NCBI GenBank assembly: GCA_048939765.1
Contig: JBHLPF010000001.1
Coordinates: 46,073 to 110,072, forward strand
Reading direction: 5' to 3'
Length of the DNA stretch: 64,000 bases
Source of the DNA: Promethearchaeota archaeon
Lineage (GTDB): Archaea; Asgardarchaeota; Thorarchaeia; Thorarchaeales; Thorarchaeaceae
In this document: positions 1-64,000 of the stretch, piece after piece
Layout of the letters: each line of letters begins with the position of its first letter
How positions within the stretch are numbered: the stretch's first letter is position 1
The notes under the pieces: model-generated
What the model saw: the letters and a program-made list of their open reading frames with translations, nothing else
What the model was told of the DNA's origin: nothing
Databases searched by the model: none
Position numbers and translations under genes: made by a program

Positions 1-315
1 AAAAGCACGTGGAAAGAAGTCCACGGTGGGGCCTTCTTCTGGACCGAATTGAAAGACCACTGCTATGCCGCGGGTGAGTATCAAATCCATCGATCTGAAC
101 CGCCTTCTAATAAGACCCCCATCAACTCCTGCAATTCTCAGTCCGGACAGATCTGTGGGCTCAATCATCTTGGAGAATTGTGTTTCCACAGCGTCTGCTG
201 TAAGTGCGGGATACCGACCCAAATCCAGCTCTCCTTTGATCCGCGATAGAACAGATCCAAACCGCTTTCTAGTGTCCTCAATACGTTCTATCTCTTCGAC
301 CAAAATGGTAAGCAT
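1..315 (-). CDS. Hypothetical protein, N-terminal part only; the gene runs off the left edge of the window. It contains a 'GVDGG' motif.
   Basis: Manual reverse-complement translation of 1..315 gives an uninterrupted frame. It starts at an ATG whose complement is at 313-315, 20 nt downstream of the pyrG stop. Sequence: MLTILVEEIERIEDTRKRFGSVLSRIKGELDLGRYPALTADAVETQFSKMIEPTDLSGLRIAGVDGGLIRRRF... This frame is not in the supplied ORF track because it is truncated by the window edge. Confidence 0.35.
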   Translation of the reverse strand, partial: MLTILVEEIERIEDTRKRFGSVLSRIKGELDLGRYPALTADAVETQFSKMIEPTDLSGLRIAGVDGGLIRRRFRSMDLILTRGIAVVFQFGPEEGPTVDFFPRAF

Positions 316-335
316 TGAGTCAAGGTTATGGTCCA

Positions 336-2012
336 CTACGCTTTCCCTCTCTGTTTCTTGTATTCAAGAGCGGCTCTAATAAGGCCCAAGTAGAGAGGGT
401 GTGGAGAGTCTGGACGAGACTTGAACTCCGGATGGAATTGAACACCTATCCAAAAAGGATGGTCGACCAGTTCCACAGCATTGATAATCTCACCGCTGGT
501 ATCGTACGCAGAAACAATCAATCCTTGTTCCTTCATTCTGTTGACGTACCTGTCGATGAGATGGAATCGGTGTCTGAACCTCTCCCTAGTGGTTGTCTTT
601 CCATAAATGCTGTGAAGCTTTGTTCCCTTTAGAATCGAAACCTCATGACCACCCAAACGCATTGTCCCGCCCTTGTCATTTACGCTCTTTTGTTCGTCCA
701 TTAGGTCTATAACAGGATAGAGACTGTCTGCATCTACTTCTGTGGTATGTGCACCTTTCCAGTCCATCATTTTCCTTGCAAAAGCCACAGTTCCTAGCTG
801 AGCGCCATAGCAGATTCCTAGTAACGGAATCTCAAGGTCAAAGGTCAATGTAGCGGCACAAATCATGCCTTCGACTCCACGTTCACCAAATCCTGGTGTC
901 AAGAGAACTCCATCTACATCCTGCAAGTCCTCACGAAGACTTGCCTCATCACAACGCTCTTCAGTTTCAATCCACTTGATTGTCACTCGAGCACCGCACG
1001 CTGCAGAAGCATGAGACAACGCCTCATTGATGCTCTTGTAGGAATCACTGAGCGACGTATATTTGCCGGGCATTGCAATGGTTATACTATCATGAGGAGA
1101 TTCAAATGTCTTGACCATTTCATGCCATTGCTCGGTATCAGGCACATGGTTTTCTAGACCTAAATGATTGGTTAAGATGCCTCCGAGACCTTGATCCTCA
1201 AATGATAAGGGCAGTCGATAAATAACCGGTATATCAGGATTGGAAATAACTCTGTTCACAGGAACGTTGCAGAAAAGAGCAATCTTGCTCTCTGCCGAAG
1301 GAGGCAACTCTTTTTCGGCTCGGCAAATTATTACATCAGGTTGAAGACCAAGGCCTTGAAGAGTCCTAACACTGTGTTGGGTTGGTTTGGTCTTGAACTC
1401 TCCAACAGAGCCTATGTAGGGAACAAGTGTCACATGCACAAGAGCAACTCTTTCATGACCAACTTCACTGACCAACTGACGAACTGCCTCAAGAAATGGC
1501 ATTGCTTCGATATCCCCTGCGGTACCTCCTATTTCCACCAGCAGTACATCGGGTTTCTGTTCCTCTACGACTTTCCAGATTCGGTGTTTTATCCTGTCTG
1601 TAACATGAGGGATTATCTGAACGGTTCTGCCCAGAAAGCTCCCTTTTCGTTCTCCTAGGATTACTGAGGTATAAATTTGACCTGATGTGATGTTTTGAGA
1701 AGGATGAACTTCCATCCCAGTAAACCGTTCGTATGTACCAAAATCCAAGTCAATCTCAGAGATTATGAACTCAAATCCTTCTGCGGGACAAAACGCCCAT
1801 GGCTGATCTGTTACAAACACCTCGCCATGTTCAACAGGGTTCAATGTTCCGGGATCAATGTTTAGGTAGGGATCTATTTTCATTATGCCGATTTTGTATC
1901 CTCGAAATTGGAAGAGCTTTGCAATTGATGCTGTTGTGACACCTTTCCCAATCCCGGAGAGTACGCCCCCTGTAACAAAAACAAAGCGGGTCTGGTCTTG
2001 ATTCGTGTTCAA
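336..2012 (-). CDS. pyrG: CTP synthase (glutamine-hydrolysing)
   Basis: 558 aa. N-terminal synthetase domain (VFVTGGVLSGIGKG) and C-terminal class-I glutamine amidotransferase domain (GICYGAQL, catalytic Cys). Typical PyrG length and architecture. Confidence 0.93.
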   Translation of the reverse strand: MNTNQDQTRFVFVTGGVLSGIGKGVTTASIAKLFQFRGYKIGIMKIDPYLNIDPGTLNPVEHGEVFVTDQPWAFCPAEGFEFIISEIDLDFGTYERFTGMEVHPSQNITSGQIYTSVILGERKGSFLGRTVQIIPHVTDRIKHRIWKVVEEQKPDVLLVEIGGTAGDIEAMPFLEAVRQLVSEVGHERVALVHVTLVPYIGSVGEFKTKPTQHSVRTLQGLGLQPDVIICRAEKELPPSAESKIALFCNVPVNRVISNPDIPVIYRLPLSFEDQGLGGILTNHLGLENHVPDTEQWHEMVKTFESPHDSITIAMPGKYTSLSDSYKSINEALSHASAACGARVTIKWIETEERCDEASLREDLQDVDGVLLTPGFGERGVEGMICAATLTFDLEIPLLGICYGAQLGTVAFARKMMDWKGAHTTEVDADSLYPVIDLMDEQKSVNDKGGTMRLGGHEVSILKGTKLHSIYGKTTTRERFRHRFHLIDRYVNRMKEQGLIVSAYDTSGEIINAVELVDHPFWIGVQFHPEFKSRPDSPHPLYLGLIRAALEYKKQRGKA

Positions 2013-2133
2013 GAATGATTCCTCATGTTCTTGACCCCGTCATATTCTACGGCTCAAGACTATGCGTCGCTGCTACGTGAGGTCGTATAAATCGTTCGTT
2101 ACAGATGCGTATTTTGCGCCCTTCTGATTCATA

Positions 2134-2712
2134 TTAAATTGGCTTTGTGAGAACACTTGCACGCATAGCGTTTCCAAAGAGATGCTGAAATGCCTCTAGG
2201 ATGTTGAAGCCATCCTTGGCTATGCTTTTGAACACAGGGACGGCTCGCGGAAGTCTTAGGTGCTGCCGTATTTCGTCTTCTTGAACTGCTCCTGGAAGAT
2301 CCTGCTTGTTGAGGCAGACAACTATTGGCAGGGGTCGCTCCTCCTCCGCCACCAATGCCACCAGCTCGTTCCAACTTGCCTGATTCTCTTGCAACAGGTG
2401 TTCCTGAGAATCGACCATGAAAACGACTCCATCTGCACCTACAAGGACCACTTCTCTAGTTGACCTATAGAAGTCTTGACCAGTTGCTGACCATACATGA
2501 GCGTTGATCTTCCAGCTGTCCCCTAATGCAAATGGAATTGTGCCAAAGTCGCAGAACATAGTCCTACCCACAGTGTTCTCAATGGATGTCAGTTTGTCTG
2601 CATAATCAAGGCTTGAGAAGAGCCATCGTATGGCAGTGGTTTTGCCACTCATTGCAGGGCCAAAGAACACTATTTTGAGACCGACCGTACGAGTACCATA
2701 GTCTATAATCAT
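2134..2712 (-). CDS. Arf-like small GTPase (Ras superfamily; ArfR-type as found in Asgard archaea)
   Basis: 192 aa. G1 GPAMSGKTT, G3 WSATGQD (DxxGQ) and G4 NKQD (the Arf-type NKQD). Last gene of an operon with a roadblock/LC7 protein. Confidence 0.8.
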   Translation of the reverse strand: MIIDYGTRTVGLKIVFFGPAMSGKTTAIRWLFSSLDYADKLTSIENTVGRTMFCDFGTIPFALGDSWKINAHVWSATGQDFYRSTREVVLVGADGVVFMVDSQEHLLQENQASWNELVALVAEEERPLPIVVCLNKQDLPGAVQEDEIRQHLRLPRAVPVFKSIAKDGFNILEAFQHLFGNAMRASVLTKPI

Positions 2713-2727
2713 CCCTTCACTCCCTGA

Positions 2728-3648
2728 TTACGTTCCCCACATACTGTCAACCCACGCACCAAGGCCAGATAACGCACCGGACTTCACGCAGTCAGAAAAG
2801 TCCTCGTGCCATTCTGCAACGATGAATCGAATAAGGTCAGACAAATCGCCGTCTTCCCATCCAATTGCCTCATACAGATTTCTCTCAGTCAGCGCAGTAG
2901 ATGCACCAAGTTCCCTGGCTAGACGGATTCTGGATAATAGAGTAACTGCTCTTCTGGCTGCATGTACATAGTTGCTTATTTCTTCATCAAACACATCATG
3001 CGTCAGTTTCTCAGATTCATCATCAAGCTTCAAGACTGCATTTATGATTCCACTTGATACATTGACGCCACGAAGTGATTTTCTCAGAAGGCGTCTGATT
3101 CTCTCGAGAGATTGACGTTTTCGAGTCAGAATCTTAGTAACTATCTTCTTTTCCACCTCCAAATTGCCGCTACATGGCTCTATGAGGGAGAAGTTCATCG
3201 ATGAAGGAGAGGCCACTCTCAAGATTCCACAATTGTTGGAATGCTGTAGCACTCGATGAATCACCGTTTGCATCATCTCTTCATTCACATGCATTCCTAA
3301 CACATTGGCTCCTATTGGGATTGCAAGAAGCCATCCAGAAAATCTGGTTATTCGTTCTAGAGCCAGTCGGAGGTTTGACGAGAGCCCGCAGATGATGGTT
3401 CTACTGACTTCATAGTTGTGCTTTTCCTCCTCCCAAACTGCAAGAAGCTCGGTTTCGGAGGTGAAATCACGCCAGAACACAAGCTTGTGATGGTGAGGGC
3501 ACAACATAGCAAGGCTTTCAGTGATGTCATCTACTAGTTCAACATCTTGACCAGTTACCAGGATAGGAAGACGGTTCATCACGGAATTCAACAGAAGCGG
3601 AAAATCATCCCCCAAAAGCTCAATCATTCGCATTATAGAATAAGTCAT
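2728..3648 (-). CDS. Hypothetical protein, middle gene of the GTPase/roadblock operon
   Basis: 306-aa ORF. Its stop overlaps the upstream gene (3645..3648), which is typical of translational coupling. No motif recognised. Confidence 0.5.
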   Translation of the reverse strand: MTYSIMRMIELLGDDFPLLLNSVMNRLPILVTGQDVELVDDITESLAMLCPHHHKLVFWRDFTSETELLAVWEEEKHNYEVSRTIICGLSSNLRLALERITRFSGWLLAIPIGANVLGMHVNEEMMQTVIHRVLQHSNNCGILRVASPSSMNFSLIEPCSGNLEVEKKIVTKILTRKRQSLERIRRLLRKSLRGVNVSSGIINAVLKLDDESEKLTHDVFDEEISNYVHAARRAVTLLSRIRLARELGASTALTERNLYEAIGWEDGDLSDLIRFIVAEWHEDFSDCVKSGALSGLGAWVDSMWGT

Positions 3649-4592
3649 GGTTCTCGCCTCGCTAAAACCATTCCATTTTCATTGCCGCCAGCTAGAAGCA
3701 GCTCTCTTAGATCGTCTGGAACTGAAAGGCGCATTGCTTCGGCAGTACTAAGAACACGTTTAATCTCCTCAATGTAGTGCTTGAGCAGAAGCCGCATGAG
3801 GCCAAGTTTCTGACCTCCACGATTTACCCAAAGGCTGAACACTCCGTTTGGCACAGCATAGATGAAGTGCCTTATAGATCCCGCTTCGCAGAGAACAGTC
3901 TGAAGAGAACTATTGCGGAGCGTTCGTACCACGCGTTCTGATGCATCATGTAGAGCAAAGGACATTGCAGCAAGTCTATCATTAGTAAATCCCTCCAGAG
4001 AAACACGAACACCACCACTGAGAGAGAGAAAGACCGATTCGATATCAGGAATGCCATCATGCACCTGCCGCAATAACGCTCTCAGTGCGAGAGCTTGAGA
4101 CCGATCAAGTGATATGATTGACCGTGATGTGGCATAGGAGGTATCTCGTCCTTCAGCCACAGCGAACCCGCCAAGAACACGATGGGTTTCTTCACTACTG
4201 TATGAGCGCAGCGGTGGGAGCCTTCCATCCACATGCTGACGCAGCAAGAATGCAACACGAGATAAACTGTCCTTCATCTCTATGAATAGCGCTGCAAGAT
4301 TAACCCTGGGTGCAGTTGTAACGGTCAAGAAGTAGTCAGGATCATTGGGAAGTGAGGCAAGAAATACTTTGGAGGTTTCGGATTCCATAAGAAGATACTT
4401 GAATTCGCCATGGACAAGACGTGCAACGCCATAGATTGCACATGTCGATGATGCAATCGCGAATACCTCTTCCTTGCTGAACCAGACCCCAGCACTGGCA
4501 ACCGGGAGTCCATCCTTCTGAATTAGGACTACATTTTCAACGCCTGCAATCATCTTTATGGTTTGCAGCGTTTCGTTTAGCTCGTCAGTCAA
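3645..4592 (-). CDS. Roadblock/LC7 (MglB-like) domain protein with three tandem roadblock-like repeats
   Basis: 315 aa. N-terminal LQTIKMIAGVENVVLIQKDGLPVAS matches the Roadblock/LC7 signature. Two further similar segments follow (HRVLGGFAVAEGRDTSY..., SVFLSLSGGVRVSLEG...). First gene of the operon that ends in the Arf-like GTPase. Confidence 0.65.
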   Translation of the reverse strand: MTDELNETLQTIKMIAGVENVVLIQKDGLPVASAGVWFSKEEVFAIASSTCAIYGVARLVHGEFKYLLMESETSKVFLASLPNDPDYFLTVTTAPRVNLAALFIEMKDSLSRVAFLLRQHVDGRLPPLRSYSSEETHRVLGGFAVAEGRDTSYATSRSIISLDRSQALALRALLRQVHDGIPDIESVFLSLSGGVRVSLEGFTNDRLAAMSFALHDASERVVRTLRNSSLQTVLCEAGSIRHFIYAVPNGVFSLWVNRGGQKLGLMRLLLKHYIEEIKRVLSTAEAMRLSVPDDLRELLLAGGNENGMVLARREP

Positions 4593-4705
4593 TCGCTCAG
4601 CTCCGGACCTAGAAGATGGTCCAATCTAGAATCTCGGAGGTTACTATATAACCACCACACAGACGGTGTTCTTCGTGGTGAGTTTGTGTGAAGCTTGGCC
4701 AATGA

Positions 4706-6001
4706 TCACATGTGAATTAATGCGGCATCTGGGACCTCTTGAAAGACTTCACGGGCGGCTTTTCCGACCTTTCTGCGATTGCGGTCAAATGTATACACAC
4801 GGATGACATCGAGGTATACCTTCATCATCTCTGCAATGTTTGAGTAGTCTGAGAGATTATGAGAGACCTTCTTGCTATCAATCATCTCGAAGATTCGTAT
4901 CTCCATGGGATTGAGCTGATGTGGATTATAGGGAACTGATGGAAGAGTAGGCACATCTACAATCACTTCATCGGCTGGTACATCTGCTAATGCTGCAATC
5001 TCATCCTCAATGCTCTCTCTGACTCTGCGCTTCGTAAGAATTTTGGATACAAAGCGATCTTCGGTGTGCAGGACTTTCTCGAAGACGGACTTGTACAGAA
5101 TACGCGAATCTAACATGTTTACCATTCTGACCGCTTCTTTGGCATCGTCAGACTCAGTGGGGTTAATCTTTCTGATTCTTGATATCAATGACATATCATC
5201 TAGCTTCAGAAACTCTTCAGGAGTTGAAAAGCTCGTCAATCCTAAGACACTGTCTGCAGCATTCATGAGCTTGACCAACATTACCTCAACACTGCGAACT
5301 GTCTTGTGATAATAGACATTGAGAAACATCTCATACCGTGCAACAAGGAATGCTTCCAGAGCGCCTCTGGCTGCAATATCGAACTCTGGTATGAGATCAT
5401 CAGAAACTTCTAGGCTGTTGATGAGTCGATGAATGTCAACAAGACCATAGTTTACCCCGCAATAGAATGAGTCTCTAATCAGATAGTCCATCTTATCAGC
5501 ATCAACTTGACCTGCAACGATGGAACTAACAACTGAATCAGTCTTGGTTTCACGTCTTCCGCGAACTAGGTTGGCTATTCGGTCTTTAGATATTCCACCA
5601 TCCTCAAGCAGGTCTCCAACCTCGCTCTCACGGATGATCCACTCAGTCACGTCTTCGTGGTTCCATCCCCTTCGTTCAATTAGTGACTCCTCAAATACAT
5701 GGCTGAATGGACCATGACCTATGTCATGTAAGAGGCCTGAGATACGTACTTCTTGAAGGGTCTTCTCACCAAGACTCATTGGGCCGAGTAGCCTCCTTCC
5801 TGTCAGACCTGCTAGATACATTGCACCAATGCAGTGCCCGAAGCGGGTATGTTCAGCGGCAGGGTATACGAAATGACCGCCAGAGAGCTGTTTTATCCGT
5901 CTTAGTCGTTGATAGGGCCTTGAGTTAATAACCTTGGACTCAAGTTCTGTGAGCCCGATGAAACCATGGATAGGATCGTTCAGCTCCATAATGAAATCCA
6001 T
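4706..6001 (-). CDS. HD-domain phosphohydrolase (dGTPase/SAMHD1-like dNTP triphosphohydrolase family)
   Basis: 431 aa. HD motif region HTRFGHCIGAMYLAG...LLHDIGHGPFSH...D. Length and layout resemble archaeal dGTP triphosphohydrolase-like proteins. Confidence 0.7.
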   Translation of the reverse strand: MDFIMELNDPIHGFIGLTELESKVINSRPYQRLRRIKQLSGGHFVYPAAEHTRFGHCIGAMYLAGLTGRRLLGPMSLGEKTLQEVRISGLLHDIGHGPFSHVFEESLIERRGWNHEDVTEWIIRESEVGDLLEDGGISKDRIANLVRGRRETKTDSVVSSIVAGQVDADKMDYLIRDSFYCGVNYGLVDIHRLINSLEVSDDLIPEFDIAARGALEAFLVARYEMFLNVYYHKTVRSVEVMLVKLMNAADSVLGLTSFSTPEEFLKLDDMSLISRIRKINPTESDDAKEAVRMVNMLDSRILYKSVFEKVLHTEDRFVSKILTKRRVRESIEDEIAALADVPADEVIVDVPTLPSVPYNPHQLNPMEIRIFEMIDSKKVSHNLSDYSNIAEMMKVYLDVIRVYTFDRNRRKVGKAAREVFQEVPDAALIHM

Positions 6002-6018
6002 AAGAATCCCTCAAGCGT

Positions 6019-6834
6019 CTACATCTGTGGGTTGAATGACCTCAGCTCTCGAATTAATTCGTCAGAAGCCAGGTCTGACACGCAAAGAGGTAGATGGATA
6101 CTGTCTGCAATTTTGACAGCAAGTGGATCAAGCTCCTTAACTCCTTGTAATATCACAGCAGCTGGCTTCACTGCAGCAGAAGTGCCAATCTGACTTGCCT
6201 TTATTGCAACCATGGGAGAACGTCCAGTAGAAACGTTCGTGAGAATTGCCGCTCTTTGAGTGGTTCCTCCATAGAGTCGAAGAAGCTGTTGTGGAGTTAA
6301 ACTGACAATGGCTTTTACACTGTCCAGTGCTGTGTAACCATAGATATCGCGATCTAGCAGGTTGCCATGTGTGAGGATTTTGCATTCAAGATGATCGACT
6401 AGTAGACGTGCTGGCACGGGCAATCCAAATTCCCTGCTGTCAAGTATGGCATCAGATGCTATTTCTGGAGCTAGCAGTTTCTCAAGTGCCACGGCAACTC
6501 TTCCACCATTGAGGGCATCCATCTCGATTAAGCCTTCGACAAATCGCCTTATGGTTTCAACACGAGGTGATTTTCTTCGTCCACTTTCATAATCGCTGAT
6601 TACAGAGGGCGATACGCCAAGATGTTTTGCCAAGTGTTTCTGTGAGATTTGGAAACGCTCGCGCCAGCGTTTCATCACAGCTCCAGGATCGTTCTCAGCG
6701 AGGCATATCTCTCCCGCCATGGCTTCAGCCAGCCTATGCAATGCCTCACTTCCTTCCATACCAAGACTCCAAAGGACCTTTTCTGATAAAGATTTGCGAA
6801 GTGATAGGTTGTCACTGAACCTATGCGACACCAC
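6019..6834 (-). CDS. XRE-family helix-turn-helix transcriptional regulator with an uncharacterised C-terminal domain
   Basis: 271 aa. HTH_XRE-like segment ISQKHLAKHLGVSPSVISDYESGRRKSP. Confidence 0.5.
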   Translation of the reverse strand: MVSHRFSDNLSLRKSLSEKVLWSLGMEGSEALHRLAEAMAGEICLAENDPGAVMKRWRERFQISQKHLAKHLGVSPSVISDYESGRRKSPRVETIRRFVEGLIEMDALNGGRVAVALEKLLAPEIASDAILDSREFGLPVPARLLVDHLECKILTHGNLLDRDIYGYTALDSVKAIVSLTPQQLLRLYGGTTQRAAILTNVSTGRSPMVAIKASQIGTSAAVKPAAVILQGVKELDPLAVKIADSIHLPLCVSDLASDELIRELRSFNPQM

Positions 6835-6872
6835 ACCGAAGGACTCAAAGAGAGCTCGTTGCTCAAAGCAAT

Positions 6873-7649
6873 TTGGTTGAAGTCATGTTCTTCACATTCC
6901 TAGTTGGTACTGCAGGATCAGGTAAATCGCTTCTTACATCATCTCTTGAGAAATGGCTGGTAGAGGCTGAAACAAGCGTCACTGTTGTGAATCTTGATCC
7001 TGGAGTAGATGACCCACCTTACACAAGTGATGTAGATATCCGTGAATATGTGAACTATGGTGAAGTGATGCAGCAGTTTGGGCTGGGTCCAAATGGTGCT
7101 CTTGTTGCTTGCCTAGACATGGCTATAGGTCACGTAGGTGATTTGAGAGAAGAGATATTCGAACTTGAACGTGATTATGTCTTGGTTGACTGCCCGGGAC
7201 AAATGGAGCTTTTTGCTTATCGAAACTCCGGACCTCTAATGGTTTCAAGCCTTATGGCTCAAGATCCAGCTGTTTCACTCTATCTGCTTGATTCAAATAT
7301 TGCTCGCACGCCAGTTGGATATCTCTCTTCCATGCTTCTTGGCATCTCGATAAGCATTCGTTTTGGCCTCCCTCAAATCGGGGTTCTAAGTAAATCTGAT
7401 ATCCTTATGGAAGAGCAAATAGAAGAAATACTATCATGGTCATCTGACACCTACCTGCTGGAAGAGGCACTCGAAGGTAGTTCCACTGGTCTTGTCAGAG
7501 AATACTCCAGTGCAATTCTTCGTATGCTTGATGACATCGGCGGAGGCAGTCCTGTTGTGCCTGTGTCTGCAAAGCTCATGGATGGAGTTGAAATCCTATA
7601 TGGAGAACTCCAACGTGCGTTCCTAGGCGGAGACAATCTGGTAGTCTGA
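6873..7649 (+). CDS. GPN-loop GTPase
   Basis: 258 aa. P-loop GTAGSGKS, then DPG, a GPNGAL (GPN) motif and DCPGQMELF (G3). The family is conserved in Archaea and Eukarya. Confidence 0.85.
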   Translation: MVEVMFFTFLVGTAGSGKSLLTSSLEKWLVEAETSVTVVNLDPGVDDPPYTSDVDIREYVNYGEVMQQFGLGPNGALVACLDMAIGHVGDLREEIFELERDYVLVDCPGQMELFAYRNSGPLMVSSLMAQDPAVSLYLLDSNIARTPVGYLSSMLLGISISIRFGLPQIGVLSKSDILMEEQIEEILSWSSDTYLLEEALEGSSTGLVREYSSAILRMLDDIGGGSPVVPVSAKLMDGVEILYGELQRAFLGGDNLVV

Positions 7650-7662
7650 GCGGGGGTTCAAA

Positions 7663-8694
7663 TTGCGGACCTTCTTTGTAATCATATCGGGCGAGGATTT
7701 CAACCTCGCCAAGGCTGAGATTGATTCGTTGATTGAATTAGCAGGAGCTGATGCCAAGGTTATGTGGCTTGGGCAGCTAGCTCAGATTGAGTCAACCTAC
7801 GACCTCACTGATTTTTTGCTGGAAAGGGCTGCCATGGTAAAAGAAGCCGGAGCCATAATTGGTCAGGGGCCATTGTCGGATGCATCCCTAGAGTGGCTTT
7901 CTGATGATGTTCTCGTGAAATGTGTGAAACCAACAGGAACATTCTCAATTAGAACTAGGTCTCTTGCAGAAGAAAGACATGTGGAACAAAGGGAGAGATT
8001 GAGTAAGTCACTTGGCGCACGTATCAGAAATCTGACCAATGCAAGAGTATCATTAGACAACCCAGAAGTCAGAATACTCCTTGTATTAGCTCCCGATAGA
8101 GCGCTGGTTTGTATTTCTAAAGAGTCGAAGCTGAGACGGGAGCTAAGACTTAGAGAACCGGGAAAGAAACCTTTCTTCCATCCATCAATGATGAATTCCC
8201 AGTTGGCGAGAGTCGTTTGCAATCTTGCTGGAATAAAGCCAAAAGCGACCGTACTCGATCCGTTCTGCGGTGGTGGAGGCATCCTATGCGAAGCGGCCCT
8301 CATAGGCGCAAGGGTACTGGGATGGGACCTTAACTGGCGTCTAATCTTGGGTGCGATTAGGAATCTTACAGAATTATTGGTCAAAGAATCGTCTGTGATT
8401 CAAGCTGATTCACGCTGGCCGCCCTTACAGACAAAGAAAATAGACTGCATAGTTACAGACCCCCCGTATGGTCGGACCAGTTCCACTAGAGGTGCAAAGG
8501 CGAGAAGACTGGCCCAAACCTTCTTGGAACAAACGCCTGAGATTCTCAAAGACGGCGGACGTCTATGCATCTGTGGAAGCCAAGAACTGAGAATCAAAGA
8601 AATGATGCAAGATTTGGGATTTGCTATCAAATATCATGTTCTTGTACCTGTGCATAGTGGTCTCACACGCGAAGTCACAGCAGCACAGTTCTAA
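7663..8694 (+). CDS. trm11: tRNA (guanine10-N2)-methyltransferase, Trm11/TrmG10 family (THUMP domain plus class I methyltransferase)
   Basis: 343 aa. N-terminal THUMP-like region, SAM motif DPFCGGGG and catalytic DPPYG. Confidence 0.75.
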   Translation: MRTFFVIISGEDFNLAKAEIDSLIELAGADAKVMWLGQLAQIESTYDLTDFLLERAAMVKEAGAIIGQGPLSDASLEWLSDDVLVKCVKPTGTFSIRTRSLAEERHVEQRERLSKSLGARIRNLTNARVSLDNPEVRILLVLAPDRALVCISKESKLRRELRLREPGKKPFFHPSMMNSQLARVVCNLAGIKPKATVLDPFCGGGGILCEAALIGARVLGWDLNWRLILGAIRNLTELLVKESSVIQADSRWPPLQTKKIDCIVTDPPYGRTSSTRGAKARRLAQTFLEQTPEILKDGGRLCICGSQELRIKEMMQDLGFAIKYHVLVPVHSGLTREVTAAQF

Positions 8695-9110
8695 CTGTTA
8701 ACAATCCTTCCATCCTCAGTGGGGGGTACAAACCATGCAAGAAACTCATCAAAGGCAGCCTCATCATCAAACATAATCTCTAGTTCTACGCATCCTAAGG
8801 GAGGTTCTTCTTCAGTTTCATCAACAAGCCTCAGCTTTCCGTAAAATGCAGCCTGTTTATCAAAGAAGACAGATGTCTTGGACCCATCCCAGTTCGACAA
8901 GACTTTCTTCCGTACTGCATCAATAATCCGGAGAGCGTGGATGTACTGTTGCATAATATCAAGCGAACTTTTCTCATTTGACATCAACGTCATGTAACCA
9001 TACTCGTTTTCTTTGCATGGGCTGTCCGAAACAAAGAGATTGGTAAGGGCAGAACAGACGCGGGCTTTATCCTCTGTAGGATTAACAGGGCATCTTACAA
9101 TAGCATCCAT
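8691..9110 (-). CDS. Small conserved archaeal protein (UPF0201-like, predicted RNA-binding)
   Basis: 139 aa. Sits immediately downstream of a UPF0200-type P-loop kinase, which is the usual archaeal pairing. No catalytic motif. The family call is tentative. Confidence 0.35.
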   Translation of the reverse strand: MDAIVRCPVNPTEDKARVCSALTNLFVSDSPCKENEYGYMTLMSNEKSSLDIMQQYIHALRIIDAVRKKVLSNWDGSKTSVFFDKQAAFYGKLRLVDETEEEPPLGCVELEIMFDDEAAFDEFLAWFVPPTEDGRIVNS

Positions 9111-9650
9111 CTAGGTAAGCCTCTGAACAAGATTGTTTGATTCATTTCGTAGATCTTCTAAGGTTTCTTCATTCACCACTACAATGTCACTAAGCGCGAT
9201 TACTGCCCCTAGACCAACAGAAATCTCACGGAGGTCACGCTCTCTGAATGTAGTCCAGTCATGAGGATCATCCTTTCTGCCACGCTTCTGCAGACGTGAA
9301 AAACGCGTTCTGGGAGACGCATGTACACAGACTATGAACACTTCTTCCGCATAGCCATCGAACACATCAACCTCGGCAAGACTTCTGCAACCCTCTATCA
9401 CTACTACTTTTGAGTTTGAGTTTCTTAGACTGTCCAAACAGTGTTTAGCCACAGCACCTGGACCATCTCGCTCGCGAAGCTCCAACATGACTAGCTTGTT
9501 GTTCTTAGGATTTACATCCATTCCACGACGCTCCACTTCTTTGCGAATGACATCACCCATGACAATGATTGGAAATCCAGCATTTTGAAACGCATCTGCA
9601 ACTTCGCTCTTGCCCGATCCGGGCATCCCGGTTAGTATTATGAGCTTCAT
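9111..9650 (-). CDS. P-loop nucleotide kinase (UPF0200 / dephospho-CoA-kinase-like family)
   Basis: 179 aa. N-terminal MKLIILTGMPGSGKS Walker A. Size typical of archaeal UPF0200 proteins. Confidence 0.55.
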   Translation of the reverse strand: MKLIILTGMPGSGKSEVADAFQNAGFPIIVMGDVIRKEVERRGMDVNPKNNKLVMLELRERDGPGAVAKHCLDSLRNSNSKVVVIEGCRSLAEVDVFDGYAEEVFIVCVHASPRTRFSRLQKRGRKDDPHDWTTFRERDLREISVGLGAVIALSDIVVVNEETLEDLRNESNNLVQRLT

Positions 9651-9754
9651 GGTCAGGCTCCCTTGGAAGCGAACTGGTAATCCACTTTACCCTTGCGGTC
9701 GTCAGTCTAATATGACACGATGTTTCTTGAATTGATGGAACAAGGTGAGTCCAT

Positions 9755-10318
9755 GTGTCATCAATTAGTCGAGTGTTTCTCAGTATTGACATCGATGATG
9801 AAGCGCTTCTCTCAAGAATTACTCACATTCAATCATTACTAGACAGACAATCAGTAAAAATGAAGTTGGTCGAAAGAGGGAATATCCACTTCACATTGAG
9901 ATTTCTTGGGGATACACCACATACGAAGATTGATAGAATCAGGGATGAACTGTCAGATATCCGATATGGATCCTTTGCGATCAGGATTGATGGGGTAGGC
10001 GCATTCCCAAGTACTAGCCGCCCTAGAGTCATATGGGTGGGGGTATCTGAAAATGAAGAAAGAGTAAAAGACCTGAAACTGAACATTGATGACCGGCTTG
10101 GGAATATAGGTTACTCACGTGACAGGAAATTCCATGCCCATGCAACAATTGCACGGGTCAGGGCTGTGCGTGATCGTGACCGAATAAGGGAAAACATAGA
10201 ACATCTGGTAGATGAGCCAGTAGGAACTATGACTGTCGATTGTTTCAGGATGACAAAAAGTACTCTGACCTCCTCAGGACCAATCTATGAAACTCTATGG
10301 GAAGTACGGGCTTCGTGA
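9755..10318 (+). CDS. thpR: RNA 2',3'-cyclic phosphodiesterase (2H phosphoesterase, LigT/ThpR)
   Basis: 187 aa. Two H-x-T/S-x motifs (HFTLRFLG and HAHATIARV) with the spacing typical of LigT. Confidence 0.8.
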   Translation: MSSISRVFLSIDIDDEALLSRITHIQSLLDRQSVKMKLVERGNIHFTLRFLGDTPHTKIDRIRDELSDIRYGSFAIRIDGVGAFPSTSRPRVIWVGVSENEERVKDLKLNIDDRLGNIGYSRDRKFHAHATIARVRAVRDRDRIRENIEHLVDEPVGTMTVDCFRMTKSTLTSSGPIYETLWEVRAS

Positions 10319-10321
10319 AAA

Positions 10322-10430
10322 TGGTGGGCCGGGGGCGACTTGAACGCCCGATCTCTTGCATTCTGTGACTTGAGGCCCTAGGTCCTTAGTCGCCCCAAGC
10401 AAGAATCATACCAAGCTAGACTACCGACCC
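10322..10430 (-). tRNA. tRNA-Pro (anticodon GGG) with a roughly 32-nt canonical intron; CCA is encoded
   Basis: Reverse complement reads GGGTCGG-TA-GTCTAGCTTGGTATGAT-T-CTTGC-TTGGGG[intron CGACTAAGGACCTAGGGCCTCAAGTCACAGAA]T-GCAAG-AGATC-GGGCG-TTCAAGT-CGCCC-CCGGCCC-A-CCA. The acceptor stem pairs 7/7 with one G-U. The anticodon stem CTTGC/GCAAG is perfect. The T-loop is GTTCAAGTC. Confidence 0.7.
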
Positions 10431-10575
10431 TTGCAGTCGTTGTCGTAAACCGATGTCAAGATAAACGTTATTGCAAAGTCTATTAGAACACGTGTTCTAA
10501 TAGACTCGAATACATTAGGTCTGAGGTCTACACTTATCTACGGGAATTACACCAGAGAGAGCCTGGGATGCGATA

Positions 10576-11631
10576 ATGGTCACAGACCTGCTCTATCATG
10601 AGGTGTTCACAAAGCATGTGATATCACCAGGTCACCCGGAAAGGCCTGAGAGATTGATTTCTGCCATGAAGCATATCAAGGAAACCGGTCTTCTCGAGGA
10701 GTCCAAAGTCAGGATTGTAGAGGCCATGCCAGCTGATCTGGAATTGGTCTATTCCATTCATGATAAGCAGTACATCGAATTGGTCAGGACTAAGTCCGAG
10801 AGGGGCGGTGGATACTTCACATTGGATACAGCTGTCAATGAATACACCTATGATGCTGCCATAATGGCTGCTGGTGCAGGAGCATTAGCTATGGACAGAA
10901 TCATGCAAGGTGAGTCTGACAATGCCTACGTATTGTGCCGCCCACCAGGACATCATGCAGAATATGATAGAGCCTTTGGATTCTGTTTCATCAACAATAT
11001 CGCGGTCGCAGCAAAACAGCTCCTTCAACAACATGGAATCCAGAGAGTGCTAATTGTTGATTATGATGCTCATCATGGAAATGGAACCCAGAATACGTTT
11101 TACGGTACTAGTCAGGTGCTTTACATAGGGCTCCATCAAGACGGACGAACACTCTTCCCCGGATCTGGATTTCCGGATGAAATCGGTTTGGGGGAAGGAA
11201 GAGGATACAACGTGAATCTTGCGATGTATCCAGGAGCTGGCGACAAGTCCTATGGCATTGCATTTACCGAAATTGTGGAGAAGATTTGTGAGTCATACAG
11301 ACCTGAGTTTGTGCTCGTTTCATGTGGGTTTGATGGGCACTTCAGTGACCCGTTGACCGTCTTAGGTCTGACCACCTCAGGGATGGCAATGATGAACTCA
11401 CGAATAAACTCAATGGCAAAGAAGATTTGTGGAGGGAAGGTCGCATTCTTCATCGAGGGGGGTTATGATCTCGAAATAGTAGGGAAATGCTCGCGCAATA
11501 TAATCGAGGAGCTAAGTGGCTCTGAAGTCACAGCATACACAGACGAACATTCTGAGAGCGAAAATTGCACGCAGTATACAATGGAACTTGTTGAAAGACT
11601 AAAAAAGAACTTGGGTGATACTCACTTCTAG
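10576..11631 (+). CDS. Histone deacetylase superfamily protein (AcuC/HDAC-like deacetylase)
   Basis: 351 aa. CRPPGHHA and DYDAHHGNGTQ zinc-site motifs diagnostic of the arginase/deacetylase fold. Confidence 0.85.
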   Translation: MVTDLLYHEVFTKHVISPGHPERPERLISAMKHIKETGLLEESKVRIVEAMPADLELVYSIHDKQYIELVRTKSERGGGYFTLDTAVNEYTYDAAIMAAGAGALAMDRIMQGESDNAYVLCRPPGHHAEYDRAFGFCFINNIAVAAKQLLQQHGIQRVLIVDYDAHHGNGTQNTFYGTSQVLYIGLHQDGRTLFPGSGFPDEIGLGEGRGYNVNLAMYPGAGDKSYGIAFTEIVEKICESYRPEFVLVSCGFDGHFSDPLTVLGLTTSGMAMMNSRINSMAKKICGGKVAFFIEGGYDLEIVGKCSRNIIEELSGSEVTAYTDEHSESENCTQYTMELVERLKKNLGDTHF

Positions 11632-13886
11632 TCGTTCTCAATCTCATAGTCTTCAATAAGAGTCTGAATTGAGAATGGGTCCTGGTCATCATCACCAGCC
11701 TCGATAAGAGAAGCTGTTTCGTCCTCTGTCATCGGCATATCGACTCCGAGCTGTCGCTTTATTGATTTGGCCAATGAAGTGCCAATGGTCGGTACACGGG
11801 AGATTTTCTCAAAGGGTGCATTATACAAATCTGACTGATTTTTCAAGCCATTTGCATATAGCATCCTTCCTCTTATGCGACCTATTCCTCTGAGCCTGAC
11901 AATATCCAGCAGTTCTCTGTGCACCCCATATTTCAGTCGTGATCGAAGATTATAGAAAAATGGAACATGTTGTGAGGCATTGACTATCTTAGCAATCTCT
12001 GATGCTGAGTAGGCCAACCATTCTGCTGTCTGGACGTACCTGTAGACATCACCCATACCTACATTGAATCCTTCAGTGATTTCACGCTCCGAACTCTCAG
12101 AGATCCATTCTTCCAGCAGTCGTGCGGTCTTCACTTCTGCAAGAAACTCTCCGTAGTCATCAAAATCATCTATTGGAGGTTCAATCATGAAATCATCCTT
12201 GTTTCTTTCAACAAAGTAATCGTACTCATCGAAGTCCGATTTCGTAAGAAATGTGGTCTGCTGGTCTGGAGTATGGCATATGAGATGTAGTGCACCTATA
12301 GGTGAAACCTCTTCGGCTGCAGTCAGTGCATCACGGAGTAATATGGCGGTGTAGGGATCGATGTATAGTCTGGACGCCCTCTTGCCCAATGGGGTTGCAG
12401 AGTACAATCCAGATTCGGTGTCAATCAATTGACCCTCTTCAAGGAATATCAGAGCGGACGAAACATGATGCTGAATCTCTAACGGATCAAACTGGCAAGA
12501 AAAGAATGTTCCCTCAATCAATGAGTCAACCTCCTCTCTATTTCGTGTCATCTCTGTAGCAATGGTAGAAAGTAGGTGGGAACGGAGAGCGGAAGGAGAT
12601 GCAAGCTTGGATGTGATTCTCTCTGGTTCTGCCAATACATACTCGTCCGTTAGTGCATCACGTTCTTGCTCGGATTTGGCAATGAGTATTGCCTCTCCAT
12701 ACCTGTCGTATTTTGGACGGCCAGCTCTTCCAGCCATCTGTTTATACTCAAGGACTGGAATAGTATAACTTCCCCGCCCTTGTTCAAAGCGGCGATAATC
12801 GCGGATGACGACTCGCCTAGCTGGAAGATTCACACCAGCGGCCAAAGTAGGAGTTGCTATTACAGCCTTTAGCAGATCTGCCTTGAAAAAGTCTTCAACC
12901 AGTGTACGTTCATTGTTATCGAGTCCAGCGTGGTGAAATGCCACTCCTGAAACGATGACTCTTCCCAGGATTCTTGTTGCTTCTGGAGCTGAGGGTCTTG
13001 CAGACAGCTTCTTAGCTGCCTTCGCTAGATGCTTATGTGCATCTGTATTGAGATAGGGGCGTACAGATGATGCAAGTCTCTTGGCTACTGCAACAGTTGA
13101 CCTTCTACTTGATACAAACACGAGAGCCTGACCCTTCTCATCCAAGATGTCGCAGACCACGTCACTGATTATCTCCGACCGCTTTCTGGGGATAGACTTT
13201 GTTTCACCTTCAAGAATGAATGCAATCTTATTGTCAAAATAGACACCTTCTTTCAATGGCACCGGTCTCCACGAACTTGTGACGAGATCTGCACTCAGCC
13301 ACTCTGCGATTCTCTCAGAATTTGAGATGGTGGCACTCAATGCCAAAATCTGCACATCTGCAAGACTCTGCATCATTTTGGCAATGACCATTTCCAGTGT
13401 AGGACCCCGTTTTGGGTCATTTACTAAATGAACCTCATCTACCACCATGATTCCTACTTCTTCAAGCCACTGTGTTCTATGACGTACCAATGAGTCAGCT
13501 CTCTCTGTTGTCAATACAACTATGTCTGCCTCTCTGAGACGGGTGCCCGGAGAGTCATAGTCCCCTATCGACATTGCGACTGTGATTCCTAGTGATTCGT
13601 ATTTCTTGAATTCTGAGTACTTCTCTCTTGCAAGGGACCGCAGTGGAACGAGATACAATGCTTTGCCGCGTCCATCTAGAATGGACTTCAGCATGGATAT
13701 CTCTGCCACTAGCGTCTTGCCAGAACTTGTAGGAACTGCCAGAACGAGATTGTTGCCATCTAGTACTCCCGTTTCAAAGGCAGATATCTGAGGGGGAAAG
13801 AGTGTGAGTATTCCAGTATCCTGAAGCAATTTGATGACCTTCTTATTGATAGATAGGTTCTCAAGTTGCGTTGTGGTCATCTCCAT
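11628..13886 (-). CDS. hel308: Ski2-like DNA helicase Hel308/Hjm
   Basis: 752 aa. Motif I AVPTSSGKTLVAE and motif II VVDEVHLV. The length and domain order match archaeal Hel308. The gene is adjacent to mcm. Confidence 0.85.
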   Translation of the reverse strand: MEMTTTQLENLSINKKVIKLLQDTGILTLFPPQISAFETGVLDGNNLVLAVPTSSGKTLVAEISMLKSILDGRGKALYLVPLRSLAREKYSEFKKYESLGITVAMSIGDYDSPGTRLREADIVVLTTERADSLVRHRTQWLEEVGIMVVDEVHLVNDPKRGPTLEMVIAKMMQSLADVQILALSATISNSERIAEWLSADLVTSSWRPVPLKEGVYFDNKIAFILEGETKSIPRKRSEIISDVVCDILDEKGQALVFVSSRRSTVAVAKRLASSVRPYLNTDAHKHLAKAAKKLSARPSAPEATRILGRVIVSGVAFHHAGLDNNERTLVEDFFKADLLKAVIATPTLAAGVNLPARRVVIRDYRRFEQGRGSYTIPVLEYKQMAGRAGRPKYDRYGEAILIAKSEQERDALTDEYVLAEPERITSKLASPSALRSHLLSTIATEMTRNREEVDSLIEGTFFSCQFDPLEIQHHVSSALIFLEEGQLIDTESGLYSATPLGKRASRLYIDPYTAILLRDALTAAEEVSPIGALHLICHTPDQQTTFLTKSDFDEYDYFVERNKDDFMIEPPIDDFDDYGEFLAEVKTARLLEEWISESSEREITEGFNVGMGDVYRYVQTAEWLAYSASEIAKIVNASQHVPFFYNLRSRLKYGVHRELLDIVRLRGIGRIRGRMLYANGLKNQSDLYNAPFEKISRVPTIGTSLAKSIKRQLGVDMPMTEDETASLIEAGDDDQDPFSIQTLIEDYEIEND

Positions 13887-13904
13887 TGCAAACGCGGACC
13901 CACC

Positions 13905-15989
13905 CTAGGTCCCAGAGGATCTAGAAAGTCGTATAGTACCTTCTCCTTTAGGCCTGTATACATCACCAGCTTGTTCGAGCCGTTTTATGACATCTTCGGC
14001 CTTGTCTCGAGGTATACCCTTTATCTCTAATCTCTGTAACAGCTCGACTTCGCTACTTACACCCTCATCCATCATAACTCTGAGTGTGTCTATAATCGCA
14101 ATTCTGATATTTCTCCTACCTGAAGGCTCCTCTGCATATATACGGTCTGCATCAAATTCTCCAGTATCAATGTCGTAGAACACCTTTTCCATTGATGCTT
14201 TCATAAGGTCGACAGCCGCTAACCCGTCCTCTCTGCTGACCTCACGCTTCAGTGCCATTCTTGCTCGAGCTTCTGCAAGACGTACTAGGGACTCCAGCTG
14301 TCGGGCTGTAATCGGTATGGGGGCATCTTCTTCTTGGGCCTTTTTTCGGAGACCTACATAGAAGTCCTGTATTGCTTCTGCGGCCGCGGGGGTCAGTTTA
14401 GGCTCAAACTCACGATGCGCAAATGCAATATACTTCTTCAAGAGCTTCTTCGGGATCGGAGCTTTCTCATCTTTTACCTTCCTCGATTTCCCCTGGTGCA
14501 AGTCTAGAATGAATCCTGCTAGGTCTTTATCGCGCTCCTCTTCTGGAGTGTCAATCATGACCCAGATTAAATCAAATCTGGACAAGATTGTAAAGGGTAG
14601 TTTGATGTTTTCTTGTGGAGTCCATGATATGTTGTATCGGCCAAGGGAAGGATTCGCCGCAGCTAGAATTGAGGTGCGTGCATTCAGTGTCGCAACTATG
14701 CCGGCCTTTGCTATGCTCACAGTATGTTGTTCCATTGCTTCGTGTATTGCTGTTCGATCATTCGGATCCATTTTGTCAAACTCATCTATGCATGCAATTC
14801 CCTTGTCTGCCAGAACCAATGCTCCAGCTTCAAGTGTCATAGCTCCACTGTCAGTGTCATGAACAACAGCTGCTGTCAGACCTGCAGCAGTGGTACCCTT
14901 TCCTGATGTGTATAGGGCTCTGGAGCCAAGATCTGCCACATATTTCAAGATCTGACTTTTTCCTGTCCCAGGATCACCGACCAGTAGAATGTTGGACCGT
15001 CCCCTTAGCCGAATTCCTTCTTCTTCGAATGTCTTTTCAACTCCACCGAATAGAAGAAGCGAGATTGATTCCTTTATGTCGTCATGCCCTTGGATTGCAG
15101 GTGCAATTGATCTGTAAATCTTCTCATGAACATATGGATTCTCAGACAGTTTGAGTATCTCTTCCCTATCTTCGGGAGAAATATCAAGCTCATATTCCTT
15201 CTCTGCAACTTCTACCCCACTGGCATCGATAAACACTCTAAAGGTGGCTAGCTTTCCACCCCTCCTCGAGAAGTCAGGTGCTGTCTGTAGCATTCCTGTC
15301 ACATTGACCATGTCACCAGGTCTCGAGATGTCTACGATGTCACCCTTGAGGACTGCATCGACGGACCGCGGCATTTGTCCTGGAGGAAGCTCCTCAGGTG
15401 ATTCCTGTATTCGAACCTTCTGCCAGTCTATGAACCGTGATTTTCCTTTCGCAAGTAACAATTTCATAGGGGTCTTTTTCCCACAGGTATTGCAAAACGG
15501 GGGTTCAGTGTAGCGACCTTCCTCTTGTTCTTGAGGAGTTTCGTCACCACAGATTCTGCATTTGAATGTGGCACTGACCAATAATGGCTTGACTTCACTT
15601 GCACGCATCATGATGCCCTTGATACGGATTAGCTTCCCGATGTGACGTGCCCGTATGTATCTAAGAGGAACAGTATCGGTATAGTTGATAATACGGACCT
15701 GTAATGCGTCATGTCCAATCGCCTCAACATACTTGGGATCTTCGATTTTGAGGATAGTAACCAGTGCATTGTGGGCATTCTTAAGAAATGACTCAGGATC
15801 TTCTGTAGCGTCTGCCGTGAATTCATTATCAAAGCTGATAAGATCTTCAAAGTCTATGACTAATGAAGTTTCACCGTCAACAGACATCTCTTGTACTCTA
15901 GACCAATAGATTGGTTTGCCATTTTCGTCTTTGAAGGTACGAATGAACTCCTCGAACCTTCTTTCTTCAGTTTCCATTTCTGTTGTCAT
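13905..15989 (-). CDS. mcm: Minichromosome maintenance helicase MCM
   Basis: 694 aa. C4 zinc finger (CRICGDE...CNTCGKK), Walker A GDPGTGKSQIL, Walker B DEFDKM and arginine-finger region. No intein is evident. Confidence 0.95.
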   Translation of the reverse strand: MTTEMETEERRFEEFIRTFKDENGKPIYWSRVQEMSVDGETSLVIDFEDLISFDNEFTADATEDPESFLKNAHNALVTILKIEDPKYVEAIGHDALQVRIINYTDTVPLRYIRARHIGKLIRIKGIMMRASEVKPLLVSATFKCRICGDETPQEQEEGRYTEPPFCNTCGKKTPMKLLLAKGKSRFIDWQKVRIQESPEELPPGQMPRSVDAVLKGDIVDISRPGDMVNVTGMLQTAPDFSRRGGKLATFRVFIDASGVEVAEKEYELDISPEDREEILKLSENPYVHEKIYRSIAPAIQGHDDIKESISLLLFGGVEKTFEEEGIRLRGRSNILLVGDPGTGKSQILKYVADLGSRALYTSGKGTTAAGLTAAVVHDTDSGAMTLEAGALVLADKGIACIDEFDKMDPNDRTAIHEAMEQHTVSIAKAGIVATLNARTSILAAANPSLGRYNISWTPQENIKLPFTILSRFDLIWVMIDTPEEERDKDLAGFILDLHQGKSRKVKDEKAPIPKKLLKKYIAFAHREFEPKLTPAAAEAIQDFYVGLRKKAQEEDAPIPITARQLESLVRLAEARARMALKREVSREDGLAAVDLMKASMEKVFYDIDTGEFDADRIYAEEPSGRRNIRIAIIDTLRVMMDEGVSSEVELLQRLEIKGIPRDKAEDVIKRLEQAGDVYRPKGEGTIRLSRSSGT

Positions 15990-16127
15990 GATTAGTCAGA
16001 ACACTCCAGATGTAATCCTAATGATCTCACATGACTCTAACACTTTGTCTGTAGGGGTCAGATATTAAAACCCGTTCTCGTTAGTTGTGAGTTTGCTTTT
16101 TAACTCTGTCAGAGCTTTCGGAATTCT

Positions 16128-16730
16128 TCAGACAATGGTCTTCTCTCTCACCATTTCGCGCCAAGCAGAAAGCAGAGAGTAGAGTTCATCTGCAAGCCAC
16201 CTCTCCTCTCGCGACATCCTCTTACGGTTATCCTGACTCACACCAGACTCTGGTTTTGCAGCACGTATTATTTTGGACAAACGTGTTTCAGTTAGAATTC
16301 TGAGCATTGTGCCCATCTTCTTAATATCGGCATAACGACGCGGTTCCATTGAAGTCTTGTCGCTTTGTAGCTGGCTCATCTTTCGGATGAGAGCAGAATA
16401 AAGCAGTTTGGGCCGTTCATTCTTTTTATCATACAGACTATGCAAGTTGGGTAGCTTTCTCTCTTCATTATACAGATTTTGAAATTTCCGAAAGGAATCA
16501 TAATCATCATCGGTATGCATATCAACAAAATCGTGTGCAATGAGCTTCTCGATTGCCCAATTGGAAAGTTCCGTTGTATCTTCGGCTTTGAAAGGACCTA
16601 GTTTCTCTCCTCCAATCGTAATCTCTGGTACATCCTCACGAAAGATACACATACGGGTTTCGTTTAGAAACTGCATTGCAAATCGGTCTCTTACAATTTC
16701 GGAGTCGTGTTGAGAACTCATTGTACACAC
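16128..16730 (-). CDS. Probable GINS subunit (Gins51/Gins15-like)
   Basis: 200 aa. The position directly between mcm and rfc is the usual location of archaeal gins genes. The size fits. No decisive motif is visible. Confidence 0.35.
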   Translation of the reverse strand: MCTMSSQHDSEIVRDRFAMQFLNETRMCIFREDVPEITIGGEKLGPFKAEDTTELSNWAIEKLIAHDFVDMHTDDDYDSFRKFQNLYNEERKLPNLHSLYDKKNERPKLLYSALIRKMSQLQSDKTSMEPRRYADIKKMGTMLRILTETRLSKIIRAAKPESGVSQDNRKRMSREERWLADELYSLLSAWREMVREKTIV

Positions 16731-16917
16731 AATTATCGATTGATTGGCGTACCATAAGAACTTGTTCTAGAGTGCGAATTGCGGTGCTGCTTTTAGTCTA
16801 ACATGAGTATTATCTAATTGGAGTTGAGCTTCTATTTCCAATTGGCTGATGCTTCCGGAGAAGCTTTTAAGAACAACAGAAGATTGTCACCGCAGCCTAT
16901 GACTGGATGGGAACCAT

Positions 16918-17874
16918 ATGGATTTAGACCTCTGGACAGAAAAATACCGTCCCCCCACACTCGGGGGAATTATTGGACAGGAATCGATTATTGAGAGTCT
17001 AACCAAATTCGTGGAAAACAGGAATGTACCACATTGTCTGTTCAGCGGACCTCCAGGTACAAGCAAGACCACCGCTGCAATGGCGATGGCAAGAGATCTC
17101 TTTGACGACACTTTTGATCGTAACTTCATGGAACTAAATGCAAGTGATGAGAGAGGCATTGATGTCGTCAGGAATCAGATAAAGAACTTCGCCCGGACCA
17201 TGCCGGCGGGAGATGCTCCCTTCAAGATTCTGGTCCTAGATGAGGCGGACCATCTCACTGCTGATGCTCAACATGCATTAAGACGGACGATGGAATCGTA
17301 TGCAGGCTCATGCAGAATGATATTGATATGTAACTATTCGAGCAGAATAATTCCACCAATTCAATCTAGATGTGCGATGTTCAGATTTGCCCGATTAAGT
17401 GATGACTCGATGGCTGAGAGAATCAAGTTCATTGCTAAAAAGGAGAAAGTTTCTGTCAATGTAAGTGGGACCAAAGCAATACTCTATCTCGCAGAGGGAG
17501 ACATGCGGGCTGCTATCAACCTTCTTCAGGCATCTGCATCTGCAGGAGAAAAAGTGGATGATACAATAGTCTACTCGATAGCTGGAAGAGCAAACCCCAA
17601 AGCGATTAAGGAGATGCTAGACTCCGCTAATGTGAACTATGAGGACTCTCTGGAGAAACTTAGAGTACTCATCTATCAGCAAGGAGTGTCGCCAGTAGAT
17701 TTGGCAAGGCAACTGCATAGAGAAGTGCTAAAGATGGATATGGCTGAGAATCAAAAGATGTTGATTCTTGAGAGGGCTGCAGAAGTTGAATTTCGAATAG
17801 GAGAAGGAGCAAGTGGAGAGGTCCAACTGAGTGCACTATTGGCGCATATAGGATTGGAACGGGGTAAATCATGA
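16918..17874 (+). CDS. rfcS: Replication factor C small subunit
   Basis: 318 aa. RFC box II-III, Walker A GPPGTSKTT, DEAD-type Walker B (LVLDEADHLT) and SRC motif (SRCAMFRF). Confidence 0.95.
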   Translation: MDLDLWTEKYRPPTLGGIIGQESIIESLTKFVENRNVPHCLFSGPPGTSKTTAAMAMARDLFDDTFDRNFMELNASDERGIDVVRNQIKNFARTMPAGDAPFKILVLDEADHLTADAQHALRRTMESYAGSCRMILICNYSSRIIPPIQSRCAMFRFARLSDDSMAERIKFIAKKEKVSVNVSGTKAILYLAEGDMRAAINLLQASASAGEKVDDTIVYSIAGRANPKAIKEMLDSANVNYEDSLEKLRVLIYQQGVSPVDLARQLHREVLKMDMAENQKMLILERAAEVEFRIGEGASGEVQLSALLAHIGLERGKS

Positions 17875-19088
17875 AGAGCAAAAACCTGCCTTGGCCAGAA
17901 CTCCACCGTCCCACGAGTCTTAAGCAGATGGCTGGTAATATCGATGCAATAGGAGAACTGAGAAGGTGGATTCAGTCTTGGATTGATGGGACCCCAGGCA
18001 AGAGAGCTGCATTGTTGATTGGCCCTCCTGGTGTGGGAAAGACAGCTTCTGTTGGCGCACTATCTCATGACTACGACCTAGAACTGGTAGAGTTCAATTC
18101 GAGCGATAAACGAAACAAGGGAAGTATAGAGAACCAGGTGTGGAAAGCGGCGACGCAACAGACACTGGATGGTAGACTTCGTCTTCTCCTCTTAGACGAG
18201 GTAGATGGACTCTCCGGGACAAGCGACCGAGGAGGGGTGGGTGCAATTCTGAAAATCGTCGAAGACACAGTACATCCCATTATAATGACTGCAAATGATC
18301 CAAACAGCCCACGCCTGAAGGATTTGTTTAAGGTCTGCAAGGTGTTCATGTTCGACTCACTTGAAGCAAGTGACATGGTAGCTGTCATCAGAAAGATTGC
18401 AGCGGCACATGATTCTGTGTTCTCTGATGATGTGCTAGAAGGAATTGTTGATAGGGCTGGAGGCGACCTTCGAGCTGCAATAGCAGATCTTGAAACACTC
18501 TCTGTAAGCGGACGCACATCTGATATGGGACTGCCATCACGCGATGTGCGTCGTGAAGTCAGGGAAACCTTTGGACGACTGTTTATGACTACAGACCCAG
18601 AAACAGCCAAACGGGTCGTTTCAGAATTGGACATGGATTACAATCAACTGCTTCTATGGCTTGAAGAGAATGTACATCTTCATCTTACAGCTCCGGAAGA
18701 ACTGGACCAGGGTTTTGAATTTCTCTCGCTTGCTGATTTATCAATTGGACGAATTTGGAGGCGGCAAAACTGGAAATTGCTGGCCTATGTGTATGACTTT
18801 CTAGCAATTGGAATTTCCATGAGCAGAAAGGTGACACCATATAGGAAAGTTGAGTATTCTCAGCCAGCTTGGCCAATGTTGATTTTCCGGGGGAATAGAA
18901 AATACGACAAGGAAGCAGACCTTTTCCGAAAACTCTCTGAAATCGCCTCAATTTCCACAAGGAGAACGGCACCAGCTTATAGGAATGCAATAATGGAGAT
19001 AGTCAGAAGAAATCCTCGATTGAAAGGAGTCTTCTCGGAGTGGCTAGAAGTCAAGAAGAGCTTCTTTGATGACAGAAGGCATTGCTGA
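17871..19088 (+). CDS. rfcL: Replication factor C large subunit
   Basis: 405 aa. Walker A GPPGVGKTA and Walker B LLLDEVDGL. Overlaps the rfcS stop by 4 nt. Confidence 0.9.
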   Translation: MKSKNLPWPELHRPTSLKQMAGNIDAIGELRRWIQSWIDGTPGKRAALLIGPPGVGKTASVGALSHDYDLELVEFNSSDKRNKGSIENQVWKAATQQTLDGRLRLLLLDEVDGLSGTSDRGGVGAILKIVEDTVHPIIMTANDPNSPRLKDLFKVCKVFMFDSLEASDMVAVIRKIAAAHDSVFSDDVLEGIVDRAGGDLRAAIADLETLSVSGRTSDMGLPSRDVRREVRETFGRLFMTTDPETAKRVVSELDMDYNQLLLWLEENVHLHLTAPEELDQGFEFLSLADLSIGRIWRRQNWKLLAYVYDFLAIGISMSRKVTPYRKVEYSQPAWPMLIFRGNRKYDKEADLFRKLSEIASISTRRTAPAYRNAIMEIVRRNPRLKGVFSEWLEVKKSFFDDRRHC

Positions 19089-19887
19089 GTGCACTTAGTG
19101 TACGTCTGGATCTCTTGAGATAATTCAAATGAACTCTCAACTGCTTTCGGACTCTTGAAATTGCATGCTTACTTGTGGTCATGCGAATTGGTATTGCTGT
19201 TTCCATGAGAACCAGGCATTCTGATGGAGCAGGCTCAATACCTCCTGGAATTGAGCTATGACCATTGAGATAATCTGAGAATGTCTGAATGTCCATGGCG
19301 CCAGTTCCAATCTGTTCAAGCAGCGATACTGTCTTTCTGATTAGCTTCCAAAGGAAGTTAGTGCCAAAGATGTCTAGAATAATGCCGTCATCCGACTTCA
19401 GAAGGCTTGCATTGATAATCGTGGCCCTAGTTGGTCTATCACCATTTGGTTTCGAAAGATGAGAAAAGTCGCGGGTTCCAGATAATAGCTGTATAGCAGT
19501 TCTCATCGTTTGTAGTTTCACATCGGGTGGATTCGTATCGAAATAGTATCTATAATGTTTCATAAGCACGTCATATCGAGGATTGAAATTGGGTGGAGCT
19601 ATGGCATAGGCCCATAATGCAATATCAGGTGGAAGGTATCTGTTTACTCTGTCTATGTCAAGCTTCTTTTCCCCGCTTATCATTACGATTTGACCTATAC
19701 TATGCACTCCTCGATCAGTACGGCCTGAGAATTGTACCGTCTGAGTAGTGTAGCTGGTTTCGCTCTTGGAGTCCCAATGATTCAACGCACTGATGAGTTC
19801 ACCCTGTATAGTTTTGAGATTCGGCTGAAATTGGGACCCATGATAGGCATCCCCAAGATAGAAGAGACGTGCGATATAGGAGTGCAA
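19051..19887 (-). CDS. truA: tRNA pseudouridine(38-40) synthase TruA/Pus1-like
   Basis: 278 aa. Catalytic RTDRGVHS motif (TruA family RTD.GVH) and conserved Tyr-rich N-terminus. Confidence 0.8.
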   Translation of the reverse strand: MHSYIARLFYLGDAYHGSQFQPNLKTIQGELISALNHWDSKSETSYTTQTVQFSGRTDRGVHSIGQIVMISGEKKLDIDRVNRYLPPDIALWAYAIAPPNFNPRYDVLMKHYRYYFDTNPPDVKLQTMRTAIQLLSGTRDFSHLSKPNGDRPTRATIINASLLKSDDGIILDIFGTNFLWKLIRKTVSLLEQIGTGAMDIQTFSDYLNGHSSIPGGIEPAPSECLVLMETAIPIRMTTSKHAISRVRKQLRVHLNYLKRSRRTLSALSNAFCHQRSSS

Positions 19888-19903
19888 TTAGCAGACCTCT
19901 TAG

Positions 19904-20197
19904 TCATGACTGCCAAAGTCCGAATAGGTTCCGTAACGCTCGTGCCCGGTGGTCCTCTATCCGATAGCGGTAGATTTTGATTCTCCCAAACATCTTTTCC
20001 TCGACTAGTCCTGATTTGATAAGTACCTCAAGATGCGATTTGGTCGAGCTATGATTCAAGGAAACTCTCCGGCAAAGTTCGGATATATTCAGCTCACTGG
20101 AAGTGGCTAGTTCTTTTATTATCTTGATTCTCCCTCTCGAAGAGAATAGTTCCTCTATTGGCACTCGAAATCTGTCATCAGTATCAGTAGAAATCAT
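19904..20197 (-). CDS. ArsR-type winged-helix transcriptional regulator
   Basis: 97 aa. An HTH-like segment ELNISELCRRVSLNHSSTKSHLEVLIKSGLVEE resembles the ArsR/SmtB recognition helix and wing. Confidence 0.5.
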   Translation of the reverse strand: MISTDTDDRFRVPIEELFSSRGRIKIIKELATSSELNISELCRRVSLNHSSTKSHLEVLIKSGLVEEKMFGRIKIYRYRIEDHRARALRNLFGLWQS

Positions 20198-20208
20198 GAA
20201 ACCCCCCT

Positions 20209-21402
20209 TCAGGTGAGTAAGTCGAGTAGATGTTGTTCCAACATATCAGCTGGTACTTCAGAGAGACCTATCAAGGTTGTCTGACCTCTCTGGCCAGCAC
20301 CAGAACGTTTTGTGTCCAAAAGCCCATGCGCATTTAGATCCTGTACCCATTCCCAGATTTGAGTGTGTGCCCTTGGATCTTCGCCGTACTCCTCGCATAT
20401 TGGACGGTACATCTCTTCGAGCTCACCCATTGTGATATATGCGCCTCGATTCATCCTGAGCTGTCTTGCAGCTGCCAGAAGAAGAAGCATATTCTGTCGA
20501 GGGAGAGTTGCGAACACCTCCTTCCTCAACTCGGGATGTATGTCTGCCTTGGCCTTACGGGCAAAATCAGGAATCACCTTTCGGGAGCCTGTACTATCAG
20601 CCTGCTTCCCTGCGCGCCACAGGAGTTCGATTGCATAACGGGCGTCCCCCCATTCTGAGGCAATGTCGCAGATAATCTGCAGTGTTTCATCCATAACTGC
20701 ATCCTTCTCGAATGCCATGTCTACTCGCTCCCTTAGAATATCATATAGTGCATCAGCTGCATATTGGTCAAAACGAAGTATGTTTCTTTGAAGTGTGCTC
20801 AATGTGCTTTGATCCAAGATACTCTCATCAAGGGGTATCTTTCTCCCCACTCCGATTACAGACAGACGCTGAGGAGCATTCAACCGGTCATCCATCAGCC
20901 TAGTCAAATCATAGAGAATGTCAGCGCCTCGTTGTCTAATGAAATAGTCGAGCTCATCAAGTATCAGTAGAAGGTATCTGTCTTCTTCATCAAGTACTTC
21001 GACAACCATCTGAAGAATTTCTTCAGGTGAATGGCCTCGTCGAGGAAACCTTGGTTTAAACTCCCTCAATATCCGCAGATACACAAGATAGGTGCTCTTG
21101 CTCACTCTACAGTTTATGTGCAGTTTGTGCAGTTGAATGCCACGTCGCGTAGCGGCCTTAACCATTTGATCCGCAAAACGCTTAGTCACAGCTGTCTTTC
21201 CAGTGCCTACTGGGCCCTCGATAATGAACTTCTGACTCGCGCGACCGGGCGAAGCAATCAGTGTCTTGAAACTCTGGGCCAGCTTCCTCAACTCAGGCTC
21301 TCTATGCGGGAGAGTTTCTGGAACATAGTCGATGGATAGCAATTGCTCCGACTTGAATACACTCCGTCGACTCAGTTCGTCTTCTACATAGTCATGCGTC
21401 AT
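20209..21402 (-). CDS. cdc6: Orc1/Cdc6 replication initiator
   Basis: 397 aa. AAA+ Walker A GPVGTGKTAV, Walker B LILDELD and a C-terminal winged-helix region. Confidence 0.92.
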   Translation of the reverse strand: MTHDYVEDELSRRSVFKSEQLLSIDYVPETLPHREPELRKLAQSFKTLIASPGRASQKFIIEGPVGTGKTAVTKRFADQMVKAATRRGIQLHKLHINCRVSKSTYLVYLRILREFKPRFPRRGHSPEEILQMVVEVLDEEDRYLLLILDELDYFIRQRGADILYDLTRLMDDRLNAPQRLSVIGVGRKIPLDESILDQSTLSTLQRNILRFDQYAADALYDILRERVDMAFEKDAVMDETLQIICDIASEWGDARYAIELLWRAGKQADSTGSRKVIPDFARKAKADIHPELRKEVFATLPRQNMLLLLAAARQLRMNRGAYITMGELEEMYRPICEEYGEDPRAHTQIWEWVQDLNAHGLLDTKRSGAGQRGQTTLIGLSEVPADMLEQHLLDLLT

Positions 21403-21624
21403 GAGTCATCCCGGTCCGAAATAGAAACAAATCAGCAACTTAAAAGAGTTGTGTGAATTGTTCGATTAAATGTATGCGAGGAGTGGGGCTAGCCGAAAGT
21501 AATAGTGGCGAGCTCGTTACTCAAGATCCATATCATCGTCGCTCTGGACTCATTGGGGTCATGGCAGTCATCACTCGCCGCTCACAACTTGGTCTACTTG
21601 TCCTTAAGTCTGACGAAAAGAATG

Positions 21625-21728
21625 TGCGGCCGCCGGGATTGTCTCAACACACAGCAGTCGTATGTTGATTCGAACCCGGGTTGGAGGCTTGGGAGGCCTC
21701 CGTCCTAACCAAGCTAGACTACGGCCGC
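21625..21728 (-). tRNA. tRNA-Gly (anticodon CCC) with a roughly 30-nt intron at a non-canonical position in the T-loop/T-stem junction
   Basis: Reverse complement reads GCGGCCG-TA-GTCT-AGCTTGGTTA-GGAC-G-GAGGC-CTCCCAA-GCCTC-CAAC-CCGGG-TTCGAAT[CAACATACGACTGCTGTGTGTTGAGACAAT]CCCGG-CGGCCGC-A. Acceptor, D, anticodon and T stems all pair perfectly only when the 30-nt insert is removed. Confidence 0.75.
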
Positions 21729-21834
21729 TGAAGAGGCCATCCTTATGGTATATGATAAAAGACTATCGGCAAAATGCTCCAAGTCAACGCTTATCAAGGA
21801 CTTGTGGGACAGCCGCTCCTGAGGATTATCCTTC

Positions 21835-22971
21835 ATGGCCGGTCGCGATTCAACAATCAACTTCTGGCAGGGGAATCAGGCATGCGCTGAAGCTGCAATT
21901 GCAGCAGGATGCCGGTTTTTCGCTGGCTATCCAATCACACCAGCTTCAGAGATAGCAGAAATCATGGCAGAGAATCTTCCAATTGTTGGAGGGACGTATC
22001 TCCAAATGGAGGACGAGATTGGTGCGATATCTGCGGTAATAGGTGCCTCATGGGGTGGCACTTTGTCAATGACAGCAACATCTGGCCCTGGCTTCAGTCT
22101 CATGCAGGAGAATATAGGATATGCAATTATGACTGAGACTCCTTGTGTCATTGTGGATGTCCAACGTGCAGGACCCAGTACTGGGCAGGCGACAAAAGGA
22201 GCACAAGGAGATTTCCAGCAATCAAGATGGGGTACACATGGTGATGTCGAGAGCATAGTATTATGTCCTAATTCTGCACAGGAAACATTCGAACTCACCT
22301 TGCGTGCCTTTCATCTCTCGGAGAAGCTTAGACATCCAGTGGTAATTCTTTCAGATGAAATTGTGGGACATTCTCGGGAGAAGGTTGTTGCGAACACCAA
22401 GGAGGACCTAAGGGTTCAGCGAAGGTATGCAGAGCCTGGAATTCCTCCATTTGATGGCTTCAATAAGGATGGTTGGATAGAGATGCCAAGGTTCGGCGAG
22501 GGACATAACCTACTAGTCACTGGATCAACACATGACAAATATGGCTATCGAAGGACCTCTGATCCCGAAGTACATGACAGACTGATTCGTCGAATCTCAG
22601 AGAAAATTCATAATGAACGTGCCTTTCTCACAGATGTGGTGGTTTCAGGTCAAGAGTCAGCTGAGTGGGGAATTATATCGTATGGGTGCACATCAAGATC
22701 GGTAGAGGAGTTGATTGCTAGAAGTTCAGGTGTCCCTCCTCTGAGATCACTACGATTGAGAACTGCATGGCCATTTCCAGATTCTGAGATAAGAGAGTTC
22801 GCCAAATCAGTTGATCGATTGCTGGTGCCCGAGCTTAGTCTAGGACAGCTCTTCAGAGAGGTTTCAAGAGTAGTTAGCGACTCTGTCGACATGGTTTCAC
22901 TAACTAAGATTGGCGGAGGATTGATGATTGAACCGGATGAAATCGTGGAAAGAATTAGGTCAGAGTCATAG
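21835..22971 (+). CDS. korA: 2-oxoacid:ferredoxin oxidoreductase alpha subunit (KorA/OorA family)
   Basis: 378 aa. N-terminal FAGYPITPASEI and the SGPGFSLMQE region are characteristic of COG0674 alpha subunits. No beta subunit gene is adjacent. Confidence 0.85.
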   Translation: MAGRDSTINFWQGNQACAEAAIAAGCRFFAGYPITPASEIAEIMAENLPIVGGTYLQMEDEIGAISAVIGASWGGTLSMTATSGPGFSLMQENIGYAIMTETPCVIVDVQRAGPSTGQATKGAQGDFQQSRWGTHGDVESIVLCPNSAQETFELTLRAFHLSEKLRHPVVILSDEIVGHSREKVVANTKEDLRVQRRYAEPGIPPFDGFNKDGWIEMPRFGEGHNLLVTGSTHDKYGYRRTSDPEVHDRLIRRISEKIHNERAFLTDVVVSGQESAEWGIISYGCTSRSVEELIARSSGVPPLRSLRLRTAWPFPDSEIREFAKSVDRLLVPELSLGQLFREVSRVVSDSVDMVSLTKIGGGLMIEPDEIVERIRSES

Positions 22972-24698
22972 TCTGTAGATGAGGGAGATGTTGGTCCAGG
23001 AGGATTGGGGTTCCCAATGATTATCACAATACTAGTTCTCATCCAGATGGCCACGGGTTGTGAGATATTTGCTTCTTCGCACCAAGGGCTGCTTATGTAA
23101 AAATGAAGAATGTGTAATCCGGGATAGATATTGAGTAGGAAGGGGACTTCTATTGATGATTTGACGTCTGCATTGTTGATTGTGAAAAAAGGTGTAAGCG
23201 CTGAATCAGCATAGATTCTCAAATCAATGAGCCCAACAATTTGACCGTTGTCATCTGTAGCATTGATATCTATCTGAGTAGTTTCCCCATAATAGACAAG
23301 ACCAAGCTCTACATCAACATCAATGACTCCATGAATATTGATTTCCAAGTCAATTGAATCCTGAACACTGTACGCGCTTTCAAGCATTTCAATGGACATT
23401 ATATGAGGGCCCAGTGATGTATTACTGCTGATAGGGAATGTTATCTCCGCTTGACTGTTTGCAGTGACTGATATGGTAGCATTGATTTCTCCAATTGAAT
23501 CAAAGATTTCTATTGGGATAAGCTGGTCTTGTAGTGATGTGGAATTAATGCTTACAGTCAAGGTGACGTTGTTTCCTCGCGCGGTAGACCAAGTAGCATT
23601 TGTGGTTGAAAGATAGACAACATAAGGTGTAACGTCAATTATGACCGATTCAGATTCGTTTCGATAGAGAGGATTAACTGCTGTAAGATTCACAGAATAG
23701 AAACCTGGTTCCACAGTGATCGGTATTGATGCACTGTAGAGTCCGTTGCCAAGTTTGTTCATCGTACCCGAAGAAAATGTCGTGGTCCACAGAATCGAAC
23801 TATCAGAAATCGGCTGACTGTCTTGTGTCTTCTGTTCTACCACTATGTCAGCTGATTCGGTTTGACTGCCATCTGGTGTTTGACAATGAATTGATGGCGG
23901 TGTAGACAAGATTGTCAGATTGGAAACGGCCCTTGTTACCACAAGTGGAAAAGAATTTGAGAAGGGAAGGAAGCTTTCCGTTCCATTGCCCGCTATCGTG
24001 ACTGTGTAATCTCCAGGCGGACCAGTAGTGTCAGTCCAGTTAATCCTTAGTTCTCCGTCTGAGGAAGTTGTCGTATCAATTTGCAGTATTGAATCAGATG
24101 TGGAATTGAGAAGTGTGACTGTCACAGGGCTGTTTCTATATGGAATGGATTGGTTGAGTGCACTTGCAACTTTGAAGTCTAGGGTGGAATTTGTGTTGAA
24201 TTCAATGTTCAACGGTGATAGTGGAAGAACATTAAGATGGCCCCTTGTTATATTCACAACAACAGTATCTCCCTCGCCCTGTGAGTAGGAATCATAGATC
24301 TCCACGTTGAAAATCACAAAGGCTTGAGCACCATTTACTCCTGGTGAGGTGTCTTCTGGGAGGATAGTGTAGGATGAGTTGAAATGTCTTACATCAGTTG
24401 AGGGTGGGACGTAATAGAGGTCTGAGAATGCAGGCCCTTGATCGGTCACTACCGCAAAGGACACGTAACACCACCCATCTCCACTGAAATCAGCAATTAG
24501 CTCAGCAACCATGTTCATTGTTTCGCCGACCTCATACACTAGCTTGTCAGTTTCGAAGTAGTGGAATTCGAAGTAGAACGCAGAAACAGGTGCGACAAGA
24601 CCGAATACAATACATGTGGAAACAATGACTGATGCTAGTGTCCTTTGGCTCAAGAAACCCACCAAAACCCGGTCAGTATGTTGCCTAAAAAACAGCAC
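22650..24698 (-). CDS. Secreted or cell-surface glycoprotein (signal peptide, Ig-like repeats, many N-glycosylation sequons)
   Basis: 682 aa. N-terminal hydrophobic signal/anchor (TLASVIVSTCIVFGLVAPVSA) and about 30 N-x-S/T sequons. The S/T/P-rich C-terminal tail is encoded antisense to the last 321 nt of korA. The true 3' end is therefore uncertain. Confidence 0.6.
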   Translation of the reverse strand: MLFFRQHTDRVLVGFLSQRTLASVIVSTCIVFGLVAPVSAFYFEFHYFETDKLVYEVGETMNMVAELIADFSGDGWCYVSFAVVTDQGPAFSDLYYVPPSTDVRHFNSSYTILPEDTSPGVNGAQAFVIFNVEIYDSYSQGEGDTVVVNITRGHLNVLPLSPLNIEFNTNSTLDFKVASALNQSIPYRNSPVTVTLLNSTSDSILQIDTTTSSDGELRINWTDTTGPPGDYTVTIAGNGTESFLPFSNSFPLVVTRAVSNLTILSTPPSIHCQTPDGSQTESADIVVEQKTQDSQPISDSSILWTTTFSSGTMNKLGNGLYSASIPITVEPGFYSVNLTAVNPLYRNESESVIIDVTPYVVYLSTTNATWSTARGNNVTLTVSINSTSLQDQLIPIEIFDSIGEINATISVTANSQAEITFPISSNTSLGPHIMSIEMLESAYSVQDSIDLEINIHGVIDVDVELGLVYYGETTQIDINATDDNGQIVGLIDLRIYADSALTPFFTINNADVKSSIEVPFLLNIYPGLHILHFYISSPWCEEANISQPVAIWMRTSIVIIIGNPNPPGPTSPSSTDYDSDLILSTISSGSIINPPPILVSETMSTESLTTLETSLKSCPRLSSGTSNRSTDLANSLISESGNGHAVLNRSDLRGGTPELLAINSSTDLDVHPYDIIPHSADS

Positions 24699-24766
24699 AC
24701 GAATAGAACGACAACTTTAATTCCAGACTGACTGCCAACCAAGCGCTGAAGAGAGAGCGTGAGAAT

Positions 24767-25132
24767 ATGGTAGTCAGGCTAAAGAATGCCACAGTTGACT
24801 CAATTGAAGACACTGAAACAAAGAGACTGAAAGTTGTCAGGATGATTGCCAAAGAGGAAGGAGCACGTATTTCATTGGAGCTTCCTGAAGCCCTGTCTGG
24901 TACAATAAAGCCAAGGGATGAAGTCACTGTTATATTTGATTCCAAACCAATCGCACGAGGAAACAATGCTAAGCTATATGCAGAAGGCAAAGTGTTTCGA
25001 ATAAGGAACGAGAATGGGATTGAGGTCACTGGCACCATAGGAGGGCTTAGAATGACTCTTGACCTCAGTAATCCTACAGCTGCTCAACGAAAGACATTTG
25101 ATCAAAAAAGATTCTTGATGGCTATAATCTGA
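24767..25132 (+). CDS. Probable RNA polymerase subunit Rpo8 (Rpb8-like, OB-fold)
   Basis: 121 aa. The C-terminal GTIGGLRMTL resembles the Rpb8 signature (...FGGLLMRL). It lies immediately upstream of tfb. The call is tentative. Confidence 0.35.
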   Translation: MVVRLKNATVDSIEDTETKRLKVVRMIAKEEGARISLELPEALSGTIKPRDEVTVIFDSKPIARGNNAKLYAEGKVFRIRNENGIEVTGTIGGLRMTLDLSNPTAAQRKTFDQKRFLMAII

Positions 25133-25311
25133 GAAGGTCTTAGAGAATTCATCTATACAGAATAGTTTCGGGCATCTCTCTTTCTGTCAGTCCGGACTGC
25201 TGACATCCTCTATAAAGTACTGAGAATTTGCTCTGTAGTACAGTATGTTCTAAAGAACGAACTGAATCCCTCCTGAAATCTAGTTAGGACCCGGGCCCAT
25301 GCGTTATATGG

Positions 25312-26349
25312 GTGTGGTCTTTGATTGATGAAACATTCGAGGCTATTCAAAACTCGTCTTGGTCTTGCCCCGACTGTTCCGGTCTGATAACGGCAAACCA
25401 GGGCTATATAGTATGTGTAGAATGCGGTCTAGTAATCTCTAGAGAATACGTGTCACCTACCTACCAGATGGGTGAAAAGGTATCTGACAGTGCACCTGAT
25501 GCAAGTGTATACGTATCTCTTGGCAATCGTATGCATATTGTTGACGGGTTGGGGAGCTATATTGGCTTCCATAAGGACAGATATTTCCAGGATGCACAAG
25601 GTCAGACTCTTACAGCACGATCGCAGAAGAAATTCAAGCGGCTTAAGATGATATACAGCACACGAATACGGATTGGCCGAAACGAGGCAAAGTATAGAGC
25701 CCTCAGAACTCTCAACCATGTTTCTAAGCTACTTATGCTAAATGAACAGGTCCGTGATCGTACTGCCTATCTATACAAGAAGATATCCTCTGAGTCTTCA
25801 GAAAAGATTAACAACAATATCCTGCTCATAGCTGTATGCCTTCTGATGGCTGTTAGAGAGTTCAAGGACGGAGCACCAATCACCTTGGATGAGATAGCCA
25901 ATACATTCGAGAAATGTGGTCATCGTGTTAACGTCAGGGCTATTGTTAGAGAGGCATTGAAACTCAAATCGCTGACAGGTGTTGCCCCCGAAATTCGTCG
26001 TCCAGATGACTATGTGCCAAGGGTCTTGTCCATGTTGATGAACAGTGAAAAGGTGCTCAGAAAAGTGATAGCTCGTGGATGGGAGCCAAAGAAGTATGAG
26101 AATGCTCTCAGAGATAAAATCCTTGAAGTTCTAGAAATGATACCGGCTTCAAAGAGAGGAGGAAGGAACCCCTTCATATTCACTGTTTCTGCTGCCTACG
26201 CAAGCGATCGTCTAGTTGCAGATGAGCATGGAAGGCGTTCTGTACTTACTCAGAAGCTTGCCTCAGAAGCGACTGAGGTGGCTGAGTACAGCATTCGGGA
26301 CCATTTCGGAATGATGAAGAAAGTGCTTGCAGTGGTTTCTCTAACCTAG
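25312..26349 (+). CDS. tfb: Transcription initiation factor IIB (TFB)
   Basis: 345 aa. N-terminal zinc ribbon CPDCSG...CVECG, B-finger/linker and two cyclin-fold repeats. Confidence 0.9.
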   Translation: MWSLIDETFEAIQNSSWSCPDCSGLITANQGYIVCVECGLVISREYVSPTYQMGEKVSDSAPDASVYVSLGNRMHIVDGLGSYIGFHKDRYFQDAQGQTLTARSQKKFKRLKMIYSTRIRIGRNEAKYRALRTLNHVSKLLMLNEQVRDRTAYLYKKISSESSEKINNNILLIAVCLLMAVREFKDGAPITLDEIANTFEKCGHRVNVRAIVREALKLKSLTGVAPEIRRPDDYVPRVLSMLMNSEKVLRKVIARGWEPKKYENALRDKILEVLEMIPASKRGGRNPFIFTVSAAYASDRLVADEHGRRSVLTQKLASEATEVAEYSIRDHFGMMKKVLAVVSLT

Positions 26350-26399
26350 ATGACAATGTGATGCCGATTTGAATTACACTCCCAAAGGCGAGGATATGA

Positions 26400-28094
26400 A
26401 TGGAGGAAGATAGGCTGGAATTGATCAGATGTCCAGACACAAGATGCAAGGATTGCTCTGAGATGACCGCGTCAGAATGCACCAGAATCTCTATGCTATT
26501 CGAAGAAGGGAATAGAAAGAAGGTGCTAATTCTGGAAGATTCGAGAAGGCTTCTTCATCTGGGTGGACTGACTGATCCAATCCCAACAAGTCCTCCTTGG
26601 AGAGGTGATGGATGGGAATCGGTCTATATAGGTGATTGCGAGTTTCCAGACAGTGATTGGCTTCCAGTAGATGCCTACTTGGTAGGACCATATCTTTCAT
26701 TCTACTTCTCAAGAACAGGCGGAATGGAGATATTTCATCGGTCGTATCCACTAGTGAAGACTTCGATCGAGTATGGACTCATGCAGGAACTGAATGAGTC
26801 TATTGGCAGTAATCTCCAGGAATCAATAGGAAGGTCCGATGTTTCCACTCGGCTTTTGCAGGTTGCTGACAGTGTTTGTAAGAAGCTCCTGAAATCTTTG
26901 CCCGAGATAAGCACTGCGACACGAGAGAGAATTTCTACGATTGTGGCAAACAAAACGACTGTGCTAGATACATTCCTTCCAATTCTATTGGATGATGATG
27001 TTGAAGAAGTGTACGTGGATTGTCCAGGAAAGCCAATCTATTTTGATCATCGTAGGCTAGGAAGATGTATCTCAAAATATGAGATTCATCACGAAGATGT
27101 CCCTCGTCTTACCACACTGTTACGTGCAGAGAGCAATCTCCATCTTGATAGAAGAAATCCTTCCTTGAAGACTGATTTGAATCTCTTTGATACCAATCTG
27201 CGAGTATCTGCCAGCCTACCGCCGCTAAGCCCTGATGGATTGCACATGGAAATTCGGCGGGCGAGGAGGAATGCTTTCACCATTTTGGACCTAATTTGGA
27301 ATGGAACACTGCCTATTGAAGCGGCGGCAGCGCTTCTTCTGGCACTTGGGTGCAGATTCAACATAACGATAACCGGAGGTCCCGGGACCGGCAAGACTAC
27401 TCTATTGAATGCACTTGACGCGGATAGTCCAAAAACCTGGAGAAAAATCTACATAGAAGATGCAGTAGAAAGCAGAGATCTTCGCGGTCACAACCAAGTT
27501 CGTTTCAAAGTCGACCCAGTTGATGAAGTAGATGGGCATTTTGATAAATCGTTAGAAATCGTCAAGACCCTCCATAGGTCACCAGACTATCTTGTGCTTG
27601 GTGAGATTCAAACTGCAGAACATAGCCAAGCGCTTTTCCAAGCTATTGCAGCTGGTCTTCGTGCAATACAAACCTGTCATAGCTCCTCAGCAGCCAGTCT
27701 TGTGTCACGTTGGATCACTGGACATAATATCGACAAATCCAGTATCGCCATGATGGATTTGATTGTGACAATGGTACGACCAGTACCCGGAGAGTCGATT
27801 AGGAGAGTCAGTGAGATTGTTGAAGTGCAACGAGAGGTTTCAGAAGGTGTACTCAAATTCGTAGGACTCAGTACTGTCTACAATTGTAATTCATCCCAAG
27901 ATTTGCATTGGGCAACGGACGGCGCGTATCTTTCTTATGCACGGGCAGCTGGACATGAAAGCCACATCCAAGCATACGACAGAATAATTGATCACCTATC
28001 CAAGAGATTACGAACAGCAGACAGGAGCAATGGTCGAACATTGGGAAAAGATGTCTGGACTGAAGGACTGCCATTGTGGTTTGCACACATCTGA
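26400..28094 (+). CDS. FlaI/VirB11/GspE-family secretion ATPase with a Cys-rich N-terminal extension
   Basis: 564 aa. Walker A ITGGPGTGKTTLLNALD, Asp box/Walker B KIYIEDAVE and His box RSPDYLVLGEIQTAEH. The N-terminal roughly 100 aa contain CPDTRCKDC...C. No FlaJ/TadC-like polytopic partner is adjacent. Confidence 0.75.
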   Translation: MEEDRLELIRCPDTRCKDCSEMTASECTRISMLFEEGNRKKVLILEDSRRLLHLGGLTDPIPTSPPWRGDGWESVYIGDCEFPDSDWLPVDAYLVGPYLSFYFSRTGGMEIFHRSYPLVKTSIEYGLMQELNESIGSNLQESIGRSDVSTRLLQVADSVCKKLLKSLPEISTATRERISTIVANKTTVLDTFLPILLDDDVEEVYVDCPGKPIYFDHRRLGRCISKYEIHHEDVPRLTTLLRAESNLHLDRRNPSLKTDLNLFDTNLRVSASLPPLSPDGLHMEIRRARRNAFTILDLIWNGTLPIEAAAALLLALGCRFNITITGGPGTGKTTLLNALDADSPKTWRKIYIEDAVESRDLRGHNQVRFKVDPVDEVDGHFDKSLEIVKTLHRSPDYLVLGEIQTAEHSQALFQAIAAGLRAIQTCHSSSAASLVSRWITGHNIDKSSIAMMDLIVTMVRPVPGESIRRVSEIVEVQREVSEGVLKFVGLSTVYNCNSSQDLHWATDGAYLSYARAAGHESHIQAYDRIIDHLSKRLRTADRSNGRTLGKDVWTEGLPLWFAHI

Positions 28095-28118
28095 GGCTAT
28101 CTTGTTTCGTTTCTGTCT

Positions 28119-28364
28119 TTGAGGGTAGTTAAAATACCATTCCATGGACAGGTAATCAGGTGGAATTCTATGTACGACCCGATAAGGGATGAAAAGGGCG
28201 GTCCGCTGGTTGAGGAGAGTCTCCTGCTTGGTATTGCAGTAGTCACCGTATCGATAGTCATTGCTGTGATACTTCAGGCAACAGGTTGGGCACAAGACGT
28301 TGTGGCAGGACTCTTTCAGATTCTTGAAGACAGCTGGAGTAGCTTCACAAGTCTATTTCCATGA
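28119..28364 (+). CDS. Small membrane protein, possibly a type IV pilin-like (class III signal peptide) protein
   Basis: 81 aa. A charged segment (RDEKGG) is followed by a roughly 22-residue hydrophobic helix (LLLGIAVVTVSIVIAVIL), then a second hydrophobic stretch. Sits immediately downstream of the secretion ATPase. Confidence 0.35.
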   Translation: MRVVKIPFHGQVIRWNSMYDPIRDEKGGPLVEESLLLGIAVVTVSIVIAVILQATGWAQDVVAGLFQILEDSWSSFTSLFP

Positions 28365-28461
28365 TAAGTGAAACACTGCTGATGTGATTTTGGTCACGAT
28401 TTGGGGAAAGCCTTATTTGTAGTCTAGAGTGAGCACACCCGCTCCGGACTGGTGCGCCTTA

Positions 28462-28569
28462 GCTCCGGTAGATGATTCATGAAATCCATGATACAACCGT
28501 ATGTAGTCCGGCCCAGCATGAGGGACTCTCGATCCCTCGACCCGGGTTCGAATCCCGGCCGGAGCACCA
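28462..28569 (+). tRNA. tRNA-Glu (anticodon CUC) with a roughly 30-nt insertion near the D-arm 5' side (non-canonical intron position); CCA is encoded
   Basis: The 3' two-thirds is canonical: ...AGGGA-CTCTCGA-TCCCT-CGAC-CCGGG-TTCGAAT-CCCGG-CCGGAGC-A-CCA. The 5' acceptor GCTCCGG is at 28462. It is separated from the D-arm sequence (ATGTAGTCCGGCCCAGCAT) by GATGATTCATGAAATCCATGATACAACCGT. The exact splice boundaries are ambiguous. Confidence 0.6.
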
Positions 28570-28575
28570 ATTCTA

Positions 28576-30540
28576 CTATCTTCCTATTAGACGCCGCCGC
28601 CACAGAACTGGTATGCTAGCAAGCATGACTGATACACCAAGACTGATCAAAATGAAAGGAATTCCTACGCCTTGGGCAGCCATTGCTTCTGTGCTAGAAA
28701 TGATAAGGACATGGTAGCCAGTAGAAGATTGTGTGAACGCGGCTTCCTCTGTTTCATAATAGAGGTTATAGACGCCTGATTCCGTAGGAATGCGAAGAGC
28801 AATCTCAACGATACCCGAATCGTGACTCTTAGTAAGACTCCGTTGACCTAACCACTCATAGTGCAGATTCACATCTTCTAGAGGGGTGCCATTCAACGCT
28901 ATGATGGACAATTGAACTGTAATTTCTTGAAGAGATGGATAGACGGAGTAATTCACCATATTCACAGATACTGGAACGACTCTGCTGACAATGATTTCAT
29001 ATTCTAGGACTACGGGCAGTTCGTAGTTCAATGTGCTACCGTTATAGCCTATGACTAACAGATAGGGACCTTCTACTGAAGAAATGGGGAATTTCGCTTC
29101 GGTAACACCCTCACTATTGGTAGTAGAGGTGGTCACCAAGTGGTTTCCAATTTGCCAGGCAATTGATCGTTCTGGTATATAGATTCCACCGGCATTTAGC
29201 TGAATTTGGAATGTCACAACTTGAGAAGGGGATGCATAGCCCAGTATGCTTTGATAAATCATGATGATATTCGGCTGCGACCAGACTATCACTGGGATTA
29301 TTCTAGTCTTATTTATCAAGAATGAATGCGAAACTTCGAAGTGTAGATTTCTAGGCCCAAGGGGACCATGGAACGTAATGTGCGACATAGTTTTGATTTG
29401 TCCAAAGGAGAATGAAATCAAACGTGACTCGTTGGTGAGTTCATCGTACAATATTATAGTGGCATTGGGAATCGGTCTCATTAAGAGATCATAGAGTGTC
29501 ACTTGGACTTCACTTTCTACTCCTACTGAGATTGGATCTGGCAACTCAATGTAAATTGCTGCGGGGCTTATTACAGATATGTCAAATTCGATGTATGATG
29601 GTGCATAACGGAATGTCCCCGAATATTCTATCCTAATGCTGTGTATCCCAAGTATATACCGTGAATCAATATCCAGGCTGAACCTGGCAACACCATTCAT
29701 GTCGCTCACGATAGCATCTATTGGGTTTTCATCAAGAAACACAACAAGTGATGCGTCAGAGTGATTCTGACCCTCAGCTTGAATTGTCATCTGCACCCAG
29801 AATGAATCATTCAAATGAACGGTAGAGTTGTAGGAATCTTCTAGTTCAATAGATGTTGCTATTTGTTGAATGTTCACAGATATCAAACTCTGTGAACTGT
29901 TTAGAAATCGTGCCATATCCTGTTCGAAAACTATTCTCAACGTATTCTGTCCAGTTATGCACCATGTGCCATTGCAATCTATAATGAAAGTTGCATAGCC
30001 GCTGGCATTCGTTGGAGCAACTGCTAGGAGTGTGTCTTCACTATAAACAGCCATAGTGACCCCACTAATTGATGCATTATGGTCATCAGTGATTTTGGCA
30101 ATGAGAGCAGTTTCATCCTCTGGATGAATAGAGTTCTCGTCGACCTGAACCTCTATGACAGTCGCAGAAACCACAATGACAGAAGACCATTGGCAGGAAG
30201 AAGATAAGGAAAGCGAGGTGTTTCCCTCAAATGTTACGTTTAGCATGGATGGCCCTAAGGGATGATTAATCGAAACGTTCCAAGACACTGTTGCATAGCC
30301 ATTTGTGTCTGTCAAGGCAGACCCAATGAGGACGTCTTGGGTCTGATCGTAGAAGAAAAGACGCTGATTAGCAACCGGATTTCCGTAAGTGCCGTTTTGA
30401 AGGAGTCTTGCAGTAATAGGCAATGAATCTCCACGTACCACAACAGGGATTTCCTCTGCCGATGCTACATCTGCAGTCAAACTAGATACCAAGACCAGTG
30501 CCGCCGATATCATTACTATTCCTATGCAGACTCGCTTCAA
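28576..30540 (-). CDS. Cell-surface glycoprotein (N-terminal signal peptide, repeated beta-rich modules, C-terminal transmembrane anchor)
   Basis: 654 aa. Signal peptide MKRVCIGIVMISAALVLVSSLTADVASA and many N-x-S/T sequons. C-terminal TM helix GVGIPFILISLGVSVMLASIPVLW followed by RRRLIGR. Paralogous in architecture to 22650..24698. Confidence 0.7.
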   Translation of the reverse strand: MKRVCIGIVMISAALVLVSSLTADVASAEEIPVVVRGDSLPITARLLQNGTYGNPVANQRLFFYDQTQDVLIGSALTDTNGYATVSWNVSINHPLGPSMLNVTFEGNTSLSLSSSCQWSSVIVVSATVIEVQVDENSIHPEDETALIAKITDDHNASISGVTMAVYSEDTLLAVAPTNASGYATFIIDCNGTWCITGQNTLRIVFEQDMARFLNSSQSLISVNIQQIATSIELEDSYNSTVHLNDSFWVQMTIQAEGQNHSDASLVVFLDENPIDAIVSDMNGVARFSLDIDSRYILGIHSIRIEYSGTFRYAPSYIEFDISVISPAAIYIELPDPISVGVESEVQVTLYDLLMRPIPNATIILYDELTNESRLISFSFGQIKTMSHITFHGPLGPRNLHFEVSHSFLINKTRIIPVIVWSQPNIIMIYQSILGYASPSQVVTFQIQLNAGGIYIPERSIAWQIGNHLVTTSTTNSEGVTEAKFPISSVEGPYLLVIGYNGSTLNYELPVVLEYEIIVSRVVPVSVNMVNYSVYPSLQEITVQLSIIALNGTPLEDVNLHYEWLGQRSLTKSHDSGIVEIALRIPTESGVYNLYYETEEAAFTQSSTGYHVLIISSTEAMAAQGVGIPFILISLGVSVMLASIPVLWRRRLIGR

Positions 30541-30761
30541 ACATAGTCACTCCGTTTCTTGTGATAGTAGATTGCAACTATGCAAAAGACTCATGCATTG
30601 TGCGTTCTGAGTTCTCTCATGAGTCTGTATTCGAGTTTTTAATCTCCTATCGAACCATCAGATTCTGGGGGAGTTCATATGTAATTGTGAATCACCAAGG
30701 GTAGACTGTAAATTCGTAAGAGGCATTCACAGTGCTCTAGCTCCGGACGGGTGATAACACA

Positions 30762-33700
30762 GTGTCCAGCCATGAATTAAGCAAGGGAGACCGATTTAGA
30801 GTACCATCTAGGAAGGATCTTCCAGGGCTGTGGAAATGGATTGAGCTTGGATGGCTCACTAGCATTTCTATCTTGACTCTTTACTTCATAGTAGTCTACT
30901 TGCTCCCGTTACTGGGACTAATCACCCCAGTTTCAATCCCATCGAAACTGTTCATTGAAGTCATAATCTCCATAGGTCCGGTGTTGATGGGTGTGCTAGT
31001 GGCTCGCAGAAAGCTAGCCTTCGAGCAATCATTGACTGCAGTTTTGGATGATGATTTAGTGGCAATGAACATTGGAAACCATATTGTGGCAACATGCTGC
31101 CTTGATATCATGTCTGCACCCGGCTCAGTCCATATTTCTCGGAATGATCGACCGGAATACGCTACTGCTTTCCTTTTAGCACTTCGCGCAGGAATGAATG
31201 AGAAGGTCAGTATGGCATATGAGGTGGGTGTATGGAGAGGTGAGGCTTTTCTGCGGATTTTCATAACTGGAATAGGCAAGAGTAAGGAAGAGGTTGGGAA
31301 TATTCTTAGACATGAGGCGACTCGAGCAGAGGCTATTTTGATATCCTCCCTTAACAATGTGGAACTCCATCAGCTTAGAGGAGAAAGCCTCAGGGATGCG
31401 GTGTCAGGCATCCTATCTCTTGACTTGGAAGGTAACTCATCCAGAGAGCTGCATACCGTATTGTTGCTGATTAATGGAGAGCCGCGCGTCGCGCCCAGTC
31501 TGGAAAGCTCTCAGATTGGAACTTTCCTCTCTGTTTCACTTCGGCAAGGATACGATGTAAGTCTCACATGTGTCTTTTCGAAAGCTAAACCTGGTCGTGA
31601 ACAGAGAAAACTGGAAGGGCAATGGAAAACAATTCGGGAGAAAGAGAAACGGAACGAAGACTCCTTGGCAGACCATTCAGAGAAGAAGAAGCTGTTACGC
31701 GATTATGAGGAGATACAGGAGAATACTGGCTGGTTTGATTCCTCAGTTTCTCTTGCGGTAAGAACAGACGATTCTGAACATCTTTCAAGCATTCAGGAGG
31801 CGGTGTGCGGTGTTGTTCACTCCATATGGGGAGGAGATGGCAAAGTCAAGTTGAAACCTAAAGCTATAGGAAAGAATGTAGCTTACAGGCTTCTTCTTAG
31901 AAGACATATTACATCGCAAAGGACTCACGTGAGTAGATTGGCTGCTTTCTTGAATACACCGGTCCAGCAGTTGCCTGTCATTGCTGCATCCCCTGTGCCC
32001 GCCTTCACAATTCCATCAAGAAAGTTGGTGAACAACGAGTTCGTCATTGGAAAGGCTGTTTTTGGCGGACGGCGAATAAATGATGTCGGTTTGAAACCCG
32101 AATGGCTCCGGGAGCATGTAGCTGTACTTGGAGCAACAGGCACAGGAAAGACTACTCTTGTGAAACACCTTATTGCCGAACTAAGTAAGAAGTCGAGTGT
32201 TCCATGGTGGATCTTTGATGTGAAAGGATCTGAGTACCAAGAATTGGTGAACCTTTGTGACGATGATATCCTGGTATTGAAACCTGGAGTAGATCCATCG
32301 TTCGTAATTGATTTCATGGATCCAGAGACTGATTCTGGCGAGAGACATGCACACACTACGTTTGCAATATTGAAAGAACTCCTAAACGAGAGAGGTGTTT
32401 CTTCAGAACTCTCGCCTGCAATGGAAAAGCTTCTTCGTGAAGCGGTGTTAGAGGTTGCGCATGCATCAAGTAATGACAACTCGATTCAAGCATTGATTCG
32501 TGAGATATCAGATCTTGCAGGAAAGGATCGGACCGCTATCATGACGAGAGATGCACTCCTTAATCGTCTGGAGATTCTATCTAGAGAACCCCTCGGGACC
32601 ATTCTGAGTGGTGGTCGAAACGCAGTAAGGATCTCAAATCTTATGGATAAGAGGGTGATTCTTGATCTGCAGTATGTTGCTAGGACGGGTGGAATGGATG
32701 CGGCACGTTTGTTATACAATCTCATAGCTAAACGCATCTTTGACTATGCATTACACAGAGGGATAAAGCCAGGTCTTCATCATTTAGTAGTCCTCGAAGA
32801 AGCCAGCAATCTTGTACCTGAAAGCTATACGAGGCATACAGCTGCAGATGTCACCACAGGAGAGTCCATGGTTATGCTCCAGCGGGCAACAGGACAAGGT
32901 GTAGTTGTAATATCAACTCGACCGAATGTTTCTTCGAATATTCTGGCAAACACAGCCACGAAAATTGCCTTTCGACTTCCGTATGATAGTCCCATTGGTG
33001 CCAGATTCATGTCCCTTGATGATGAACAAGAACGGTATCTCAAGACACTGAAGCGTGGAAGAGCGCTGATTGTCTTGCCAGGGACAGAACCGTTCGAGAT
33101 AGCAACTCGACCATTTGAAATGGCCAGCATTCTTGAGAGACCGCCTTTGGAGCCAAGTATTCATGATGAAAGAGAGATTCCAGAGTCTAAAGATGCATCT
33201 ATAGAACATGATACAACAATTCAATCTGGAAGCTTTGACTCTTCTTCAAAGCCAATGGGAGCAGTGTATGACCGATTGGGAGAATTGGGGTCGCATATTG
33301 TTGCGTTTCTTGCCTCTCGGAATATGGCAACCCAAGCTGAAATGGAAGAGATTTTGACAGCAATCGATCCAAGAATGGAAAGTAGCGACATAAACGAGGT
33401 TATTCGTGACTTGGTTTCCTTGGGGACCATTGAGAGAGAAGCTTTACCAATTGTGCCAGGCGACTTCATTTTTACTTTGCCGGGAAGAGGACTTGATGCA
33501 GTAAGCATGATGATAACTGACTATATCATCGAGAAGCTTGGTTTGCATGATGTCACATGGGAACGAAATCTAGATGACAGGCCTGATATCGTTCTTGACG
33601 ACAGGGCGATATTGATACTTCCTCAACATCTCAAAGCATCATCAATGAAAACAACAGTGAACAAAATTCGGAATTATATGAATAATCTGGGTAATGATTT

Positions 33701-34538
33701 CATCGAATTGGTTGTTGTCGTCAGAGGGAGTGTTGCTGCAGCCAAGCTCAGAGAAACAATGAGTGAAACAAATGAGTTTGATGCAGTAAGCATAGTTTCA
33801 GCTTTTCCTAGTTCACTTGATGCAATGATTGAGAACCTAGCAATGGGAACCTCGACTAATGTAGGCTTGACAACTAGCGAGCATAAAACCCGGGCTGATG
33901 CTGGAGTGAATCTCATTGGCGCTATGCATGGTGTTGGAACAGCGACAAACCGTGCAATACAGATGCGACTGTGGTTTCAGTTGATACAAGATTTCGTGGA
34001 TTTGTCAAATGGTAGAACCGAATGGAATGTCTTGCTAGAGTTCATTGAAACAACTGCCCTTCAATCACTTAGGGGGAAAACCACTCCAATGAATATAGAA
34101 GAAGGAAAGCGTGCATTGACAGAGCTGCTAGCGGATGAAGTCCTGATGGCTTTGCGCGTTGGAAATGATCTTGATTTCATTGATTTGGAGGAGGGCCTTT
34201 GGATTGTGAACTCTGGTGAGCTAGGAAAACTCAAGGATTCAGCTGTAGATGCTCTTGAAAAGGAACTACGAAAACGGCAGAATTCGGTTTCCCGCGATCA
34301 TGGCTACTATGATCTCTGTACAAATGGTGTTTCTTACGTGGTCTTTCCGAATCAGCAACAGCTCAATACGCTGCTTCACCTTCAAAGTGATATTGCATGC
34401 AGGACTTGCAAGTCAAGACGAATTGTCTGTGTGCTGACTGCTGCTGAGTATCTTGAGGAAACAATGGTTATGCCGGACAACGTCCTACTCTATGACTTCT
34501 CGGAGTATGTTTCTGTAGCCAGTGCGGCAGGACAATAA
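30762..34538 (+). CDS. Large membrane-anchored P-loop ATPase of the HerA/FtsK/VirB4 superfamily (DUF87-like core) with an uncharacterised roughly 500-aa C-terminal region
   Basis: 1258 aa. Two N-terminal TM helices (residues about 30-80). Walker A VAVLGATGTGKTTLVKHL near residue 455 and Walker B HHLVVLEEASNLVP, as in HerA/VirB4-type hexameric ATPases. No recognisable domains in the first 430 or last 500 residues. Confidence 0.7.
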   Translation: MSSHELSKGDRFRVPSRKDLPGLWKWIELGWLTSISILTLYFIVVYLLPLLGLITPVSIPSKLFIEVIISIGPVLMGVLVARRKLAFEQSLTAVLDDDLVAMNIGNHIVATCCLDIMSAPGSVHISRNDRPEYATAFLLALRAGMNEKVSMAYEVGVWRGEAFLRIFITGIGKSKEEVGNILRHEATRAEAILISSLNNVELHQLRGESLRDAVSGILSLDLEGNSSRELHTVLLLINGEPRVAPSLESSQIGTFLSVSLRQGYDVSLTCVFSKAKPGREQRKLEGQWKTIREKEKRNEDSLADHSEKKKLLRDYEEIQENTGWFDSSVSLAVRTDDSEHLSSIQEAVCGVVHSIWGGDGKVKLKPKAIGKNVAYRLLLRRHITSQRTHVSRLAAFLNTPVQQLPVIAASPVPAFTIPSRKLVNNEFVIGKAVFGGRRINDVGLKPEWLREHVAVLGATGTGKTTLVKHLIAELSKKSSVPWWIFDVKGSEYQELVNLCDDDILVLKPGVDPSFVIDFMDPETDSGERHAHTTFAILKELLNERGVSSELSPAMEKLLREAVLEVAHASSNDNSIQALIREISDLAGKDRTAIMTRDALLNRLEILSREPLGTILSGGRNAVRISNLMDKRVILDLQYVARTGGMDAARLLYNLIAKRIFDYALHRGIKPGLHHLVVLEEASNLVPESYTRHTAADVTTGESMVMLQRATGQGVVVISTRPNVSSNILANTATKIAFRLPYDSPIGARFMSLDDEQERYLKTLKRGRALIVLPGTEPFEIATRPFEMASILERPPLEPSIHDEREIPESKDASIEHDTTIQSGSFDSSSKPMGAVYDRLGELGSHIVAFLASRNMATQAEMEEILTAIDPRMESSDINEVIRDLVSLGTIEREALPIVPGDFIFTLPGRGLDAVSMMITDYIIEKLGLHDVTWERNLDDRPDIVLDDRAILILPQHLKASSMKTTVNKIRNYMNNLGNDFIELVVVVRGSVAAAKLRETMSETNEFDAVSIVSAFPSSLDAMIENLAMGTSTNVGLTTSEHKTRADAGVNLIGAMHGVGTATNRAIQMRLWFQLIQDFVDLSNGRTEWNVLLEFIETTALQSLRGKTTPMNIEEGKRALTELLADEVLMALRVGNDLDFIDLEEGLWIVNSGELGKLKDSAVDALEKELRKRQNSVSRDHGYYDLCTNGVSYVVFPNQQQLNTLLHLQSDIACRTCKSRRIVCVLTAAEYLEETMVMPDNVLLYDFSEYVSVASAAGQ

Positions 34539-34547
34539 TCATGGAAA

Positions 34548-35351
34548 TTAGAGTCGTATCTTTGTGCATCGGGGTGTCTTTCCAGAAAGCAAAGCGGACA
34601 ATCGATTGGGCACTCCAAGATTGAATATTGCTATGTCTATTTCAAGACCAGCTAGTGTGAAGATATCGCCAAGTTTCTTTTCCATTCCACCCGTGACGTC
34701 GGTAGCTGAGGATGGACCGGCTCTGTCAAGAATCGTGTTTATGTTTGTTGCATCGACTACCTCTATATGAGCCGCCTTTGGATTGATCCGAGGATTTTCC
34801 TCAAGAACTCCATCCACGTCTGTTCCAATGTAGAGAGAAGTGGCTTTTAGATTCCTAGCAAGATAGACGGCAATTGTATCACCACTGAGAATAGAAGCAC
34901 CAAGAGATTCGTCGAAGCAGACATCTCCATGTGTGATGACAGTAAGGCCAGAATGAATTACCCTCTCAATGAATGATGTCTGAAAGCTGACGAGTTCTTT
35001 GTTATCTAGGCTGGCTATAAGAAAGGGTGATATTACAACTCCACGAATGCCTGCCTCATTCAGACTTTGTTCGACTGCAGTTGAAAGGACTGACATATTA
35101 TGACGTATTGATGGGATTCCCCGAAGTAATTGTTCTGATGAAGTTAGTGGATCACCAAAGCCATGTCTGTGAGCCGCTTGATGTCCATGTGCACCGCCAC
35201 CTAGAATAATAATCAGCGGCGCGATGGAGGTCTTTAATTCTTGAGCAATTCGGGATAGATTCTCCTGATTGACTGTGGGAGGAGACATACCCTTGTGAGT
35301 TATGACGGATCCTCCCAGCTTTACTATTGTAAGGCTATTCACATCTAACAC
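34548..35351 (-). CDS. ipk: Amino-acid-kinase-family enzyme, probably isopentenyl phosphate kinase
   Basis: 267 aa. VKLGGSVIT N-terminal motif and IILGGGAHGH glycine-rich loop, typical of IPK of the archaeal mevalonate pathway. FomA-type kinases are an alternative. Confidence 0.55.
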   Translation of the reverse strand: MLDVNSLTIVKLGGSVITHKGMSPPTVNQENLSRIAQELKTSIAPLIIILGGGAHGHQAAHRHGFGDPLTSSEQLLRGIPSIRHNMSVLSTAVEQSLNEAGIRGVVISPFLIASLDNKELVSFQTSFIERVIHSGLTVITHGDVCFDESLGASILSGDTIAVYLARNLKATSLYIGTDVDGVLEENPRINPKAAHIEVVDATNINTILDRAGPSSATDVTGGMEKKLGDIFTLAGLEIDIAIFNLGVPNRLSALLSGKTPRCTKIRL

Positions 35352-35496
35352 TTGTTTCGTTTGGTCGTTTTCATACTTATGGACATTGTTATCCAGATTG
35401 CAAGAACACGTGTTCTAGGTCACTACACAAGACAACCTTTTTATCCGAATAGAATTCCGTTGCGTCATCCACCTCGAAAACGAGGCTGAACCAATA

Positions 35497-35808
35497 ATGA
35501 CCCAGAAAGCACGGATTCGACTGTCAAGCACGAGTACAGAACACCTAGATGGTGTCTGTAATCAGATTAGACGTATAACTCGCAAGACAGGAGTCCGAAT
35601 GTCTGGTCCAATTCCATTACCTACACGAAGAATGGTCATTCCTACACGCAAGACCCCATGCGGACAAGGATCTGAGTCATGGGACAAGTGGGAGATGAGA
35701 ATTCACAAACGTTTGATTGACATCGACGCGGATGAACGTGCGATTCGTCAAATCATGCGAGTACGAATCCCTGACTCTGTCTATATTGAAATCGAACTCA
35801 CCGGTTAG
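35497..35808 (+). CDS. rps10: 30S ribosomal protein uS10
   Basis: 103 aa. Conserved uS10 core (KARIRLSS...GPIPLPT...IHKRLIDI). The gene is isolated and not next to tuf. Confidence 0.9.
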
Positions 35809-35888
35809 GACATTTGTGTCATCTACACAAACTCTTTTTGGTGGAGAGTTATTGTTGTGCATCCATAGTGAGTCTGAGGACCTTGTAG

Positions 35889-37712
35889 ATGTGTGGTATA
35901 ATCGGTGTCGTCCAGAAGCGTGGTCAAGTAGCTCCGTTTCTGCACCAAGCATTGAAACGCCTTGAATATCGCGGATACGATTCTGTGGGCGTAACAACGA
36001 TTTCAGGCGACAAGCTACACATGAAGAAGGACAAGGGTAAGATTGAGGAGGTCCATATGAAGCTCAATCTTGATGAGATGCCTGGTAGTATCGGAATTGG
36101 GCATACTCGTTGGGCGACTCATGGAATACCATCCATGTATAACTCTCATCCGCACTTCGATTGCAATAATCAGATTGCTGTTGTGCATAATGGAGTCATC
36201 GACAATTTCCTAGAGCTTAGAAAGGAACTTGCGTCGAAAGGACACAAATTCGGCTCTGAAACCGACACTGAAGTCATTCCTCATATGATTGAAGACTATG
36301 TCGCTGATGGCATGAATCTGACCGAGGCAATCACGGAGGTCACTAAGAGAATTGAGGGTACATATGCCATTGTTGCCATGATGATAAAAGAACCAGGCAA
36401 GATTGTTTGTACTCGTGATGGAAACCCTCTTGTATTAGGGAGAAAGGAGGGTGTCACCTACGTGTCATCTGATATTCCTGCATTCTTGCCGATGACTAAT
36501 GACATGATTTTACTCCTTGATGGAGAAGTCGCAACATTGACTACTGATAATGTTGAGATTAAGAAGCTCTCTGATGGAAGCATAGTAGAGAGAGAGTCTA
36601 TCGAAATCAGTTGGACTGCGGATCAGGCGCAGAAGGGTGGGTTTCCACACTTCATGTTGAAAGAAATACATGAGCAACCTGATGCAATCAGAAACACATT
36701 GAGACTAAGACCTGAAGTTCTGCAGCAGGCCGCCAAATTGATTCTTGATAGCAAGAATGTCTACATCCTAGCAATGGGTACATCTGGACATGCAGCGATA
36801 GCTGGAAAGCATATGTTCGCGTCTCTTGGTGGAGTAGTACCCAGATTCGAGCTTGCCAGTGATTTTCCTGATACGGTGTATAATGCATTGTCTGAGGATG
36901 ACTGCATAATCGCCATCACACAGTCAGGAGAAACGACGGACACCATCTTTGCTGTGAAATACGCGAGAACATTTGGAACGAAGGTGTTAGCTCTCACTAA
37001 TGTTGTCGGGAGTTCAATAACACGAATAGCAGACCACACAATCATCACTCAGGCTGGTCCAGAAATCGGAGTGGCCGCTACTAAGACCTTCATGGTTCAA
37101 CTTACGGCATTAGCCCAGATAGCTCTGGTTCTTGGGGAGATGACTGGGACTGTAGATAGCGAACTGTTGGAGAAGAAACGTGAGAGTCTGAGAAAACTTC
37201 CAGAGATTATTTCAGAGGTCATCTCAAGAAATGAAGAACAAGCTAGGCGCCTTGCAGGAATGTTCTATGACAGGCCGAGTCTTCTCTTTCTAGGACGGGG
37301 CATATCTCAAGCCACCGCTGAAGAGGGGGCTCTCAAACTCAAGGAGATAGCATATAATCATGCTGAAGCGTATTCAGCTGGACTGTCAAAACATGGACCT
37401 ATTGCGCTAGTCCATAGCGGATATCCCGTGGTTTTCATCGCGCCAAGAGATGAAACGAGAAACAGACTCATCGGGAATATCATGGAAATGAAAGCTCGGG
37501 GGGCGACAATCATTTCAGTTATCGAGAAGGGTGACGAGGAGCTGGAAAGCCTCTCTGACTACTTATTTACTGTACCCAGAGGAGTGGACTCCGAGTTTTC
37601 TGTAATGCCCTACATTGTACCACTTCAACTCTTCAGCTATTACATGGCTCGGAGAAAGGGCTATGATCCGGACAAGCCTCGGAACTTGGCAAAGTCTGTG
37701 ACTGTTCTTTGA
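35889..37712 (+). CDS. glmS: Glutamine--fructose-6-phosphate aminotransferase (isomerising)
   Basis: 607 aa. N-terminal MCGIIG (Ntn Cys1), glutaminase domain and two SIS domains. C-terminal ...KSVTVL. Confidence 0.93.
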   Translation: MCGIIGVVQKRGQVAPFLHQALKRLEYRGYDSVGVTTISGDKLHMKKDKGKIEEVHMKLNLDEMPGSIGIGHTRWATHGIPSMYNSHPHFDCNNQIAVVHNGVIDNFLELRKELASKGHKFGSETDTEVIPHMIEDYVADGMNLTEAITEVTKRIEGTYAIVAMMIKEPGKIVCTRDGNPLVLGRKEGVTYVSSDIPAFLPMTNDMILLLDGEVATLTTDNVEIKKLSDGSIVERESIEISWTADQAQKGGFPHFMLKEIHEQPDAIRNTLRLRPEVLQQAAKLILDSKNVYILAMGTSGHAAIAGKHMFASLGGVVPRFELASDFPDTVYNALSEDDCIIAITQSGETTDTIFAVKYARTFGTKVLALTNVVGSSITRIADHTIITQAGPEIGVAATKTFMVQLTALAQIALVLGEMTGTVDSELLEKKRESLRKLPEIISEVISRNEEQARRLAGMFYDRPSLLFLGRGISQATAEEGALKLKEIAYNHAEAYSAGLSKHGPIALVHSGYPVVFIAPRDETRNRLIGNIMEMKARGATIISVIEKGDEELESLSDYLFTVPRGVDSEFSVMPYIVPLQLFSYYMARRKGYDPDKPRNLAKSVTVL

Positions 37713-37749
37713 GGACTTTAAATCCACACTTCATTCGATTATCTAGTGT

Positions 37750-38007
37750 GTGAAACCAATGCTTGCATATTTACTTAGTCCGTTGGCTGACTTTGCAAAC
37801 CTGGTAGCAGGTTACTTTGCGGAAATATGGGACTTCCTGATTTTTATAGGTGGGATTTCCGCGGCGATAGTCGTCCTCGCGGGAGCAATTCTATGGTTCA
37901 CAGAGGTAAACTCAAAGCGTGGAAAAGGTCTAGTGATGAGTGGAGTACTTCTCGCAGTAATCGTGCAGTACTTCATCATGTATCCTCCCATTTTTGGTGT
38001 TGGTTAA
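37750..38007 (+). CDS. Small membrane protein (two predicted TM helices)
   Basis: 85 aa. Two hydrophobic segments. No motif. Confidence 0.4.
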   Translation: MKPMLAYLLSPLADFANLVAGYFAEIWDFLIFIGGISAAIVVLAGAILWFTEVNSKRGKGLVMSGVLLAVIVQYFIMYPPIFGVG

Positions 38008-38021
38008 GCCCTTTCATGGAA

Positions 38022-39224
38022 TCATAGAAGTTCCTTGATGATCATCCTGAGCGACTCAGTCAGTCGATCAATGTCCTCGATGGTGTTGTATGCGTGTAGT
38101 GACACTTGAACAAGTCCCTCCTCTGAGAATGGCTTGATAAGCGGATGAGCACAGACTAGACCACTTCTGACTGCAATATTGGAGTCATCAAGGAAGAGAG
38201 CAATCTCGTGGCAGTTGATTCCATTCTTGTCGCCGATATTGAATCCAAAGATATTATTCTCCCTGGTAGGGTTACCATAGAGAATTATTCCTTCTATCTC
38301 GCTGAGAGCATCATAAGTGTAGGCGGAAATTGCTTTCATGTGTTTGAGCTGACCCTGATTCCTAAGTTCACGAAGATAATCAAGTGAAGCGCCTAGACCC
38401 GCTATCGCTGGAAGATTAAGGATGCCAGATTCGAATTTGTCTGGTTGGAGGGCAATCTCGAATGATTCAGCTTCAACATTGGCGACTGCGGAACCACCAA
38501 TTACACCAGGCTTGTGGGATTCCCCAAGGTCCTTTCGAATCCACTGTAATGCGAGTCCTGGAGGACCCATCAGACCGATATTTGCTGAACATATAGCTAC
38601 GTCAGCATGCAGAAACGAAAGATTTGTGTCTGTCACGCCTATGGATCGTGTTGCATCTGTGAGAAGTAATGCTTCATGTTCTTGACAGATTTTAGCTACT
38701 TCTCCAAGCGGATTTCTCACACCAGCCCCCATGGTTACATGACTGACTGCAACAATTCCTGCTTCTGCGTTGACTGCTTTGTCGAGTTCTGACATATTCA
38801 AGGCACCATCAGAGAATAACGGAACAGTTTCAACTTGAAGGTCTAATATCTGAGCTACCCTCAGGAGGGTAACAAGGATTGAATGCTCTTCACTCTGAGC
38901 AATTACAATCTTGTTCCGATTTGCCTCTTTCCAGTCAAACCCGTATGCAAAAGATGCAACCGCGGTCGGGATAGATTTCTGGAAAGAAACTTGTGACGTG
39001 TCAGTAGCCATGAACTCCGCTAATGACTTACGGACATTCTCAGTCATGGAACTGGCGTTAACAGTCAGTCTATAGGCACCTCTTCTGGCGGATGATACTG
39101 TTGTGTTGAGGAATCTATATGTGGCATCAGCAGCAGTCCGAGGAACCAAGGTAGTACTTGCTGAATCAAGATACACCAGTTCTGGTTCTACATCATAAAC
39201 GCCGAAATCTGCCTTGATATCCAT
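38022..39224 (-). CDS. Cysteine desulfurase / class V aminotransferase (SufS/CsdA-like)
   Basis: Class V aminotransferase fold with a PLP-lysine region and a conserved C-terminal Cys loop. The start was chosen at the internal Met (MDIKADFGVYD...). The longer ORF to 39422 would overlap the downstream divergent gene. Confidence 0.75.
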   Translation of the reverse strand: MDIKADFGVYDVEPELVYLDSASTTLVPRTAADATYRFLNTTVSSARRGAYRLTVNASSMTENVRKSLAEFMATDTSQVSFQKSIPTAVASFAYGFDWKEANRNKIVIAQSEEHSILVTLLRVAQILDLQVETVPLFSDGALNMSELDKAVNAEAGIVAVSHVTMGAGVRNPLGEVAKICQEHEALLLTDATRSIGVTDTNLSFLHADVAICSANIGLMGPPGLALQWIRKDLGESHKPGVIGGSAVANVEAESFEIALQPDKFESGILNLPAIAGLGASLDYLRELRNQGQLKHMKAISAYTYDALSEIEGIILYGNPTRENNIFGFNIGDKNGINCHEIALFLDDSNIAVRSGLVCAHPLIKPFSEEGLVQVSLHAYNTIEDIDRLTESLRMIIKELL

Positions 39225-39287
39225 TGCCACCACAGTCAGTTTCTTAGCGGAGGTCTCTTTAATTGTTGGCCTTGTGTTCAGAAATCG

Positions 39288-40316
39288 ATGAGTCCTTTGA
39301 GTGTTACACCTGTTGAAGGTTATTTCATAATGACCGATGATGATCTTCTGTTCGAAGTGAAAGGAATCGTCCATCCCAAGGACAGAGTCATTGCGTACCT
39401 GCGCTACATCCAGGATAAGCATGGAGATCGCCAGTCAAGAAGTGGGACTCGGTTCAGAAAGGTGTACAACTTGAAGGAACGAGATGAGATTCTTCACAGA
39501 GAGTATCCCCAGTATCTCTGGCTCGATGAAAACCGTGGACGGGAATTTCAGGCGGTTCCGAGAAACCGTGTTTCATTCGTTCTGAGTCCGATAGATGGAC
39601 TGCGACAGCTTCTCGATATGGGAATACATATCACTGCTTTGGAGAAAGCGTCCCGAGCTCTTGCTGAACTCCTTGTGGATAAAGCTGGAATAGAATGGTC
39701 AGACATTGGACTTACAGGGTCTCAACTTGTAGGCCTTTCCAGCGAGAAGTCTGACATCGACCTTGTTGTCTACGGATCAAAGTCCGCAAGAAGGATTCAT
39801 AGTGTGCTTAGGGACGAATTTGACTCGTTGCCTGGAATAGAACGATACCATGGAATTCGGTTGAAAAGGCATGTGAAGTTTAGATGGGACAAACATGATC
39901 AATGGGAGATGTCACTACAGAAGATTGAATCTCAAAAAGTACTCCAAGGATTGTTTAGGTCATATGACTTCTTCATCAGGATGGTCAAGCTTCCTAGCGA
40001 GGTAGAATACAAGTATGAAGACCTAATCATCAGGAATAAGGGCATCCAGACAATCGAGTGTTTAGTCATAGATGACACTGATTCAATATTCACTCCATGC
40101 ACCTACACTGTAGAATCCGATATGACCAACCTGCGGAGATTGGTTAGTTTTCGAGGGAGATTCACAGAGCATGTCTTTGCGGGTGAATCTGTTGAGGCAC
40201 GCGGAAGAATGGAAACTGTGACCAATGTGAACACGAACGAGTCTTTCACTCAGTTGGTCCTCGGTGAAGATCCATTGGACTATTTGATACCAATTCAAGC
40301 CATCCAAAAGAATTGA
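39288..40316 (+). CDS. Pol-beta-superfamily nucleotidyltransferase domain protein, function unknown
   Basis: 342 aa. GS-x9-SDIDLVVYG (hG[GS]...D.[DE]) nucleotidyltransferase motif around residue 150, preceded by an uncharacterised N-terminal domain. Confidence 0.5.
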   Translation: MSPLSVTPVEGYFIMTDDDLLFEVKGIVHPKDRVIAYLRYIQDKHGDRQSRSGTRFRKVYNLKERDEILHREYPQYLWLDENRGREFQAVPRNRVSFVLSPIDGLRQLLDMGIHITALEKASRALAELLVDKAGIEWSDIGLTGSQLVGLSSEKSDIDLVVYGSKSARRIHSVLRDEFDSLPGIERYHGIRLKRHVKFRWDKHDQWEMSLQKIESQKVLQGLFRSYDFFIRMVKLPSEVEYKYEDLIIRNKGIQTIECLVIDDTDSIFTPCTYTVESDMTNLRRLVSFRGRFTEHVFAGESVEARGRMETVTNVNTNESFTQLVLGEDPLDYLIPIQAIQKN

Positions 40317-40461
40317 CATATTCACCTCATTAACAGGTTTTCACAGTGAGTATCTGTGAATGGCGCCTTTTTTGTGAATCATTCTCATGAAAGAGCCTTT
40401 AAATCGCCTTAATCAGCGGAAGGACAGCCCATAAACCCTCTTAAGCCTGTGAATGAAGCCA

Positions 40462-40482
40462 CCCCTTGGTTTCCAGTGGAAC
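40462..40482 (-). promoter_or_regulatory. Origin recognition box (ORB) copy, inverted orientation: CCCCTTGGTTTCCAGTGGAAC
   Basis: Its reverse complement GTTCCACTGGAAACCAAGGGG is a near-identical 21-mer to the 44665 element. Confidence 0.55.
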
Positions 40483-40787
40483 AGGACAAGAAGAGATATG
40501 AAATACTAATCGACTCATTCACAAAGCACATATTCTAGTGAACAGCAGAAGGTTTGAACATTTCCCTTCTTTTCCAAAAATAAGGTTTCATAACGCTTAT
40601 TTTGTCTAAAATTGACCGCACAAGCTGCCAGCACATCGATATCAACGTGGACGTGTTCTGAATAGGTATAGGCGCATTATGTTGCCGTTATCTCCGTATT
40701 GCTAATTCACATACTCACACTTATTTGGTCACAGTCAGTTATCGGGTGTGAATATTGAAATGGGTATGAGTTACTCGGATACAGGTC

Positions 40788-41426
40788 TTGGTGGAATACT
40801 TGAAGTCTGAAGATCGTACAAACTATGTCTATCGGTTCACCTACAACTCGGGACCAGGACTTCGAGAAGTGTTCCAGTGCAAGTATGTCAGACCCGATGA
40901 GGCGTTAACTAGGTTTCAGAGAATTCTGTCCTTGACAAATGAGCCCTTTGATTTCAAGATAGTAGTAATTGACGAAGCAAAAAGGGAAGAATCTAGCTTT
41001 GAAGTTGAGGGTGGTAGCGTAAAGGAAATGATTGAGAAGTTCCGAGTCTTCTTGGAAGCAAGCACAGGCATCCTGTTTGTCCCAGAACAAGAGAGTGTTG
41101 AAGTAGAGTTTGAAGAGATCAGTTTCGAGTCAATGAGTAGCTTTGAGAAAATGCACATAGTGATCTACGCGTCATTCAAACATGGCAAGTTCTCCTCACT
41201 TGATGTTGCCGAGATATTTGAAGCAACATTCAATGAAGACTTGCCAAAGAGTACTGCATCTACATACTTAGCCAGAATGTGGAATGATGGTAAGGGACAC
41301 CTGGAACGCTATGGCAATCGTTCTGGCTACACATATAGGCTCAAGACAGAAATGGCAGAGGTTCAAAAGGAAACTGAGAGAGCCGAAGATATCCTTGCAT
41401 CGATTCAGATACGCGTTGGTAAATAG
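40788..41426 (+). CDS. Hypothetical protein with a C-terminal winged-helix-like segment
   Basis: 212 aa. The C-terminal region SLDVAEIFEATFNEDLPKSTASTYLARMWNDGKGHLERYGNRSGYTYRL resembles a wHTH. Sits directly downstream of an ORB-containing intergenic region. Confidence 0.4.
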   Translation: MVEYLKSEDRTNYVYRFTYNSGPGLREVFQCKYVRPDEALTRFQRILSLTNEPFDFKIVVIDEAKREESSFEVEGGSVKEMIEKFRVFLEASTGILFVPEQESVEVEFEEISFESMSSFEKMHIVIYASFKHGKFSSLDVAEIFEATFNEDLPKSTASTYLARMWNDGKGHLERYGNRSGYTYRLKTEMAEVQKETERAEDILASIQIRVGK

Positions 41427-41448
41427 AACGGCTCTCTTTAGTGATTCT

Positions 41449-42768
41449 CTATTGTTTGACAGTACGTTCCTCCAGTTTGATACCTAGCGTTTCCAATTCC
41501 TTTAGAATTGGTTCATAGACTTCCGGCATGACTGGTCTGTGGACTCCCACCAAGTCTACAGATTCCTCAAGGATCATCCTGCTAGCAATTGCCACAGGAA
41601 ATGCAACCGTTCTAGACATGGAAGAGTCACCATTGGGTATGCCGTAGTCAATCATTGTGGATGTGATCTTCTCTCTTCTGTCAGGATATTCTGCGATGAA
41701 CTCATGGTGCATGACGAGCATATCACGTTCGCCAGGAGCATACTGTAGCTTCTGCTCAAACAGATTACAGACAGAATCGAGATACGTTATGACATCGGAA
41801 GGAATCTCTTGGTCACTGAAAAGACCCAGCCATTCAAGACGCTGCACTATCGGATCATTGCTCTTGAGACCAATCGTTCTCGCTGTAGCATCTATGGAAA
41901 ACTCAGAATCAGCTGCATTGGTCAGCTCACTCATCATCTTAGCATATGTCATTCCACCAAAGTTCCGTTCTTCAATGGACAAGAGACCGAGGTCCGCCAC
42001 TTTCTTGAGCGTCCCACACCAACCCAAGTTCCTGTAAGTGCCTCTCTGCATGGTCTTGGTTTCTTGGATGCCATAATAGTCTATGAAAGGCATGCTGTCA
42101 CGATTAGGATAGCCTTCAAACTTCCCAATCCCAGGCACCTCCATTATCTTGTAGTGGTCAAAGAGCTCAGGACCTGGAATCTTGACTACTTTTCCATCAA
42201 GCAGGAATTGAGCGTCATTACGACCGGCAAGAAGAACACCTCGTGGGCTCCAAGAGAGCTTGTACCCAAATGGGTTGTCGTTAGCATCTGGAGCTGGTAG
42301 GCCTCCAGTAAAGGATGTGAAGCTGGCAATCTTTCCATCCTGATTGTGGACATGATCAATGATCCGCATGGCACTCATGTGGTCAATGCCTGGGTCGACT
42401 CCACACTCATTTAGAACTAGGACTCCAGCAGCTCTAGCTTCTTCATCCAGCGCTTTCATCTCATCTGAGATGTAGGAAGTTGTACAGAACGGTTTCTTGT
42501 GCTTGATAGCTACCTTTGCCGCTTTCACATGATAGGTGTAAGGCAGAAGAGAACAGACCAAATCAGCTTGGGAGGTCAATTCATCAAGAAGGTCGTCATC
42601 TGTCTTTATGTTGAAAGCGACAGCCTCAGCAGTCTTGCACCCCTCAATCAGTCGTTCTGCTTTGCTCTTGGTTCTACTTGCGACCACAACATGAAAGCCG
42701 TGATGACACAGATATTGGACGTATGGGCGGGCCACGAGGCCTGCACCTAGACAAAGGACTTTCTTCAT
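41449..42768 (-). CDS. Saccharopine dehydrogenase (saccharopine reductase, LYS9/SDH-domain family)
   Basis: 439 aa. N-terminal Rossmann motif KKVLCLGAGLVARP and saccharopine dehydrogenase C-terminal domain features. Confidence 0.7.
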   Translation of the reverse strand: MKKVLCLGAGLVARPYVQYLCHHGFHVVVASRTKSKAERLIEGCKTAEAVAFNIKTDDDLLDELTSQADLVCSLLPYTYHVKAAKVAIKHKKPFCTTSYISDEMKALDEEARAAGVLVLNECGVDPGIDHMSAMRIIDHVHNQDGKIASFTSFTGGLPAPDANDNPFGYKLSWSPRGVLLAGRNDAQFLLDGKVVKIPGPELFDHYKIMEVPGIGKFEGYPNRDSMPFIDYYGIQETKTMQRGTYRNLGWCGTLKKVADLGLLSIEERNFGGMTYAKMMSELTNAADSEFSIDATARTIGLKSNDPIVQRLEWLGLFSDQEIPSDVITYLDSVCNLFEQKLQYAPGERDMLVMHHEFIAEYPDRREKITSTMIDYGIPNGDSSMSRTVAFPVAIASRMILEESVDLVGVHRPVMPEVYEPILKELETLGIKLEERTVKQ

Positions 42769-42770
42769 AG

Positions 42771-44087
42771 CTATCTCTCCTCACCTGATAGATATTCTTT
42801 CAAATACTCGTAATCTTTCGTCAGTTCTCCTTGATATACAATCACAGCATCCTTGAGCTCCCTAGGCAGTTCGAGGTTCTCAAATGGAACCGTGAAATCT
42901 GTATTCGCCAGCGCAGGTATGTAGTCCAAAAGGGTTTCGCTAAACGAAGTTGATGACTCCCGAGGAAGTTCAGCGGGAAGATTGTCAACAGCCATCACCG
43001 CCGGGCCTTCTCCTTCTACGCCAGCTTCTGCTCTATTCTCGTCTACTAGATAGGTAAATGCAGGACTTCCAGGATTGGCTGTTCTGACTGTGAACTCAAT
43101 GGCACCGTCAACGTCACAGGAGATATCACCAACGACCTCGAGCCGCCTATTCTTGTCTTTCCAGTGACCTCTGATGAAGTCCTTTGTTATGAGACGGGGG
43201 TATTTCTCAGTCCAGTATATACAATTCATAATAACTGGCATGTAAGGAACATACCTGTGGAAGACTCCCCGATACTTTGCACCACCATGCTTGTAGTAGT
43301 CCTGGAGATCGAACTCAACGCCTTGTTCCTTTGGTTCTACCATGTGCTCCTCCTTGAAGACACATTTGTACAAGATATTCGATTTTGGACTTGATATCTT
43401 GGATAATTGAGCTGGTTCCACTTCTTCGTAGGGCAAGATATTGAACATCTGTTGTGCGCCGCGTGAAACATTTCCATATCCAGCAAATCCGATTACAAAG
43501 GGAGTCATGTTCTCCGGTAGACCCATATTCGTTATTCTCTCACCGAGTGCTTCAAATTCCTCTCTGACTTCTGAGAGATTCTTGCATTCTAGAGTAGGTT
43601 TCATACCAGCAAAAGGATTGGGGGTGATTCCTTTGCAATCTAATCGTTCCCCCAATACTCTGAGTGTATCTGAAATCCCGGCCATTCCAGCCCAGTTTCC
43701 AAAGAAAATTAATCGTCTGCCTTTTTCATCCACAACACGCTCATAGTCTATCAGTGTCGCACCCACATCGAGAATTTGTTGGAGCATGTCCATATTGTCT
43801 TCTTGTCCCTTGATTGTATGACTGAAGAAGACGTACACTTTCCCCTTCTCGAAGAAGTTGATTGGCATCTCCTTGATTCCTAGAATCACAGGTACCTCAC
43901 TGCCTTTCAAAGACTTGACTTCTGCCCCTGCATCGATGAAATCTTGGGCGGCAAATGTACGCTGATCACTAGGCTCCACAACAAATCGAATGTTGTACTT
44001 CCCTGCAAGATTTTCAATATGTTTGGGTATCAGAGGCACCCTTGATTCGAATGCCTTCTCTTCACTTCGTAGTCCGATGATGTTCAT
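42771..44087 (-). CDS. Lysine-ketoglutarate reductase / alanine dehydrogenase-PNT-fold enzyme (LKR domain; LOR/SDH-type)
   Basis: Start chosen at MNIIGLRSEEKAFESRVPL, the typical LKR N-terminus. The ORF can extend to 44204. AlaDH/PNT N-terminal and NAD-binding domains. Its stop lies 3 nt upstream of the sdh start, so the two are probably co-transcribed. Confidence 0.65.
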   Translation of the reverse strand: MNIIGLRSEEKAFESRVPLIPKHIENLAGKYNIRFVVEPSDQRTFAAQDFIDAGAEVKSLKGSEVPVILGIKEMPINFFEKGKVYVFFSHTIKGQEDNMDMLQQILDVGATLIDYERVVDEKGRRLIFFGNWAGMAGISDTLRVLGERLDCKGITPNPFAGMKPTLECKNLSEVREEFEALGERITNMGLPENMTPFVIGFAGYGNVSRGAQQMFNILPYEEVEPAQLSKISSPKSNILYKCVFKEEHMVEPKEQGVEFDLQDYYKHGGAKYRGVFHRYVPYMPVIMNCIYWTEKYPRLITKDFIRGHWKDKNRRLEVVGDISCDVDGAIEFTVRTANPGSPAFTYLVDENRAEAGVEGEGPAVMAVDNLPAELPRESSTSFSETLLDYIPALANTDFTVPFENLELPRELKDAVIVYQGELTKDYEYLKEYLSGEER

Positions 44088-44319
44088 TCGGGAGCTCCTG
44101 CCTGGCTGCAGACATTGCCGCGTGGAACAATTCCTATGCATTAACCTTTCCATTTCGGACCAATTTTGTATTACTAAGACTGAAAATGTGAACATGTGTT
44201 CCAATTTTATGACATTTTTCCTCTATTTGTATGATTGTCGGCGCGCTCGCGAAACCAATGCTCGACGTGTTTCATTTACTAAGGAGCTCTATGGATATAC
44301 CTACACATGGAAGACAAAG

Positions 44320-44493
44320 ATGGGGATTAGACAGAAAAGAAAGCCAGGTCTTATTGATACATCAGGGGCATTAGCAGTGGCTGACTCTGCAATATTGGTG
44401 CCTGGAGAATATAGATCTCTCTTCGATTCATTGTTCAGATCCTATTCTGACATATTGAAGGCTAGGGTTTTTGAAGTTCTAAGAGAGATTTGA
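44320..44493 (+). CDS. Possible 57-aa small ORF inside the origin-like intergenic region
   Basis: MGIRQKRKPGLIDTSGALAVADSAILVPGEYRSLFDSLFRSYSDILKARVFEVLREI. Its stop is 2 nt before the GAACACGTGTTC palindrome. An AGGAG lies 40 nt upstream. There is no homology evidence and it may be non-coding. Confidence 0.2.
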   Translation: MGIRQKRKPGLIDTSGALAVADSAILVPGEYRSLFDSLFRSYSDILKARVFEVLREI

Positions 44494-44522
44494 TTAGAAC
44501 ACGTGTTCCAATACCCAAGACA

Positions 44523-44543
44523 CCCCTTGATTTCCATTAGAAA
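44523..44543 (-). promoter_or_regulatory. Origin recognition box (ORB), degenerate, inverted orientation (CCCCTTGATTTCCATTAGAAA)
   Basis: G-tract complement CCCC plus TTCCAnnnGAAA dyad. It matches the inverted form of the ORB 120 bp downstream. Confidence 0.5.
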
Positions 44544-44664
44544 TCTTTGAAAGTATCGATACTTATCGAAAAGGGTAAATATAAATACCCGTTTGTGGAG
44601 CTCGCATTCATCTCCATTTTATCATTATTATTCATTCACCGCTCTTGATCCCCCCATTTTATCA

Positions 44665-44686
44665 TTTCCAGTGGAAATGAAGGGGT
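44665..44686 (+). promoter_or_regulatory. Origin recognition box (ORB): TTTCCAGTGGAAATGAAGGGGT
   Basis: Matches the archaeal ORB consensus: TCCAGTGGAAA dyad, short spacer, GGGGT tract. Confidence 0.6.
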
Positions 44687-44862
44687 GTCAGACCATAATA
44701 TCTGGATATAGGGTATATTAATATGTTAGAACACGTGTTCTATGGTATTATGCGTATTACAAAATCAAGGTTTGGGAGCATTTCCAGTACCACAAGGTTG
44801 ATAGACTGATTTACCTCCGGACGGCTTGTGCTTGTCGTTTATGGAGATCGGAGGCTAGGTGA

Positions 44863-46755
44863 TTGACCAAACCCAAAGAGCTACTAGAAGATAAAGTAGG
44901 AAAGAAAGTACTTCTTCTTGCCAATGAAGCTATTGCTCGAGGTGTTCTTGAGGCTGGCGTACGACTTGCTGCACTCTATCCTGGAACTCCAAGCAGTGAG
45001 ATTGGGAATAATCTCACAATCATGGCGCCTCATATTCCAAACTTCTACTTTGAGTTCAGCGCCAATGAGAAGGTCGCCCTGGAAGTTGCGGGTGCGGCTG
45101 CGGTTGCAGGTGTAAGATCGATGATGGTCTGTAAGGGACCAGGTCTCAATGTAGCAGCTGACCCATTCTTTTCACTGGCCTATGTAGGTATACGAGGCGG
45201 TATGGTCATCGTAGTGGCTGACGACCCTAGTATGTGGAGCTCACAGAATGAGAACGACAGTAGATACTATGCTTTGATGGGCAATATGCCTATGGTTGAG
45301 CCAGCTGATCCCGCTGAAGCCAAATCGATGGTTCTCAAGGCATACGAGATATCTGAAGAACTAGAGCTTCCTGTACTCCTTAGGACGACAACGCGTGTCA
45401 ATCATACTAGGTCTCCAGTGGAGTTTGGAGAAATAAGAAAACGTCCTGCAACTGTGGAATTTGAGAAGGAACCATTTCGATTTGTACCAATTCCAGCAGT
45501 CGCTAGAAAACGGCATCCCGTACTTCTTGAAACTATGAAGAAAGCAATGAAGGTCTCTGAATCAACTCCCTTTAACTTCATCCAGGGTGAGGGAGATCTT
45601 GGGATAATCACAAGTGGAGTAGCATACAACTATGTCCTTGAGGCACTTTCGTCAATGGAACTCTCAGCGGAAGTTTTCAAACTTGGAATGACCCATCCAG
45701 TTCCAGAGGCGAAAATTGGTGAATTCCTCGAGAAACACAGAAGAGTTGTGATAGTTGAAGAGCTGGAGCCGTTCCTAGAAACCCACGCCAGAAGAATTGC
45801 TCAGCTCAATAACATCCCTGTTGAGATCCTTGGAAAAGAACAAGGATACTTCTCACGAACTTTTGAGTATAGCCCGCGAATTGTCATCACAGCTCTTTCT
45901 AAGATTATTAATCGTGATACAAGTATTAACTGGGAAGAGATAGACAAGAAGACCGCGGAGCTTCCTGAATTACCTCCGAGACCTCCTCTCCTCTGTGCTG
46001 GATGTCCTCATCGTGCAACCTACTATGCCATACGAACTGCCACACGAGGCAAGGCGATCTATCCTTCTGACATCGGATGTTACACACTCAGTATAGCACC
46101 ACCCCTTGAAACTGCTGACATTCTCTTTGACATGGGATCATCAATCACAACAGCTTGTGGAATTGCCCGTGTGACCGGTCAAGATGTTGTGGCAACGATT
46201 GGTGACAGTACATTCTTTGCATCGGGACTACCCGGTATTGCCAATGCTGTATACAATAGCCATCCAATCAGTCTAGTGGTTCTCGATAACAGAACTACGG
46301 CAATGACCGGGCACCAGCCACATCCTGGTACTGGAGTCACTGGAATGCAAAAACAAGTCGAACCGCTGAATATCGCAGAGATCTGTAAAGGACTTGGGGT
46401 GAAGTACGTCAAGACCATACAACCATTCGATTCCATGGCAACCATTGTTGCGGAAATCAGGGAAATGGTGACATGGGTCAGAGAGAACCAGGCGCCAGCA
46501 GTGATGGTGTCAATAGAACCATGCGCTCTTCTTACGGCTGCAGATAGACAACGAAGCGGCGAATTTCCCCCGAAGTACTATGTTGATGAGGAGGTATGTA
46601 ATGCATGCAAACGATGCCTGAACCGCCTATCCTGTCCAGCTATGTATCAAGATCCTGAAACCGAAAAGGCAGTGATTGACGAGACCCTGTGCAATCTATG
46701 TGGCACTTGTGTTTCTGTATGTCCACAAGGCGCAATCAAACAGGAGGATGCATAG
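44863..46755 (+). CDS. iorA: Indolepyruvate:ferredoxin oxidoreductase alpha subunit
   Basis: 630 aa. TPP-binding and pyrimidine-binding domains. C-terminal two [4Fe-4S] motifs CNACKRCLNRLSCP and CNLCGTCVSVCP. Confidence 0.85.
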   Translation: MTKPKELLEDKVGKKVLLLANEAIARGVLEAGVRLAALYPGTPSSEIGNNLTIMAPHIPNFYFEFSANEKVALEVAGAAAVAGVRSMMVCKGPGLNVAADPFFSLAYVGIRGGMVIVVADDPSMWSSQNENDSRYYALMGNMPMVEPADPAEAKSMVLKAYEISEELELPVLLRTTTRVNHTRSPVEFGEIRKRPATVEFEKEPFRFVPIPAVARKRHPVLLETMKKAMKVSESTPFNFIQGEGDLGIITSGVAYNYVLEALSSMELSAEVFKLGMTHPVPEAKIGEFLEKHRRVVIVEELEPFLETHARRIAQLNNIPVEILGKEQGYFSRTFEYSPRIVITALSKIINRDTSINWEEIDKKTAELPELPPRPPLLCAGCPHRATYYAIRTATRGKAIYPSDIGCYTLSIAPPLETADILFDMGSSITTACGIARVTGQDVVATIGDSTFFASGLPGIANAVYNSHPISLVVLDNRTTAMTGHQPHPGTGVTGMQKQVEPLNIAEICKGLGVKYVKTIQPFDSMATIVAEIREMVTWVRENQAPAVMVSIEPCALLTAADRQRSGEFPPKYYVDEEVCNACKRCLNRLSCPAMYQDPETEKAVIDETLCNLCGTCVSVCPQGAIKQEDA

Positions 46756-46757
46756 GA

Positions 46758-47372
46758 GTGACTGGTAATAGAAGTAATACAATCAATGTGGCGATCACTG
46801 GTGTTGGTGGTCAAGGTGTTCTCACTCTTGCTGAGATTCTGGCAAAAGCAGCACTTGCAGACTTGTTGAATGTCCGTGTTGGTGAGATTCATGGAATGGC
46901 TCAGCGTGGAGGTCATGTTGTTTGTACTGTTCGGATTGGTGATGGTGCAAAAGGTCCAATAGTCGATCCAGGTACTGCAGATTTACTGGTAGGATTTGAA
47001 CCAATTGAAACCCTTAGAGAGATTCAGACTATTGCAGAGGATGGATGTGTACTACTGAGCTCCCATATTCAGTATCCTGTGGCGGTATCGATGGGCGAGG
47101 CGGAATACCCCAATCATGAGGAAATCATTAGTGGCATCAAGAAGTTTACTGGTCGAATTCTAGAAGTGGATGCAATGGACTTGGCCCAAAAGGCGGGAAG
47201 TTCTATGTCACTGAATATGGTGATGTTAGGAGGCATCATAGGAACCGGAATCACGCCAATTAAGAAGAAAACAGCGCTTGAGATAGTAAGGTCGACATTC
47301 CCAAAGAAGTTCGAACCCATCAATGTACAAGCTTTTGAGCTTGGAATGGAAGCCATCGAATCATTGCTTTAG
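46758..47372 (+). CDS. iorB: Indolepyruvate:ferredoxin oxidoreductase beta subunit
   Basis: Start placed at the in-frame GTG just after the iorA stop, with GGAGG 10 nt upstream. VAITGVGGQGV glycine-rich motif of IorB/gamma-type subunits. Confidence 0.8.
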   Translation: MTGNRSNTINVAITGVGGQGVLTLAEILAKAALADLLNVRVGEIHGMAQRGGHVVCTVRIGDGAKGPIVDPGTADLLVGFEPIETLREIQTIAEDGCVLLSSHIQYPVAVSMGEAEYPNHEEIISGIKKFTGRILEVDAMDLAQKAGSSMSLNMVMLGGIIGTGITPIKKKTALEIVRSTFPKKFEPINVQAFELGMEAIESLL

Positions 47373-47375
47373 TGT

Positions 47376-49709
47376 TCATTTCATTTGAGCCGCTGCGACA
47401 GCCACTTGACCTGCAGACACTCCTCCATCCCCAGGTGGTATATGCTTGTGTATCAGAGGCTGCTTTCCTTTCGAACGAATGACATCAATTATTGTTTCAG
47501 TAATAATCCGATTCAAAGCCACGCCACCAGAGAATCCGACATGATTGATGCCTTCGTCATCGGCAATTCTGCAGGCCATCTCAGCAAGGGCTTCCCCCAC
47601 ATGTCGATGCGCAGCAAATGCGATCTTGTGTGTGGAATATCCCTTTCTTTCCAGTTCCAGAATCTGGTGAAGCGATTCTGCCGAATTCAACTCGACGACA
47701 TTACCACCTGAAATGAAGTCTGATTCGATTTTGAGATCGGAGCTAATCGAGTGTGCCTCGAGCTTCATTGGACATTCGCCGTCGTACGAATTCTCGGAAC
47801 AGACACCCAATGAAACTGCCACAGCATCAAGGAACCTACCAACACTGGTGCTCCGTAGGACATTGATATCTTCGGTCATAGCTTGCAGGAGTACTGGCAA
47901 TGTTTGCTCGTCTATATTCCCATTTGACGCAATAGGCTGTCCTAATACAGTTGAAAGAAGTCTTTCAATCGGAAGTCTATTCCCAAGGATTCCTACTAGA
48001 GACCGAGCCGCATACCTTGCCGAGAGATCTCCTCCTGGGAATGGACTTGGCTTTAATCCTCCCCTTCTTACAAACTCTGCTGCATTTCCGACCAGTATAT
48101 CACCACCCCATCCATCTCCATCAGGAGAGTATCCATAACCGTCAGCTGTAATACAGACAATACTTGTATCAAGATTCATATTGTTGTCTATCAGTATTCC
48201 TGCGAGATGGGCATGATGATGTTGTACGCGGAATAATTGAGCATCCATCTTTATAGATAGTTCTTCAGCCAGTTCTGTGCTCAGAAACTCTGGATGCAAG
48301 TCACATGCAATGGCATCAACATCATCTATTCCAAGCAGAAACATCAGATGATCGATGCTGGTTCTGAGGAAGTCAATGTTCTCGACACGGTCAGTGTCCC
48401 CGATATGCTGCGTCATGTATAGCTTCCTCGACTTGAGGACCACACCAGTCGCTTTCTCTTCGGGTCCCACCGCAACAACTCTCAGTGCTGGGCTACAGTT
48501 CACGGTCAAAGGTTCAGGCACATATCCTCTAGCACGACGGATGAACACTGGACTGTCATTGCCCACAAACTTGATCACTGAGTCATCTGATCTCTGATGA
48601 ATTCGGCGATTGTGCAGCAAGAAGTAGTCTGCTATGCCACTCAGCTCTTTGGTAATCACCTGTGGGTCAATATACATCGGTACACCTGTAGGATTCGCGC
48701 TTGTCATTACTAGGGCTTCCTCTTCGAGCTTATCGAACAGGAGATGATGAAGAGGGGCATAGGGTAGCATAACACCCAAGGTGTCCAAGCTCGGAGATAT
48801 CTCCTCGAGTGATTCTTGAGGTATTGTTGAACCAGTACATTTTCTGACCAAAACAATAGGCCTTCTCCAAGTCTTCATTAGTTGCATTTCATTCTCGGTG
48901 GGTTCACTGAATCGGAAGACTGCATCTATGTCCTTTGCCATAATTGCAAATGGCCGTTGAAACCTGCTCTTTCTCTCTCTCAGAACTCTAATTGGTCTAT
49001 GGTCAGAGGTCTTTGTCACAAGATGTGTTCCGCCTATGCCTTGCAGAGCTAGAACAGCATTCTGTTCTAAGAGATGTACTGCTTGAGCAATACTATCTAT
49101 ATCTTGCACCAGCTCTCCGTCTTTATCATAGAGTCGATATCTTGGTCCACAATCATCACATGCTGTTGTCTGAGCATGATACCTCCGATCCATCGGACTT
49201 GTATAACCTGTATTACAAACATTACACAATGGAAAGTCCACCATTGTAGTGTTGGGACGGTCATAGGGGAGGCTTGTGATCGTTGAATATCTGGGACCGC
49301 ACGCCGCGCACGAAGTGAATGGATATTGATACCATCTTGAATCCGGACTTTCCAAGTCCTGAATACAGTCATCGCAAATGGCAATATCTGGAGGCATCTC
49401 TGGTGCGGACTCGTCATCTCTCACTGTAGATGAGCGTTGTATTGAGAATGAATCAAAGGAGCTAGCAGGTGAATCCCAATCAACATCAAGCGATTCAATA
49501 CGGGAGATTGAGGGTGGATTGGATCGAAGCTGTTCAATTAGATTCTCAATATCCTTGCGATTCCCCTCAACAACTATCTGCACACCCGCATCTCCAAGAT
49601 TGAGGACATAACCGACCAGCGACAGATTGCTTGCAACTCGATAGACAAAGGGCCTGAATCCAACTCCTTGAACAATACCCGTCACATGAATCTCAGCTCT
49701 TTGTATCAA
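47376..49709 (-). CDS. hypF: Carbamoyltransferase HypF ([NiFe]-hydrogenase maturation)
   Basis: 777 aa. N-terminal acylphosphatase domain (VTGIVQGVGFRPFV), two Zn-finger CxxC pairs, a YrdC-like domain and a Kae1/YgjD-like C-terminal domain. Confidence 0.9.
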   Translation of the reverse strand: MIQRAEIHVTGIVQGVGFRPFVYRVASNLSLVGYVLNLGDAGVQIVVEGNRKDIENLIEQLRSNPPSISRIESLDVDWDSPASSFDSFSIQRSSTVRDDESAPEMPPDIAICDDCIQDLESPDSRWYQYPFTSCAACGPRYSTITSLPYDRPNTTMVDFPLCNVCNTGYTSPMDRRYHAQTTACDDCGPRYRLYDKDGELVQDIDSIAQAVHLLEQNAVLALQGIGGTHLVTKTSDHRPIRVLRERKSRFQRPFAIMAKDIDAVFRFSEPTENEMQLMKTWRRPIVLVRKCTGSTIPQESLEEISPSLDTLGVMLPYAPLHHLLFDKLEEEALVMTSANPTGVPMYIDPQVITKELSGIADYFLLHNRRIHQRSDDSVIKFVGNDSPVFIRRARGYVPEPLTVNCSPALRVVAVGPEEKATGVVLKSRKLYMTQHIGDTDRVENIDFLRTSIDHLMFLLGIDDVDAIACDLHPEFLSTELAEELSIKMDAQLFRVQHHHAHLAGILIDNNMNLDTSIVCITADGYGYSPDGDGWGGDILVGNAAEFVRRGGLKPSPFPGGDLSARYAARSLVGILGNRLPIERLLSTVLGQPIASNGNIDEQTLPVLLQAMTEDINVLRSTSVGRFLDAVAVSLGVCSENSYDGECPMKLEAHSISSDLKIESDFISGGNVVELNSAESLHQILELERKGYSTHKIAFAAHRHVGEALAEMACRIADDEGINHVGFSGGVALNRIITETIIDVIRSKGKQPLIHKHIPPGDGGVSAGQVAVAAAQMK

Positions 49710-49837
49710 CCTGGGTAATCCTCGCTACGTGGAATCCTATCAGTCTGGGATATTAATCCAATGAAGTAACACGTTTAGAGTGTTAGTGCATTATATGACC
49801 TCTTAAGGAGCCAATTGACACAAATCTGTGAACTGAC

Positions 49838-50254
49838 GTGCGTGCTTCAGGTGACAATACTCGGCCTTTACTATTCGAACCCAAAACTAATCCGTCCATC
49901 CTAGCCAGTATTCCAGATTGCTTCAGGAGCATTCTTCTTGAGACCGTTGAGAAGCTTAAGAAAAAGGAGAAATCCACACTCATCTCAAGCAACAGTCTTG
50001 CCAATAGATTCATCCTCGAGAGATGGGGGATCCGACCATCGCAGAGGAAGCGTTATCGGAACCTATTCACACAAGTAAGGAAGCAATGTCGTGCCATATT
50101 CCAACACTATCTAATGCGAGGAAGAGTTGAGTGGACTACTGATAACACGAGCTACGTCTTCGGTGTCTTCAAGTTTGATGAGATTCGTGGGAATCTGATT
50201 CTTGGATTTGTCCTAACCCCTCCTGAGTCAGAATGGAAACTCCGTTTTAGGTAG
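49838..50254 (+). CDS. Hypothetical protein
   Basis: 138-aa ORF. No motifs. Confidence 0.35.
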   Translation: MRASGDNTRPLLFEPKTNPSILASIPDCFRSILLETVEKLKKKEKSTLISSNSLANRFILERWGIRPSQRKRYRNLFTQVRKQCRAIFQHYLMRGRVEWTTDNTSYVFGVFKFDEIRGNLILGFVLTPPESEWKLRFR

Positions 50255-50416
50255 CATTTTGCTATTAATTGTTGTATTACAAACGTATTACAAACCCACA
50301 TCGGGAAGCTTTATGTGTTCAGTTGTATACAAAGTTGTATCCGTACAGATGTACAAGACTGAGGTCTGGAAAACGCATTATGAAGCCTCCTTTTGCGATT
50401 TCCGCCTATATGAGGC

Positions 50417-50980
50417 TTGTCATATATGAGTCAGAAAAGATCCAAAACCAAACGGCATGGCGCTGTCAAACAACTAGCAGACGGGGCACAGAGAGTCTTG
50501 CAGGAGCCCATCTTGAAGGCATTGCTCGATCAATCCACATTGACAAAGGTCCAACTGGAAACCCTCCTGATAGATCTCGTTGTGGAAGATGAACATGGGA
50601 GTCATATTCCATATGATGAGAAGGCATCTCTCAGATTGAAAAGGAGGGGAAGACCCAGTGGAGTTTCACGTGGTTCGTTTAACAGAACCCTAAGCCAGGC
50701 ACGAAGAAACGTGACACGTTGTCTATACACGATGCTACTTCTAGCGTATCTTGGTCTGTTTGAATTCACACTCTTCAGACCGTTTGAGGAGATAGCCACA
50801 AGGATTGGAGATTATCGGAAGATTCGTGATGTACTAGCAGGGAAGACAGATCTGTCCGACGAAGAGATCGAGAGCTATAGTACGGCAGAACGCACAATCC
50901 TCTCGGCATTGGAAGAGCTCACTTCATCAACAGTGCTGAAGTCGGAGTTGTCTAAACGCAAAGCTGAACCAGGAACATAA
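50417..50980 (+). CDS. Hypothetical protein with a basic AT-hook-like segment (KRRGRPSG)
   Basis: 187 aa. No other motifs. Confidence 0.4.
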   Translation: MSYMSQKRSKTKRHGAVKQLADGAQRVLQEPILKALLDQSTLTKVQLETLLIDLVVEDEHGSHIPYDEKASLRLKRRGRPSGVSRGSFNRTLSQARRNVTRCLYTMLLLAYLGLFEFTLFRPFEEIATRIGDYRKIRDVLAGKTDLSDEEIESYSTAERTILSALEELTSSTVLKSELSKRKAEPGT

Positions 50981-51309
50981 CGAAGAAACGGCACGAGCAT
51001 GTTGTATCTGCGGCAAGTCAGTCAGGTTTCCCAGCACCGAACTCTTACCGGCATTGGATCTTCTTGTAGGTACTTTTTCTTGAGGAGATAGAGATGCCAA
51101 CGACGTACGTTTGACAGTACCAAAGGATGGAAATCCCGTAGCACTAGTCTGCCATCATCGACACAAAATGCTCATACTTTACAGGGTCAAAAGTATACAT
51201 AGTTCTAATCTTAGAACGCAAAAATCTATTTCGTCTGGCACCAATAAATGCACCATTTGCCGGTGAAATACTCATTGTATTACAAAAGATACAAACAATA
51301 CATGCCTGT

Positions 51310-52608
51310 TTGATAGCTCGACAAAGTCTTATCACTCAGAAAAATGATTCTAGTTACGATACAGGAGTAAGGCTGAGTGTGTCCGGAAAAAGAGATGATA
51401 AGTGGTTCCTGAGGGCTAGCCATGAGCATGCAGAGAAAGCTGAAATGGAACGTTCGCTAGAGAACATCGTTAACGCAATGGGCGAGAGGAGATCTCGGGA
51501 TCTGCTTGATATCATTGCAACCGTAGAACAGGAGAAGGGATGGCATACAGCTCTGGAATATCTCATTGATGTAGGGAATATGGAGTATTCTACCCCGGCT
51601 GGCTTTGGAAAACAACAGAAGAAAATTGAGCCCCTGAAGTATCGCGAAATGCTCTTTGATCTGTTGGCATGCAATGGATTCGAACCCGTGCAGACCGATA
51701 CCGAAAGTCTTCTTCGAACACTGAAATCGAGTACATCTCTAGCTGAGGCATCACAGTCGTTCATACCCCATGTTCAAGAGATTGCTATGAAACAAATAGA
51801 ATCCGGTGACACACTATACTTCAGTATCCTTCCAGATACTGAGTTCGAGGAATTCAACAAACAGCTTGAGGCGATCCGGATTGAACAGATAGCCAATCTC
51901 AATCTGAAACGAACTGGCAAGCTTGTGGAAACTACACAATTGTGGAATACGGAATATGGTCGCCTTGCTCTATCCGATCTTGGGATAAAAGGAAATAAAG
52001 CATCGATGGAACAATACGATATGGTATTATCGGTAATACAAGTATCACCAGGAATTAAGCAGAGGATAGCACTGTCTGAAACAACAGAAGCATCCGTTAT
52101 TGACTCCATTGGACCATCAAATCAAATGTACAAAGAACTTCATGAACACATCATCAATCAAGACATTGCAGGTCTCATCTCCAAGGGCAGCATTCATTCA
52201 TTGCCAACTCTGAATGCAATGTTGGATAATGCAGTCACTCAATACATGAATTCCAAATCAAGTGAGGCCTATCGGCAGTTGCTACAATGTATCAATGGTC
52301 ATGTTGCAGTCCGTCATTTGGACTCAATCACCCATCTAGAGAAACTACTGAGTACTGATGACCAACGAATTATCACACCATCGATAACCGCTCTTGGAAA
52401 CCTCTACCATGAATCGTCCGCTCATGCCATCGTTGATCTGGTCTGCAGGAGCAAGGACAAGCAAGTCATCAATGCCTCATTGACTGCTCTTGACAACATC
52501 TTGAAGAAGTCCCCTGAAACCATGGTTGTGATCAAAGATGCTCTGGAGTCTGAGTGTAAAAATCGCAGGCATCTTAGACGTTTCCAAAAGAGGAACACTC
52601 CAGAGTGA
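51310..52608 (+). CDS. Hypothetical protein with C-terminal HEAT-like repeats
   Basis: 432 aa. The C-terminal 100 aa show repeated helical motifs (ITALGNLYHESSAHAIVDLV... / INASLTALDNILKKSPETM). Confidence 0.45.
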   Translation: MIARQSLITQKNDSSYDTGVRLSVSGKRDDKWFLRASHEHAEKAEMERSLENIVNAMGERRSRDLLDIIATVEQEKGWHTALEYLIDVGNMEYSTPAGFGKQQKKIEPLKYREMLFDLLACNGFEPVQTDTESLLRTLKSSTSLAEASQSFIPHVQEIAMKQIESGDTLYFSILPDTEFEEFNKQLEAIRIEQIANLNLKRTGKLVETTQLWNTEYGRLALSDLGIKGNKASMEQYDMVLSVIQVSPGIKQRIALSETTEASVIDSIGPSNQMYKELHEHIINQDIAGLISKGSIHSLPTLNAMLDNAVTQYMNSKSSEAYRQLLQCINGHVAVRHLDSITHLEKLLSTDDQRIITPSITALGNLYHESSAHAIVDLVCRSKDKQVINASLTALDNILKKSPETMVVIKDALESECKNRRHLRRFQKRNTPE

Positions 52609-54077
52609 TATTACTTGTAATACAATATTCTTTCATTTCGCTCGGTAGACATAAATCAAGTGATAATTGGTTCAGAGTCATGACCAGTCTGGACTCCAAG
52701 GGATTCGATGAGATTGAATGTTTCTTCAATCCTTCTCGAGTTGCCCTTGTTGGTGCATCATCTGACTATCGGAAACTGGGCAATTCTATTCTCATGAATC
52801 TCCTTGAATCCGAGATCGATGTCTATCCAGTGACTCGCAGTAGAGAACAAGTCCTTGGAGTCAAGGCATACCCAAGTCTTGCCAGCATCCCTGAACCTGT
52901 CGACTTGGTCATAGTTGCTGTTGCAGCAAAGTATTGTCCGGATTTGATGAGCCAGGTCCGAGAGGCAGGTGCGAAGGCTGCAATAGTGATATCGGGCGGT
53001 TTCAGTGAAACTGGTCCAAAAGGATTGCAGCTTGAGGAAGAACTGGTCAGGGCCGCTCAGGAGGCAGGAGTCAGAATAATCGGACCCAATTGTGTAGGTG
53101 TTTCCAATAGTATGCTGTTCAATGCTACTTTCACTATGATGCCTGAAAGAGGGAATATATCGTTAATCTCCCAGAGTGGAGCACTTGGTGGTATACTGAT
53201 CTACAACACACGTGTCAAGCGCATAGGTCTCAGTAAGTTTGCCAGTATTGGCAATTCAGCTGATGTCAGCTTTGTAGAGATTCTGGATTACTTTACTGAG
53301 GACTCAAAGACCACAGTGATCATGGTCTATGTAGAAGGAGTTGATGACGGTCGTGCCTTCTTTGAGTCCCTCAGTAGGGCAGCTAGACAGAAACCAGTTG
53401 TAGTGCTTAAGGGTGGGAGAAGTGAGCCTGGTAGTCGGGCAACCCAGTCTCACACAGGGTCCTTGGCGGGTTCAACAGCTGTATTTGATGGTATGATCCG
53501 ACAAGCCGGCTGTGTAACAGCTTCTTCTCTTGATACCTTTCTTGAAATTGCCAAATTGTTTGATTACCAACCTCTACCAGAAGGACGTAATATTGGTATT
53601 ATCAGTAATACAGGAGGAGCAGGTGTCCTTGCGACAGACGCATCAGCAGGTTTCAATCTAAATGTCCCTTCACTTGAACCAGAAACAAGCCAGGAACTAA
53701 GGCAGGTTCTATCTCCCATGGCGTCAGTAGAAAATCCCGTAGATGTTGTCGCAAGTGGGGGGAGAAAGGAATACCGAATTGCCACGGAGCTGATGCTCAA
53801 GGATCCTAATATAGACATGTTACTGGTGATTTGCGGAGTTCCGACCTTTGCTGGAATGACTCAAACGGAACATGCTGCAGGCACTCTGGAAGGGATAAGA
53901 ACAGCAGATGTTAAGAAACCCGTTGTTGGAGTATGGCTTGCAGGTGATGTTGGAAAACCAGGAAAGGATCTACTTGAGATGAATCGTGTTCCTTGTTATG
54001 ACGACCCGGCTCTAGCTGCATTGTGTATTGCAAGAGCCGCAGAATACTCAGAGATGCATACATCCAAAAGGGATTGA
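52605..54077 (+). CDS. acdA: Acetyl-CoA synthetase (ADP-forming) alpha subunit / acyl-CoA synthetase (NDP-forming) alpha
   Basis: CoA-binding Rossmann domain (RVALVGASSD...), succinyl-CoA-synthetase-like flavodoxin domain and ligase-CoA domain. The probable true start is MTSLDS at 52680. Confidence 0.8.
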   Translation: MILLVIQYSFISLGRHKSSDNWFRVMTSLDSKGFDEIECFFNPSRVALVGASSDYRKLGNSILMNLLESEIDVYPVTRSREQVLGVKAYPSLASIPEPVDLVIVAVAAKYCPDLMSQVREAGAKAAIVISGGFSETGPKGLQLEEELVRAAQEAGVRIIGPNCVGVSNSMLFNATFTMMPERGNISLISQSGALGGILIYNTRVKRIGLSKFASIGNSADVSFVEILDYFTEDSKTTVIMVYVEGVDDGRAFFESLSRAARQKPVVVLKGGRSEPGSRATQSHTGSLAGSTAVFDGMIRQAGCVTASSLDTFLEIAKLFDYQPLPEGRNIGIISNTGGAGVLATDASAGFNLNVPSLEPETSQELRQVLSPMASVENPVDVVASGGRKEYRIATELMLKDPNIDMLLVICGVPTFAGMTQTEHAAGTLEGIRTADVKKPVVGVWLAGDVGKPGKDLLEMNRVPCYDDPALAALCIARAAEYSEMHTSKRD

Positions 54078-54155
54078 GCAGGTCTGGTTACGACTAGGCA
54101 TAGTTGTATTACACGTATTATAATGATGACGTTATTATTTCCATGCTGAGAGCAG

Positions 54156-54443
54156 TCAGCCCTCATGATGCTTGTGGGTTATGTCTGGGAACTCATCAGT
54201 CAGTGCTTTCCAAAGTTTTCTCTCAACCCACATACTCAGGTTGATTGCCCTTTGATTTCGCACATCCTGTAGACAAGATCGAAGCTCGGTCGTGAACGAG
54301 AATGACACGATTGGGCTCTTCCTTTCCTTATTTGGTACAGCAATCATGGTCTTCGGTTTCTCTACTGCAACTCTCGCCCCTGACTCTGCAACCGATTCCC
54401 TTTCCTCTTCACCTGCATCCCTATACTTCTTCAGAACACTCAA
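54156..54443 (-). CDS. Small protein, possibly a ribbon-helix-helix (CopG/Arc-like) DNA-binding protein
   Basis: 95 aa. Beta-strand then helix pattern SPIVSFSFTTELRSCLQDV. Sits immediately downstream of an AAA+ ATPase gene with a 3-nt gap. Confidence 0.3.
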   Translation of the reverse strand: MSVLKKYRDAGEEERESVAESGARVAVEKPKTMIAVPNKERKSPIVSFSFTTELRSCLQDVRNQRAINLSMWVERKLWKALTDEFPDITHKHHEG

Positions 54444-54445
54444 AC

Positions 54446-55420
54446 CTAACGCACCTCTCTCAGTATTGTAGCATAGGCATCCGCTACAAGTTCTGCAATT
54501 TCTCTGTTAACTTCCGGATTACCATTCTGCCTGAAGTTCTCTGCAGCCACTTGTTGACATCCTCTTGATAGCATACGAATGTCACGTGGATTGCCCTTGG
54601 CTGCTCTATTGATGACTATCACAGCATCATCAATGAATGGGTAGACATTGTAGCTGTTCGCATCAAAGGTGTCAATCTGCCCCTTTGCATATGCGATTCT
54701 TCTACCAATGAACTCCTTGGCTTTCTCATCATCTAAAGCAGGAACATCAAGTGGCTCAGTCCTATCCGCAATTTGCGGCAGGAAGCTTAGCATTGCGTTC
54801 CAGTAAACCGCAGTCCCTGACATTATCAGAGTGATAATTGGCTCATCTAATACCTCTGGATTGTCAGCTTTCATCTCCTCGGTGGGCAAGTCCGCAAGGT
54901 ATCTGAGCTTGTGGAATGCCGCTTCTTGGTTATCAGCAACATCTTCCACAAATAGGGCTGTGCGGCTTTTCTCTTCAGTATATCTTCTAACACATTCTTG
55001 GGCAATTGACTCTACAATCTGACTTGATTCCCAAGATCTGCGGTATTTCACTCTCAGCGAGTCTGCTATTGCGGCCGACATCTGTTTCTCATAGAGACCA
55101 GTCATTCCAACATATCCAGTGACGAATTTATTTCCTCGACGATCTGCTAGGGTGGGCAGGTCTCTGAGAGCCAGCAACATGAGAGTACTCTTTCCTGAGC
55201 CCACCGGTCCTCTGAGAAAGATGTGTCTCTCATTCGTGATTATCAAATCAACAATGCTATCGAGAAAATCAGGATGCTCCACATACAGTCTGGAGTCAGG
55301 CATCTTGTATCCCCGGAATGGGGAGAACCTGCACCCAATTCTCTCCTCCCAAGCTCGCAAGACTTCCTTGCGAGTGTTGAAGTGACGAATCAATGCACTT
55401 TCGTGAATTGCTATTGTCAT
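54446..55420 (-). CDS. AAA+ ATPase ('archaeal ATPase'/Orc-like clade), function unknown
   Basis: 324 aa. Walker A GPVGSGKSTLM and Walker B ALFVEDVAD. No C-terminal wHTH of its own. Confidence 0.55.
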   Translation of the reverse strand: MTIAIHESALIRHFNTRKEVLRAWEERIGCRFSPFRGYKMPDSRLYVEHPDFLDSIVDLIITNERHIFLRGPVGSGKSTLMLLALRDLPTLADRRGNKFVTGYVGMTGLYEKQMSAAIADSLRVKYRRSWESSQIVESIAQECVRRYTEEKSRTALFVEDVADNQEAAFHKLRYLADLPTEEMKADNPEVLDEPIITLIMSGTAVYWNAMLSFLPQIADRTEPLDVPALDDEKAKEFIGRRIAYAKGQIDTFDANSYNVYPFIDDAVIVINRAAKGNPRDIRMLSRGCQQVAAENFRQNGNPEVNREIAELVADAYATILREVR

Positions 55421-55470
55421 GATGTGAACCTCATGGTATCACATGTACTTCTTGTAATACAATCACTGAG

Positions 55471-55878
55471 ATGCCCACTAATAAGTGGTGTGGTGAATTT
55501 TCAGTCTGGCAATTCCAAGACGCAACCTTTTTGAACAGGATGAATAGGCTTGAATGCACAACCGGGCATGACCCGCCAATCACACAGGAGAATACTCGAA
55601 TGGATGTCGATCGAATACGGCACGTCCTAAACTCTCTGATGATACTCAGTTTTCTAATCTTCGGAGGTTTAGCAGCAATAATCCTAATCGCAGACGTAGA
55701 GCTAACAAGCCCAGCAGTCGCCCTCCCCTTCGCATTCTTGTTTATCTCCCTCACGACACTTATCACAACTGGACAGATAAACGACAGACCCCGATTGGTT
55801 AAGAAGTATCTCCGAGACTGGCTGATCATCTGTGCGTTTGCCATTCTTGTCAGTGCCCTAGTCATTACATTTGCATAA
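55471..55878 (+). CDS. Small membrane protein (three predicted TM helices)
   Basis: Hydrophobic helices from about residue 50. The probable true start is the internal Met (MDVDRIRHV...). Confidence 0.4.
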   Translation: MPTNKWCGEFSVWQFQDATFLNRMNRLECTTGHDPPITQENTRMDVDRIRHVLNSLMILSFLIFGGLAAIILIADVELTSPAVALPFAFLFISLTTLITTGQINDRPRLVKKYLRDWLIICAFAILVSALVITFA

Positions 55879-55954
55879 TGTGCATCACAAGAGTTTTAGG
55901 ACATCAATATAGCACGACTGACTGTACCAATCTCATCCGTCGAAGTGAAGACCA

Positions 55955-56587
55955 ATGAGCAAAATCCTACCTGGAACAAAGACGACTCGCATGGAGCTTC
56001 TGCGACTGAAGAACAGGATGAGACTCGCAGAACGAGGTCATAATCTTCTCAAAGAGAAACGCGACTCACTAATCATGGAGTTCTTCAACTCAATTGAAGA
56101 GATCAAGAAGACTCGGGAGGAAGTGGAAGTGGCCCTCGCTTCAGCATTCTCCGCACTAACAAAGACAAAGATGGTCATGGGTCCAGCTGAGGTCGTTGAA
56201 TTCGCCAATGCAAGCAAGGTCCAAGCTAATCTGAGGATCTCTACAAGATCTATGATGGGTGTAGTAGTTCCAGTACTGTCAGTGGAACAAGTCATTCCCG
56301 AGCTTCCATATTCACTGCCAGATTCCAGCGTCCAGCTCGATGTCATGTCAGCCAAGTTTAACGGGGCCATGAAAGCTGTGGTGCGCCTTGCTGAGATTGA
56401 CTCAACTGTCAAACGACTGGCAATCGAAATTGAGCGAACCAAGAGACGTGTTTCTGCTCTTGAAACCATTGTGATTCCTAGACTGGATGCAACAGCGCGG
56501 TATGTTAAACAAGCTCTTGAAGAGAGAGAACGTGAAGACTTCTTCAGGCTCAAGTTCCTCAAAGAACAGATGGAGTCTGAAAGCTAG
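55955..56587 (+). CDS. atpD: A/V-type ATP synthase subunit D
   Basis: 210 aa. N-terminal PGTKTTRMELLRLKNRMRLAERGHNLLKEKRD is the conserved AtpD/Vma8 start, and the protein is coiled-coil throughout. No other A1Ao subunit genes are adjacent. Confidence 0.85.
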   Translation: MSKILPGTKTTRMELLRLKNRMRLAERGHNLLKEKRDSLIMEFFNSIEEIKKTREEVEVALASAFSALTKTKMVMGPAEVVEFANASKVQANLRISTRSMMGVVVPVLSVEQVIPELPYSLPDSSVQLDVMSAKFNGAMKAVVRLAEIDSTVKRLAIEIERTKRRVSALETIVIPRLDATARYVKQALEEREREDFFRLKFLKEQMESES

Positions 56588-56610
56588 GGTATGTATTAGC
56601 TGTATTACAT

Positions 56611-57012
56611 CTATGTATGTCGCAATTTCAGAATTGCTGCTGCAAGATCTCCCTGAGTTTCCCGCAGAGCTTCCTTTGCTACCTCGATATCAACTCCAGT
56701 CTGTGCTGCAACAAGTGCGGCATCTTCCATTGGAATCTCAATCTCCTTCACTGGTTCTTGAACGGCTTCCTCGCCACCTTCTGCAGCTGTAGTCAAACCG
56801 CGTTCCAGCTTTGTGCCTGATACTTGGAACGATTCACTACCAGCTTGTTTCACCAGTACCACTTGAGGATCATTAACCACCCATTCTTTGTCTGCAAAAC
56901 GGAATATCACTTCCTTGACACCAGGCACATCCTGTTGTTCGATACCCATCTGTTTCATCATTCGAGCAATTGCTCTAGGTGACATCCCACGTTGACCACG
57001 TCTGCGTGACAT
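56611..57012 (-). CDS. nac: Nascent polypeptide-associated complex protein (NAC alpha homologue)
   Basis: 133 aa. NAC domain followed by a C-terminal UBA-like helix bundle (EDAALVAAQTGVDIEVAKEALRETQGDLAAAILKL). Confidence 0.8.
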   Translation of the reverse strand: MSRRRGQRGMSPRAIARMMKQMGIEQQDVPGVKEVIFRFADKEWVVNDPQVVLVKQAGSESFQVSGTKLERGLTTAAEGGEEAVQEPVKEIEIPMEDAALVAAQTGVDIEVAKEALRETQGDLAAAILKLRHT

Positions 57013-57069
57013 TGTTCAATCCTCAAGTCTAGATATTCAATCTTACACCCGAAGGAGGAGATAAAATGC

Positions 57070-57912
57070 TTACGCTTGAACAGTATTTTCCTGTCCTACT
57101 ACGATATCAAAAACGTGGTGGATGATGTTCGGCGCGTACATCTTTACTTGGCGAATTGAAACTTGAGATGTAAATCCCTGACCTGAGCAAATCTCTTTTA
57201 CAACCTCAGTAGTTCTGGGCAGGCTGTTTTTGGGAAGTGCAATATGCATGTGCACCGTCCCTCCCTCTGGCACTAAAGATTCCAGTGCATGAATCAAGTA
57301 CTCCTGAGTGTCATGAAGATATCCCATTATCACACGATTCATACAGTTGGTCGGATGCACATCGCGACAATCACCTAGAATCGCATTTACTTTGTCAGTG
57401 AAACCGTTCAGACTGATATTCTCAATAAGCAGTTCATATGCTTCGGGATTAATCTCAATCGAAGTTACTTTAGCCCTTCCAGTCTTCGCTGCATGCAGTG
57501 AGAATTGCCCAACACAAGCAAACATGTCTAGGATTTCCTCCCCTGATCCAATAACTCGGCCCATTCTGATTCTCTCAGCAAGGTTCCCTCCAGAGAATGT
57601 AAATCGTAGTGGGTCAACCCTGAAACTCACTCCTCCCTCGACATGTGTTGTAAGAGTGTTGGAGTCCCCCGCAATCAAGGTATAGTCCGGCTTGCGAACA
57701 CGTCCTTTGGTAGGGCCAGTCTTGACTGCAACCGATCTAATCCTAGTATCATACTCTAGAGTCGCTTCTCCAATCTGGTTTGCAAAAGAAACAGAATCCT
57801 GGTCTAAGTTCAGAATAGCCACATGTCCGATTAGATGGAACCCTGATGGGAGTCTAGCTTCTTGAGGAATAACTCCTTGAAGTCGTGTTCTGAGAAATTC
57901 TGGATATTGCAT
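57070..57912 (-). CDS. trm5: tRNA (guanine37-N1)-methyltransferase Trm5 / Met-10+ family
   Basis: 280 aa. Met-10+ methyltransferase core with SAM motif DMFACVGQFSL and NPEA-like INPEA motif. Confidence 0.8.
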   Translation of the reverse strand: MQYPEFLRTRLQGVIPQEARLPSGFHLIGHVAILNLDQDSVSFANQIGEATLEYDTRIRSVAVKTGPTKGRVRKPDYTLIAGDSNTLTTHVEGGVSFRVDPLRFTFSGGNLAERIRMGRVIGSGEEILDMFACVGQFSLHAAKTGRAKVTSIEINPEAYELLIENISLNGFTDKVNAILGDCRDVHPTNCMNRVIMGYLHDTQEYLIHALESLVPEGGTVHMHIALPKNSLPRTTEVVKEICSGQGFTSQVSIRQVKMYAPNIIHHVFDIVVGQENTVQA

Positions 57913-58031
57913 TGGCTTTCTCTATCATGCCCAACCCCATAAAACATTGATGCTAGGATAACCTATCCTATGACTTACATCCCTTACTTCATATTTCTCG
58001 TATTACAACATCCTTGGGGTTAGACCATATA

Positions 58032-59231
58032 TCAGCAATACATGCTGCCAGGGGCCCCATCGCCTCTGCCGCGGGTTTGAATCTTGGCTATTGCTTTGCT
58101 AAAGTCATCTTGCCGCACACAGACTCTGCTCTCACGGATAGCAAACATGCCTGCTTCAGTGCATATCGCCTTGATATCGGCACCAGTCTTGCCAGCTGTG
58201 GCGGAAACTAGCTTGGTAAAGTCAAGCTTTGAATCCAAATTCATGCCACGAGTATGAATCTTGAATATTTCCGTCCGACTGTCATCATCGGGGAATGGAA
58301 ACTCGATTATTCGGTCAAAGCGACCCGGTCTTAACAATGCAGGATCCAGGATATCCGGCCGATTAGTTGCACCAAGAACTGCGACCTGTCCTCGATTCTC
58401 AAAACCATCAAGTTCACTGAGGAGTTGCATCAGAGTCCGTTGTACTTCTCTGTCACCCGAGGTAGCTATGTCGAGTCTATGCGAACCCACAGCATCGAGC
58501 TCATCAACAAACACGATTGCCGGCGCTTTCTCCTTGGCAAGCATGAATATCTCTCGTACAAGACGGGCTCCCTCACCAATGAACTTCTGTACCAGCTCCG
58601 ATCCAATCACACGAATGAAGGTTGCATTGGTTTCATGTGCGACAGCACGTGCACAGAGTGTCTTTCCTGTCCCTGGCGATCCTGTGAGGAGAACTCCTCT
58701 TGGTGGTTCAATTCCCACCTGTTCGAACAGATGGGGTTTCACGAGAGGTAGTTCTACAGTCTCCTTGATTTCAAGGAGCTGGTCTCTGAGGCCTCCGATG
58801 TCAGTATATGATACCTCAGGAGCCTCTTCAATCTCCATCGCTCTGATCATTGGGTCTCTTGATGGAGGCAGCTCCTGTGTGACTGCAAAAGATCGTTGAT
58901 TGAGGGCCACTCTCATACCAGGCTGTATCTTCTCCTTGACTATTGATGAAGAAACATGCACTACGAAGTTTGGACCTGTAGAGCTCTTCACAACAGCTCT
59001 GCCATCTTCTAACATCTCAATCACTGTCGCAGTGATCAGAGGCGACTGTCGAAGCTTTTCAAGCTCAGTTCGAAGAGTTTGAGTTTCTTTCTCCAACCTG
59101 GAACGTTCAGCCTGTAGTATCTGTTTCTCCGTTTCAAGAGCACGAAGACGACGTTCAAGATGTCGAGTGTAATTCTCTGTTAAGGATGAATCGTCGATGC
59201 TGTCATTTTTGGCATCAGTGGTTCCTGGCAA
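58032..59231 (-). CDS. pan: Proteasome-activating nucleotidase (PAN)
   Basis: 399 aa. N-terminal coiled coil, OB domain, AAA+ Walker A GSPGTGKT, Walker B VFVDELDA and second region of homology. Confidence 0.92.
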
Positions 59232-59373
59232 TCAGAGCACCTCGCAGCTCAATTCTCTGAAGATGTTAAAAGGTTTATTTTGAGGGTCTATATGCGCCAA
59301 CTTGCACCCATATCCAGTCAGTTACTTTTATCTACGTATTCTATTCTGAAGGACTTGAAGAGGGATAATCAAC

Positions 59374-59943
59374 GTGCCCAGCTGCGAACTTTGTGGCCGA
59401 AACATGAAGGGTCGTGGACGGAATGTCGAGATCGAGGGCGCTCAAATGAACGTCTGCCCACAGTGTGCTAGTAGATTCGGTGGTTCTGAGTCTGTTTCTG
59501 GTCAACGGGGCTCATCCGCGCCAAAGGTGCGACCGTCCTGGGTTGGCGAGTCAAGGAAACCAGCATCAGCTCCTCCGCTCAGGTCACCATCACCTGCTAA
59601 GAAAAGACCCAGACCAAAGTCGACTGGGACTCTCCTTGATGACATGATGCTGGTAGAGGACTTTGCAAGAAGAATCCAGACTGCGAGGCAGAAAAAGAAA
59701 CTGAACCAAGAGGAGCTTGCACAGAAGGTAGGAGAGCGCATTTCAACACTGCAAGCCATAGAGGCAGGTCGACTCAAACCCACCCGCAAGACTATCCGAG
59801 GCCTTGAAAGGGAGCTGGAAATCTCATTGCTTGAACCAATCGATGCTGTTCCCATCAAAACATCTCGAGGAATCTCTGGCACTGGTCCTACACTGGGAGA
59901 CAGAGTAGTTGTCAAGCGAAAGAAGTCCCAGAAGTCTGAATGA
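59374..59943 (+). CDS. mbf1: Archaeal multiprotein-bridging factor 1 (aMBF1): zinc ribbon plus HTH_XRE
   Basis: 189 aa. N-terminal CELCG...CPQC zinc ribbon, Pro/Ser-rich linker and C-terminal HTH (LNQEELAQKVGERISTLQAIEAGR). Confidence 0.8.
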   Translation: MPSCELCGRNMKGRGRNVEIEGAQMNVCPQCASRFGGSESVSGQRGSSAPKVRPSWVGESRKPASAPPLRSPSPAKKRPRPKSTGTLLDDMMLVEDFARRIQTARQKKKLNQEELAQKVGERISTLQAIEAGRLKPTRKTIRGLERELEISLLEPIDAVPIKTSRGISGTGPTLGDRVVVKRKKSQKSE

Positions 59944-60088
59944 GAGGGACCCAAACGAAGTGAATATATAGTGTCTTATACAATTATAGTATAGTAAGTG
60001 CAAGTTCTAGTTTCCAAACGCAGGGCTTTTGGTTACATTAAGACACAGTCGACTAGCCAGCTACCATTCGCTAGGGTGATCACTTCAA

Positions 60089-60616
60089 ATGGCACATGCG
60101 AACATAAATCATGACCTTTTCCGCCTTGTAGTTGAAGAGATTTCAGGCAAGGAAGGTGTGGACGTTGCATCAGTACTTGTCAATGCGGAAGAAACCACAG
60201 ATGAGGAAATTGCTACCAAGACCGATTTGAAATTGAACATTGTACGCCGAATTCTTTACAAACTCCACGATAATCACCTTGCATCATATCGCCGAATTCG
60301 GGATACTAATACTGGCTGGTTTCTCTACTATTGGAAGATTGACCCGAAGAAAGCTCAGGCTCTGGTCAATCGGAAGAAACGTATGGTGTTGAACCTACTC
60401 GAACAGCGATTGGAACATGAAACAAACAATGACCTCTATGCCTGTGTGAACCGTGATTCATCCCCAGTTCCTTTTGAAGAGGCGATGAATCTGTCATTTC
60501 GCTGCCCGTCATGCAACGAACAGCTAGAGTATGTTGACAACAAGAGGGCCATCAACTTTCTCAGGAAACGCGTGGAGGAACTAAGAGCGGACCTGGAAGC
60601 CACATCCACAACATAG
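60089..60616 (+). CDS. tfe: Transcription factor E alpha (TFE, TFIIE-alpha homologue)
   Basis: 175 aa. N-terminal winged helix and C-terminal zinc ribbon (CVNRD...CPSCNEQ). Confidence 0.8.
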   Translation: MAHANINHDLFRLVVEEISGKEGVDVASVLVNAEETTDEEIATKTDLKLNIVRRILYKLHDNHLASYRRIRDTNTGWFLYYWKIDPKKAQALVNRKKRMVLNLLEQRLEHETNNDLYACVNRDSSPVPFEEAMNLSFRCPSCNEQLEYVDNKRAINFLRKRVEELRADLEATSTT

Positions 60617-60682
60617 GAACCCTAGTCAGCTTCAGAAACCTACTTAGCAAGCGAGGATTAGCCAGCATCCGGAGATGGACTG

Positions 60683-61456
60683 GTGAAGCGTTTAGTTCTC
60701 AAGGCCCGTGCCTATGGCCCATTTAGGGGAAGAATCCTCCATGCAGCAGAGTCGGAAATCTCTGAGATGACAAGAGAGCTTGATGTGAGTCTGTCAAGGC
60801 TAAAGACCGACAATAGAAACCGCATCATCATCGAGATCGATGGGGAAGACGAGGAATTCGTCAGCAATGTACTCTCCAAAGAATATGGCACAGTAACTAC
60901 CACTGATGCTATTTCAGTTGGTTCTGTATATCCCGGACATTTTGTAGATGTCGGAAAGGTCGGATATGGTTTGTACGTGGATATTGGCATAACCATGCCA
61001 CTTCAAGTTGATGCCCTTATCCCCCTTTTCACTCTTCGAGAACAGCTCTCAATGGAGAAAGTTTCACTGCGCACAATTTCTAAGACGGTTGTCTTTGTGG
61101 ATAATCTACCAGTCAAGGTCAGCATAACAGGCGTTGACAAACGAGGTCCCAAAATCGAGGCTGAGCTTGCTGAGTCTTCTCTCAATCAGCTCAACAGGTG
61201 GGTGAATGATGATCATGAACGCTTGCTTGTTCTAGGCTGTACTAGGAAAATGCTGGACGATGCACTGAAGAAATCCAATCACTTAGAAGACATCTATCGA
61301 GTGGAAGAACTCGGTAGTTTCGAGTATTCACTTAGATGTAAAAGAAGCACACGGGCATCTGGGATCTTGGCAGCCATCGGTCCAAAACTGAGGGGAGTAC
61401 CAATGCGCCTTTTTATTCCAGATGAAGTGGGAGAGAAGTATCATGCCAAGACTTGA
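60683..61456 (+). CDS. Conserved hypothetical protein with a central OB/S1-like segment
   Basis: 257 aa. GHFVDVGKVGYGLYVDIG resembles an S1/OB-fold nucleic-acid-binding strand. Function unknown. Confidence 0.4.
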   Translation: MKRLVLKARAYGPFRGRILHAAESEISEMTRELDVSLSRLKTDNRNRIIIEIDGEDEEFVSNVLSKEYGTVTTTDAISVGSVYPGHFVDVGKVGYGLYVDIGITMPLQVDALIPLFTLREQLSMEKVSLRTISKTVVFVDNLPVKVSITGVDKRGPKIEAELAESSLNQLNRWVNDDHERLLVLGCTRKMLDDALKKSNHLEDIYRVEELGSFEYSLRCKRSTRASGILAAIGPKLRGVPMRLFIPDEVGEKYHAKT

Positions 61457-62120
61457 TATTTGGCTCGTGGAACAAGGCTACTTCTCCTCGCGACAGGCTG
61501 CAAAACGTGCCATACGGGCGGGACACGTCAAAGTGAATGGAGCTCTGTCAAAGCCGTCAAAAAACATCACAGAAACGGACTCAGTCGTTGTATCAACTGT
61601 AATACAGGATAACCCAATTGGATACGCAAAACTCCAAGAGATTGACGATTACATAGAAGGAAATCTACTGCGAGATATCGGTCTGGCTCTCGATATTGGT
61701 AGCTCCGCAGGGGGCTTTTTGACCCTATTAGGTCAGAGGAATATTCGTGTTATTGGTGTCGAGGTTTCGCATGAATTTACAGAAACCCTGGAAGAACTTG
61801 TAGAAGCCTATCCAACCATTTCAATTCTGATTGATGATGCTTTCACAATGGACCCATCAGTTGTATGCGGCGAGAGCACACTGGATCTGCTCCTTGTGGA
61901 TGTTACCACTGATCCTGAGGGCACGCTCAACTTGATTCAGAGGTTCTCGAATCTCATGAGGAAAGGCAGTCGACTGGTGGCGGCCTTCAAATCAAGAAGT
62001 ACTCCTGAAACAATAGAAGAGATATGCAGACAAGTTTCCGAACTAGGTTTTGTCGATATTCAGGACCTCACACTTGACAAGACCCGTCAGGAGATTCATC
62101 TGATAGCCATTCGACATTGA
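61422..62120 (+). CDS. tlyA: TlyA-family rRNA 2'-O-methyltransferase (S4 domain plus FtsJ-like methyltransferase)
   Basis: S4 motif LDIWLVEQGYFSSRQAAKRAIRAGHVKVNG and SAM-binding LDIGSSAGGF. The probable true start is MPRLDIW at 61443. Confidence 0.75.
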   Translation: MKWERSIMPRLDIWLVEQGYFSSRQAAKRAIRAGHVKVNGALSKPSKNITETDSVVVSTVIQDNPIGYAKLQEIDDYIEGNLLRDIGLALDIGSSAGGFLTLLGQRNIRVIGVEVSHEFTETLEELVEAYPTISILIDDAFTMDPSVVCGESTLDLLLVDVTTDPEGTLNLIQRFSNLMRKGSRLVAAFKSRSTPETIEEICRQVSELGFVDIQDLTLDKTRQEIHLIAIRH

Positions 62121-62160
62121 GCAATTCTTTTATTTCGATTGAAACCCTCGAGAATGCTAT

Positions 62161-62270
62161 GGGCCGGTAGTCTAGCCCGGCTATGATGTCTCGCTTACAC
62201 CGAGAAACTGGTTGAGCTTTATGCTCTCCAGATTCGAAGGTCGCTGGTTCAAATCCGGCCCGGCCCACCA
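62161..62270 (+). tRNA. tRNA-Val (anticodon UAC) with a roughly 32-nt insertion between the anticodon stem and T-arm (non-canonical intron position); CCA is encoded
   Basis: GGGCCGG-TA-GTCTAGCCCGGCTATGAT-G-TCTCG-CTTACAC-CGAGA-[AACTGGTTGAGCTTTATGCTCTCCAGATTCGA]-AGGTC-GCTGG-TTCAAAT-CCGGC-CCGGCCC-A-CCA. Acceptor 7/7 and anticodon stem 5/5 perfect. The extra 32 nt cannot be a class II variable arm for Val. Confidence 0.6.
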
Positions 62271-62384
62271 TAATTCTAGAACAATAAGTCACCAAAGGGT
62301 TGAAGAGCTGCTATTGCTACTGGAGAATCGTGCGGTGAGTTCCTACGAGCTACCAAAGGGGTCAAAACAGCCTGACTGGCTTAA

Positions 62385-62472
62385 GCGGGAGTAGCCAAGC
62401 CCGGTCAAAGGCGGAGGACTTAAGATCCTCTCTCGTAGGAGTCCAGGGGTTCAAGTCCCCTCTCCCGCACCA
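62385..62472 (+). tRNA. tRNA-Leu (anticodon UAA), class II with long variable arm; CCA is encoded
   Basis: GCGGGAG-TA-GCC-AAGCCCGGTCAAA-GGC-G-GAGGA-CTTAAGA-TCCTC-TCTCGTAGGAGTCC-AGGGG-TTCAAGT-CCCCT-CTCCCGC-A-CCA. All stems pair. No intron. Confidence 0.8.
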
Positions 62473-62527
62473 ATTCTTTCTTTCCAATGTTTATTGGGAT
62501 ACCCTTATCGGGTAGATAAATCGCGCA

Positions 62528-63856
62528 ATGATCGAGATGACAGCAATGTTTGAGGATCTCATTTTTCCCAAGGGATTCCAATGGGGCAGTGCCGCATCAG
62601 CTCATCAGACTGAAGGCGGAAACCACAACAGCTGGAGCGAATGGGAAAAGATTCCAGGAAAAATCAAGGACGGATCAAACGCAGACATAGCATGTGATCA
62701 CTATAATCGCTTTGAAACCGATTTCGACTTGGCAAAGGAATTAGGTCACCAAGTCCATCGATTCTCGATTGAGTGGAGTAGAATCGAACCAAAACGAGGC
62801 AAATGGAACAAGAAAGAGATGGAGCACTACCGTTCGGTAATCAAGGCGCTCACCGACCGTGGTATTCAACCCATGATGACCCTCCATCACTTTGCCAATC
62901 CACTTTGGTTCCGGGATATTGATGCATGGCTTAATCCTGATAGTCCTGAGATGTTCGGACAATATGCACGAAAGATTGCTGAAGCTTTCTCTGACCTTGA
63001 TATCATCTGGAACACAATCAACGAGCCAATGGTCGTGGTTGCGTTAGGTCATTTATACGGTGAGTTTCCACCCGGTATCAGTGATTTTGGCAAGGCCCAA
63101 GATGCTGCAAAACATCTTCTGATGGCACATGGGCAAGCAGCAACCCAGATTAGAGAGGTCTATGATTCTGCAGGTGGGAAGCAACCGCAGATAGCTCCAG
63201 TGATAAGCACGACCTATTTCATGCCAGCAGATCCTACTAATGATGATGATGTAGAGATGGCCACCTATCTGGATAATCTCTACAATCAAGTATGGATTCG
63301 GGGAGTCGTGAATGCACAAATCGAGGAACTCGATGGCAGCACAACTAACTACAAGCCACTAGAGAACTCTGTGGATTTCATAGGCGTAAATTACTACAGT
63401 CGGATGGTGGTATCATCAGAAGTCGATATCCTTGCTGGTGAAGAGCCTCCGAAAGATCCCACTCTAGAACGATGTGAGGGGTTAGACTGGGAGGTATATC
63501 CTGAAGGCTACTATCATATACTCAAGTCATATTGGGAGAGGTACAACAAGCCAATCTTTCTAACGGAGAACGGCATTGGAACGCTGGATGACTCTCTCCG
63601 TCGAAGATACCTGATATACCATCTTCAGCAAGCCCACCGCGCCATCCAAGACGGAATCGGCATCCGTGGATACCTTGTCTGGAGTCTGACAGATAACTTC
63701 GAATGGGCACATGGCTATGAGAGTCATTTCGGTCTTATCGAAGTAGCCTATGAAACTCAAGAACGTAAACCGCGAGAGAGCGCATACATGTTCCGAGATA
63801 TCATAGAGAACAATGGTCTGACAAAGGAGCTTCAGGAGAAATATCTAAGCCAATAG
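62528..63856 (+). CDS. bgl: Glycoside hydrolase family 1 beta-glucosidase/beta-galactosidase
   Basis: 442 aa. N-terminal FPKGFQWGSAASAHQTEG, acid/base INEP and nucleophile LTENG motifs. Confidence 0.88.
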   Translation: MIEMTAMFEDLIFPKGFQWGSAASAHQTEGGNHNSWSEWEKIPGKIKDGSNADIACDHYNRFETDFDLAKELGHQVHRFSIEWSRIEPKRGKWNKKEMEHYRSVIKALTDRGIQPMMTLHHFANPLWFRDIDAWLNPDSPEMFGQYARKIAEAFSDLDIIWNTINEPMVVVALGHLYGEFPPGISDFGKAQDAAKHLLMAHGQAATQIREVYDSAGGKQPQIAPVISTTYFMPADPTNDDDVEMATYLDNLYNQVWIRGVVNAQIEELDGSTTNYKPLENSVDFIGVNYYSRMVVSSEVDILAGEEPPKDPTLERCEGLDWEVYPEGYYHILKSYWERYNKPIFLTENGIGTLDDSLRRRYLIYHLQQAHRAIQDGIGIRGYLVWSLTDNFEWAHGYESHFGLIEVAYETQERKPRESAYMFRDIIENNGLTKELQEKYLSQ

Positions 63857-63876
63857 CGAATATTCGGGGTTTCACG

Positions 63877-64000
63877 ATGCCATTTCAAACACTGCTGTCT
63901 GCATTTGTTCTTGTTCTTATCACCGAGATTGGTGACAAGACCATGCTGACAACAATGTGCCTCAGTGCACAGTATAGGAGTCCCGCCGTAGTTCTCATCG
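63877..64000 (+). CDS. GDT1/TMEM165 (UPF0016) family membrane protein, N-terminal fragment; continues beyond the window
   Basis: The translation MPFQTLLSAFVLVLITEIGDKTMLTTMCLSA... contains the E-x-G-D-K-T signature of UPF0016 cation/H+ exchangers. Confidence 0.55.
   Translation, partial: MPFQTLLSAFVLVLITEIGDKTMLTTMCLSAQYRSPAVVLI

Follow-up and report, generated by a model that had tools for sequence, protein, structure and literature searches.

Organization and conservation of the locus

The window, by which we mean the whole stretch of 64,000 nucleotides of Thorarchaeota DNA analysed, carries on its minus strand a genuine three-gene operon for a two-domain roadblock protein, a DENN-like protein and an MglA-type small GTPase. 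The three genes are A (3645..4592), B (2728..3648) and C (2134..2712), and all features described below lie on the same strand. The stop codon of A and the start codon of B share an ATGA overlap, and B and C are separated by a spacer of 15 nt (2713..2727) that includes GGGAGTGAAGGG; the first-pass annotation of this DNA had likewise described three overlapping or abutting reading frames. Since 228-312 homologues were found for each of A, B and C, with at least 72% identity among the matches listed, these are real genes. In NCBIfam, no specific match was obtained with A, B or C.

For collection of related loci the search was seeded with the alignment of the GTPase; the alignments of the B family contained no conserved stretch of 7-10 columns. 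The order A-B-C is intact in 75 of the 80 genome loci collected in this way. Helarchaeota loci are collinear with the present operon at 34, 29 and 48% identity for A, B and C, respectively, the same order is present in Baldrarchaeia and Asgardarchaeia, and orthologues of A lie upstream of B in the loci of all three groups. Metagenome contigs also have the genes in this order, with B proteins of only 23-32% identity, and at one Asgard locus (L005) two B-like paralogues lie in tandem. Genes for an HD-domain protein, an HTH protein and CTP synthase are the neighbours of the operon.

A TATA-box-like sequence, TTATATA (4645..4651), precedes the TTG start of A by 59 nt. Of 68 related loci, 54 have the pattern TTA[AT]ATAG at 52-61 nt before A, and in 38 of these it is exactly at -59; both this element and the TTG start are conserved among the related loci. 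TTATATA is the probable promoter of the three-gene unit.

The tandem roadblock protein

Gene A, which begins with TTG, encodes a tandem roadblock (MglB-like) protein of 315 aa, and its homologues include 100%-identical proteins from MAGs labelled "roadblock/LC7 domain-containing protein". The first roadblock domain (aa 1 to about 115; 4248..4592) has the canonical D27-G28-L-P hairpin motif. In the N-terminal half, aa 6-91 match Pfam Robl_LC7 (32.1 bits, cut-off 23; E 9.7e-8), and this domain matches the PDB entry 7f8m, "Robl_LC7 domain-containing protein" (E 1.6e-5). The second domain (aa about 165-290; 3723..4100) was found by comparing a profile of aa 160-292 with PDB, in which 9jue_D (E 2.3e-7), CvnB5 (3leq, E 5.2e-6), 7f8m (E 4.5e-4) and 7yh1 (E 1.5e-3) were matched, each over about 94-115 aligned residues. 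The two domains are aligned collinearly but weakly by hhalign (P 0.008), and BLASTP gave no significant match between the N-terminal and C-terminal halves.

The linker between the domains (aa 116-164; 4101..4247) contains a conserved RLPPLRSYS motif and an invariant F143; in a low-confidence AF2 model (pLDDT 37; 15 close homologues) it has a single helix and is otherwise coil. Because it has only about 50 aa, the linker is too short to be a third roadblock domain, and 25 residues follow the second domain. Gene A therefore encodes two roadblock domains with a linker of about 50 aa in one polypeptide; the earlier assignment to the roadblock family stands, with two domains in place of the three originally proposed.

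The DENN-like protein

Gene B encodes a protein of 306 aa, the family of which comprises 74 representatives at 50% clustering. Its AF2 model is confident (pLDDT 90.7, pTM 0.86) and shows two domains. The N-terminal α/β domain (aa 1-158; 3175..3648) resembles a DENN core, with repeated β-α units at aa 29-155, invariant R26 and P28, and the motif LLxxLLDRxPIxxxG...L.PHR. The C-terminal domain (aa 159-306; 2731..3174) is all-helical and dDENN-like, with helices at aa 164-192, 199-205, 209-246, 255-262, 269-280 and 292-304. The model opens directly with the DENN-like core, and no longin (uDENN) domain is found in B. This topology agrees with the DENN fold of the literature, a P-loop-like three-layer α/β sandwich followed by an all-α dDENN domain.

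When the model was compared with PDB by Foldseek, ranks 1-6 were all DENN-module entries (probability 0.93-0.99, E 1.8e-3 to 1.6e-2), namely FLCN-FNIP2 as the best match, DENND1A/B, C9orf72-SMCR8 and DENND10. The alignments had TM-scores of 0.30-0.36 with large rmsd, and no match reached E <= 1e-3, the best being 1.8e-3. Since the alignments to DENN chains extend over 272-323 columns, both domains are covered in order. At the sequence level, the Pfam models of the DENN clan gave no match to B of the window and none above the gathering score among its relatives. The sub-threshold matches of relatives were to Folliculin_C (20.2 bits against a cut-off of 27) and DENN (13.1 bits against 23.4), all of them, in four family members, falling on one and the same N-terminal motif (aa about 5-62). 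A profile of the B family searched against PDB sequences found spurious ferritin matches only and no DENN protein. Natural fusions of a roadblock domain with B were not found among longer members of the B family, in which insertions account for the extra length.

The same comparisons bear on whether B is instead a degenerate P-loop or AAA+-like NTPase unrelated to DENN, its DENN matches reflecting a shared, generic α/β topology. In the literature, the topology of DENN cores is likened to that of a minimal P-loop NTPase domain, and DotB, a clamp loader, p97, RuvB and CpaF appear as second-tier Foldseek matches (E 0.02-0.2). These matches have probabilities of 0.1-0.85, however, compared with 0.89-0.99 for DENN proteins, which represent five DENN families and align with the two domains in order; the independent sequence-level matches are to Folliculin_C and DENN and not to NTPase families, and B has no Walker A motif. 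With that motif missing and the DENN matches stronger, we rejected the NTPase identity as improbable. B is DENN/dDENN-like at the level of its predicted fold. The earlier description of a middle protein without a recognisable domain thus holds at Pfam thresholds and fails at the fold level, and its suggestion of a novel partner, effector or exchange factor is changed accordingly: the fold is not novel, being DENN-like and already published, while the guess of an exchange factor fits eukaryotic DENN proteins.

The MglA-type GTPase

Gene C encodes a small GTPase of 192 aa, which was compared with PDB both as a single sequence and as a profile. In the phmmer search with the single sequence, MglA scored 104 bits (E 9e-29) and Arf 41 bits (E 1.4e-9); with the profile, MglA scored 146 bits (E 9e-42), Arf1 56, Rab7 46 and Thorarchaeota Rab 45. 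The N-terminus, MIIDYGTRTVGLKIVFFGP, is aligned residue for residue with FINYSSREINCKIVYYGP of MglA.

The P-loop (G1) is GPAMSGKTT at aa 18-26 (2635..2661) and is invariant across Asgard orthologues. In switch I, alignment with MglA places an intrinsic arginine finger beside the G2 threonine, R50-T51 (2560..2565), which is invariant in all orthologues aligned and corresponds to R53-T54 of Myxococcus xanthus MglA. G3 is S75-A-T-G-Q79 (2476..2490) within WSATGQD at aa 74-80; the catalytic Gln is kept, the aspartate is missing, and position 75 is S or T in Asgard orthologues. G4 is NKQD at aa 135-138 (2299..2310). The first-pass annotation had placed the G motifs correctly. The G1-G2 spacing, K24 to T51, is 27 residues and that of M. 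xanthus MglA is 29 in the alignment, while Ras and Arf have a spacing of about 18-19 residues. An arginine finger by the G2 Thr, a TVPGQ G3 and a G1-G2 insertion are the features of Group 1 MglA proteins (PMC4316618). C is also coupled genetically to the roadblock gene A through the operon that they share.

The locus had been read at first as a eukaryote-like Arf regulatory module, composed of an Arf-like GTPase, a triple-roadblock protein and a partner of novel fold. Arf (PF00025) is indeed the best Pfam family of C, with 50.2 bits (cut-off 22.3; E 2.7e-13), so that the Pfam check proposed with that reading gives Arf; Roc and Ras also pass, and because no MglA family is among the Pfam matches, this result is non-discriminating. 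The W...GQD and NKQD motifs resemble those of Arf, and B, as described above, lacks a Pfam match at threshold. Against this, MglA is ahead of Arf by about 60-90 bits. C has Ser in place of the G3 aspartate of the Arf-type DxxGQ (WDVGGQD) and carries R50; neither Gly2 nor the Arf-type N-terminal amphipathic helix is found in it, the N-terminus being MglA-like. Furthermore, A has two roadblock domains only, and B is DENN-like and published as such. We therefore regard the Arf module as highly improbable, although the more general idea, that this Asgard archaeon has a module for small-GTPase regulation which includes a roadblock partner, is upheld. Judged from its sequence matches and motifs, C is clearly assignable to the MglA family (Group 1 type) and not to Arf.

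The gene order of roadblock protein, unknown protein and MglA-like GTPase is also that of actinobacterial cvnB-cvnC-cvnD, and CvnB5 is the second-best PDB match of the C-terminal domain of A. A conservon-like signalling cassette, with A, B and C equivalent to CvnB, CvnC and CvnD, was nevertheless rejected as barely credible. A histidine kinase of the CvnA type is not adjacent, the neighbours being those listed above, and B, with its 306 aa and DENN-like fold, has no match to DUF742 in Pfam. In addition, the switch I arginine is missing from the conservon GTPases (Group 2), the motifs of which are GTPGQ and NxFD (PMC4316618), whereas C has R50 and NKQD. The likeness to the conservon (CvnA-D) is thus one of order; the sensor kinase is absent here, B has no relation to DUF742, and the GTPase motifs are of the Group 1 and not the Group 2 type.

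Proposed mode of action

We consider it likely that the region is the Thorarchaeota copy of an Asgard-conserved three-gene operon encoding a self-contained small-GTPase switch, composed of the GTPase C, the roadblock protein A and the DENN-like protein B. The identities and domain structures of the three proteins, the close coupling of their genes and the conserved gene order are established by the results above, whereas we infer a physical interaction of A, B and C, the GAP and GEF roles, and control of a cellular process. C, the MglA-type GTPase, carries the catalytic arginine (R50) and glutamine (Q79) itself. A probably folds into a two-roadblock platform like that of the MglB homodimer; it would bind the switch face of C-GTP and position R50 and Q79, by which hydrolysis would be stimulated. 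B may work together with A, the roadblock and DENN parts being supplied in trans. It could be the GEF of C, much as DENND1 is that of Rab35, or could instead be a scaffold or co-regulator. In FLCN-FNIP2 and C9orf72-SMCR8, catalysis does not reside in the DENN domains, and therefore the GEF role is not the sole possibility for B.

In a different division of labour, A and B would form a GAP complex of the folliculin type (FLCN-FNIP/C9orf72-SMCR8): the roadblock domains would touch the GTPase, the DENN/dDENN part of B would only dimerise or scaffold, and the operon would contain no GEF. FLCN-FNIP2 is the best Foldseek match of B and C9orf72-SMCR8 is also high, the sub-threshold Pfam matches of the B family are mainly to Folliculin_C, the tandem B-like paralogues at L005 recall DENN-DENN heterodimers, and Liu et al. 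liken the operon to FLCN. The true GEFs DENND1A and DENND1B, however, match B equally well in Foldseek, and an arginine from an FLCN-type longin domain would be unneeded by C, which has an arginine finger of its own. We think this arrangement rather unlikely.

Comparison with known systems

In MglA-MglB of Myxococcus xanthus and Thermus thermophilus, the arginine finger by the G2 Thr, the catalytic Gln, the G3 without Asp, the long G1-G2 spacing and the adjoining roadblock gene are all shared with the present operon. The MglB homodimer is built from subunits with one domain each, whereas A has both roadblock domains in one chain; C differs from bacterial MglA in having SATGQ in place of TVPGQ at G3 and Ala in the P-loop where MglA has Gly21; and a DENN-like third partner is found in place of RomR/RomX/RomY. 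No gliding or type IV pilus polarity system is known from the host, an archaeon.

With the eukaryotic DENN modules (the Rab35 GEFs DENND1A/B, FLCN-FNIP2, C9orf72-SMCR8 and DENND10), B shares an α/β core followed by a helical dDENN-like domain, and a link to a small GTPase and to a longin-related (roadblock) domain. It differs from them in lacking a longin domain in the same chain, the roadblock domains being on the separate, translationally coupled A. Other differences are that the client GTPase is of the MglA type and not Rab, Rag or Arf, and that sequence similarity is below Pfam thresholds.

The closest known system is the Asgard "DENN operon" of Liu et al. [quoted passage not shown] Gene content, Asgard-wide conservation and the analogy with FLCN/Ragulator are the same, the comparison having been made at the level of gene content. 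Their GTPase was called "Rab-like" and their roadblock protein "LAMTOR1-like", whereas the present operon has an MglA-type GTPase and a tandem, two-domain MglB-like protein. Replacement of "Rab-like" by an MglA-type label for the operon GTPase is a modest refinement.

Significance

The module was therefore already known (2020/2021), from computation only, and no experimental work on it was found in the literature searched. The value of the present analysis is a confirmation with two refinements: the client GTPase is of the MglA type and has an arginine finger of its own, and the roadblock partner combines two domains in a single chain.

The operon bears on how eukaryotic GTPase regulators arose. 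DENN proteins such as DENND1, folliculin and C9orf72 have a central part in regulating the Rab, Rag and Arf GTPases of eukaryotes; several of them are products of disease genes, and they were long held to be eukaryote-specific. As a tentative proposal, to which we give somewhat less than an even chance, the DENN-like B and the tandem-roadblock A jointly regulate a GTPase of the MglA type and not of the Rab, Rag or Arf type, with the operon as an unfused forerunner of the longin-DENN-dDENN module of eukaryotes. An archaeal operon that brings together a DENN-like protein, a roadblock protein and their client GTPase is a compact system, potentially expressible in E. coli, with which the role of the DENN domain before eukaryotes existed could be probed. 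If the proposal is true, DENN-type regulators would have served MglA-like switches before the radiation of Rab GTPases, a scenario put forward on theoretical grounds by Zhang, Iyer, He and Aravind (2012; PMC3521125).

Gene organization and conservation of the operon

Three minus-strand open reading frames are present where the first-pass annotation had placed them: gene A (window positions 3645-4592; 315 amino acids, TTG start), gene B (2728-3648; 306 amino acids) and gene C (2134-2712; 192 amino acids). The stop codon of A shares an ATGA with the start codon of B, and B is separated from C by a 15-nt spacer containing GGGAGTGAAGGG. Because each protein has 228-312 homologues in a large protein collection, the listed ones being at least 72% identical (nearly all with a Thorarchaeota or other Asgard name), A, B, and C are genuine, strongly constrained genes, and the window comes from a Thorarchaeota genome. 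The feature itself is real and, as had been proposed, a GTPase regulatory module.

Relatives were collected by scanning one genome per species for GTPase motifs of C (GPAM or GRT[LM]F[CF]D[FW]G), which gave at least 585, and the best 80 loci (78 from Thorarchaeota-type or Asgard MAGs and 2 from Helarchaeota) were examined. Genes A and B lie collinearly upstream of the GTPase gene in 75 of these 80, including both Helarchaeota loci, where identities are 34, 29, and 48% for A, B, and C, respectively. The five exceptions are one locus at a contig end, one with a fragmented B and three second MglA-type GTPase copies (L078, L080, and L081; 59-67% identity), which lack A and B and occur in Thorarchaeota genomes having the full operon elsewhere. 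Two large ORFs (639 and 646 amino acids) precede the copy in L080, and the 646-residue one has a GGGKS P-loop-like motif. The A-B-C order is also kept on Baldrarchaeia and Asgardarchaeia contigs, and on short contigs from metagenomes with B proteins of only 23-32% identity. In a Baldrarchaeia locus (L004), a fourth same-strand ORF of 208 amino acids (6457-7083), with no match in Pfam, starts 5 nt after the GTPase gene, and a ribosomal protein S26e gene is found just downstream of the operon there and in locus L006.

Promoter region and neighboring genes

A TATA-like element, TTATATAG, is located on the minus strand at 4645-4651, 59 nt upstream of the start of A. Since 54 of 68 loci have the same element 52-61 nt upstream of A and 56 of the 68 retain the TTG start, the sequence data support A-B-C as a separate three-gene transcription unit. 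The whole upstream region (4593-4705, minus strand) is strongly conserved across Thorarchaeota in the order CTGTGTGG-N-G-TTATATAG, GATTCTA..TTGRACC, GGAGCTGAG and the conserved TTG start, and looks like a BRE/TATA promoter followed by a short leader.

About 65 of 80 Thorarchaeota loci share a more extended arrangement, HTH, HD, A, B, C, CTP synthase, and the operon neighbors differ in other Asgard classes. Neighbors in the window (336-2012 and 4706-9110) are of housekeeping types: CTP synthase, an HD-domain phosphohydrolase with HD_assoc_2, an XRE-type HTH protein, a GPN-loop GTPase (PF03029), a THUMP-methyltransferase (UPF0020) and a PF01877 RNA-binding protein. Elsewhere in the window, Rfam detects a 107-nt tRNA at 62161-62267, missed by ARAGORN, which is probably an archaeal intron-containing tRNA, and a weak partial tRNA-like match at 28501-28558 (31.6 bits, model positions 10-63).

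Gene C encodes an MglA-type GTPase

The motifs reported earlier for C (GxxxxGKTT, W...GQD, and NKQD) were all found, and Arf is its top Pfam family (E 2.7e-13), with Roc and Ras next. The Pfam scan is non-discriminating here, because no MglA family is among the Pfam matches. Against PDB, the single sequence matches Myxococcus xanthus and Thermus thermophilus MglA over its full length with about 99-104 bits (E 3e-27 to 9e-29) and the top Arf with 41 bits, and a profile of seven Asgard orthologues, searched against solved structures, gives 146 bits for MglA (E 9e-42), 56 for Arf1, 46 for Rab7, and 45 for a crystallized Thorarchaeota Rab. The Arf assignment is wrong. Features in line with MglA are the switch I pair R50-T51, equivalent to the G2 threonine and intrinsic arginine finger seen in Group 1 MglA, the G3 motif S75-A-T-G-Q79, where the otherwise universal aspartate is absent, the long G1-G2 spacing (27 residues, vs 29 in MglA) and the N-terminal strand IIDY...KIVFFGP, paralleling FINY...KIVYYGP of MglA. 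Defining residues, under published family criteria (Wuichet and Søgaard-Andersen, PMC4316618), and structure-database scores thus agree at the sequence level that C is an MglA-type small GTPase; MglA-like GTPases have previously been recognized in Asgard archaea.

Gene A encodes a tandem roadblock protein

Pfam finds a single Robl_LC7 domain in A (amino acids 6-91). In an AF2 model of poor quality (pLDDT 37, shallow alignment), the secondary structure comprises two α-β-β-α-β-β-β-α units (1-121 and 164-288) separated by a short helix. Divergent orthologues of Baldrarchaeia, Asgardarchaeia and one metagenome were used to build a profile for the second, C-terminal unit, and this profile matches four solved roadblock proteins in PDB, CvnB5 among them (E 2.3e-7 to 1.5e-3, about 94-115 aligned residues each). 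Because of these matches, the collinear alignment of the two halves (hhalign P 0.008) and a linker (116-164) of only about 50 residues, A is a tandem two-roadblock protein; the roadblock identification stands, and the proposed count of three consecutive segments does not. Since the MglB:MglA complex is 2:1 (PMC4316618), single-chain A could, by analogy, form a platform equal to that of an MglB homodimer for one MglA.

Gene B encodes a DENN-like protein

Protein B has no match in Pfam, NCBIfam or PDB sequences, and when 1.84 billion cluster representatives were searched exhaustively with a profile, only 74 relatives were found, mostly of about 290-310 amino acids and with identities as low as about 20%. 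A conserved N-terminal motif, LLxxLLDRxPIxxxG...L.PHR, includes the invariant residues R26 and P28. The AF2 model from a diverse alignment of relatives is confident (pLDDT 90.7, pTM 0.86), with an α/β domain made up of repeating β-α units (1-155) and, after it, an all-helical domain (164-304). Foldseek against PDB ranks FLCN-FNIP2 (two entries), DENND1A, DENND1B (two chains) and C9orf72-SMCR8 at 1-6, then DENND10 and more C9orf72-SMCR8 entries; these DENN-module matches have probabilities of 0.89-0.99, but E only 1.8e-3 to about 5e-2 and TM about 0.33. A second tier of P-loop/AAA+ ATPases fits the published account of DENN proteins, in which the core has a topology similar to that of a minimal P-loop α/β domain and an all-α dDENN comes after it (PMC3521125); a motif search found no Walker A in B. 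Four family members have sub-threshold Pfam matches, either to Folliculin_C (best E 4.8e-4) or to DENN, and all four lie in one shared N-terminal segment (about 5-62). Because these matches are sub-threshold and the family profile did not find DENN proteins among PDB sequences, the DENN assignment is a fold-level one, with moderately strong support from the present analysis. The description of B as a novel unknown protein gives way to a DENN-like one, in an operon type already published. In a Promethearchaeota MAG (GCA_054681365.1; L005:4052-5936), two B-like paralogues of 304 and 311 amino acids lie in tandem, adjoined by neither a roadblock gene nor a GTPase gene, recalling the DENN-DENN heterodimers FLCN-FNIP and C9orf72-SMCR8.

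Relation to published work and proposed mechanism

Since its gene content, conservation and lineage match those described by Liu et al. (bioRxiv 2020.10.19.343400), who liken the Asgard operon to the folliculin complex, the module has been predicted computationally before, and by these features A-B-C is an orthologue of their roadblock-GTPase-DENN operon. Our description differs from theirs on two points: the GTPase is assigned to the MglA type, and the roadblock protein is resolved as having two domains. A literature search found no experimental or structural follow-up of this operon and no paper connecting DENN proteins of prokaryotes with MglA-type GTPases.

We infer the following predicted roles. 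C, which carries catalytic Arg and Gln residues of its own, would switch between GTP and GDP states, with A most likely serving as an MglB-like GAP platform on its switch face. B, translationally coupled to A, would most likely join it in a roadblock-plus-DENN assembly, analogous to eukaryotic modules in which longin and DENN are fused, and may act as a DENND1-like exchange factor or else provide the scaffold for a GAP complex of the folliculin kind.

Follow-up and report, generated by a model that had tools for sequence, protein, structure and literature searches.

The operators of the ArsR/SmtB family, known as '12-2-12' repeats, contain the arrangement TGAACA-NN-TGTTCA, as in AATACCTGAACA-GA-TGTTCAAGTATT (PMC8790569). 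This half-site and spacing, known from operators of SmtB, AztR/AzuR and CzrA, recurs in the element described here in the form AGAACA-CG-TGTTCT; the family also has sensor-less members, such as the activator HlyU. Another 16-bp palindrome centered on CACGTG is bacterial parS, tGTTNCACGTGAAACa, which has copies beside oriC (PMC7022226). A partial likeness is to the Gram-positive LexA (Cheo) box, CGAACRNRYGTTYC, since the 12-mer at the core of the present element, GAACACGTGTTC, satisfies GAAC-N4-GTTC with RNRY = ACGT. In yeast, the sites of Abf1 and Rap1 are found both at promoters and at ARS elements, and Cbf1 acts at CACGTG.

To our knowledge, Thorarchaeota have so far neither a described regulon of any sequence-specific regulator nor a defined replication origin; our literature searches yielded no report of either. 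Searches on Thorarchaeota together with CACGTG, and on Asgard origins and promoters, gave no description of the element, in agreement with a first-pass annotation of this DNA that did not recognize it as a described archaeal operator. The exact 12-mer appeared in the literature only in primer lists and in one review of the Staphylococcus aureus SOS (LexA) response. The palindrome is a real and previously undescribed cis-element found throughout the class Thorarchaeia. Its consensus, TTRGAACACGTGTTCYAA, is made of two 8–9-bp half-sites with the core GAACA-CG-TGTTC.

The window, the whole 64-kb stretch of DNA analyzed here, matches contig JBHLOH010000001.1 of GCA_048940745.1 and comes from an Asgard archaeon of the Thorarchaeia. 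Among its products are Arf/Roc GTPases and Roadblock/LC7 proteins, and its relatives have been deposited as Thorarchaeota/Promethearchaeota MAGs. It holds four perfect copies of GAACACGTGTTC (10486–10497, 35404–35415, 44497–44508 and 44729–44740), the number that the first-pass annotation had given, and a single copy of the CpG-to-TpG variant GAACATGTGTTC at 44190–44201. All five are intergenic, as that annotation had also stated. The 28-bp perfect palindrome at the first site and the sequence of the second were described accurately (Table 1), as was the copy at 44727–44742, which reads TAGAACACGTGTTCTA. Two spans needed small corrections: the copy placed at 44495–44508 is present as TTAGAACACGTGTTCC but extends from 44494 to 44509, and the degenerate copy placed at 44189–44204 is present but spans 44190–44202.

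The recurrence is far above chance, as had been claimed. Any given 12-mer should turn up about 0.004 times in 64 kb, GAACACGTGTTC is the only 12-mer with at least four copies in the window, and no 12-mer reached four copies in any of 30 block shuffles of the window. When up to two mismatches are allowed, GAACACGTGTTC has nine matches against 2.2 expected, a count reached in none of 100 shuffles. The CACGTG hexamer itself is not depleted, with 11 occurrences in the window against 12.8 expected.

The gene context proposed for the sites (tRNA and HDAC, ipk and rps10, the ORB pair and iorA) also proved right. Site 1 falls halfway between two divergent promoters, those of tRNA-Pro and HDAC; the Pro anticodon and the intron of the tRNA were read by eye only. 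At Site 2 a TATA-like box, again read by eye, lies about 32–34 bp off on either side. Taking the window's two divergent promoter pairs together, the site is about 32–40 bp from the TATA-like box on each side and at roughly −60 to −65 from each presumed start, all by eye. Sites 3, 4 and 5 share a 772-bp gap that runs from a saccharopine-dehydrogenase-like gene to iorA. The half-site annotated near 40650 was found with a degenerate left half; this half has three mismatches, so the element is not a full site, and relatives have no full site at the same position. Rfam found nothing at any of the palindrome sites.

Table 1. Coordinates of the palindromic sites, the origin module and the neighboring genes in the window
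Feature	Position	Strand	Description
tRNA	10325–10430	−	Rfam 45.5 bits in a run on a sub-window; missed by ARAGORN and by Rfam on the whole window
Site 1	10478–10505	.	28-bp perfect palindrome GTCTATTAGAACACGTGTTCTAATAGAC; conserved core TTAGAACACGTGTTCTAA; 12-mer at 10486–10497
HDAC gene	10576–11631		Hist_deacetyl, 6e-91
ArsR/SmtB-type winged-helix protein gene	19904–20197	−	97 aa; HTH_5 at 3e-8; directly downstream of orc1/cdc6, 11-bp gap
orc1/cdc6 initiator gene	20209–21402	−	AAA_22, Cdc6_lid, WHD_Cdc6
Amino-acid-kinase-family gene (ipk-like)	34548–35351	−	
Site 2	35403–35416	.	AGAACACGTGTTCT; between the divergent ipk-like gene and rps10
Ribosomal_S10 gene (rps10)	35497–35808		
Half-site	40651–40659	.	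ACGTGTTCT; a single ORB (40461–40482) lies about 170 bp away; membership doubtful
Site 3	44190–44201	.	Variant GAACATGTGTTC; the start codon of the small origin-adjacent gene follows 8 bp downstream
Small origin gene	44209–44493	+	94-aa basic orphan protein; between Sites 3 and 4; part of the conserved module
Site 4	44494–44511	.	TTAGAACACGTGTTCCAA; immediately follows the small gene's stop codon; ends 8 bp short of the left ORB
Left ORB	44519–44544	−	GACACCCCTTGATTTCCATTAGAAAT; inverted repeat with the right ORB (26 nt, 88% complementary); conserved across Thorarchaeota
Inter-ORB stretch	44545–44663	.	119 bp; two copies of CCATTTTATCATT; presumed duplex-unwinding element
Right ORB	44664–44689	+	ATTTCCAGTGGAAATGAAGGGGTGTC
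Site 5	44726–44743	.	TTAGAACACGTGTTCTAT; 37 bp past the right ORB, upstream of iorA
IorA-type gene (iorA)	44863–46755		

The element extends well beyond this one genome. The 18-mer TTRGAACACGTGTTCYAA was scanned over one genome per species (185,579 species, 596 Gb), a collection in which about 35 matches would be expected at random by our own arithmetic, and at least 116 loci were found. Among the matches listed, 107 of 116 are in Thorarchaeota or in unclassified Asgard or archaeal MAGs: 79 are labeled Thorarchaeota, and 28 are labeled just archaeon, Promethearchaeota or Hermodarchaeota, several of these with a Thorarchaeota-type origin module. The other nine matches listed are in unrelated bacteria, Nitrosopumilaceae or Bathyarchaeota. 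The MAG CSMAG_407 carries the site on 11 or more separate contigs, which gives a genome at least 11 copies and probably tens. In the complete genome CP070658.1 the matches listed include sites at about 0.60 and 1.80 Mb, 1.2 Mb apart and far from the origin.

Placement was studied in loci collected by the motif itself, in 8-kb blocks. The 107 Thorarchaeota-type loci listed (about 730 kb) contain 124 perfect cores, and 108 of these fall outside crude ORFs, yet 84% of the DNA is coding (binomial P of about 4e-68). The cores are therefore not scattered through coding DNA at the random rate, which the first-pass annotation had named as an outcome that would count against an operator. The 16 cores inside crude ORFs in these loci are mostly near over-extended 5' ends. 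As a control, the same 18-mer in unrelated genomes lies inside ORFs in six of the nine occurrences listed. Information in the loci listed is at most 0.16 bit outside ±9 bp; inside that range the 12-mer core is fixed by selection of the loci and positions ±7–9 by the scan pattern, leaving the outside drop as the independent result. With no information beyond ±9 bp, the element is a discrete palindrome of 16–18 bp and not the end of a MITE or other repeat family, the second outcome that had been named.

The sites are also tied to promoters. Among the loci listed, 97 of 109 classifiable sites are upstream of at least one gene, and the intergenic regions that hold them are divergent in 29 cases, tandem in 68 and convergent in 12. 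The distance from the site center to the start codon is most commonly 50–100 bp in these loci. Where a good TATA-like 8-mer exists in the loci listed, the distance from the site center to the best one clusters at 15–40 and at 50–65 bp. Because the distance between site and TATA box varies, from about 16 to 60 bp or more, activation cannot be told from repression by position.

Comparison of orthologous intergenic regions, a check that the first-pass annotation had proposed, indicates that the motif is kept where its flanks have diverged. In close relatives, whose intergenic DNA is 88–91% identical, the core is preserved both between ipk and rps10 and at the origin, and Site 2 is retained in close relatives L004–L013, with CACGTG changed to CATGTG in L010. 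More telling is the divergent tRNA-Pro/HDAC promoter, where an alignment of nine genomes has a mean column identity of 50% and only two blocks are invariant, the tRNA TATA box and TTnGAACACGTGTTCnAA; the spacing between these blocks is variable, from 21 to 53 bp across the nine genomes. At Site 1 the inner 18 bp alone are conserved, and the extension to 28 bp is lineage-specific. The site is likewise kept while the surrounding DNA diverges at the ZIP, CofE, HdrA-like and origin loci.

In the loci listed, sites are found at the same genes in divergent genomes, including HDAC in nine, a ZIP zinc transporter in six, a 129-aa orphan in 11, a membrane protein in four, and CofE-like and HdrA-like genes in three each. 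The target families sampled, about 67 in all, are mostly metabolic, and those related to DNA are limited to PolX, Topo VI-B and the RFC small subunit (RFC-S). Other sampled targets are SHMT, thioredoxin, a flavodiiron protein, an M20 peptidase, MetRS, a PHO4 transporter, thiolase, enoyl-CoA hydratase, SurE, methyltransferases, rps10 and IorA. The common function that the first-pass annotation had suggested looking for among the downstream genes did not emerge: the sampled targets are a functional mixture of metabolism, transport, translation and some DNA transactions, so no regulon theme backs a particular signal. The mixed set suggests that the factor is global and not tied to one pathway.

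The association with the ORB pair that had been noted in the window is real and class-wide. The order iorA, site, ORB, ORB, site, small gene is found in 15 of 15 origin-type loci among the matches listed, in four of which the regular expression found just one of the two core-pair ORBs. A third copy beyond the small gene, either perfect or with the same C-to-T change in the central CpG, is present in 12 of these 15 loci; the position falls beyond the locus end in L042, and L083 and L094 have no copy there with up to one mismatch. This arrangement persists while identity across the origin-type loci listed drops to 76% for IorA and 59% for the small protein. The start-to-start spacing of the two ORBs is constant at 141–147 bp in the other genomes listed, and the offsets from site to ORB vary from 26 to 98 bp in the origin-type loci listed. 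True ORBs adjoin the palindrome, which is itself unrelated in sequence to the ORB consensus TCCAnTGGAAA...GGGG. Within the window, orc1/cdc6 is 23 kb from the ORB pair.

An ORB-like element lies within 400 bp of 43 of 128 sites in the loci listed. There is also a second class of locus, absent from the window, in which the motif is accompanied by a strong TATA box and by one ORB-like element at a constant 133–146 bp; in at least 14 genomes such a locus precedes the 129-aa orphan gene. Together with the origin module, this class indicates that the motif's association with Orc1-type sites is real. The conserved leader of the second class (L032, 4780–5020) has no Rfam match, and its element is conserved in sequence without covariation support from RNAalifold (covariation term +0.33). 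A known RNA at the sites was rejected on these results and on the lack of any Rfam match at the sites themselves.

The small gene of the origin module encodes a strongly conserved protein with 171 homologues, and all those that carry an organism name are from Thorarchaeota or Promethearchaeota (Asgard); among 1.84 billion proteins there are only 14 clusters at 50% identity. The protein has no sequence match in Pfam, NCBIfam or the PDB, and its homologues have no Pfam domain. A first AF2 model was poor (pLDDT 64), and a second (pLDDT 91) has a ferredoxin-like fold. A Foldseek search gave no significant match, with generic ferredoxin-like neighbors and the best geometry to Cas2 (5h1o, TM 0.51). 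As a candidate for binding the palindrome the protein was downgraded, a ferredoxin-like fold not being typical for sequence-specific binding.

As judged from these sequence comparisons, the palindrome is probably the operator of a putative homodimeric global regulator that is conserved throughout Thorarchaeia and that would also mark oriC. The two-fold symmetry is perfect over 16–18 bp, which fits a homodimer, and a homodimeric sequence-specific protein would recognize TTRGAACACGTGTTCYAA. The site usually precedes the core promoter, often halfway between two divergent ones, and it is therefore most likely an operator or upstream site of a global regulator. With a site ahead of the BRE/TATA elements such a regulator would act as an activator, and with a site that overlaps the start region, which is the case at the small origin gene, it could act as a repressor. 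Since the ORB pair and the small gene are bracketed by three copies class-wide, the same putative protein would be a fixed part of oriC chromatin and may have some effect on replication; alternatively, the oriC sites could serve just to regulate iorA and the small gene.

The element has practical uses. The 18-mer can serve as bait for a global DNA-binding regulator, which would be the first from this uncultured class of Asgard archaea, and the element gives a defined set of target promoters. The arrangement of site, ORB, ORB and site, with iorA and an orphan gene alongside, is a signature by which oriC can be located precisely in Thorarchaeota MAGs. Should one protein act both at promoters and at the origin, it would be an example, open to testing, of origin definition assisted by a transcription factor outside eukaryotes.

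A candidate for the protein is the sensor-less ArsR/SmtB-type product of the gene next to orc1/cdc6. Its PDB matches are to ArsR/SmtB members, including HlyU and CzrA. In an alignment of 29 orthologues the helix-turn-helix and wing are invariant, and in our reading of the same alignment no metal-ligand pattern of the alpha3N or alpha5 type is present. The stop codon of orc1 and the start codon of the arsR gene overlap in two divergent genomes (L134/L135 and L136), where the pair is within a conserved orc1-arsR-truA-RFC-MCM cluster; the short contig L137 has the same stop-start overlap with an upstream gene that carries no annotation on record. The match to ArsR/SmtB operators in half-site and spacing, the coupling to orc1, the invariant DNA-reading head and the kinship with HlyU make this protein, apparently co-transcribed with orc1/cdc6, the leading candidate, although the assignment is a tentative one and we would put it on the doubtful side.

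Autoregulation of the orc1-arsR operon was considered and rejected, as the intergenic region upstream of orc1 has no copy with up to two mismatches in the window or in L134–L136; L134/L135 have one two-mismatch match just inside the annotated orc1 ORF. An autoregulated transcription-factor gene beside the sites was also rejected. A Pfam scan of about 64 site-adjacent proteins, 20 small ORFs among them, gave no HTH family that recurs across genomes, with one weak PCI/HTH_6 match and one distant MazE/AbrB match. Both negative results weigh against the ArsR-type candidate. The full scheme, in which the sensor-less ArsR-type protein would be translated with Orc1/Cdc6 and bind the palindromes, marking both flanks of oriC and tens of promoters, is unlikely. 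If true, a single factor in Thorarchaeia would link expression of the initiator and definition of the origin to a transcription program that spans the genome.

Other roles for the palindrome have to be weighed against that of a global operator. It could be primarily an accessory site of the origin, where an Orc1-associated factor or a paralogue of Orc1/Cdc6 delimits or assists oriC and promoter use is secondary. Sulfolobus Orc1-2, a damage regulator, is a precedent for origin proteins that double as transcription regulators (PMC9738581). The bracketing of the ORB pair in every origin locus listed, the second locus class, the share of sites with an ORB-like element close by, the coupling of the ArsR-type gene to orc1 and the few targets that act on DNA all agree with such a role. 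However, about two thirds of the sites have no ORB nearby and are in ordinary metabolic-gene promoters, which makes this a minority reading. The spacing from site to ORB is not fixed, the palindrome resembles neither ORB nor mini-ORB, and a two-fold symmetric 18-mer is not obviously needed by a winged-helix Orc1 monomer. A primary origin role is thus unlikely. A centromere-like or chromosome-organizing site at which a partition or condensation protein loads is very improbable. The resemblance to parS in length, core and clustering near oriC is accompanied by five copies no more than 34 kb away from the ORB pair in the window, but copies are also dispersed over the contigs of CSMAG_407 and far from the origin in CP070658.1, the sites avoid coding DNA and are tied to promoters, the outer half-site bases are unlike those of parS, and no ParB-type protein was seen in the window.

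The core could also be read as the operator of a narrow stress regulon, either a zinc-responsive ArsR/SmtB operator or a LexA-like SOS box. It corresponds to the inner part of the 12-2-12 repeats and fits the Gram-positive LexA pattern; ZIP zinc transporters carry the site, HDAC and the M20 peptidase are zinc enzymes, and PolX is among the targets. Nevertheless, the targets are overwhelmingly without a link to metals or DNA damage (rps10, MetRS, thiolase, SHMT, CofE and IorA, for example), and the sites are mostly upstream of the promoter instead of over it. The orc1-linked ArsR-type protein lacks the metal-ligand patterns, no LexA (S24 peptidase) gene was seen in the window, and neither radA nor uvr genes were found among the sampled targets. 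A narrow stress regulon is accordingly quite improbable. Next to no credence can be given to a dispersed repeat such as a MITE end, an RNA hairpin or terminator, a restriction-modification site or chance recurrence. Site 1, as a long perfect palindrome, could form a hairpin, and CACGTG is a type II restriction site. A loopless palindrome of 12–18 bp would give at best a weak stem of 6–7 bp, however, and no T-run was seen by eye after the window sites. Avoidance of a restriction site is rejected because CACGTG occurs at its expected frequency, the flanks without information and the non-conserved 28-bp extension speak against a repeat or hairpin, the element is excluded from coding DNA, and chance is ruled out by the window statistics and the species scan.

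For the global operator favored here, the comparison with ArsR/SmtB operators is among the closest, with differences on several points. Those operators are bound by a winged-helix homodimer, and the window encodes a conserved protein of the ArsR fold that is a candidate only. In the Thorarchaeia the inner 16–18 bp alone are conserved. There are at least 11, and probably tens, of sites per genome here, whereas ArsR/SmtB operators number one or two beside the regulator gene, and the sites are mostly upstream of the promoter where ArsR/SmtB operators lie over the promoter or start site. No metal-resistance operon is involved, the sole metal link being the ZIP transporters at six of the loci listed, and neither an autoregulatory site nor metal-ligand motifs were found.

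The bacterial parallels diverge in a similar way. In the LexA box the flanking positions are C/G, whereas here they are R/Y, and the present sites are not positioned like repressor sites that cover the promoter, nor is their target set an SOS regulon. The outer half-site differs from that of parS, and the copies described here are dispersed, promoter-linked and intergenic, unlike parS sites, which often lie inside genes; archaea, as far as we know, lack canonical ParB. The archaeal ORB and mini-ORB elements, the sites of Orc1-1/Orc1-3, adjoin the palindrome at the origin, but the palindrome is unrelated to them in sequence, is perfectly two-fold symmetric and has most of its copies far from any ORB.

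The CACGTG core also matches the E-box of Cbf1/Pho4, which is a hexamer where the present element has 16–18 bp; no homology is implied, and we know of no bHLH or Abf1-type proteins in archaea. In its deployment the element resembles the sites of the yeast general regulatory factors, where likewise one type of site is found in many unrelated promoters and beside the initiator element of origins. If the scheme with the orc1-linked protein is true, the logic of general regulatory factors such as Abf1 and Rap1 would also operate in close archaeal relatives of eukaryotes.

The presumed oriC, a pair of origin recognition boxes (ORBs) and their spacer, adjoins iorA and a small orphan gene. Instead of neighbouring the initiator gene, orc1/cdc6, it lies 23 kb away from it. 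The module of iorA, ORB pair and small gene is common to 15 genomes.

Coordinates of the features discussed, in the window unless another locus is named
Feature	Position	Strand	Remark
Small GTPase gene (Arf/Ras/Roc type), then two genes	2134-4592	-	
tRNA, 106 nt	10325-10430	-	
Conserved replication-gene cluster	13905-21402		
orc1/cdc6	20209-21402		
Conserved non-coding block	21480-21600; L134/L136 about 2590-2720		between tRNA-like sequence and orc1
Single ORB-like element	40461-40482	-	GTTCCACTGGAAACCAAGGGGTGG
94-aa basic orphan protein gene	44209-44493	+	
ORB pair and 119-bp spacer	44519-44689		presumed oriC
Class B locus	L032 4818-5002		absent from window

The small gene encodes a protein of 94 aa whose family comes to 14 clusters when 1.84 billion proteins are grouped at 50% identity, and the homologues that bear an organism name are exclusively Asgard. 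The protein carries the motif YLYLYDC..AR.TNARRV.FTKELYGY. Its AF2 model (pLDDT 91) predicts a ferredoxin-like, Cas2-like fold, and structural comparison of the model returned no significant match. A variant copy of the CACGTG-core palindrome ends 8 bp before the start codon, and given this short gap, the copy may overlap the transcription start of the gene.

This variant, at window position 44190, is one of a set of one-mismatch copies of the palindrome (the others are in L035, L043, L056, L057, L078, L079, L111, L125 and L129), nearly all of which are C-to-T transitions at the central CpG (CACGTG to CATGTG or CACATG). A third origin site, found in 12 loci, carries this same change in 10 of them and is a perfect copy in L072 and L075. 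The transition could represent a selected weak site, or it could be the trace of cytosine methylation followed by deamination.

The palindrome also occurs in a second setting, the class B locus, which has equivalents in L024, L068, L071, L081, L106, L108, L120, L122, L130 and L132. Here about 55 bp separate the palindrome from a strong TATA box (ATAGATATATTTATAAG), beyond which come a conserved box, CTGGCCGGGAGGCC, and, within the leader of an orphan gene for 129 aa, an ORB-like element (CTCCACTGGAAgccaAGGGG). Such a layout may mark a second origin, or else a promoter under Orc1 control. The locus has no match in Rfam and displays no covariation. The window itself has a single ORB-like element inside a 470-bp gap separating two uncharacterised genes, with a half-site, ACGTGTTCT, about 170 bp away.

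The replication-gene cluster comprises MCM, an uncharacterised 200-aa gene, both RFC subunits (small and large), truA, a wHTH gene of the ArsR type, and orc1/cdc6. The last two show translational coupling through overlapping stop and start codons in the two divergent Thorarchaeota genomes that carry annotation (L134/L135 and L136). The non-coding block near orc1, which contains ...GGCGAGCTCGTTACTCAAGATCCATATCATCGTC...CATTGGGGTCATGGCAGTCATCACTCGCC, is retained in divergent Thorarchaeota and could be a small RNA or an orc1 regulatory element.

The tRNA beside the HDAC promoter is longer than usual and reads by eye as tRNA-Pro, its anticodon loop followed by an intron. It was missed by ARAGORN and by Rfam over the whole window and was recovered only by searching a sub-window.

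Three Nitrosopumilaceae genomes (L036, L053 and L069) also contain the 18-mer used to scan for the palindrome, in each case within an ORF of 328 aa. These copies look like one orthologous position and most likely belong to a conserved coding sequence that has no relation to the Thorarchaeota element. Elsewhere in the window, one of the two genes after the GTPase gene has a faint Roadblock/LC7 match; together these genes make up an Asgard "eukaryotic signature" cluster of the typical kind.

Follow-up and report, generated by a model that had tools for sequence, protein, structure and literature searches.

A tRNA-Gly(CCC) gene with a conserved 30-nt insertion, a probable 59/60 intron, in the T-loop at a Thorarchaeota-type Asgard locus

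The window that we analysed is a stretch of 64,000 nucleotides that, as judged from its sequence, is archaeal and of Thorarchaeota-type Asgard origin. The tRNA-Gly(CCC) gene on which we focused lies on its minus strand among genes for Orc1/Cdc6 (20209-21402, -), a small wHTH protein, a TruA/Pus-type pseudouridine synthase and two RFC subunits, and is flanked by the gene for KorA, the 2-oxoacid:ferredoxin oxidoreductase alpha subunit (21835-22971, +). Among the products of genes further away in the window are GINS, TFIIE-alpha, NAC and a 192-residue small GTPase of the Arf/Ras family (2134-2712, -; Pfam Arf, E=2.7e-13); the GTPase, a typical Asgard 'eukaryotic signature' protein, fits the taxonomic assignment. 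Two MAGs, GCA_048938645.1 and GCA_048940965.1, have contigs on which the Orc1 locus is identical and the neighbouring genes are the same. A pattern scan (one genome per species) and a metagenome scan found further loci in which KorA, tRNA-Gly and Orc1/Cdc6 are syntenic, with 79-92% nucleotide identity to the window over ~8 kb. The contigs bearing these loci, one of which is an SMTZ1 contig, were labelled Candidatus Thorarchaeota or Candidatus Hermodarchaeota, both of which fall within the Asgard kingdom Promethearchaeati.

Read directly from the window, the minus strand from 21728 to 21625 is GCGGCCGTAGTCTAGCTTGGTTAGGACGGAGGCCTCCCAAGCCTCCAACCCGGGTTCGAA-[30 nt]-TCCCGGCGGCCGCA; divided into its parts, the reverse complement of 21625-21728 is GCGGCCG-TA-GTCT-AGCTTGGTTA-GGAC-G-GAGGC-CTCCCAA-GCCTC-CAAC-CCGGG-TTCGAA-[TCAACATACGACTGCTGTGTGTTGAGACAA]-T-CCCGG-CGGCCGC-A, with the insertion in brackets. 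Excision of the 30 nt in silico left a 74-nt cloverleaf with an acceptor stem of 7 bp, a D stem of 4 bp, an anticodon stem of 5 bp and a T stem of 5 bp. An earlier sequence-only reading of this DNA had called the stems perfect once the 30 nt are removed; all four do pair, but one of the 4 pairs of the D stem is a U13-G22 wobble. The spliced form has an anticodon loop CUCCCAA, a T-loop UUCGAAU, a variable loop of 4 nt and an A at position 73, and it shows the features expected of a tRNA after excision, namely G18G19 in the D-loop, U33, a purine at 37 and a GTTCRANYC-type T-arm. Its acceptor end reads G1-C72, C2-G71, G3-C70, A73, in which A73, C2-G71 and G3-C70 form what we take to be the archaeal/eukaryal-type glycine identity set.

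The complete gene corresponds to a 104-nt precursor (21625..21728, -) in which CCA is not encoded and A73 lies at 21625, an assignment based on the sequence, the cloverleaf, an ARAGORN call on the spliced form and ten orthologues. The 5' exon (21669..21728, -) comprises tRNA positions 1-59 and ends in GGGUUCGAA; it includes the anticodon CCC (positions 34-36; 21691..21693, -), which we read from both the cloverleaf and ARAGORN. The 3' exon (21625..21638, -) consists of U60, the T-stem strand CCCGG, the acceptor strand CGGCCGC and the discriminator A73, as given by the cloverleaf, the orthologues and the splice register discussed below. In the predicted mature tRNA the exon-exon junction joins GGGUUCGAA to UCCCGGCGG (in a longer form, CCAACCCGGGTTCGAA to TCCCGGCGGCCGCA). 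Outside the gene, a TATA-like box TTTTATCA (21753..21760, -) lies 25-32 nt upstream of the mature 5' end, and a T-rich run TTCTTTT (21616..21622, -) starts 3 nt past A73; by their position these would be a putative archaeal promoter and terminator.

ARAGORN called the in-silico spliced sequence as tRNA-Gly(ccc). On the unspliced precursor it returned no correct call under any intron option that we tried, and lowering its stringency produced a truncated mis-call. The Rfam tRNA model (RF00005, gathering score 29) also missed the unspliced gene, and its match to the precursor at a relaxed threshold (18.9 bits, E=0.3) was distorted and skipped the T-arm. The expectation that standard finders would overlook this gene is thus borne out for ARAGORN and the Rfam tRNA model, but it is probably too strong for tRNAscan-SE 2, whose archaeal mode searches for non-canonical BHB (bulge-helix-bulge) introns by default (PMC8450103), and a Freyarchaeia Gly-CCC gene of 128 nt with two introns is listed as a tRNAscan-SE result in Supplementary Data 4 of PMC11291895. 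Three plus-strand ORFs of 67-97 aa (21453-21668, 21505-21708 and 21662-21955) overlie the tRNA gene and a small-RNA-like element on the opposite strand, and may be called over the tRNA-Gly gene in annotation. As had been proposed from the sequence, they are almost certainly spurious, because the region is conserved as RNA and promoter sequence and shows no coding periodicity.

We aligned ten distinct orthologous precursors, all close relatives, without gaps. Of the 74 exon columns 73 were invariant, the exception being nucleotide 17 in the D-loop; the insertion was 30 nt long in every orthologue, with 11 of its 30 columns invariant and a conserved 3' segment GAGAYAAU. Across the nine pairs of the hairpin that the insertion forms, 90% of cells were standard pairs and three pairs had changed on both sides, as at columns 63/83, where A-U, G-U and G-C all occur. 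The covariation score of the hairpin was matched by 16 of 500 shuffles and slid controls were clearly lower, support that is modest because the orthologues are closely related. Upstream of the gene, the block TTTGCCGATAGTCTTTTATCA, which contains the TATA-like box (-32 to -25), was invariant in seven aligned loci in which the adjacent bases vary, and the downstream TTCTTTT run was likewise invariant in relatives amid variable surroundings; in position, this block and run fit an archaeal TATA promoter and oligo-T terminator. A pattern scan of six Thor/Hermod representative genomes gave the intron-bearing gene as the sole match in each, and turned up no intron-less twin that shares the anticodon arm and T-arm, in MAGs that may be incomplete and in which divergent paralogues are possible.

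These data confirm that 21728..21625 is a genuine tRNA-Gly(CCC) gene with a 30-nt T-loop insertion. The identity and anticodon assigned by the sequence-only reading hold up against the cloverleaf, the ARAGORN call and the ten orthologues, and the non-canonical T-loop insertion that it described is kept in all ten. With 73 of 74 exon columns fixed between flanks that are 79-92% identical, the locus has been kept as a gene by purifying selection. A tRNA pseudogene inactivated by insertion, or a chance resemblance to a cloverleaf, would agree with the failure of standard finders to make a call; however, exons, TATA-like block and T-run do not vary between genomes whose flanking DNA is 8-21% different, the predicted precursor fold (-51.3 kcal/mol, z=-5.5) was equalled by none of 200 shuffles, and the pattern matched no intron-less copy in the six related genomes. 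In a decaying gene, moreover, 73 of 74 exon columns would not stay fixed beside an insertion that changes in a compensatory way, and we consider the chance of a pseudogene or a coincidental fold to be close to negligible.

Because AATC is present at both junctions, five splice registers (57/58 to 61/62) yield the same product in the window alone. An intron at 60/61 or at another of these positions would therefore be indistinguishable by product within the window, but two orthologues break the tie, L036 by a C for U in the first base of its intron and L049 by a 3' bulge that reads AC^U, not AA^U. With these two included, a common mature T-arm (CCGGG-UUCGAAU-CCCGG) for the ten orthologues results from the 59/60 register alone. 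The rule that a 3-nt bulge is cut after its second base leads to this register too when applied to the bulge beside the T stem, and so does the canonical BHB of the orthologues from Helarchaeota and Jord/Freyarchaeia described below. Taken together, the orthologues and the register argue for a 30-nt intron UCAACAUACGACUGCUGUGUGUUGAGACAA between T-loop positions 59 and 60 (21639..21668, -), whose removal would restore a 7-nt T-loop, and make any other register very improbable. The sequence-only reading had allowed 59/60 or 60/61; the first of these stands, and the coordinates that it gave, 21638-21667, correspond to 60/61 and are one base off.

In an archaeal BHB each strand runs in the order helix, 4-nt central helix, 3-nt bulge (cut after the second base) and helix. 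The tRNA-Gly(CCC) precursor can be drawn in this order, with a 5' strand of T stem, U54 U55 C56 G57, A58 A59^U and inner helix, and a return strand of inner helix, A G A C, A A^U60 and T stem. The two 3-nt bulges that bear the splice sites lie on opposite strands, as in a strict hBHBh' motif; they are symmetric, both AA^U (AA^C or AC^U in two orthologues), and each is one base 5' of a helix. Both flanking helices are also there, the outer helix h being the 5-bp T stem and the inner helix h' the hairpin of the intron itself (CAACAUACG / UGUGUGUUG with loop ACUGC; 21645..21667, -), which has 9 bp in the window and was recovered in both MFE and consensus folds. The strict 4-bp central helix H is absent: UUCG of the T-loop faces AGAC, AGAU or AGGU, giving two of four possible Watson-Crick pairs in 10/10 Thor-type sequences. 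In the window the facing segment is AGAC (H' segment; 21641..21644, -), opposite U54-G57, where U55-A and C56-G pair and G57.A and U54.C (U54.U in most relatives) are mismatched, a pattern (x||x) shared by all Thor-type orthologues. Checked as a relaxed motif, the structure has both bulges with a strong h or h' and a weak H of two Watson-Crick pairs plus G.A and U.C. The BHB-like conformer has a predicted energy of -39.8 kcal/mol against -46.3 for the predicted structure, a 6x6 internal loop with a 10-bp hairpin. A check of the fold at the junctions for a BHB-like motif, as the sequence-only reading had advised, therefore gives a divided answer: two 3-nt bulges and outer and inner helices can be drawn, but the central 4-bp helix has only two Watson-Crick pairs and the conformer lies ~6.5 kcal/mol above the MFE. 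We also considered an alternative pairing of UUCG with UGAG or CGAG (four pairs, 5-nt bulges) and rejected it, as it is asymmetric to the splice sites and at -37.6 kcal/mol is worse than both of the above.

The same site is filled in sister lineages. In Helarchaeota (L020/L061, L026) and Jord/Freyarchaeia (L005, L035, L042, L056, L057) the tRNA-Gly(CCC) genes carry insertions of 26-31 nt at this position. These form a full hBHBh' motif, in which H is UUCG/CGAA or UUCG/UGAA (4/4 pairs), the bulges have 3 nt and the inner helix is good. The position is therefore a true BHB intron site in those lineages, and the Thor lineage appears to have kept a degenerate, relaxed version of the motif. In a 10-position BHB scan (3+4+3 pairs), which is noisy for short helices and gives frequent chance matches of 8-9/10 in every tRNA, the true site was top-ranked only in the Helarchaeota and Jord orthologues (10/10) and scored 8/10 in the Thor-type ones. 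Matches with the same T-arm and no insertion at the site came from Thermococci, Sulfolobales, Pyrobaculum/Thermoproteus, Hydrothermarchaeota, a Heimdallarchaeote and others. The Jord/Frey-type gene is 128 nt long (L057 9369-9500, +; also L005/L035/L042/L056) and has two introns, one of ~27 nt in the D-loop (GTCCAG[AAATAGTATGGGTAACTATTGGACATT]CTGGTC) and the 59/60 T-loop intron with a perfect BHB, and the Helarchaeote L026 gene has additional sequence in its 5' half.

This comparison bears on whether the 30-nt hairpin is removed at all, or is retained so that the mature tRNA has an extra arm that leaves the T-loop at 59/60. For retention one can cite the degenerate central helix in every Thor-type orthologue, the fact that the BHB-like conformer is not the predicted MFE structure, the conservation of the 30-nt length and of the 3' segment GAGAYAAU, and the general knowledge that 59 and 60 are the T-loop residues least engaged in the T-loop core. 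However, a textbook BHB occupies the exact site in sister Asgard lineages, and the symmetric AA^U bulges, each a single base to the 5' side of a strong helix, have EndA-type geometry. The insertion also evolves far faster than the exons (11/30 against 73/74 columns invariant), as expected of a discarded spacer that needs only its hairpin. To our knowledge, an expanded T-loop arm has not been described in any tRNA, which also counts against a retained arm, and we regard such an arm as highly unlikely.

The gene, the insertion and its exact site, the conservation, the hairpin and the canonical BHB that sister lineages have at this site are established, and the reading that we favour, to which we assign a probability of roughly 0.9, is a functional Thorarchaeota-type tRNA-Gly(CCC) gene with a 59/60 intron spliced from the precursor; its transcription, the enzymes and the excision itself we infer. 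In outline, transcription from the gene's own TATA-like promoter would give a precursor of 104 nt plus, in which the T stem would serve as outer helix and the intron's own 9-10 bp hairpin as inner helix. The two splice sites would fall within 3-nt AA^U bulges, one a single base 5' of the T stem and the other likewise 5' of the intron hairpin, and between the bulges would be a central segment of four positions, in which UUCG from the T-loop faces AGAC from the intron and only the middle two pair. Cleavage by EndA in both bulges would yield ends with a 2',3'-cyclic phosphate and a 5'-OH, and an RtcB-type ligase would then join the exons and restore the 7-nt T-loop UUCGAAU, whose tertiary contacts would be possible only after splicing. 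Neither EndA nor RtcB was among the 10 window ORFs that we scanned against Pfam. 

The sequence-only reading had also proposed that relaxed-specificity endonucleases process sites of this kind, and here the literature agrees. PMC4090602 gives 59/60 as one of the known sites of non-canonical introns in archaea, and PMC5829648 describes the Asgard EndA as an (alpha-beta)2 enzyme with a broad-specificity L1 loop, includes Thorarchaeote SMTZ1-83 in its survey of tRNAs and EndA, and gives (alpha-beta)2 and epsilon2 EndAs as the only types that cleave non-canonical introns. A crenarchaeal (alpha-beta)2 enzyme alone removes introns at non-standard positions in vitro (PMC3241643). By analogy with these other Asgard genomes, the enzyme acting on the tRNA-Gly(CCC) intron would be a broad-specificity (alpha-beta)2 EndA. 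In the published relaxed motifs (hBH, HBh' and BHL) the missing part is an outer helix and not H (PMC4090602). We can imagine going further, to a thorarchaeal EndA that accepts a BHB with a central helix decayed to two Watson-Crick pairs between G.A and U.U/C mismatches, a class outside hBH, HBh' and BHL, combined with a 59/60 intron that Thor, Hel and Jord/Frey inherited from a common Asgard ancestor and that was not inserted three times; this joint proposal is speculative, and we think it somewhat doubtful as a whole.

The window contains four tRNA genes, three of which have one non-canonical insertion each and none of which has a 37/38 intron, and this fits the published picture of Asgard tRNAs. 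For the tRNA-Glu and tRNA-Val introns, brute-force excision followed by ARAGORN was uninformative, as ARAGORN tolerates many loop variants, and we placed them by hand with the BHB rule. The tRNA-Glu(CUC) gene (28462-28566, +, with encoded CCA to 28569) has a 30-nt intron (28472-28501) near the start of the D stem, placed at 10/11, with H of CGGU/ACCG (4/4) and bulges AG^A and UA^U; as drawn from the sequence, this motif has no outer helix and would be HBh'-like. ARAGORN made no call on this gene, and Rfam matched model positions 10-63 only (31.6 bits). The tRNA-Val(UAC) gene (62161-62267, +, with CCA to 62270) has a 32-nt insertion (62207-62238) in the variable region, placed at 44/45 in a register that is ambiguous over four positions, with H of CGAG/UUCG that borrows the 3' strand of the anticodon stem. 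Supplementary Data 4 of PMC11291895 lists an Atabeyarchaeia Val-TAC gene of almost equal length with one intron at the same offset. The fourth gene, tRNA-Leu(UAA) (62385-62469), is intron-less and lies 118 nt downstream of tRNA-Val(UAC). We rejected GGTTCRAA / GGTTCRANNCC sites at ~46992, 47310, 49874 and 51676 as hidden tRNAs, as they lack a T stem or cloverleaf and lie in coding-looking sequence.

Between tRNA-Gly and orc1/cdc6 we observed a second conserved element of 77-79 nt (21504-21582, -), ~43 nt downstream of tRNA-Gly and upstream of orc1/cdc6, which is near-invariant in nine Thor-type loci with variable flanks. Its sequence contains GUGAUGA as a C box, CGAUGA as a C'-like box and a terminal stem GGCGAG/CUCGCC, together with D-like boxes in degenerate form only (AUGA, UUGA, ACGA/AUGA), and a canonical k-turn could not be drawn in it. 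A conserved ACTTAAGG, a possible TATA box, lies ~27 nt upstream, and a T-rich run follows the element. Its only Rfam matches are weak and snoRNA-like, at 16 and 14.8 bits where the cut-offs are 44-45. Within the element, bases 54-64 (GGAUCUUGAGU) are complementary to positions 31-41 in the anticodon arm of tRNA-Leu(UAA) (10 Watson-Crick pairs and one G-U; chance p~0.04 by a rough estimate). The element may be a candidate gene for a C/D-like guide sRNA. We searched beside orc1/cdc6 for origin-recognition-box repeats as a reason for the conserved intergenic block and found none, and a scan for sigma-70 promoters and intrinsic terminators, whose models are inapplicable to archaea, gave nothing useful. 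Elsewhere in the window, 9755-10318 (+) encodes a 187-aa protein of the LigT-like 2H phosphoesterase / 2'-5' RNA ligase family (Pfam LigT_PEase, E=3e-24), a family that acts on 2',3'-cyclic phosphate ends of RNA. Rfam also gave a match to RT-2 RNA at 59891-59999 (+) that falls short of the threshold (24.8 bits, cut-off 40; E=0.09); this match runs into the 3' end of an ORF for an HTH regulator (59374-59943), and we take it as probably due to chance.

One consequence of the intron is for annotation: since neither ARAGORN nor the Rfam tRNA model sees the tRNA-Gly(CCC) gene, annotation by such tools would leave Asgard MAGs seemingly without a decoder of GGG. Our analysis reveals no new mechanism. 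It adds a documented and conserved case of a T-loop intron in Thorarchaeota, at a site that is filled in three Asgard classes, and the shared 59/60 site bears on the age of the intron and on how relaxed recognition by the Asgard splicing endonuclease is. This endonuclease is related to the eukaryotic TSEN complex.

Among known systems, the closest in position are the 59/60 introns of Crenarchaeota/Thermoproteales (Marck & Grosjean 2003 and Sugahara 2008, per PMC4090602). Like them, the tRNA-Gly(CCC) intron as we read it would be protein-spliced, is a few tens of nucleotides long, lies at T-loop position 59/60, has splice sites in 3-nt bulges with the T stem as a flanking helix, and is missed by finders that consider only 37/38. 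It differs in that the host is an Asgard archaeon and in that H comprises two Watson-Crick pairs flanked by G.A and U.C/U.U; the motif is thus neither the strict hBHBh' nor the textbook hBH or HBh', in which an outer helix is absent. Compared with canonical 37/38 introns in a strict BHB (Euryarchaeota, with alpha4 or alpha'2 EndA), the presumed EndA and RtcB chemistry and the pseudo-symmetric layout are the same, but the intron is in the T-loop and its motif is relaxed, which would call for the broad-specificity enzyme types (PMC5829648). Closest in host are the intron-rich tRNA genes of other members of the Asgard superphylum (PMC11291895 and PMC5829648), among which non-canonical introns are numerous and genes may have more than one; PMC11291895 gives introns in 92-95% of the tRNA genes of Atabeya- and Freyarchaeia, often at non-canonical positions. 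The Freyarchaeia Gly-CCC gene in the supplementary data of PMC11291895 matches in length and architecture the Jord/Frey-type loci that we found, e.g., L057. As far as their main texts go, these two papers give counts and coordinates for other classes and do not describe the Thor-type gene, its 59/60 site or the degenerate H. The 59/60 position, the (alpha-beta)2 Asgard EndA and the abundance of non-canonical introns in Asgard tRNAs are all already published, and what we would add as only mildly unusual is a degenerate central helix fixed in the Thor lineage at a site common to three Asgard classes.

Follow-up and report, generated by a model that had tools for sequence, protein, structure and literature searches.

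The window, a stretch of 64,000 nucleotides of a Thorarchaeota chromosome, carries genes for a pilus-motor-type ATPase, a pilin-like membrane protein, a TFIIB-like factor, a HerA/VirB4-type ATPase and two glycoproteins. The p121, TFB-like, motor ATPase and 64-aa (small64) genes form a codirectional run, p121 first. The features concerned are as follows.

2134-2712, minus strand: Arf-Ras-like GTPase of the Roadblock operon (2134-4592); Pfam Arf 2.7e-13
2728-3648, minus strand: 306-aa protein of the same operon
3645-4592, minus strand: Roadblock protein of the same operon; Pfam Robl_LC7 1e-7
19904-20197, minus strand: ArsR-type wHTH protein; HTH_5 3e-8
20209-21402, minus strand: Orc1/Cdc6, paired with the wHTH gene (pair 19904-21402)
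22650-24698, minus strand: Surf1, 682-aa ORF, secreted glycoprotein of Ig-like repeats with a Sec-type signal peptide, unanchored at the C-terminus
24767-25132, plus strand: p121, Rpb8/Rpo8-like, 121 aa; Pfam RNA_pol_RpbG 4.8e-4, below the cut-off
25312-26349, plus strand: TFB-like, divergent paralogue of TFIIB/TFB; by profile matches it has a Zn ribbon and both cyclin repeats
26400-28094, plus strand: motor ATPase, 564 aa, T2SSE family, FlaI/afGspE/CpaF type; PF00437 1.7e-18
28170-28364, plus strand: small64, conserved ORF of 64 aa with a single TM, candidate Flp-like (class III signal peptide-like) subunit
28440-28452, plus strand: upstream copy of the tRNA-Glu acceptor 5′ strand, CGCTCCGGACTGG, read directly
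28462-28569, plus strand: tRNA-Glu(CUC), with exon 1 at 28462-28471, a 30-nt intron at 28472-28501 and exon 2 at 28502-28569
28576-30540, minus strand: Surf2, 654 aa, secreted glycoprotein of Ig-like repeats with a Sec-type signal peptide, TM-anchored at the C-terminus
30762-34538, plus strand: membrane-anchored HerA/VirB4-clade ATPase of the DUF87/HerA type, 1258 aa, with 2-3 N-terminal TM helices
37759-38007, plus strand: p82, 82 aa, two-TM hairpin with the basic loop SKRGKG, by translation

The gene order is invariant across 76 of 76 Thorarchaeia loci. The unrelated housekeeping neighbours OFOR, IPK, S10 and GlmS are equally fixed there, so this synteny is mostly without functional weight. 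Outside Thorarchaeia, OFOR, IPK and GlmS are not kept next to the cluster genes, and the retention of the latter is hence selective.

The motor ATPase also matches the TadA family (TIGR03819, 6e-28). Its PDB matches by sequence are 2oap at 1.8e-23, CpaF at 9e-19, FlaI at 3e-16 and VirB11 at 3e-4, and Foldseek with its AF2 model (pLDDT 74.6) gives 2oap 2.5e-24, FlaI 9e-20, CpaF 7e-19 and VirB11 1e-10. The sequence-only reading had called it VirB11-like. A T2SSE-family ATPase is indeed encoded, but both sequence and fold rule out the VirB11 type in favor of the FlaI/afGspE/CpaF type. That reading had also invoked the VirB11 and VirB4 pair that defines type IV secretion. The argument does not hold, since the smaller ATPase belongs to the type-IV-pilus/Tad-type motors and is accompanied by T2SSF-type platform genes elsewhere in Asgard. 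The Walker A, Walker B and His boxes are invariant, the N-terminus has a Cys-rich stretch (CPDTRCKDC...C), and C11, C16 and C19 are nearly invariant.

The TFB-like profile matches human TFIIB over both cyclin repeats (2.1e-10), P. woesei TFB (1.3e-7) and the Zn ribbon 1pft (7e-4). In Hel, Frey, Jord and further lineages its orthologues, 41-45% identical, adjoin either the HerA/VirB4-like gene or that of the motor ATPase. A housekeeping TFB inside the cluster, as had been supposed, is rejected, for the protein scores just 57 bits against the NCBIfam TFIIB cut-off of 384 and its gene is kept with the ATPase across Asgard classes. The TFB-like gene is thus no bystander but the core and most faithful partner of the motor ATPase.

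The p121 gene is found in 76 of 76 Thorarchaeia loci. Of 14 orthologues, nine match RpbG (best 4.4e-5), and the family profile has S. pombe Rpb8 (3h0g_H, E 0.004) as its sole match, in which the GGL motif is aligned. These matches weakly suggest an rpo8 assignment. Treating p121 as another bystander is likewise countered, as operons of an ATPase, TFIIB and Rpb8 have been known in Thermoproteales since 2016, their function then unassigned (PMC4858521).

The pilin-like peptide noticed earlier corresponds to the conserved ORF small64, with the motif K-G-G-P-L-V-E-E-S-L-L-L-G. Its identity is 73-81% in genomes where the neighbouring genes are about 50-60% identical. Across the Thorarchaeia species the median identities are 80% for small64, 77% for TFB-like and 78% for Cdc6, so the first two are constrained like Cdc6. 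The L159 variant, AGSLLEYGLIIG, resembles the Flp G/xxxxEY motif, and no significant Pfam or PDB profile match was found for small64, the Flp and class III Pfam profiles included.

The large protein is a VirB4/HerA-like membrane ATPase as first read, with full-length TrwK/VirB4 ranking first in Foldseek. Its TM helices are followed by an N-terminal domain of about 330 aa, a barrel and P-loop ATPase, a disordered linker and a C-terminal extension of about 470 aa with winged-helix and alpha/beta domains. The NCBIfam scores are 43 for CedD (cut-off 600) and 15 for CedB (cut-off 700), and the P-loop matches PADLOC mad8 (3.5e-17) and HerA models. The family is mostly membrane-anchored, its Loki, Hod and Hel members having 4-6 N-terminal TM helices.

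The two surface proteins had been taken for glycosylated paralogues. Each has Ig-like repeats and 17 N-X-S/T sequons, against 7.3 +/- 2.2 (Surf1) and 6.0 +/- 2.2 (Surf2) expected from composition, but paralogy is not detectable (BLASTP E = 0.26). Surf2 matches Big_3_5 (2.4e-10) and Big_1 (1.5e-9), and Surf1 weakly MG2 and FlgD_ig. The C-terminal anchor ascribed to one of them is the Surf2 TM segment at residues 627-645, the other TM segment being at 6-24. Surf2 is divergently paired with the HerA/VirB4-like gene, a pairing that recurs in L010 (HMM 4.6e-50), and has further homologues in Frey L089 and Hod L174.

The surface proteins are fast-evolving, unlike small64 and TFB-like; the median identity of Surf2 across Thorarchaeia species is 35%. 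The homologous part of Surf1 is about 23001-24698. Its 551-aa orthologue in L002 (40% identity) stops at window residue ~566, the tail matches only OFOR antisense, and Surf1 has no gene call in L004 of the same genome. The last ~115 codons (22650-23000) are thus probably a read-through antisense to the oxidoreductase gene and not real.

The tRNA-Glu in the middle of the cluster has an encoded 3′ CCA and its intron after position 10. Because of this intron ARAGORN misses the gene, finding tRNA-Glu(ctc) only once the 30 nt are excised; Rfam scores the tRNA at 31.6 bits over 28501-28558 only. An insert of 26-39 nt is found in 83 of 98 Thorarchaeia loci and none in 12. The duplicated 5′ fragment reported earlier is present as the second acceptor 5′ strand upstream, and a GCT[CT]CGG[AG]C-like element is conserved at this place in 82 of 95 Thorarchaeia loci, intron-less genes included. 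It is probably a part of the pre-tRNA leader.

Outside Thorarchaeia, the TFB-like, ATPase and small64 genes stay linked as a module, usually joined by two T2SSF-type platform membrane genes (PF00482 2e-5 and 1.3e-4). The type A, B and C loci group TFB-like, ATPase, T2SSF-like, F236 and small64. The cluster genes come together again in several Asgard classes, in varied orders and orientations, which supports the earlier reading in its own comparative-genomic test. The link of the motor ATPase to the HerA/VirB4-like gene is looser than that within the module and is absent in Baldrarchaeia, Frey, Jord and type A loci.

The p82 gene lies beyond the interval 22650-34538 first delimited. Its homologues (n = 590, the best 120 of the 590 all from Thorarchaeia) are located downstream of glmS in Thorarchaeia; in Ranarchaeia L008 one directly precedes the HerA/VirB4-like gene, and in L166 one directly precedes the TFB-like gene. 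By its architecture p82 is a possible VirB2/CedA1-like partner, and it has no Pfam or PDB profile match, VirB2-type and pilin-family profiles included.

Several known systems resemble parts of this cluster. The analogy to Ups and Ced drawn earlier is apt, since in Sulfolobus induction of the Ced importer as well as of the Ups pili requires the TFB paralogue TFB3 (PMC6101591). There too are found a type IV pilus module of ATPase, platform and small pilins, TM-anchored HerA/VirB4-like ATPases, CedB and CedD (PMC11868833), control by a TFB paralogue and a chromosomal rather than mobile location. However, the Sulfolobales loci are separate and TFB3 is truncated and encoded elsewhere, whereas the TFB-like gene here lies in the operon and keeps the Zn ribbon and both cyclin repeats. 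The window also lacks a CedA-like 6-7-TM channel, and the large ATPase differs from CedB and CedD by its far lower scores and its C-terminal extension.

Tad/Flp and Epd-type pili (type IVc filaments) share the CpaF/TadA-like motor, CpaF structures being among the best matches, the paired single-domain T2SSF-like platform proteins of other Asgard classes, and a very short subunit whose hydrophobic N-terminus reads G/xxxxE(E/Y). Unlike these, the Thorarchaeia locus has no platform or prepilin peptidase gene, small64 fails their Pfam profiles and is strongly conserved in its C-terminal half, and the operon includes a TFIIB paralogue.

Bacterial type IV secretion or conjugation (VirB4, VirB11, VirB2, VirB6, VirD4) and Ted of Thermoproteales are similar in the membrane-associated large ATPase, and the p82 hairpin recalls the VirB2/CedA1/TedC architecture. 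They differ in that the second ATPase here is not VirB11-type, VirB6/TedA, VirD4 and relaxase are absent and p82 has no VirB2-type match. In the 64-kb window we found no platform gene, prepilin peptidase, VirB6/CedA-type channel or relaxase.

Given the gene identities and fold classes observed, together with the co-localisation across classes, we favor one linked surface-filament and translocase system, analogous to Ups, Ced and TFB3, at a probability of roughly 40%. The vertically inherited Asgard neighbourhood would join two units. One would be a Tad/Epd-like type IV filament module of the FlaI/CpaF-type motor and the Flp-like subunit small64 of ~50 residues, in most Asgard classes with two T2SSF-type platform proteins, sharing its transcript with a highly diverged TFIIB paralogue dedicated to it and, in Thorarchaeia, with the Rpb8-like gene too. 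The other would be the membrane-anchored HerA/VirB4-clade ATPase of hexameric type, with the winged-helix C-terminus in Thorarchaeia and with p82 and N-glycosylated Ig-repeat surface proteins as recurrent companions.

In such a system, the TFB paralogue would drive the transcription of the gene set. The motor and platform would push small64, as a short filament or pseudopilus, out through the glycoprotein coat, and the large ATPase, in physical cooperation with the filament unit, would power polymer translocation across the membrane at the filament site. The polymer would most plausibly be DNA, although DNA transfer by the cluster is pure conjecture on our part.

The main alternative, only slightly less probable, is that two unrelated units have stayed neighbours through ancient synteny near the replication origin. 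Only TFB-like, motor ATPase and small64, with platform genes where present, would then make up the real system. The HerA/VirB4-like protein would be a separate housekeeping membrane DNA translocase, acting for example in chromosome segregation or resolution at division, and the glycoproteins would be ordinary cell-envelope proteins. Iyer et al. in 2004 reportedly proposed such a role for the archaeal membrane relatives of HerA and FtsK, and the C-terminal winged-helix domains would fit an FtsK-gamma-like DNA-reading role.

The large ATPase gene is pan-Asgard among the contigs sampled and flanked by housekeeping genes. The wHTH-Orc1/Cdc6 pair is within 10 kb of it in Thorarchaeia, Ranarchaeia L008, Loki L171, L170 and L173; S10-operon genes are next to it in Thorarchaeia, Ranarchaeia and Loki, and PCNA, primase and GINS in Baldrarchaeia. 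That orc1/cdc6 and S10-operon genes accompany it in three classes suggests old synteny, not function. Moreover, it stands alone in Baldrarchaeia L007 and in L009, and the Frey, Jord and type A loci have none within 10 kb of the module.

The pairwise adjacencies, however, are shuffled in a way not expected under passive synteny and so count against two unrelated units. In Loki L171 and the unplaced contig L173, small64 is 0.5-1 kb upstream of the HerA/VirB4-like gene, without any gene for a pilus ATPase in the vicinity. In Hel L006/L092, TFB-like is directly upstream of it, with small64 2.3 kb and the ATPase 8 kb off. In Thorarchaeia L084 the HerA/VirB4-like, TFB-like and ATPase genes are consecutive, and p82 abuts either unit depending on the lineage.

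Less likely, the ATPase/TFB-like/Rpb8-like operon is a transcription-related machine and not a pilus. Working at the membrane, the ATPase would remodel or regulate a complex of RNA polymerase and TFB, with small64 as a membrane tether only. A transcription-related role was suggested for the subclade 4D system of Thermoproteales (Makarova, Koonin and Albers 2016, PMC4858521), which comprises the arCOG05558 ATPase, arCOG05559 TFIIB homologue, RPB8 and arCOG05557/13890 membrane protein. Thermoproteus and Pyrobaculum share the four-part composition, the N-terminally Cys-rich secretion-type ATPase included (PMC4858521). Those ATPases have 335-343 aa versus 564 aa here, their TFIIB has one cyclin domain versus two, and their loci lack both pilins and secreted proteins, whereas this one has a Flp-like gene and two glycoproteins.

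Also in line with a transcription machine, platform genes are absent from all 76 Thorarchaeia loci, the Thorarchaeia ATPase is shorter than its counterparts of other Asgard classes, and small64, without a pilin-family match, is far more conserved than usual for exposed pilins. On the other hand, the ATPase, T2SSF-type proteins and small64 with its class-III/Flp-like N-terminus make up the canonical filament-assembly set in every other Asgard arrangement, which argues against this machine. The Rpb8-like gene is linked in Thorarchaeia only, none being found near the module in other classes. A simpler reading takes TFB paralogues as plain regulators of T4P loci, which commonly carry TFIIB homologues in archaea (PMC4858521).

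A conjugative remnant integrated at tRNA-Glu, or a HerA-based anti-phage defence island, could be read from the repeated tRNA segment, the mad8 and HerA matches and a viral PHROG match of the TFB-like protein, but is close to refuted by the content and order fixed in ~76 Thorarchaeia species, a GC content similar to the remainder of the window, a repeat that is a conserved leader element and no att scar, the replication and ribosomal genes around the locus in several classes, and the lack of partner defence genes. As read earlier, no integrase, relaxase or plasmid gene is seen among the annotated ORFs, which reach to about 50 kb of the window, and the locus looks chromosomal and vertically inherited.

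Two further neighbours recur. In L159 and L161 the wHTH-Orc1/Cdc6 pair is close to the ATPase module as well, and in L170 it lies between the module and the HerA/VirB4-like gene; its membership of the favored system is uncertain. The Roadblock/GTPase operon is distant in the window but beside the module in type A loci, Hod L174 and some Thorarchaeia loci. It is orthologous (28-44% identity) to an operon of Hel L006 that sits between a wHTH gene and the surface protein and ATPase genes.

The part of the locus that recurs most tightly across Asgard classes is a core of three genes, for a TFB-like protein, a motor ATPase and the 64-aa protein small64, joined outside Thorarchaeia (Thor) by two platform-type membrane genes, T2SSF-like and F236. 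We read this core as a set for a type IV filament of the Tad/Epd-like kind that has a TFIIB paralogue to itself. Around it is a looser shell of a HerA/VirB4-like ATPase, the two-helix protein p82, Surf2-type glycoproteins, a Roadblock/GTPase operon and orc1/cdc6-wHTH. The window presents them, with their neighbours, in the following order.

2134–4592 (−): operon of Roadblock, a 306-aa protein (H302) and an Arf/Ras-like GTPase; with CTP synthase among the housekeeping genes around the cluster
11628–21402: replication island of Hel308-like, MCM, GINS, RFC small and large subunits, TruA, ArsR-type wHTH and Orc1/Cdc6
Upstream of the cluster: 2-oxoacid:ferredoxin oxidoreductase
22650–24698 (−): surface protein Surf1
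24767–25132 (+): Rpb8/Rpo8-like protein
25312–26349 (+): TFB-like protein
26400–28094 (+): motor ATPase
28170–28364 (+): small64
28462–28569: tRNA-Glu(CUC)
28576–30540 (−): surface protein Surf2
30762–34538 (+): HerA/VirB4-like ATPase, 1258 aa
37759–38007 (+): p82
Downstream of the cluster: isopentenyl phosphate kinase, ribosomal protein S10 and GlmS

The window has an even GC content of 44–48%. An identical locus is carried by GCA_048940745.1 on contig JBHLOH010000001.1, and the 1258-aa ORF is 100% matched in a Promethearchaeota (Thorarchaeota) MAG. The replication island points to a replication origin in the vicinity of the cluster. In five lineages or more, a wHTH-Cdc6 pair stands no further than 10 kb from the HerA/VirB4-like gene.

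The motor ATPase belongs to the T2SSE family (PF00437, 1.7e-18), and its best NCBIfam match is the TadA family (6e-28). Against PDB sequences it matches Archaeoglobus GspE at 1.8e-23, CpaF at 9e-19, FlaI at 3e-16 and VirB11 at 3e-4, while its AF2 model (pLDDT 74.6) matches the folds of afGspE at 2.5e-24, FlaI at 9e-20, CpaF at 7e-19 and VirB11 at 1e-10. Because VirB11 scores far weaker by sequence and by fold alike, the protein is a motor of the type-IV-pilus/Tad kind and not the VirB11-like ATPase of the sequence-only reading. It provides the PilB/FlaI/TadA-type hexameric ATPase of a type IV filament, and no VirB11 ATPase of type IV secretion was found at the locus. Its N-terminal Cys cluster of C11, C16 and C19 is conserved.

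The candidate filament subunit is small64, which has a single TM helix and the motif K-G-G-P-L-V-E-E-S-L-L-L-G. The motif fits the N-terminus of a class III/Flp-type prepilin (K-G|G-P-L-V-E-E..., with E at +5). Its median identity is 80% over about 70 species, and it is 73–81% identical between genomes whose adjacent genes share 50–60%. A distant homologue in locus L159 reads AGSLLEYGLIIG (AGSLLEY). The small64 profiles gave nothing significant against Pfam and PDB, the Flp1_like family reaching E 0.047 in one member.

A platform gene of the T2SSF kind (PilC/TadB/TadC/FlaJ) was not found beside the ATPase, with no polytopic ORF in the 64-kb window, and the T2SSF-like or F236 genes are present at 0 of 76 Thor loci; nor does any locus in the wider Thor set (L011–L086 and L109–L157) have them. 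They follow the ATPase in every non-Thor Asgard arrangement observed, where PF00482 recognises them at a borderline level (2e-5 and 1.3e-4). We count the loss or relocation of platform genes in Thorarchaeia as a new observation. No prepilin peptidase (PibD/FlaK/EppA/TadV) was seen among the annotated window ORFs.

The large ATPase of the shell has two to three N-terminal TM helices and a DUF87/HerA core (8.7e-15). Its AF2 model over residues 59–1258 (pLDDT 78) comprises a TM helix, an N-terminal domain of about 300 residues, a barrel with the ATPase and, beyond a disordered linker, a C-terminal extension of two winged-helix-like and two alpha/beta domains. A phmmer search with the protein against PDB sequences gave no match, and the CedD, VirB4 and HerA equivalogs matched only below threshold (NCBIfam CedD 43 bits against a cut-off of 600, CedB 15 against 700). 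Foldseek puts full-length TrwK/VirB4 of R388 at the top (3.9e-20, about 860 aligned columns); Sulfolobus HerA (1.4e-14) and TrwB (5e-11) come after it. On this order of folds together with the sub-threshold equivalog matches, the modelled protein is placed in the HerA/VirB4 clade. Its layout of TM helix, N-terminal domain and ATPase matches the published description of CedD.

As to the HerA-NurA DNA end-resection helicase, the HerA_Thermprot score is 19 bits against 800 and no NurA, Mre11 or Rad50 gene is nearby; a separate bona fide NurA-HerA pair occurs in locus L172. As to the HerA-based anti-phage systems (SIR2/DUF4297-HerA, MADS), the PADLOC mad8/HerA matches cover the ATPase domain or P-loop only, and no partner effector genes are present at the locus. 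As to VirB6, VirD4 and relaxase, the annotated window ORFs include no polytopic ORF and no such Pfam match.

The p82 family has 82 aa with two TM helices and a conserved basic loop. Of its 590 homologues, the best 120 listed are all from Thorarchaeota. Besides the window copy, p82 genes lie at 8058–8297 in the Ran locus L008, where p82 abuts the HerA/VirB4-like gene immediately upstream, and at 3323–3601 in L166, where it abuts the TFB-like gene. Its two-helix architecture may be compared with that of the VirB2-like CedA1/TedC of the Ced/Ted systems, with no profile match. The p82 profiles gave nothing significant against PDB and Pfam, and no CedA-like gene occurs in the 64-kb window.

Two collection scans supplied about 125 loci of the Thor type, on which we mapped the window proteins. 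The Rpb8-like, ATPase, small64, both surface and HerA/VirB4-like genes are present at 76/76 loci with at least 6 kb on each side of the TFB-like gene. The oxidoreductase gene is also present at 75 of these 76, and isopentenyl phosphate kinase, S10 and GlmS at most. Since the entire neighbourhood is frozen, housekeeping genes included, synteny within Thor says little about function and we rejected it as functional evidence.

More distant homologues were drawn from a representative search and the two collection scans. One genome scan was dominated by Thor species (4 of 80 loci non-Thor), and the best 120 matches listed for the HerA/VirB4-like protein and for the motor ATPase are all from Thorarchaeota. 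The HerA/VirB4-like family extends, by the representative search and by cluster names, to the Hel, Loki, Baldr, Ran, Hod and Njord lineages with 23–33% identity over the N-terminal domain and the ATPase. The TFB-like family has 233 relatives in the GTDB species representatives. Gene arrangements beyond Thor are these, with types A and B naming arrangements and L-numbers the compared loci.

Hel L006 and L092: HerA/VirB4-like with TFB-like (42% identity, 3e-90) as its immediate upstream neighbour and with small64 at 2.3 kb downstream; next come wHTH, Roadblock/H302/GTPase, a C-terminally anchored glycoprotein and the ATPase
Type A: one operon of TFB-like, ATPase, T2SSF-like, F236 and small64, then Roadblock/H302/GTPase
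Type B: small64, TFB-like, ATPase, T2SSF-like, F236; then wHTH-Cdc6 in L161 and L170, followed in L170 by HerA/VirB4-like
Frey/Jord: operon of ATPase, T2SSF-like and F236, divergent to small64 and TFB-like
Loki L171 and L173: small64 0.5–1 kb upstream of HerA/VirB4-like, wHTH-Cdc6 nearby; no pilus ATPase within 10 kb
L010: Surf2-like and HerA/VirB4-like as a divergent pair
Hod L174: HerA/VirB4-like ORF with about six TM helices at its start, and the Roadblock/H302/GTPase operon 4.5 kb upstream
Baldr L007 and L009: HerA/VirB4-like without module partners

Several minor features accompany these arrangements. The motor ATPase, about 560 aa long in Thor, is shorter there than in most other Asgard loci, with 687–753 aa in Frey/Jord, type A, L094 and L159, and 455–528 aa in type B, L158 and L166. 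A gene for a B12-binding radical SAM protein adjoins the HerA/VirB4-like gene in L006 (14179–15729) and L171 (6985–8526). The Freyarchaeota chromosome L089 has an Asgard actin gene (1289–2443; Pfam Actin, 5e-137) some 4 kb away from its ATPase/platform operon, probably by coincidence.

Our main reading, at a probability of roughly 0.4, is that the filament module and the HerA/VirB4-like translocase would act as one linked system, with DNA as the presumed substrate. Its closest worked-out analogue is in Sulfolobales, where the type IV pili of the Ups system work with the Ced importer to exchange DNA and neither is induced without the TFB paralogue TFB3 (PMC6101591). CedB and CedD there are TM-anchored HerA/VirB4-like ATPases (PMC11868833).

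Two independent units standing side by side through an old origin-proximal synteny are the serious alternative, quite possible in our judgement. In three classes the HerA/VirB4-like gene is also found near orc1/cdc6 and genes of the S10 operon, and it is absent near the core in several lineages. Against this, the pairwise adjacencies of shell and core genes are shuffled among the classes, and such shuffling is usually how functional linkage looks.

A non-pilus, transcription-related machine of ATPase, TFB and Rpb8 is unlikely, and its precedent is the Thermoproteales "subclade 4D" operon. In that operon, of the arCOG05558/05559 system, RPB8 and a TFIIB homologue accompany a small membrane protein and a secretion ATPase whose N-terminus bears an additional Cys-rich region (Makarova, Koonin, Albers 2016, PMC4858521). 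The paper assigns the operon no function and suggests that it is "possibly transcription-related" (PMC4858521). The window shares the operonic Cys-rich ATPase, TFIIB homologue and RPB8, the last by weak evidence, in a co-directional run from the Rpb8-like gene to small64 with gaps of 50–180 nt. However, the 4D loci have a 4–5-TM partner and are without pilin or secreted proteins, whereas the locus here has small64 and the glycoproteins. Moreover, the 4D ATPases are of 335–343 aa and the one here of 564 aa, a comparison by size and published description.

The TFB-like protein belongs to the TFIIB family. Its profile spans both cyclin repeats in the match to human TFIIB (2.1e-10) and also finds the Zn ribbon (7e-4), and the protein is far from canonical TFB (57 bits against a 384-bit cut-off). 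The tfb and rpo8 genes had been taken for housekeeping genes inside the cluster, which no longer stands, since both lie in the conserved module and the TFB-like protein is highly divergent. As the same association occurs in Thermoproteales 4D, they are module members and not interlopers. The TFB-like protein also matches the viral family phrog_20431 (function unassigned) at 5e-17, so TFB-like genes circulate in archaeal viruses too.

A mobile element or defence island is very improbable and was rejected, because the PADLOC and PHROGs matches are domain-level only and the chromosomal context is fixed.

The linked-system reading has a fuller form, which we consider unlikely. It would be an ancestral, chromosomally fixed Asgard apparatus for cell-to-cell DNA exchange beside the origin, with its own TFIIB paralogue, combining a small64 Tad-like filament, a T4SS-derived HerA/VirB4-type translocase and a Roadblock/small-GTPase positioning module. 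In it p82 would be a conduit subunit, and polytopic N-termini would serve as channel domains in Loki and Hod. Homologues with four to six N-terminal TM helices, which could be a fused channel domain, are in L171 at 10001–13654 (Loki), L174 at 6525–9569 (Hod) and L006 at 10001–14182 (Hel), against two to three in Thor. The Roadblock/GTPase operon is reminiscent of the bacterial MglA/MglB control of type IV pili. In Hel, type A, Hod and some Thor genomes an orthologous operon is the immediate neighbour of the HerA/VirB4-like gene or of the pilus-type module. If this form were true, the prokaryotes most closely related to eukaryotes would have the equivalents of Ups, Ced and TFB3 physically merged in one apparatus.

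No closer relatives of eukaryotes than the Asgard archaea are known, and to our knowledge hardly anything has been learnt about their surface machines or about how they exchange genes. The kinds of component are already known; new are the Asgard-wide distribution, the Flp-like gene beside a HerA/VirB4-type ATPase and the p82 family. Within the library searched, we found no paper linking Asgard archaea with VirB4/Ced-type ATPases or the arCOG05558/05559 system. If the main reading holds, it would define a pan-Asgard family of membrane HerA/VirB4-type ATPases and, likewise throughout Asgard archaea, a pilus-type module that has a TFIIB paralogue to itself. It would also extend the Thermoproteales association of ATPase, TFIIB and Rpb8 to a second phylum, which argues for an ancient association. 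If the units cooperate, they would be a candidate system for DNA exchange or surface filaments. Even under the rival reading, small64 and p82, conserved families of unassigned function, and the divergent TFB paralogue become defined targets.

Surf1 and Surf2 both have a Sec signal, Ig-like repeats and 17 N-X-S/T sequons each, where 6–7 ± 2.2 are expected. The C-terminal TM anchor proposed for one of them is indeed there, in Surf2 only, but their proposed paralogy was not detected by BLASTP (E 0.26). The 682-aa ORF of Surf1 overlaps the oxidoreductase alpha gene antisense by 322 nt (22650–23000), and its orthologue in L002 ends at residue about 566, before the overlap. The sole match of the Surf1 tail is the antisense of the oxidoreductase gene, and the ORF is left uncalled by the gene caller in the same genome. 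Similar long read-through ORFs occur in other Thor genomes such as L001.

The tRNA-Glu(CUC) gene has a 30-nt intron after position 10, and ARAGORN calls it only once the intron is removed. The intron is non-canonical, with an internal hairpin that looks compensatory across species, and 12 loci are intron-less. The duplicated tRNA 5′ fragment noticed before is real, a copy of the acceptor 5′ strand at 28440–28452 in the leader. It is kept at 82 of 95 Thor loci, intron-less genes included, so it is a selected leader element and its reading as an integration scar was rejected. Near the other end of the window, Rfam finds a 107-nt tRNA (49.8 bits, 62161–62267) that is absent from the ARAGORN output and neighbours tRNA-Leu(UAA) at 62385–62472; it is probably another intron-containing tRNA.
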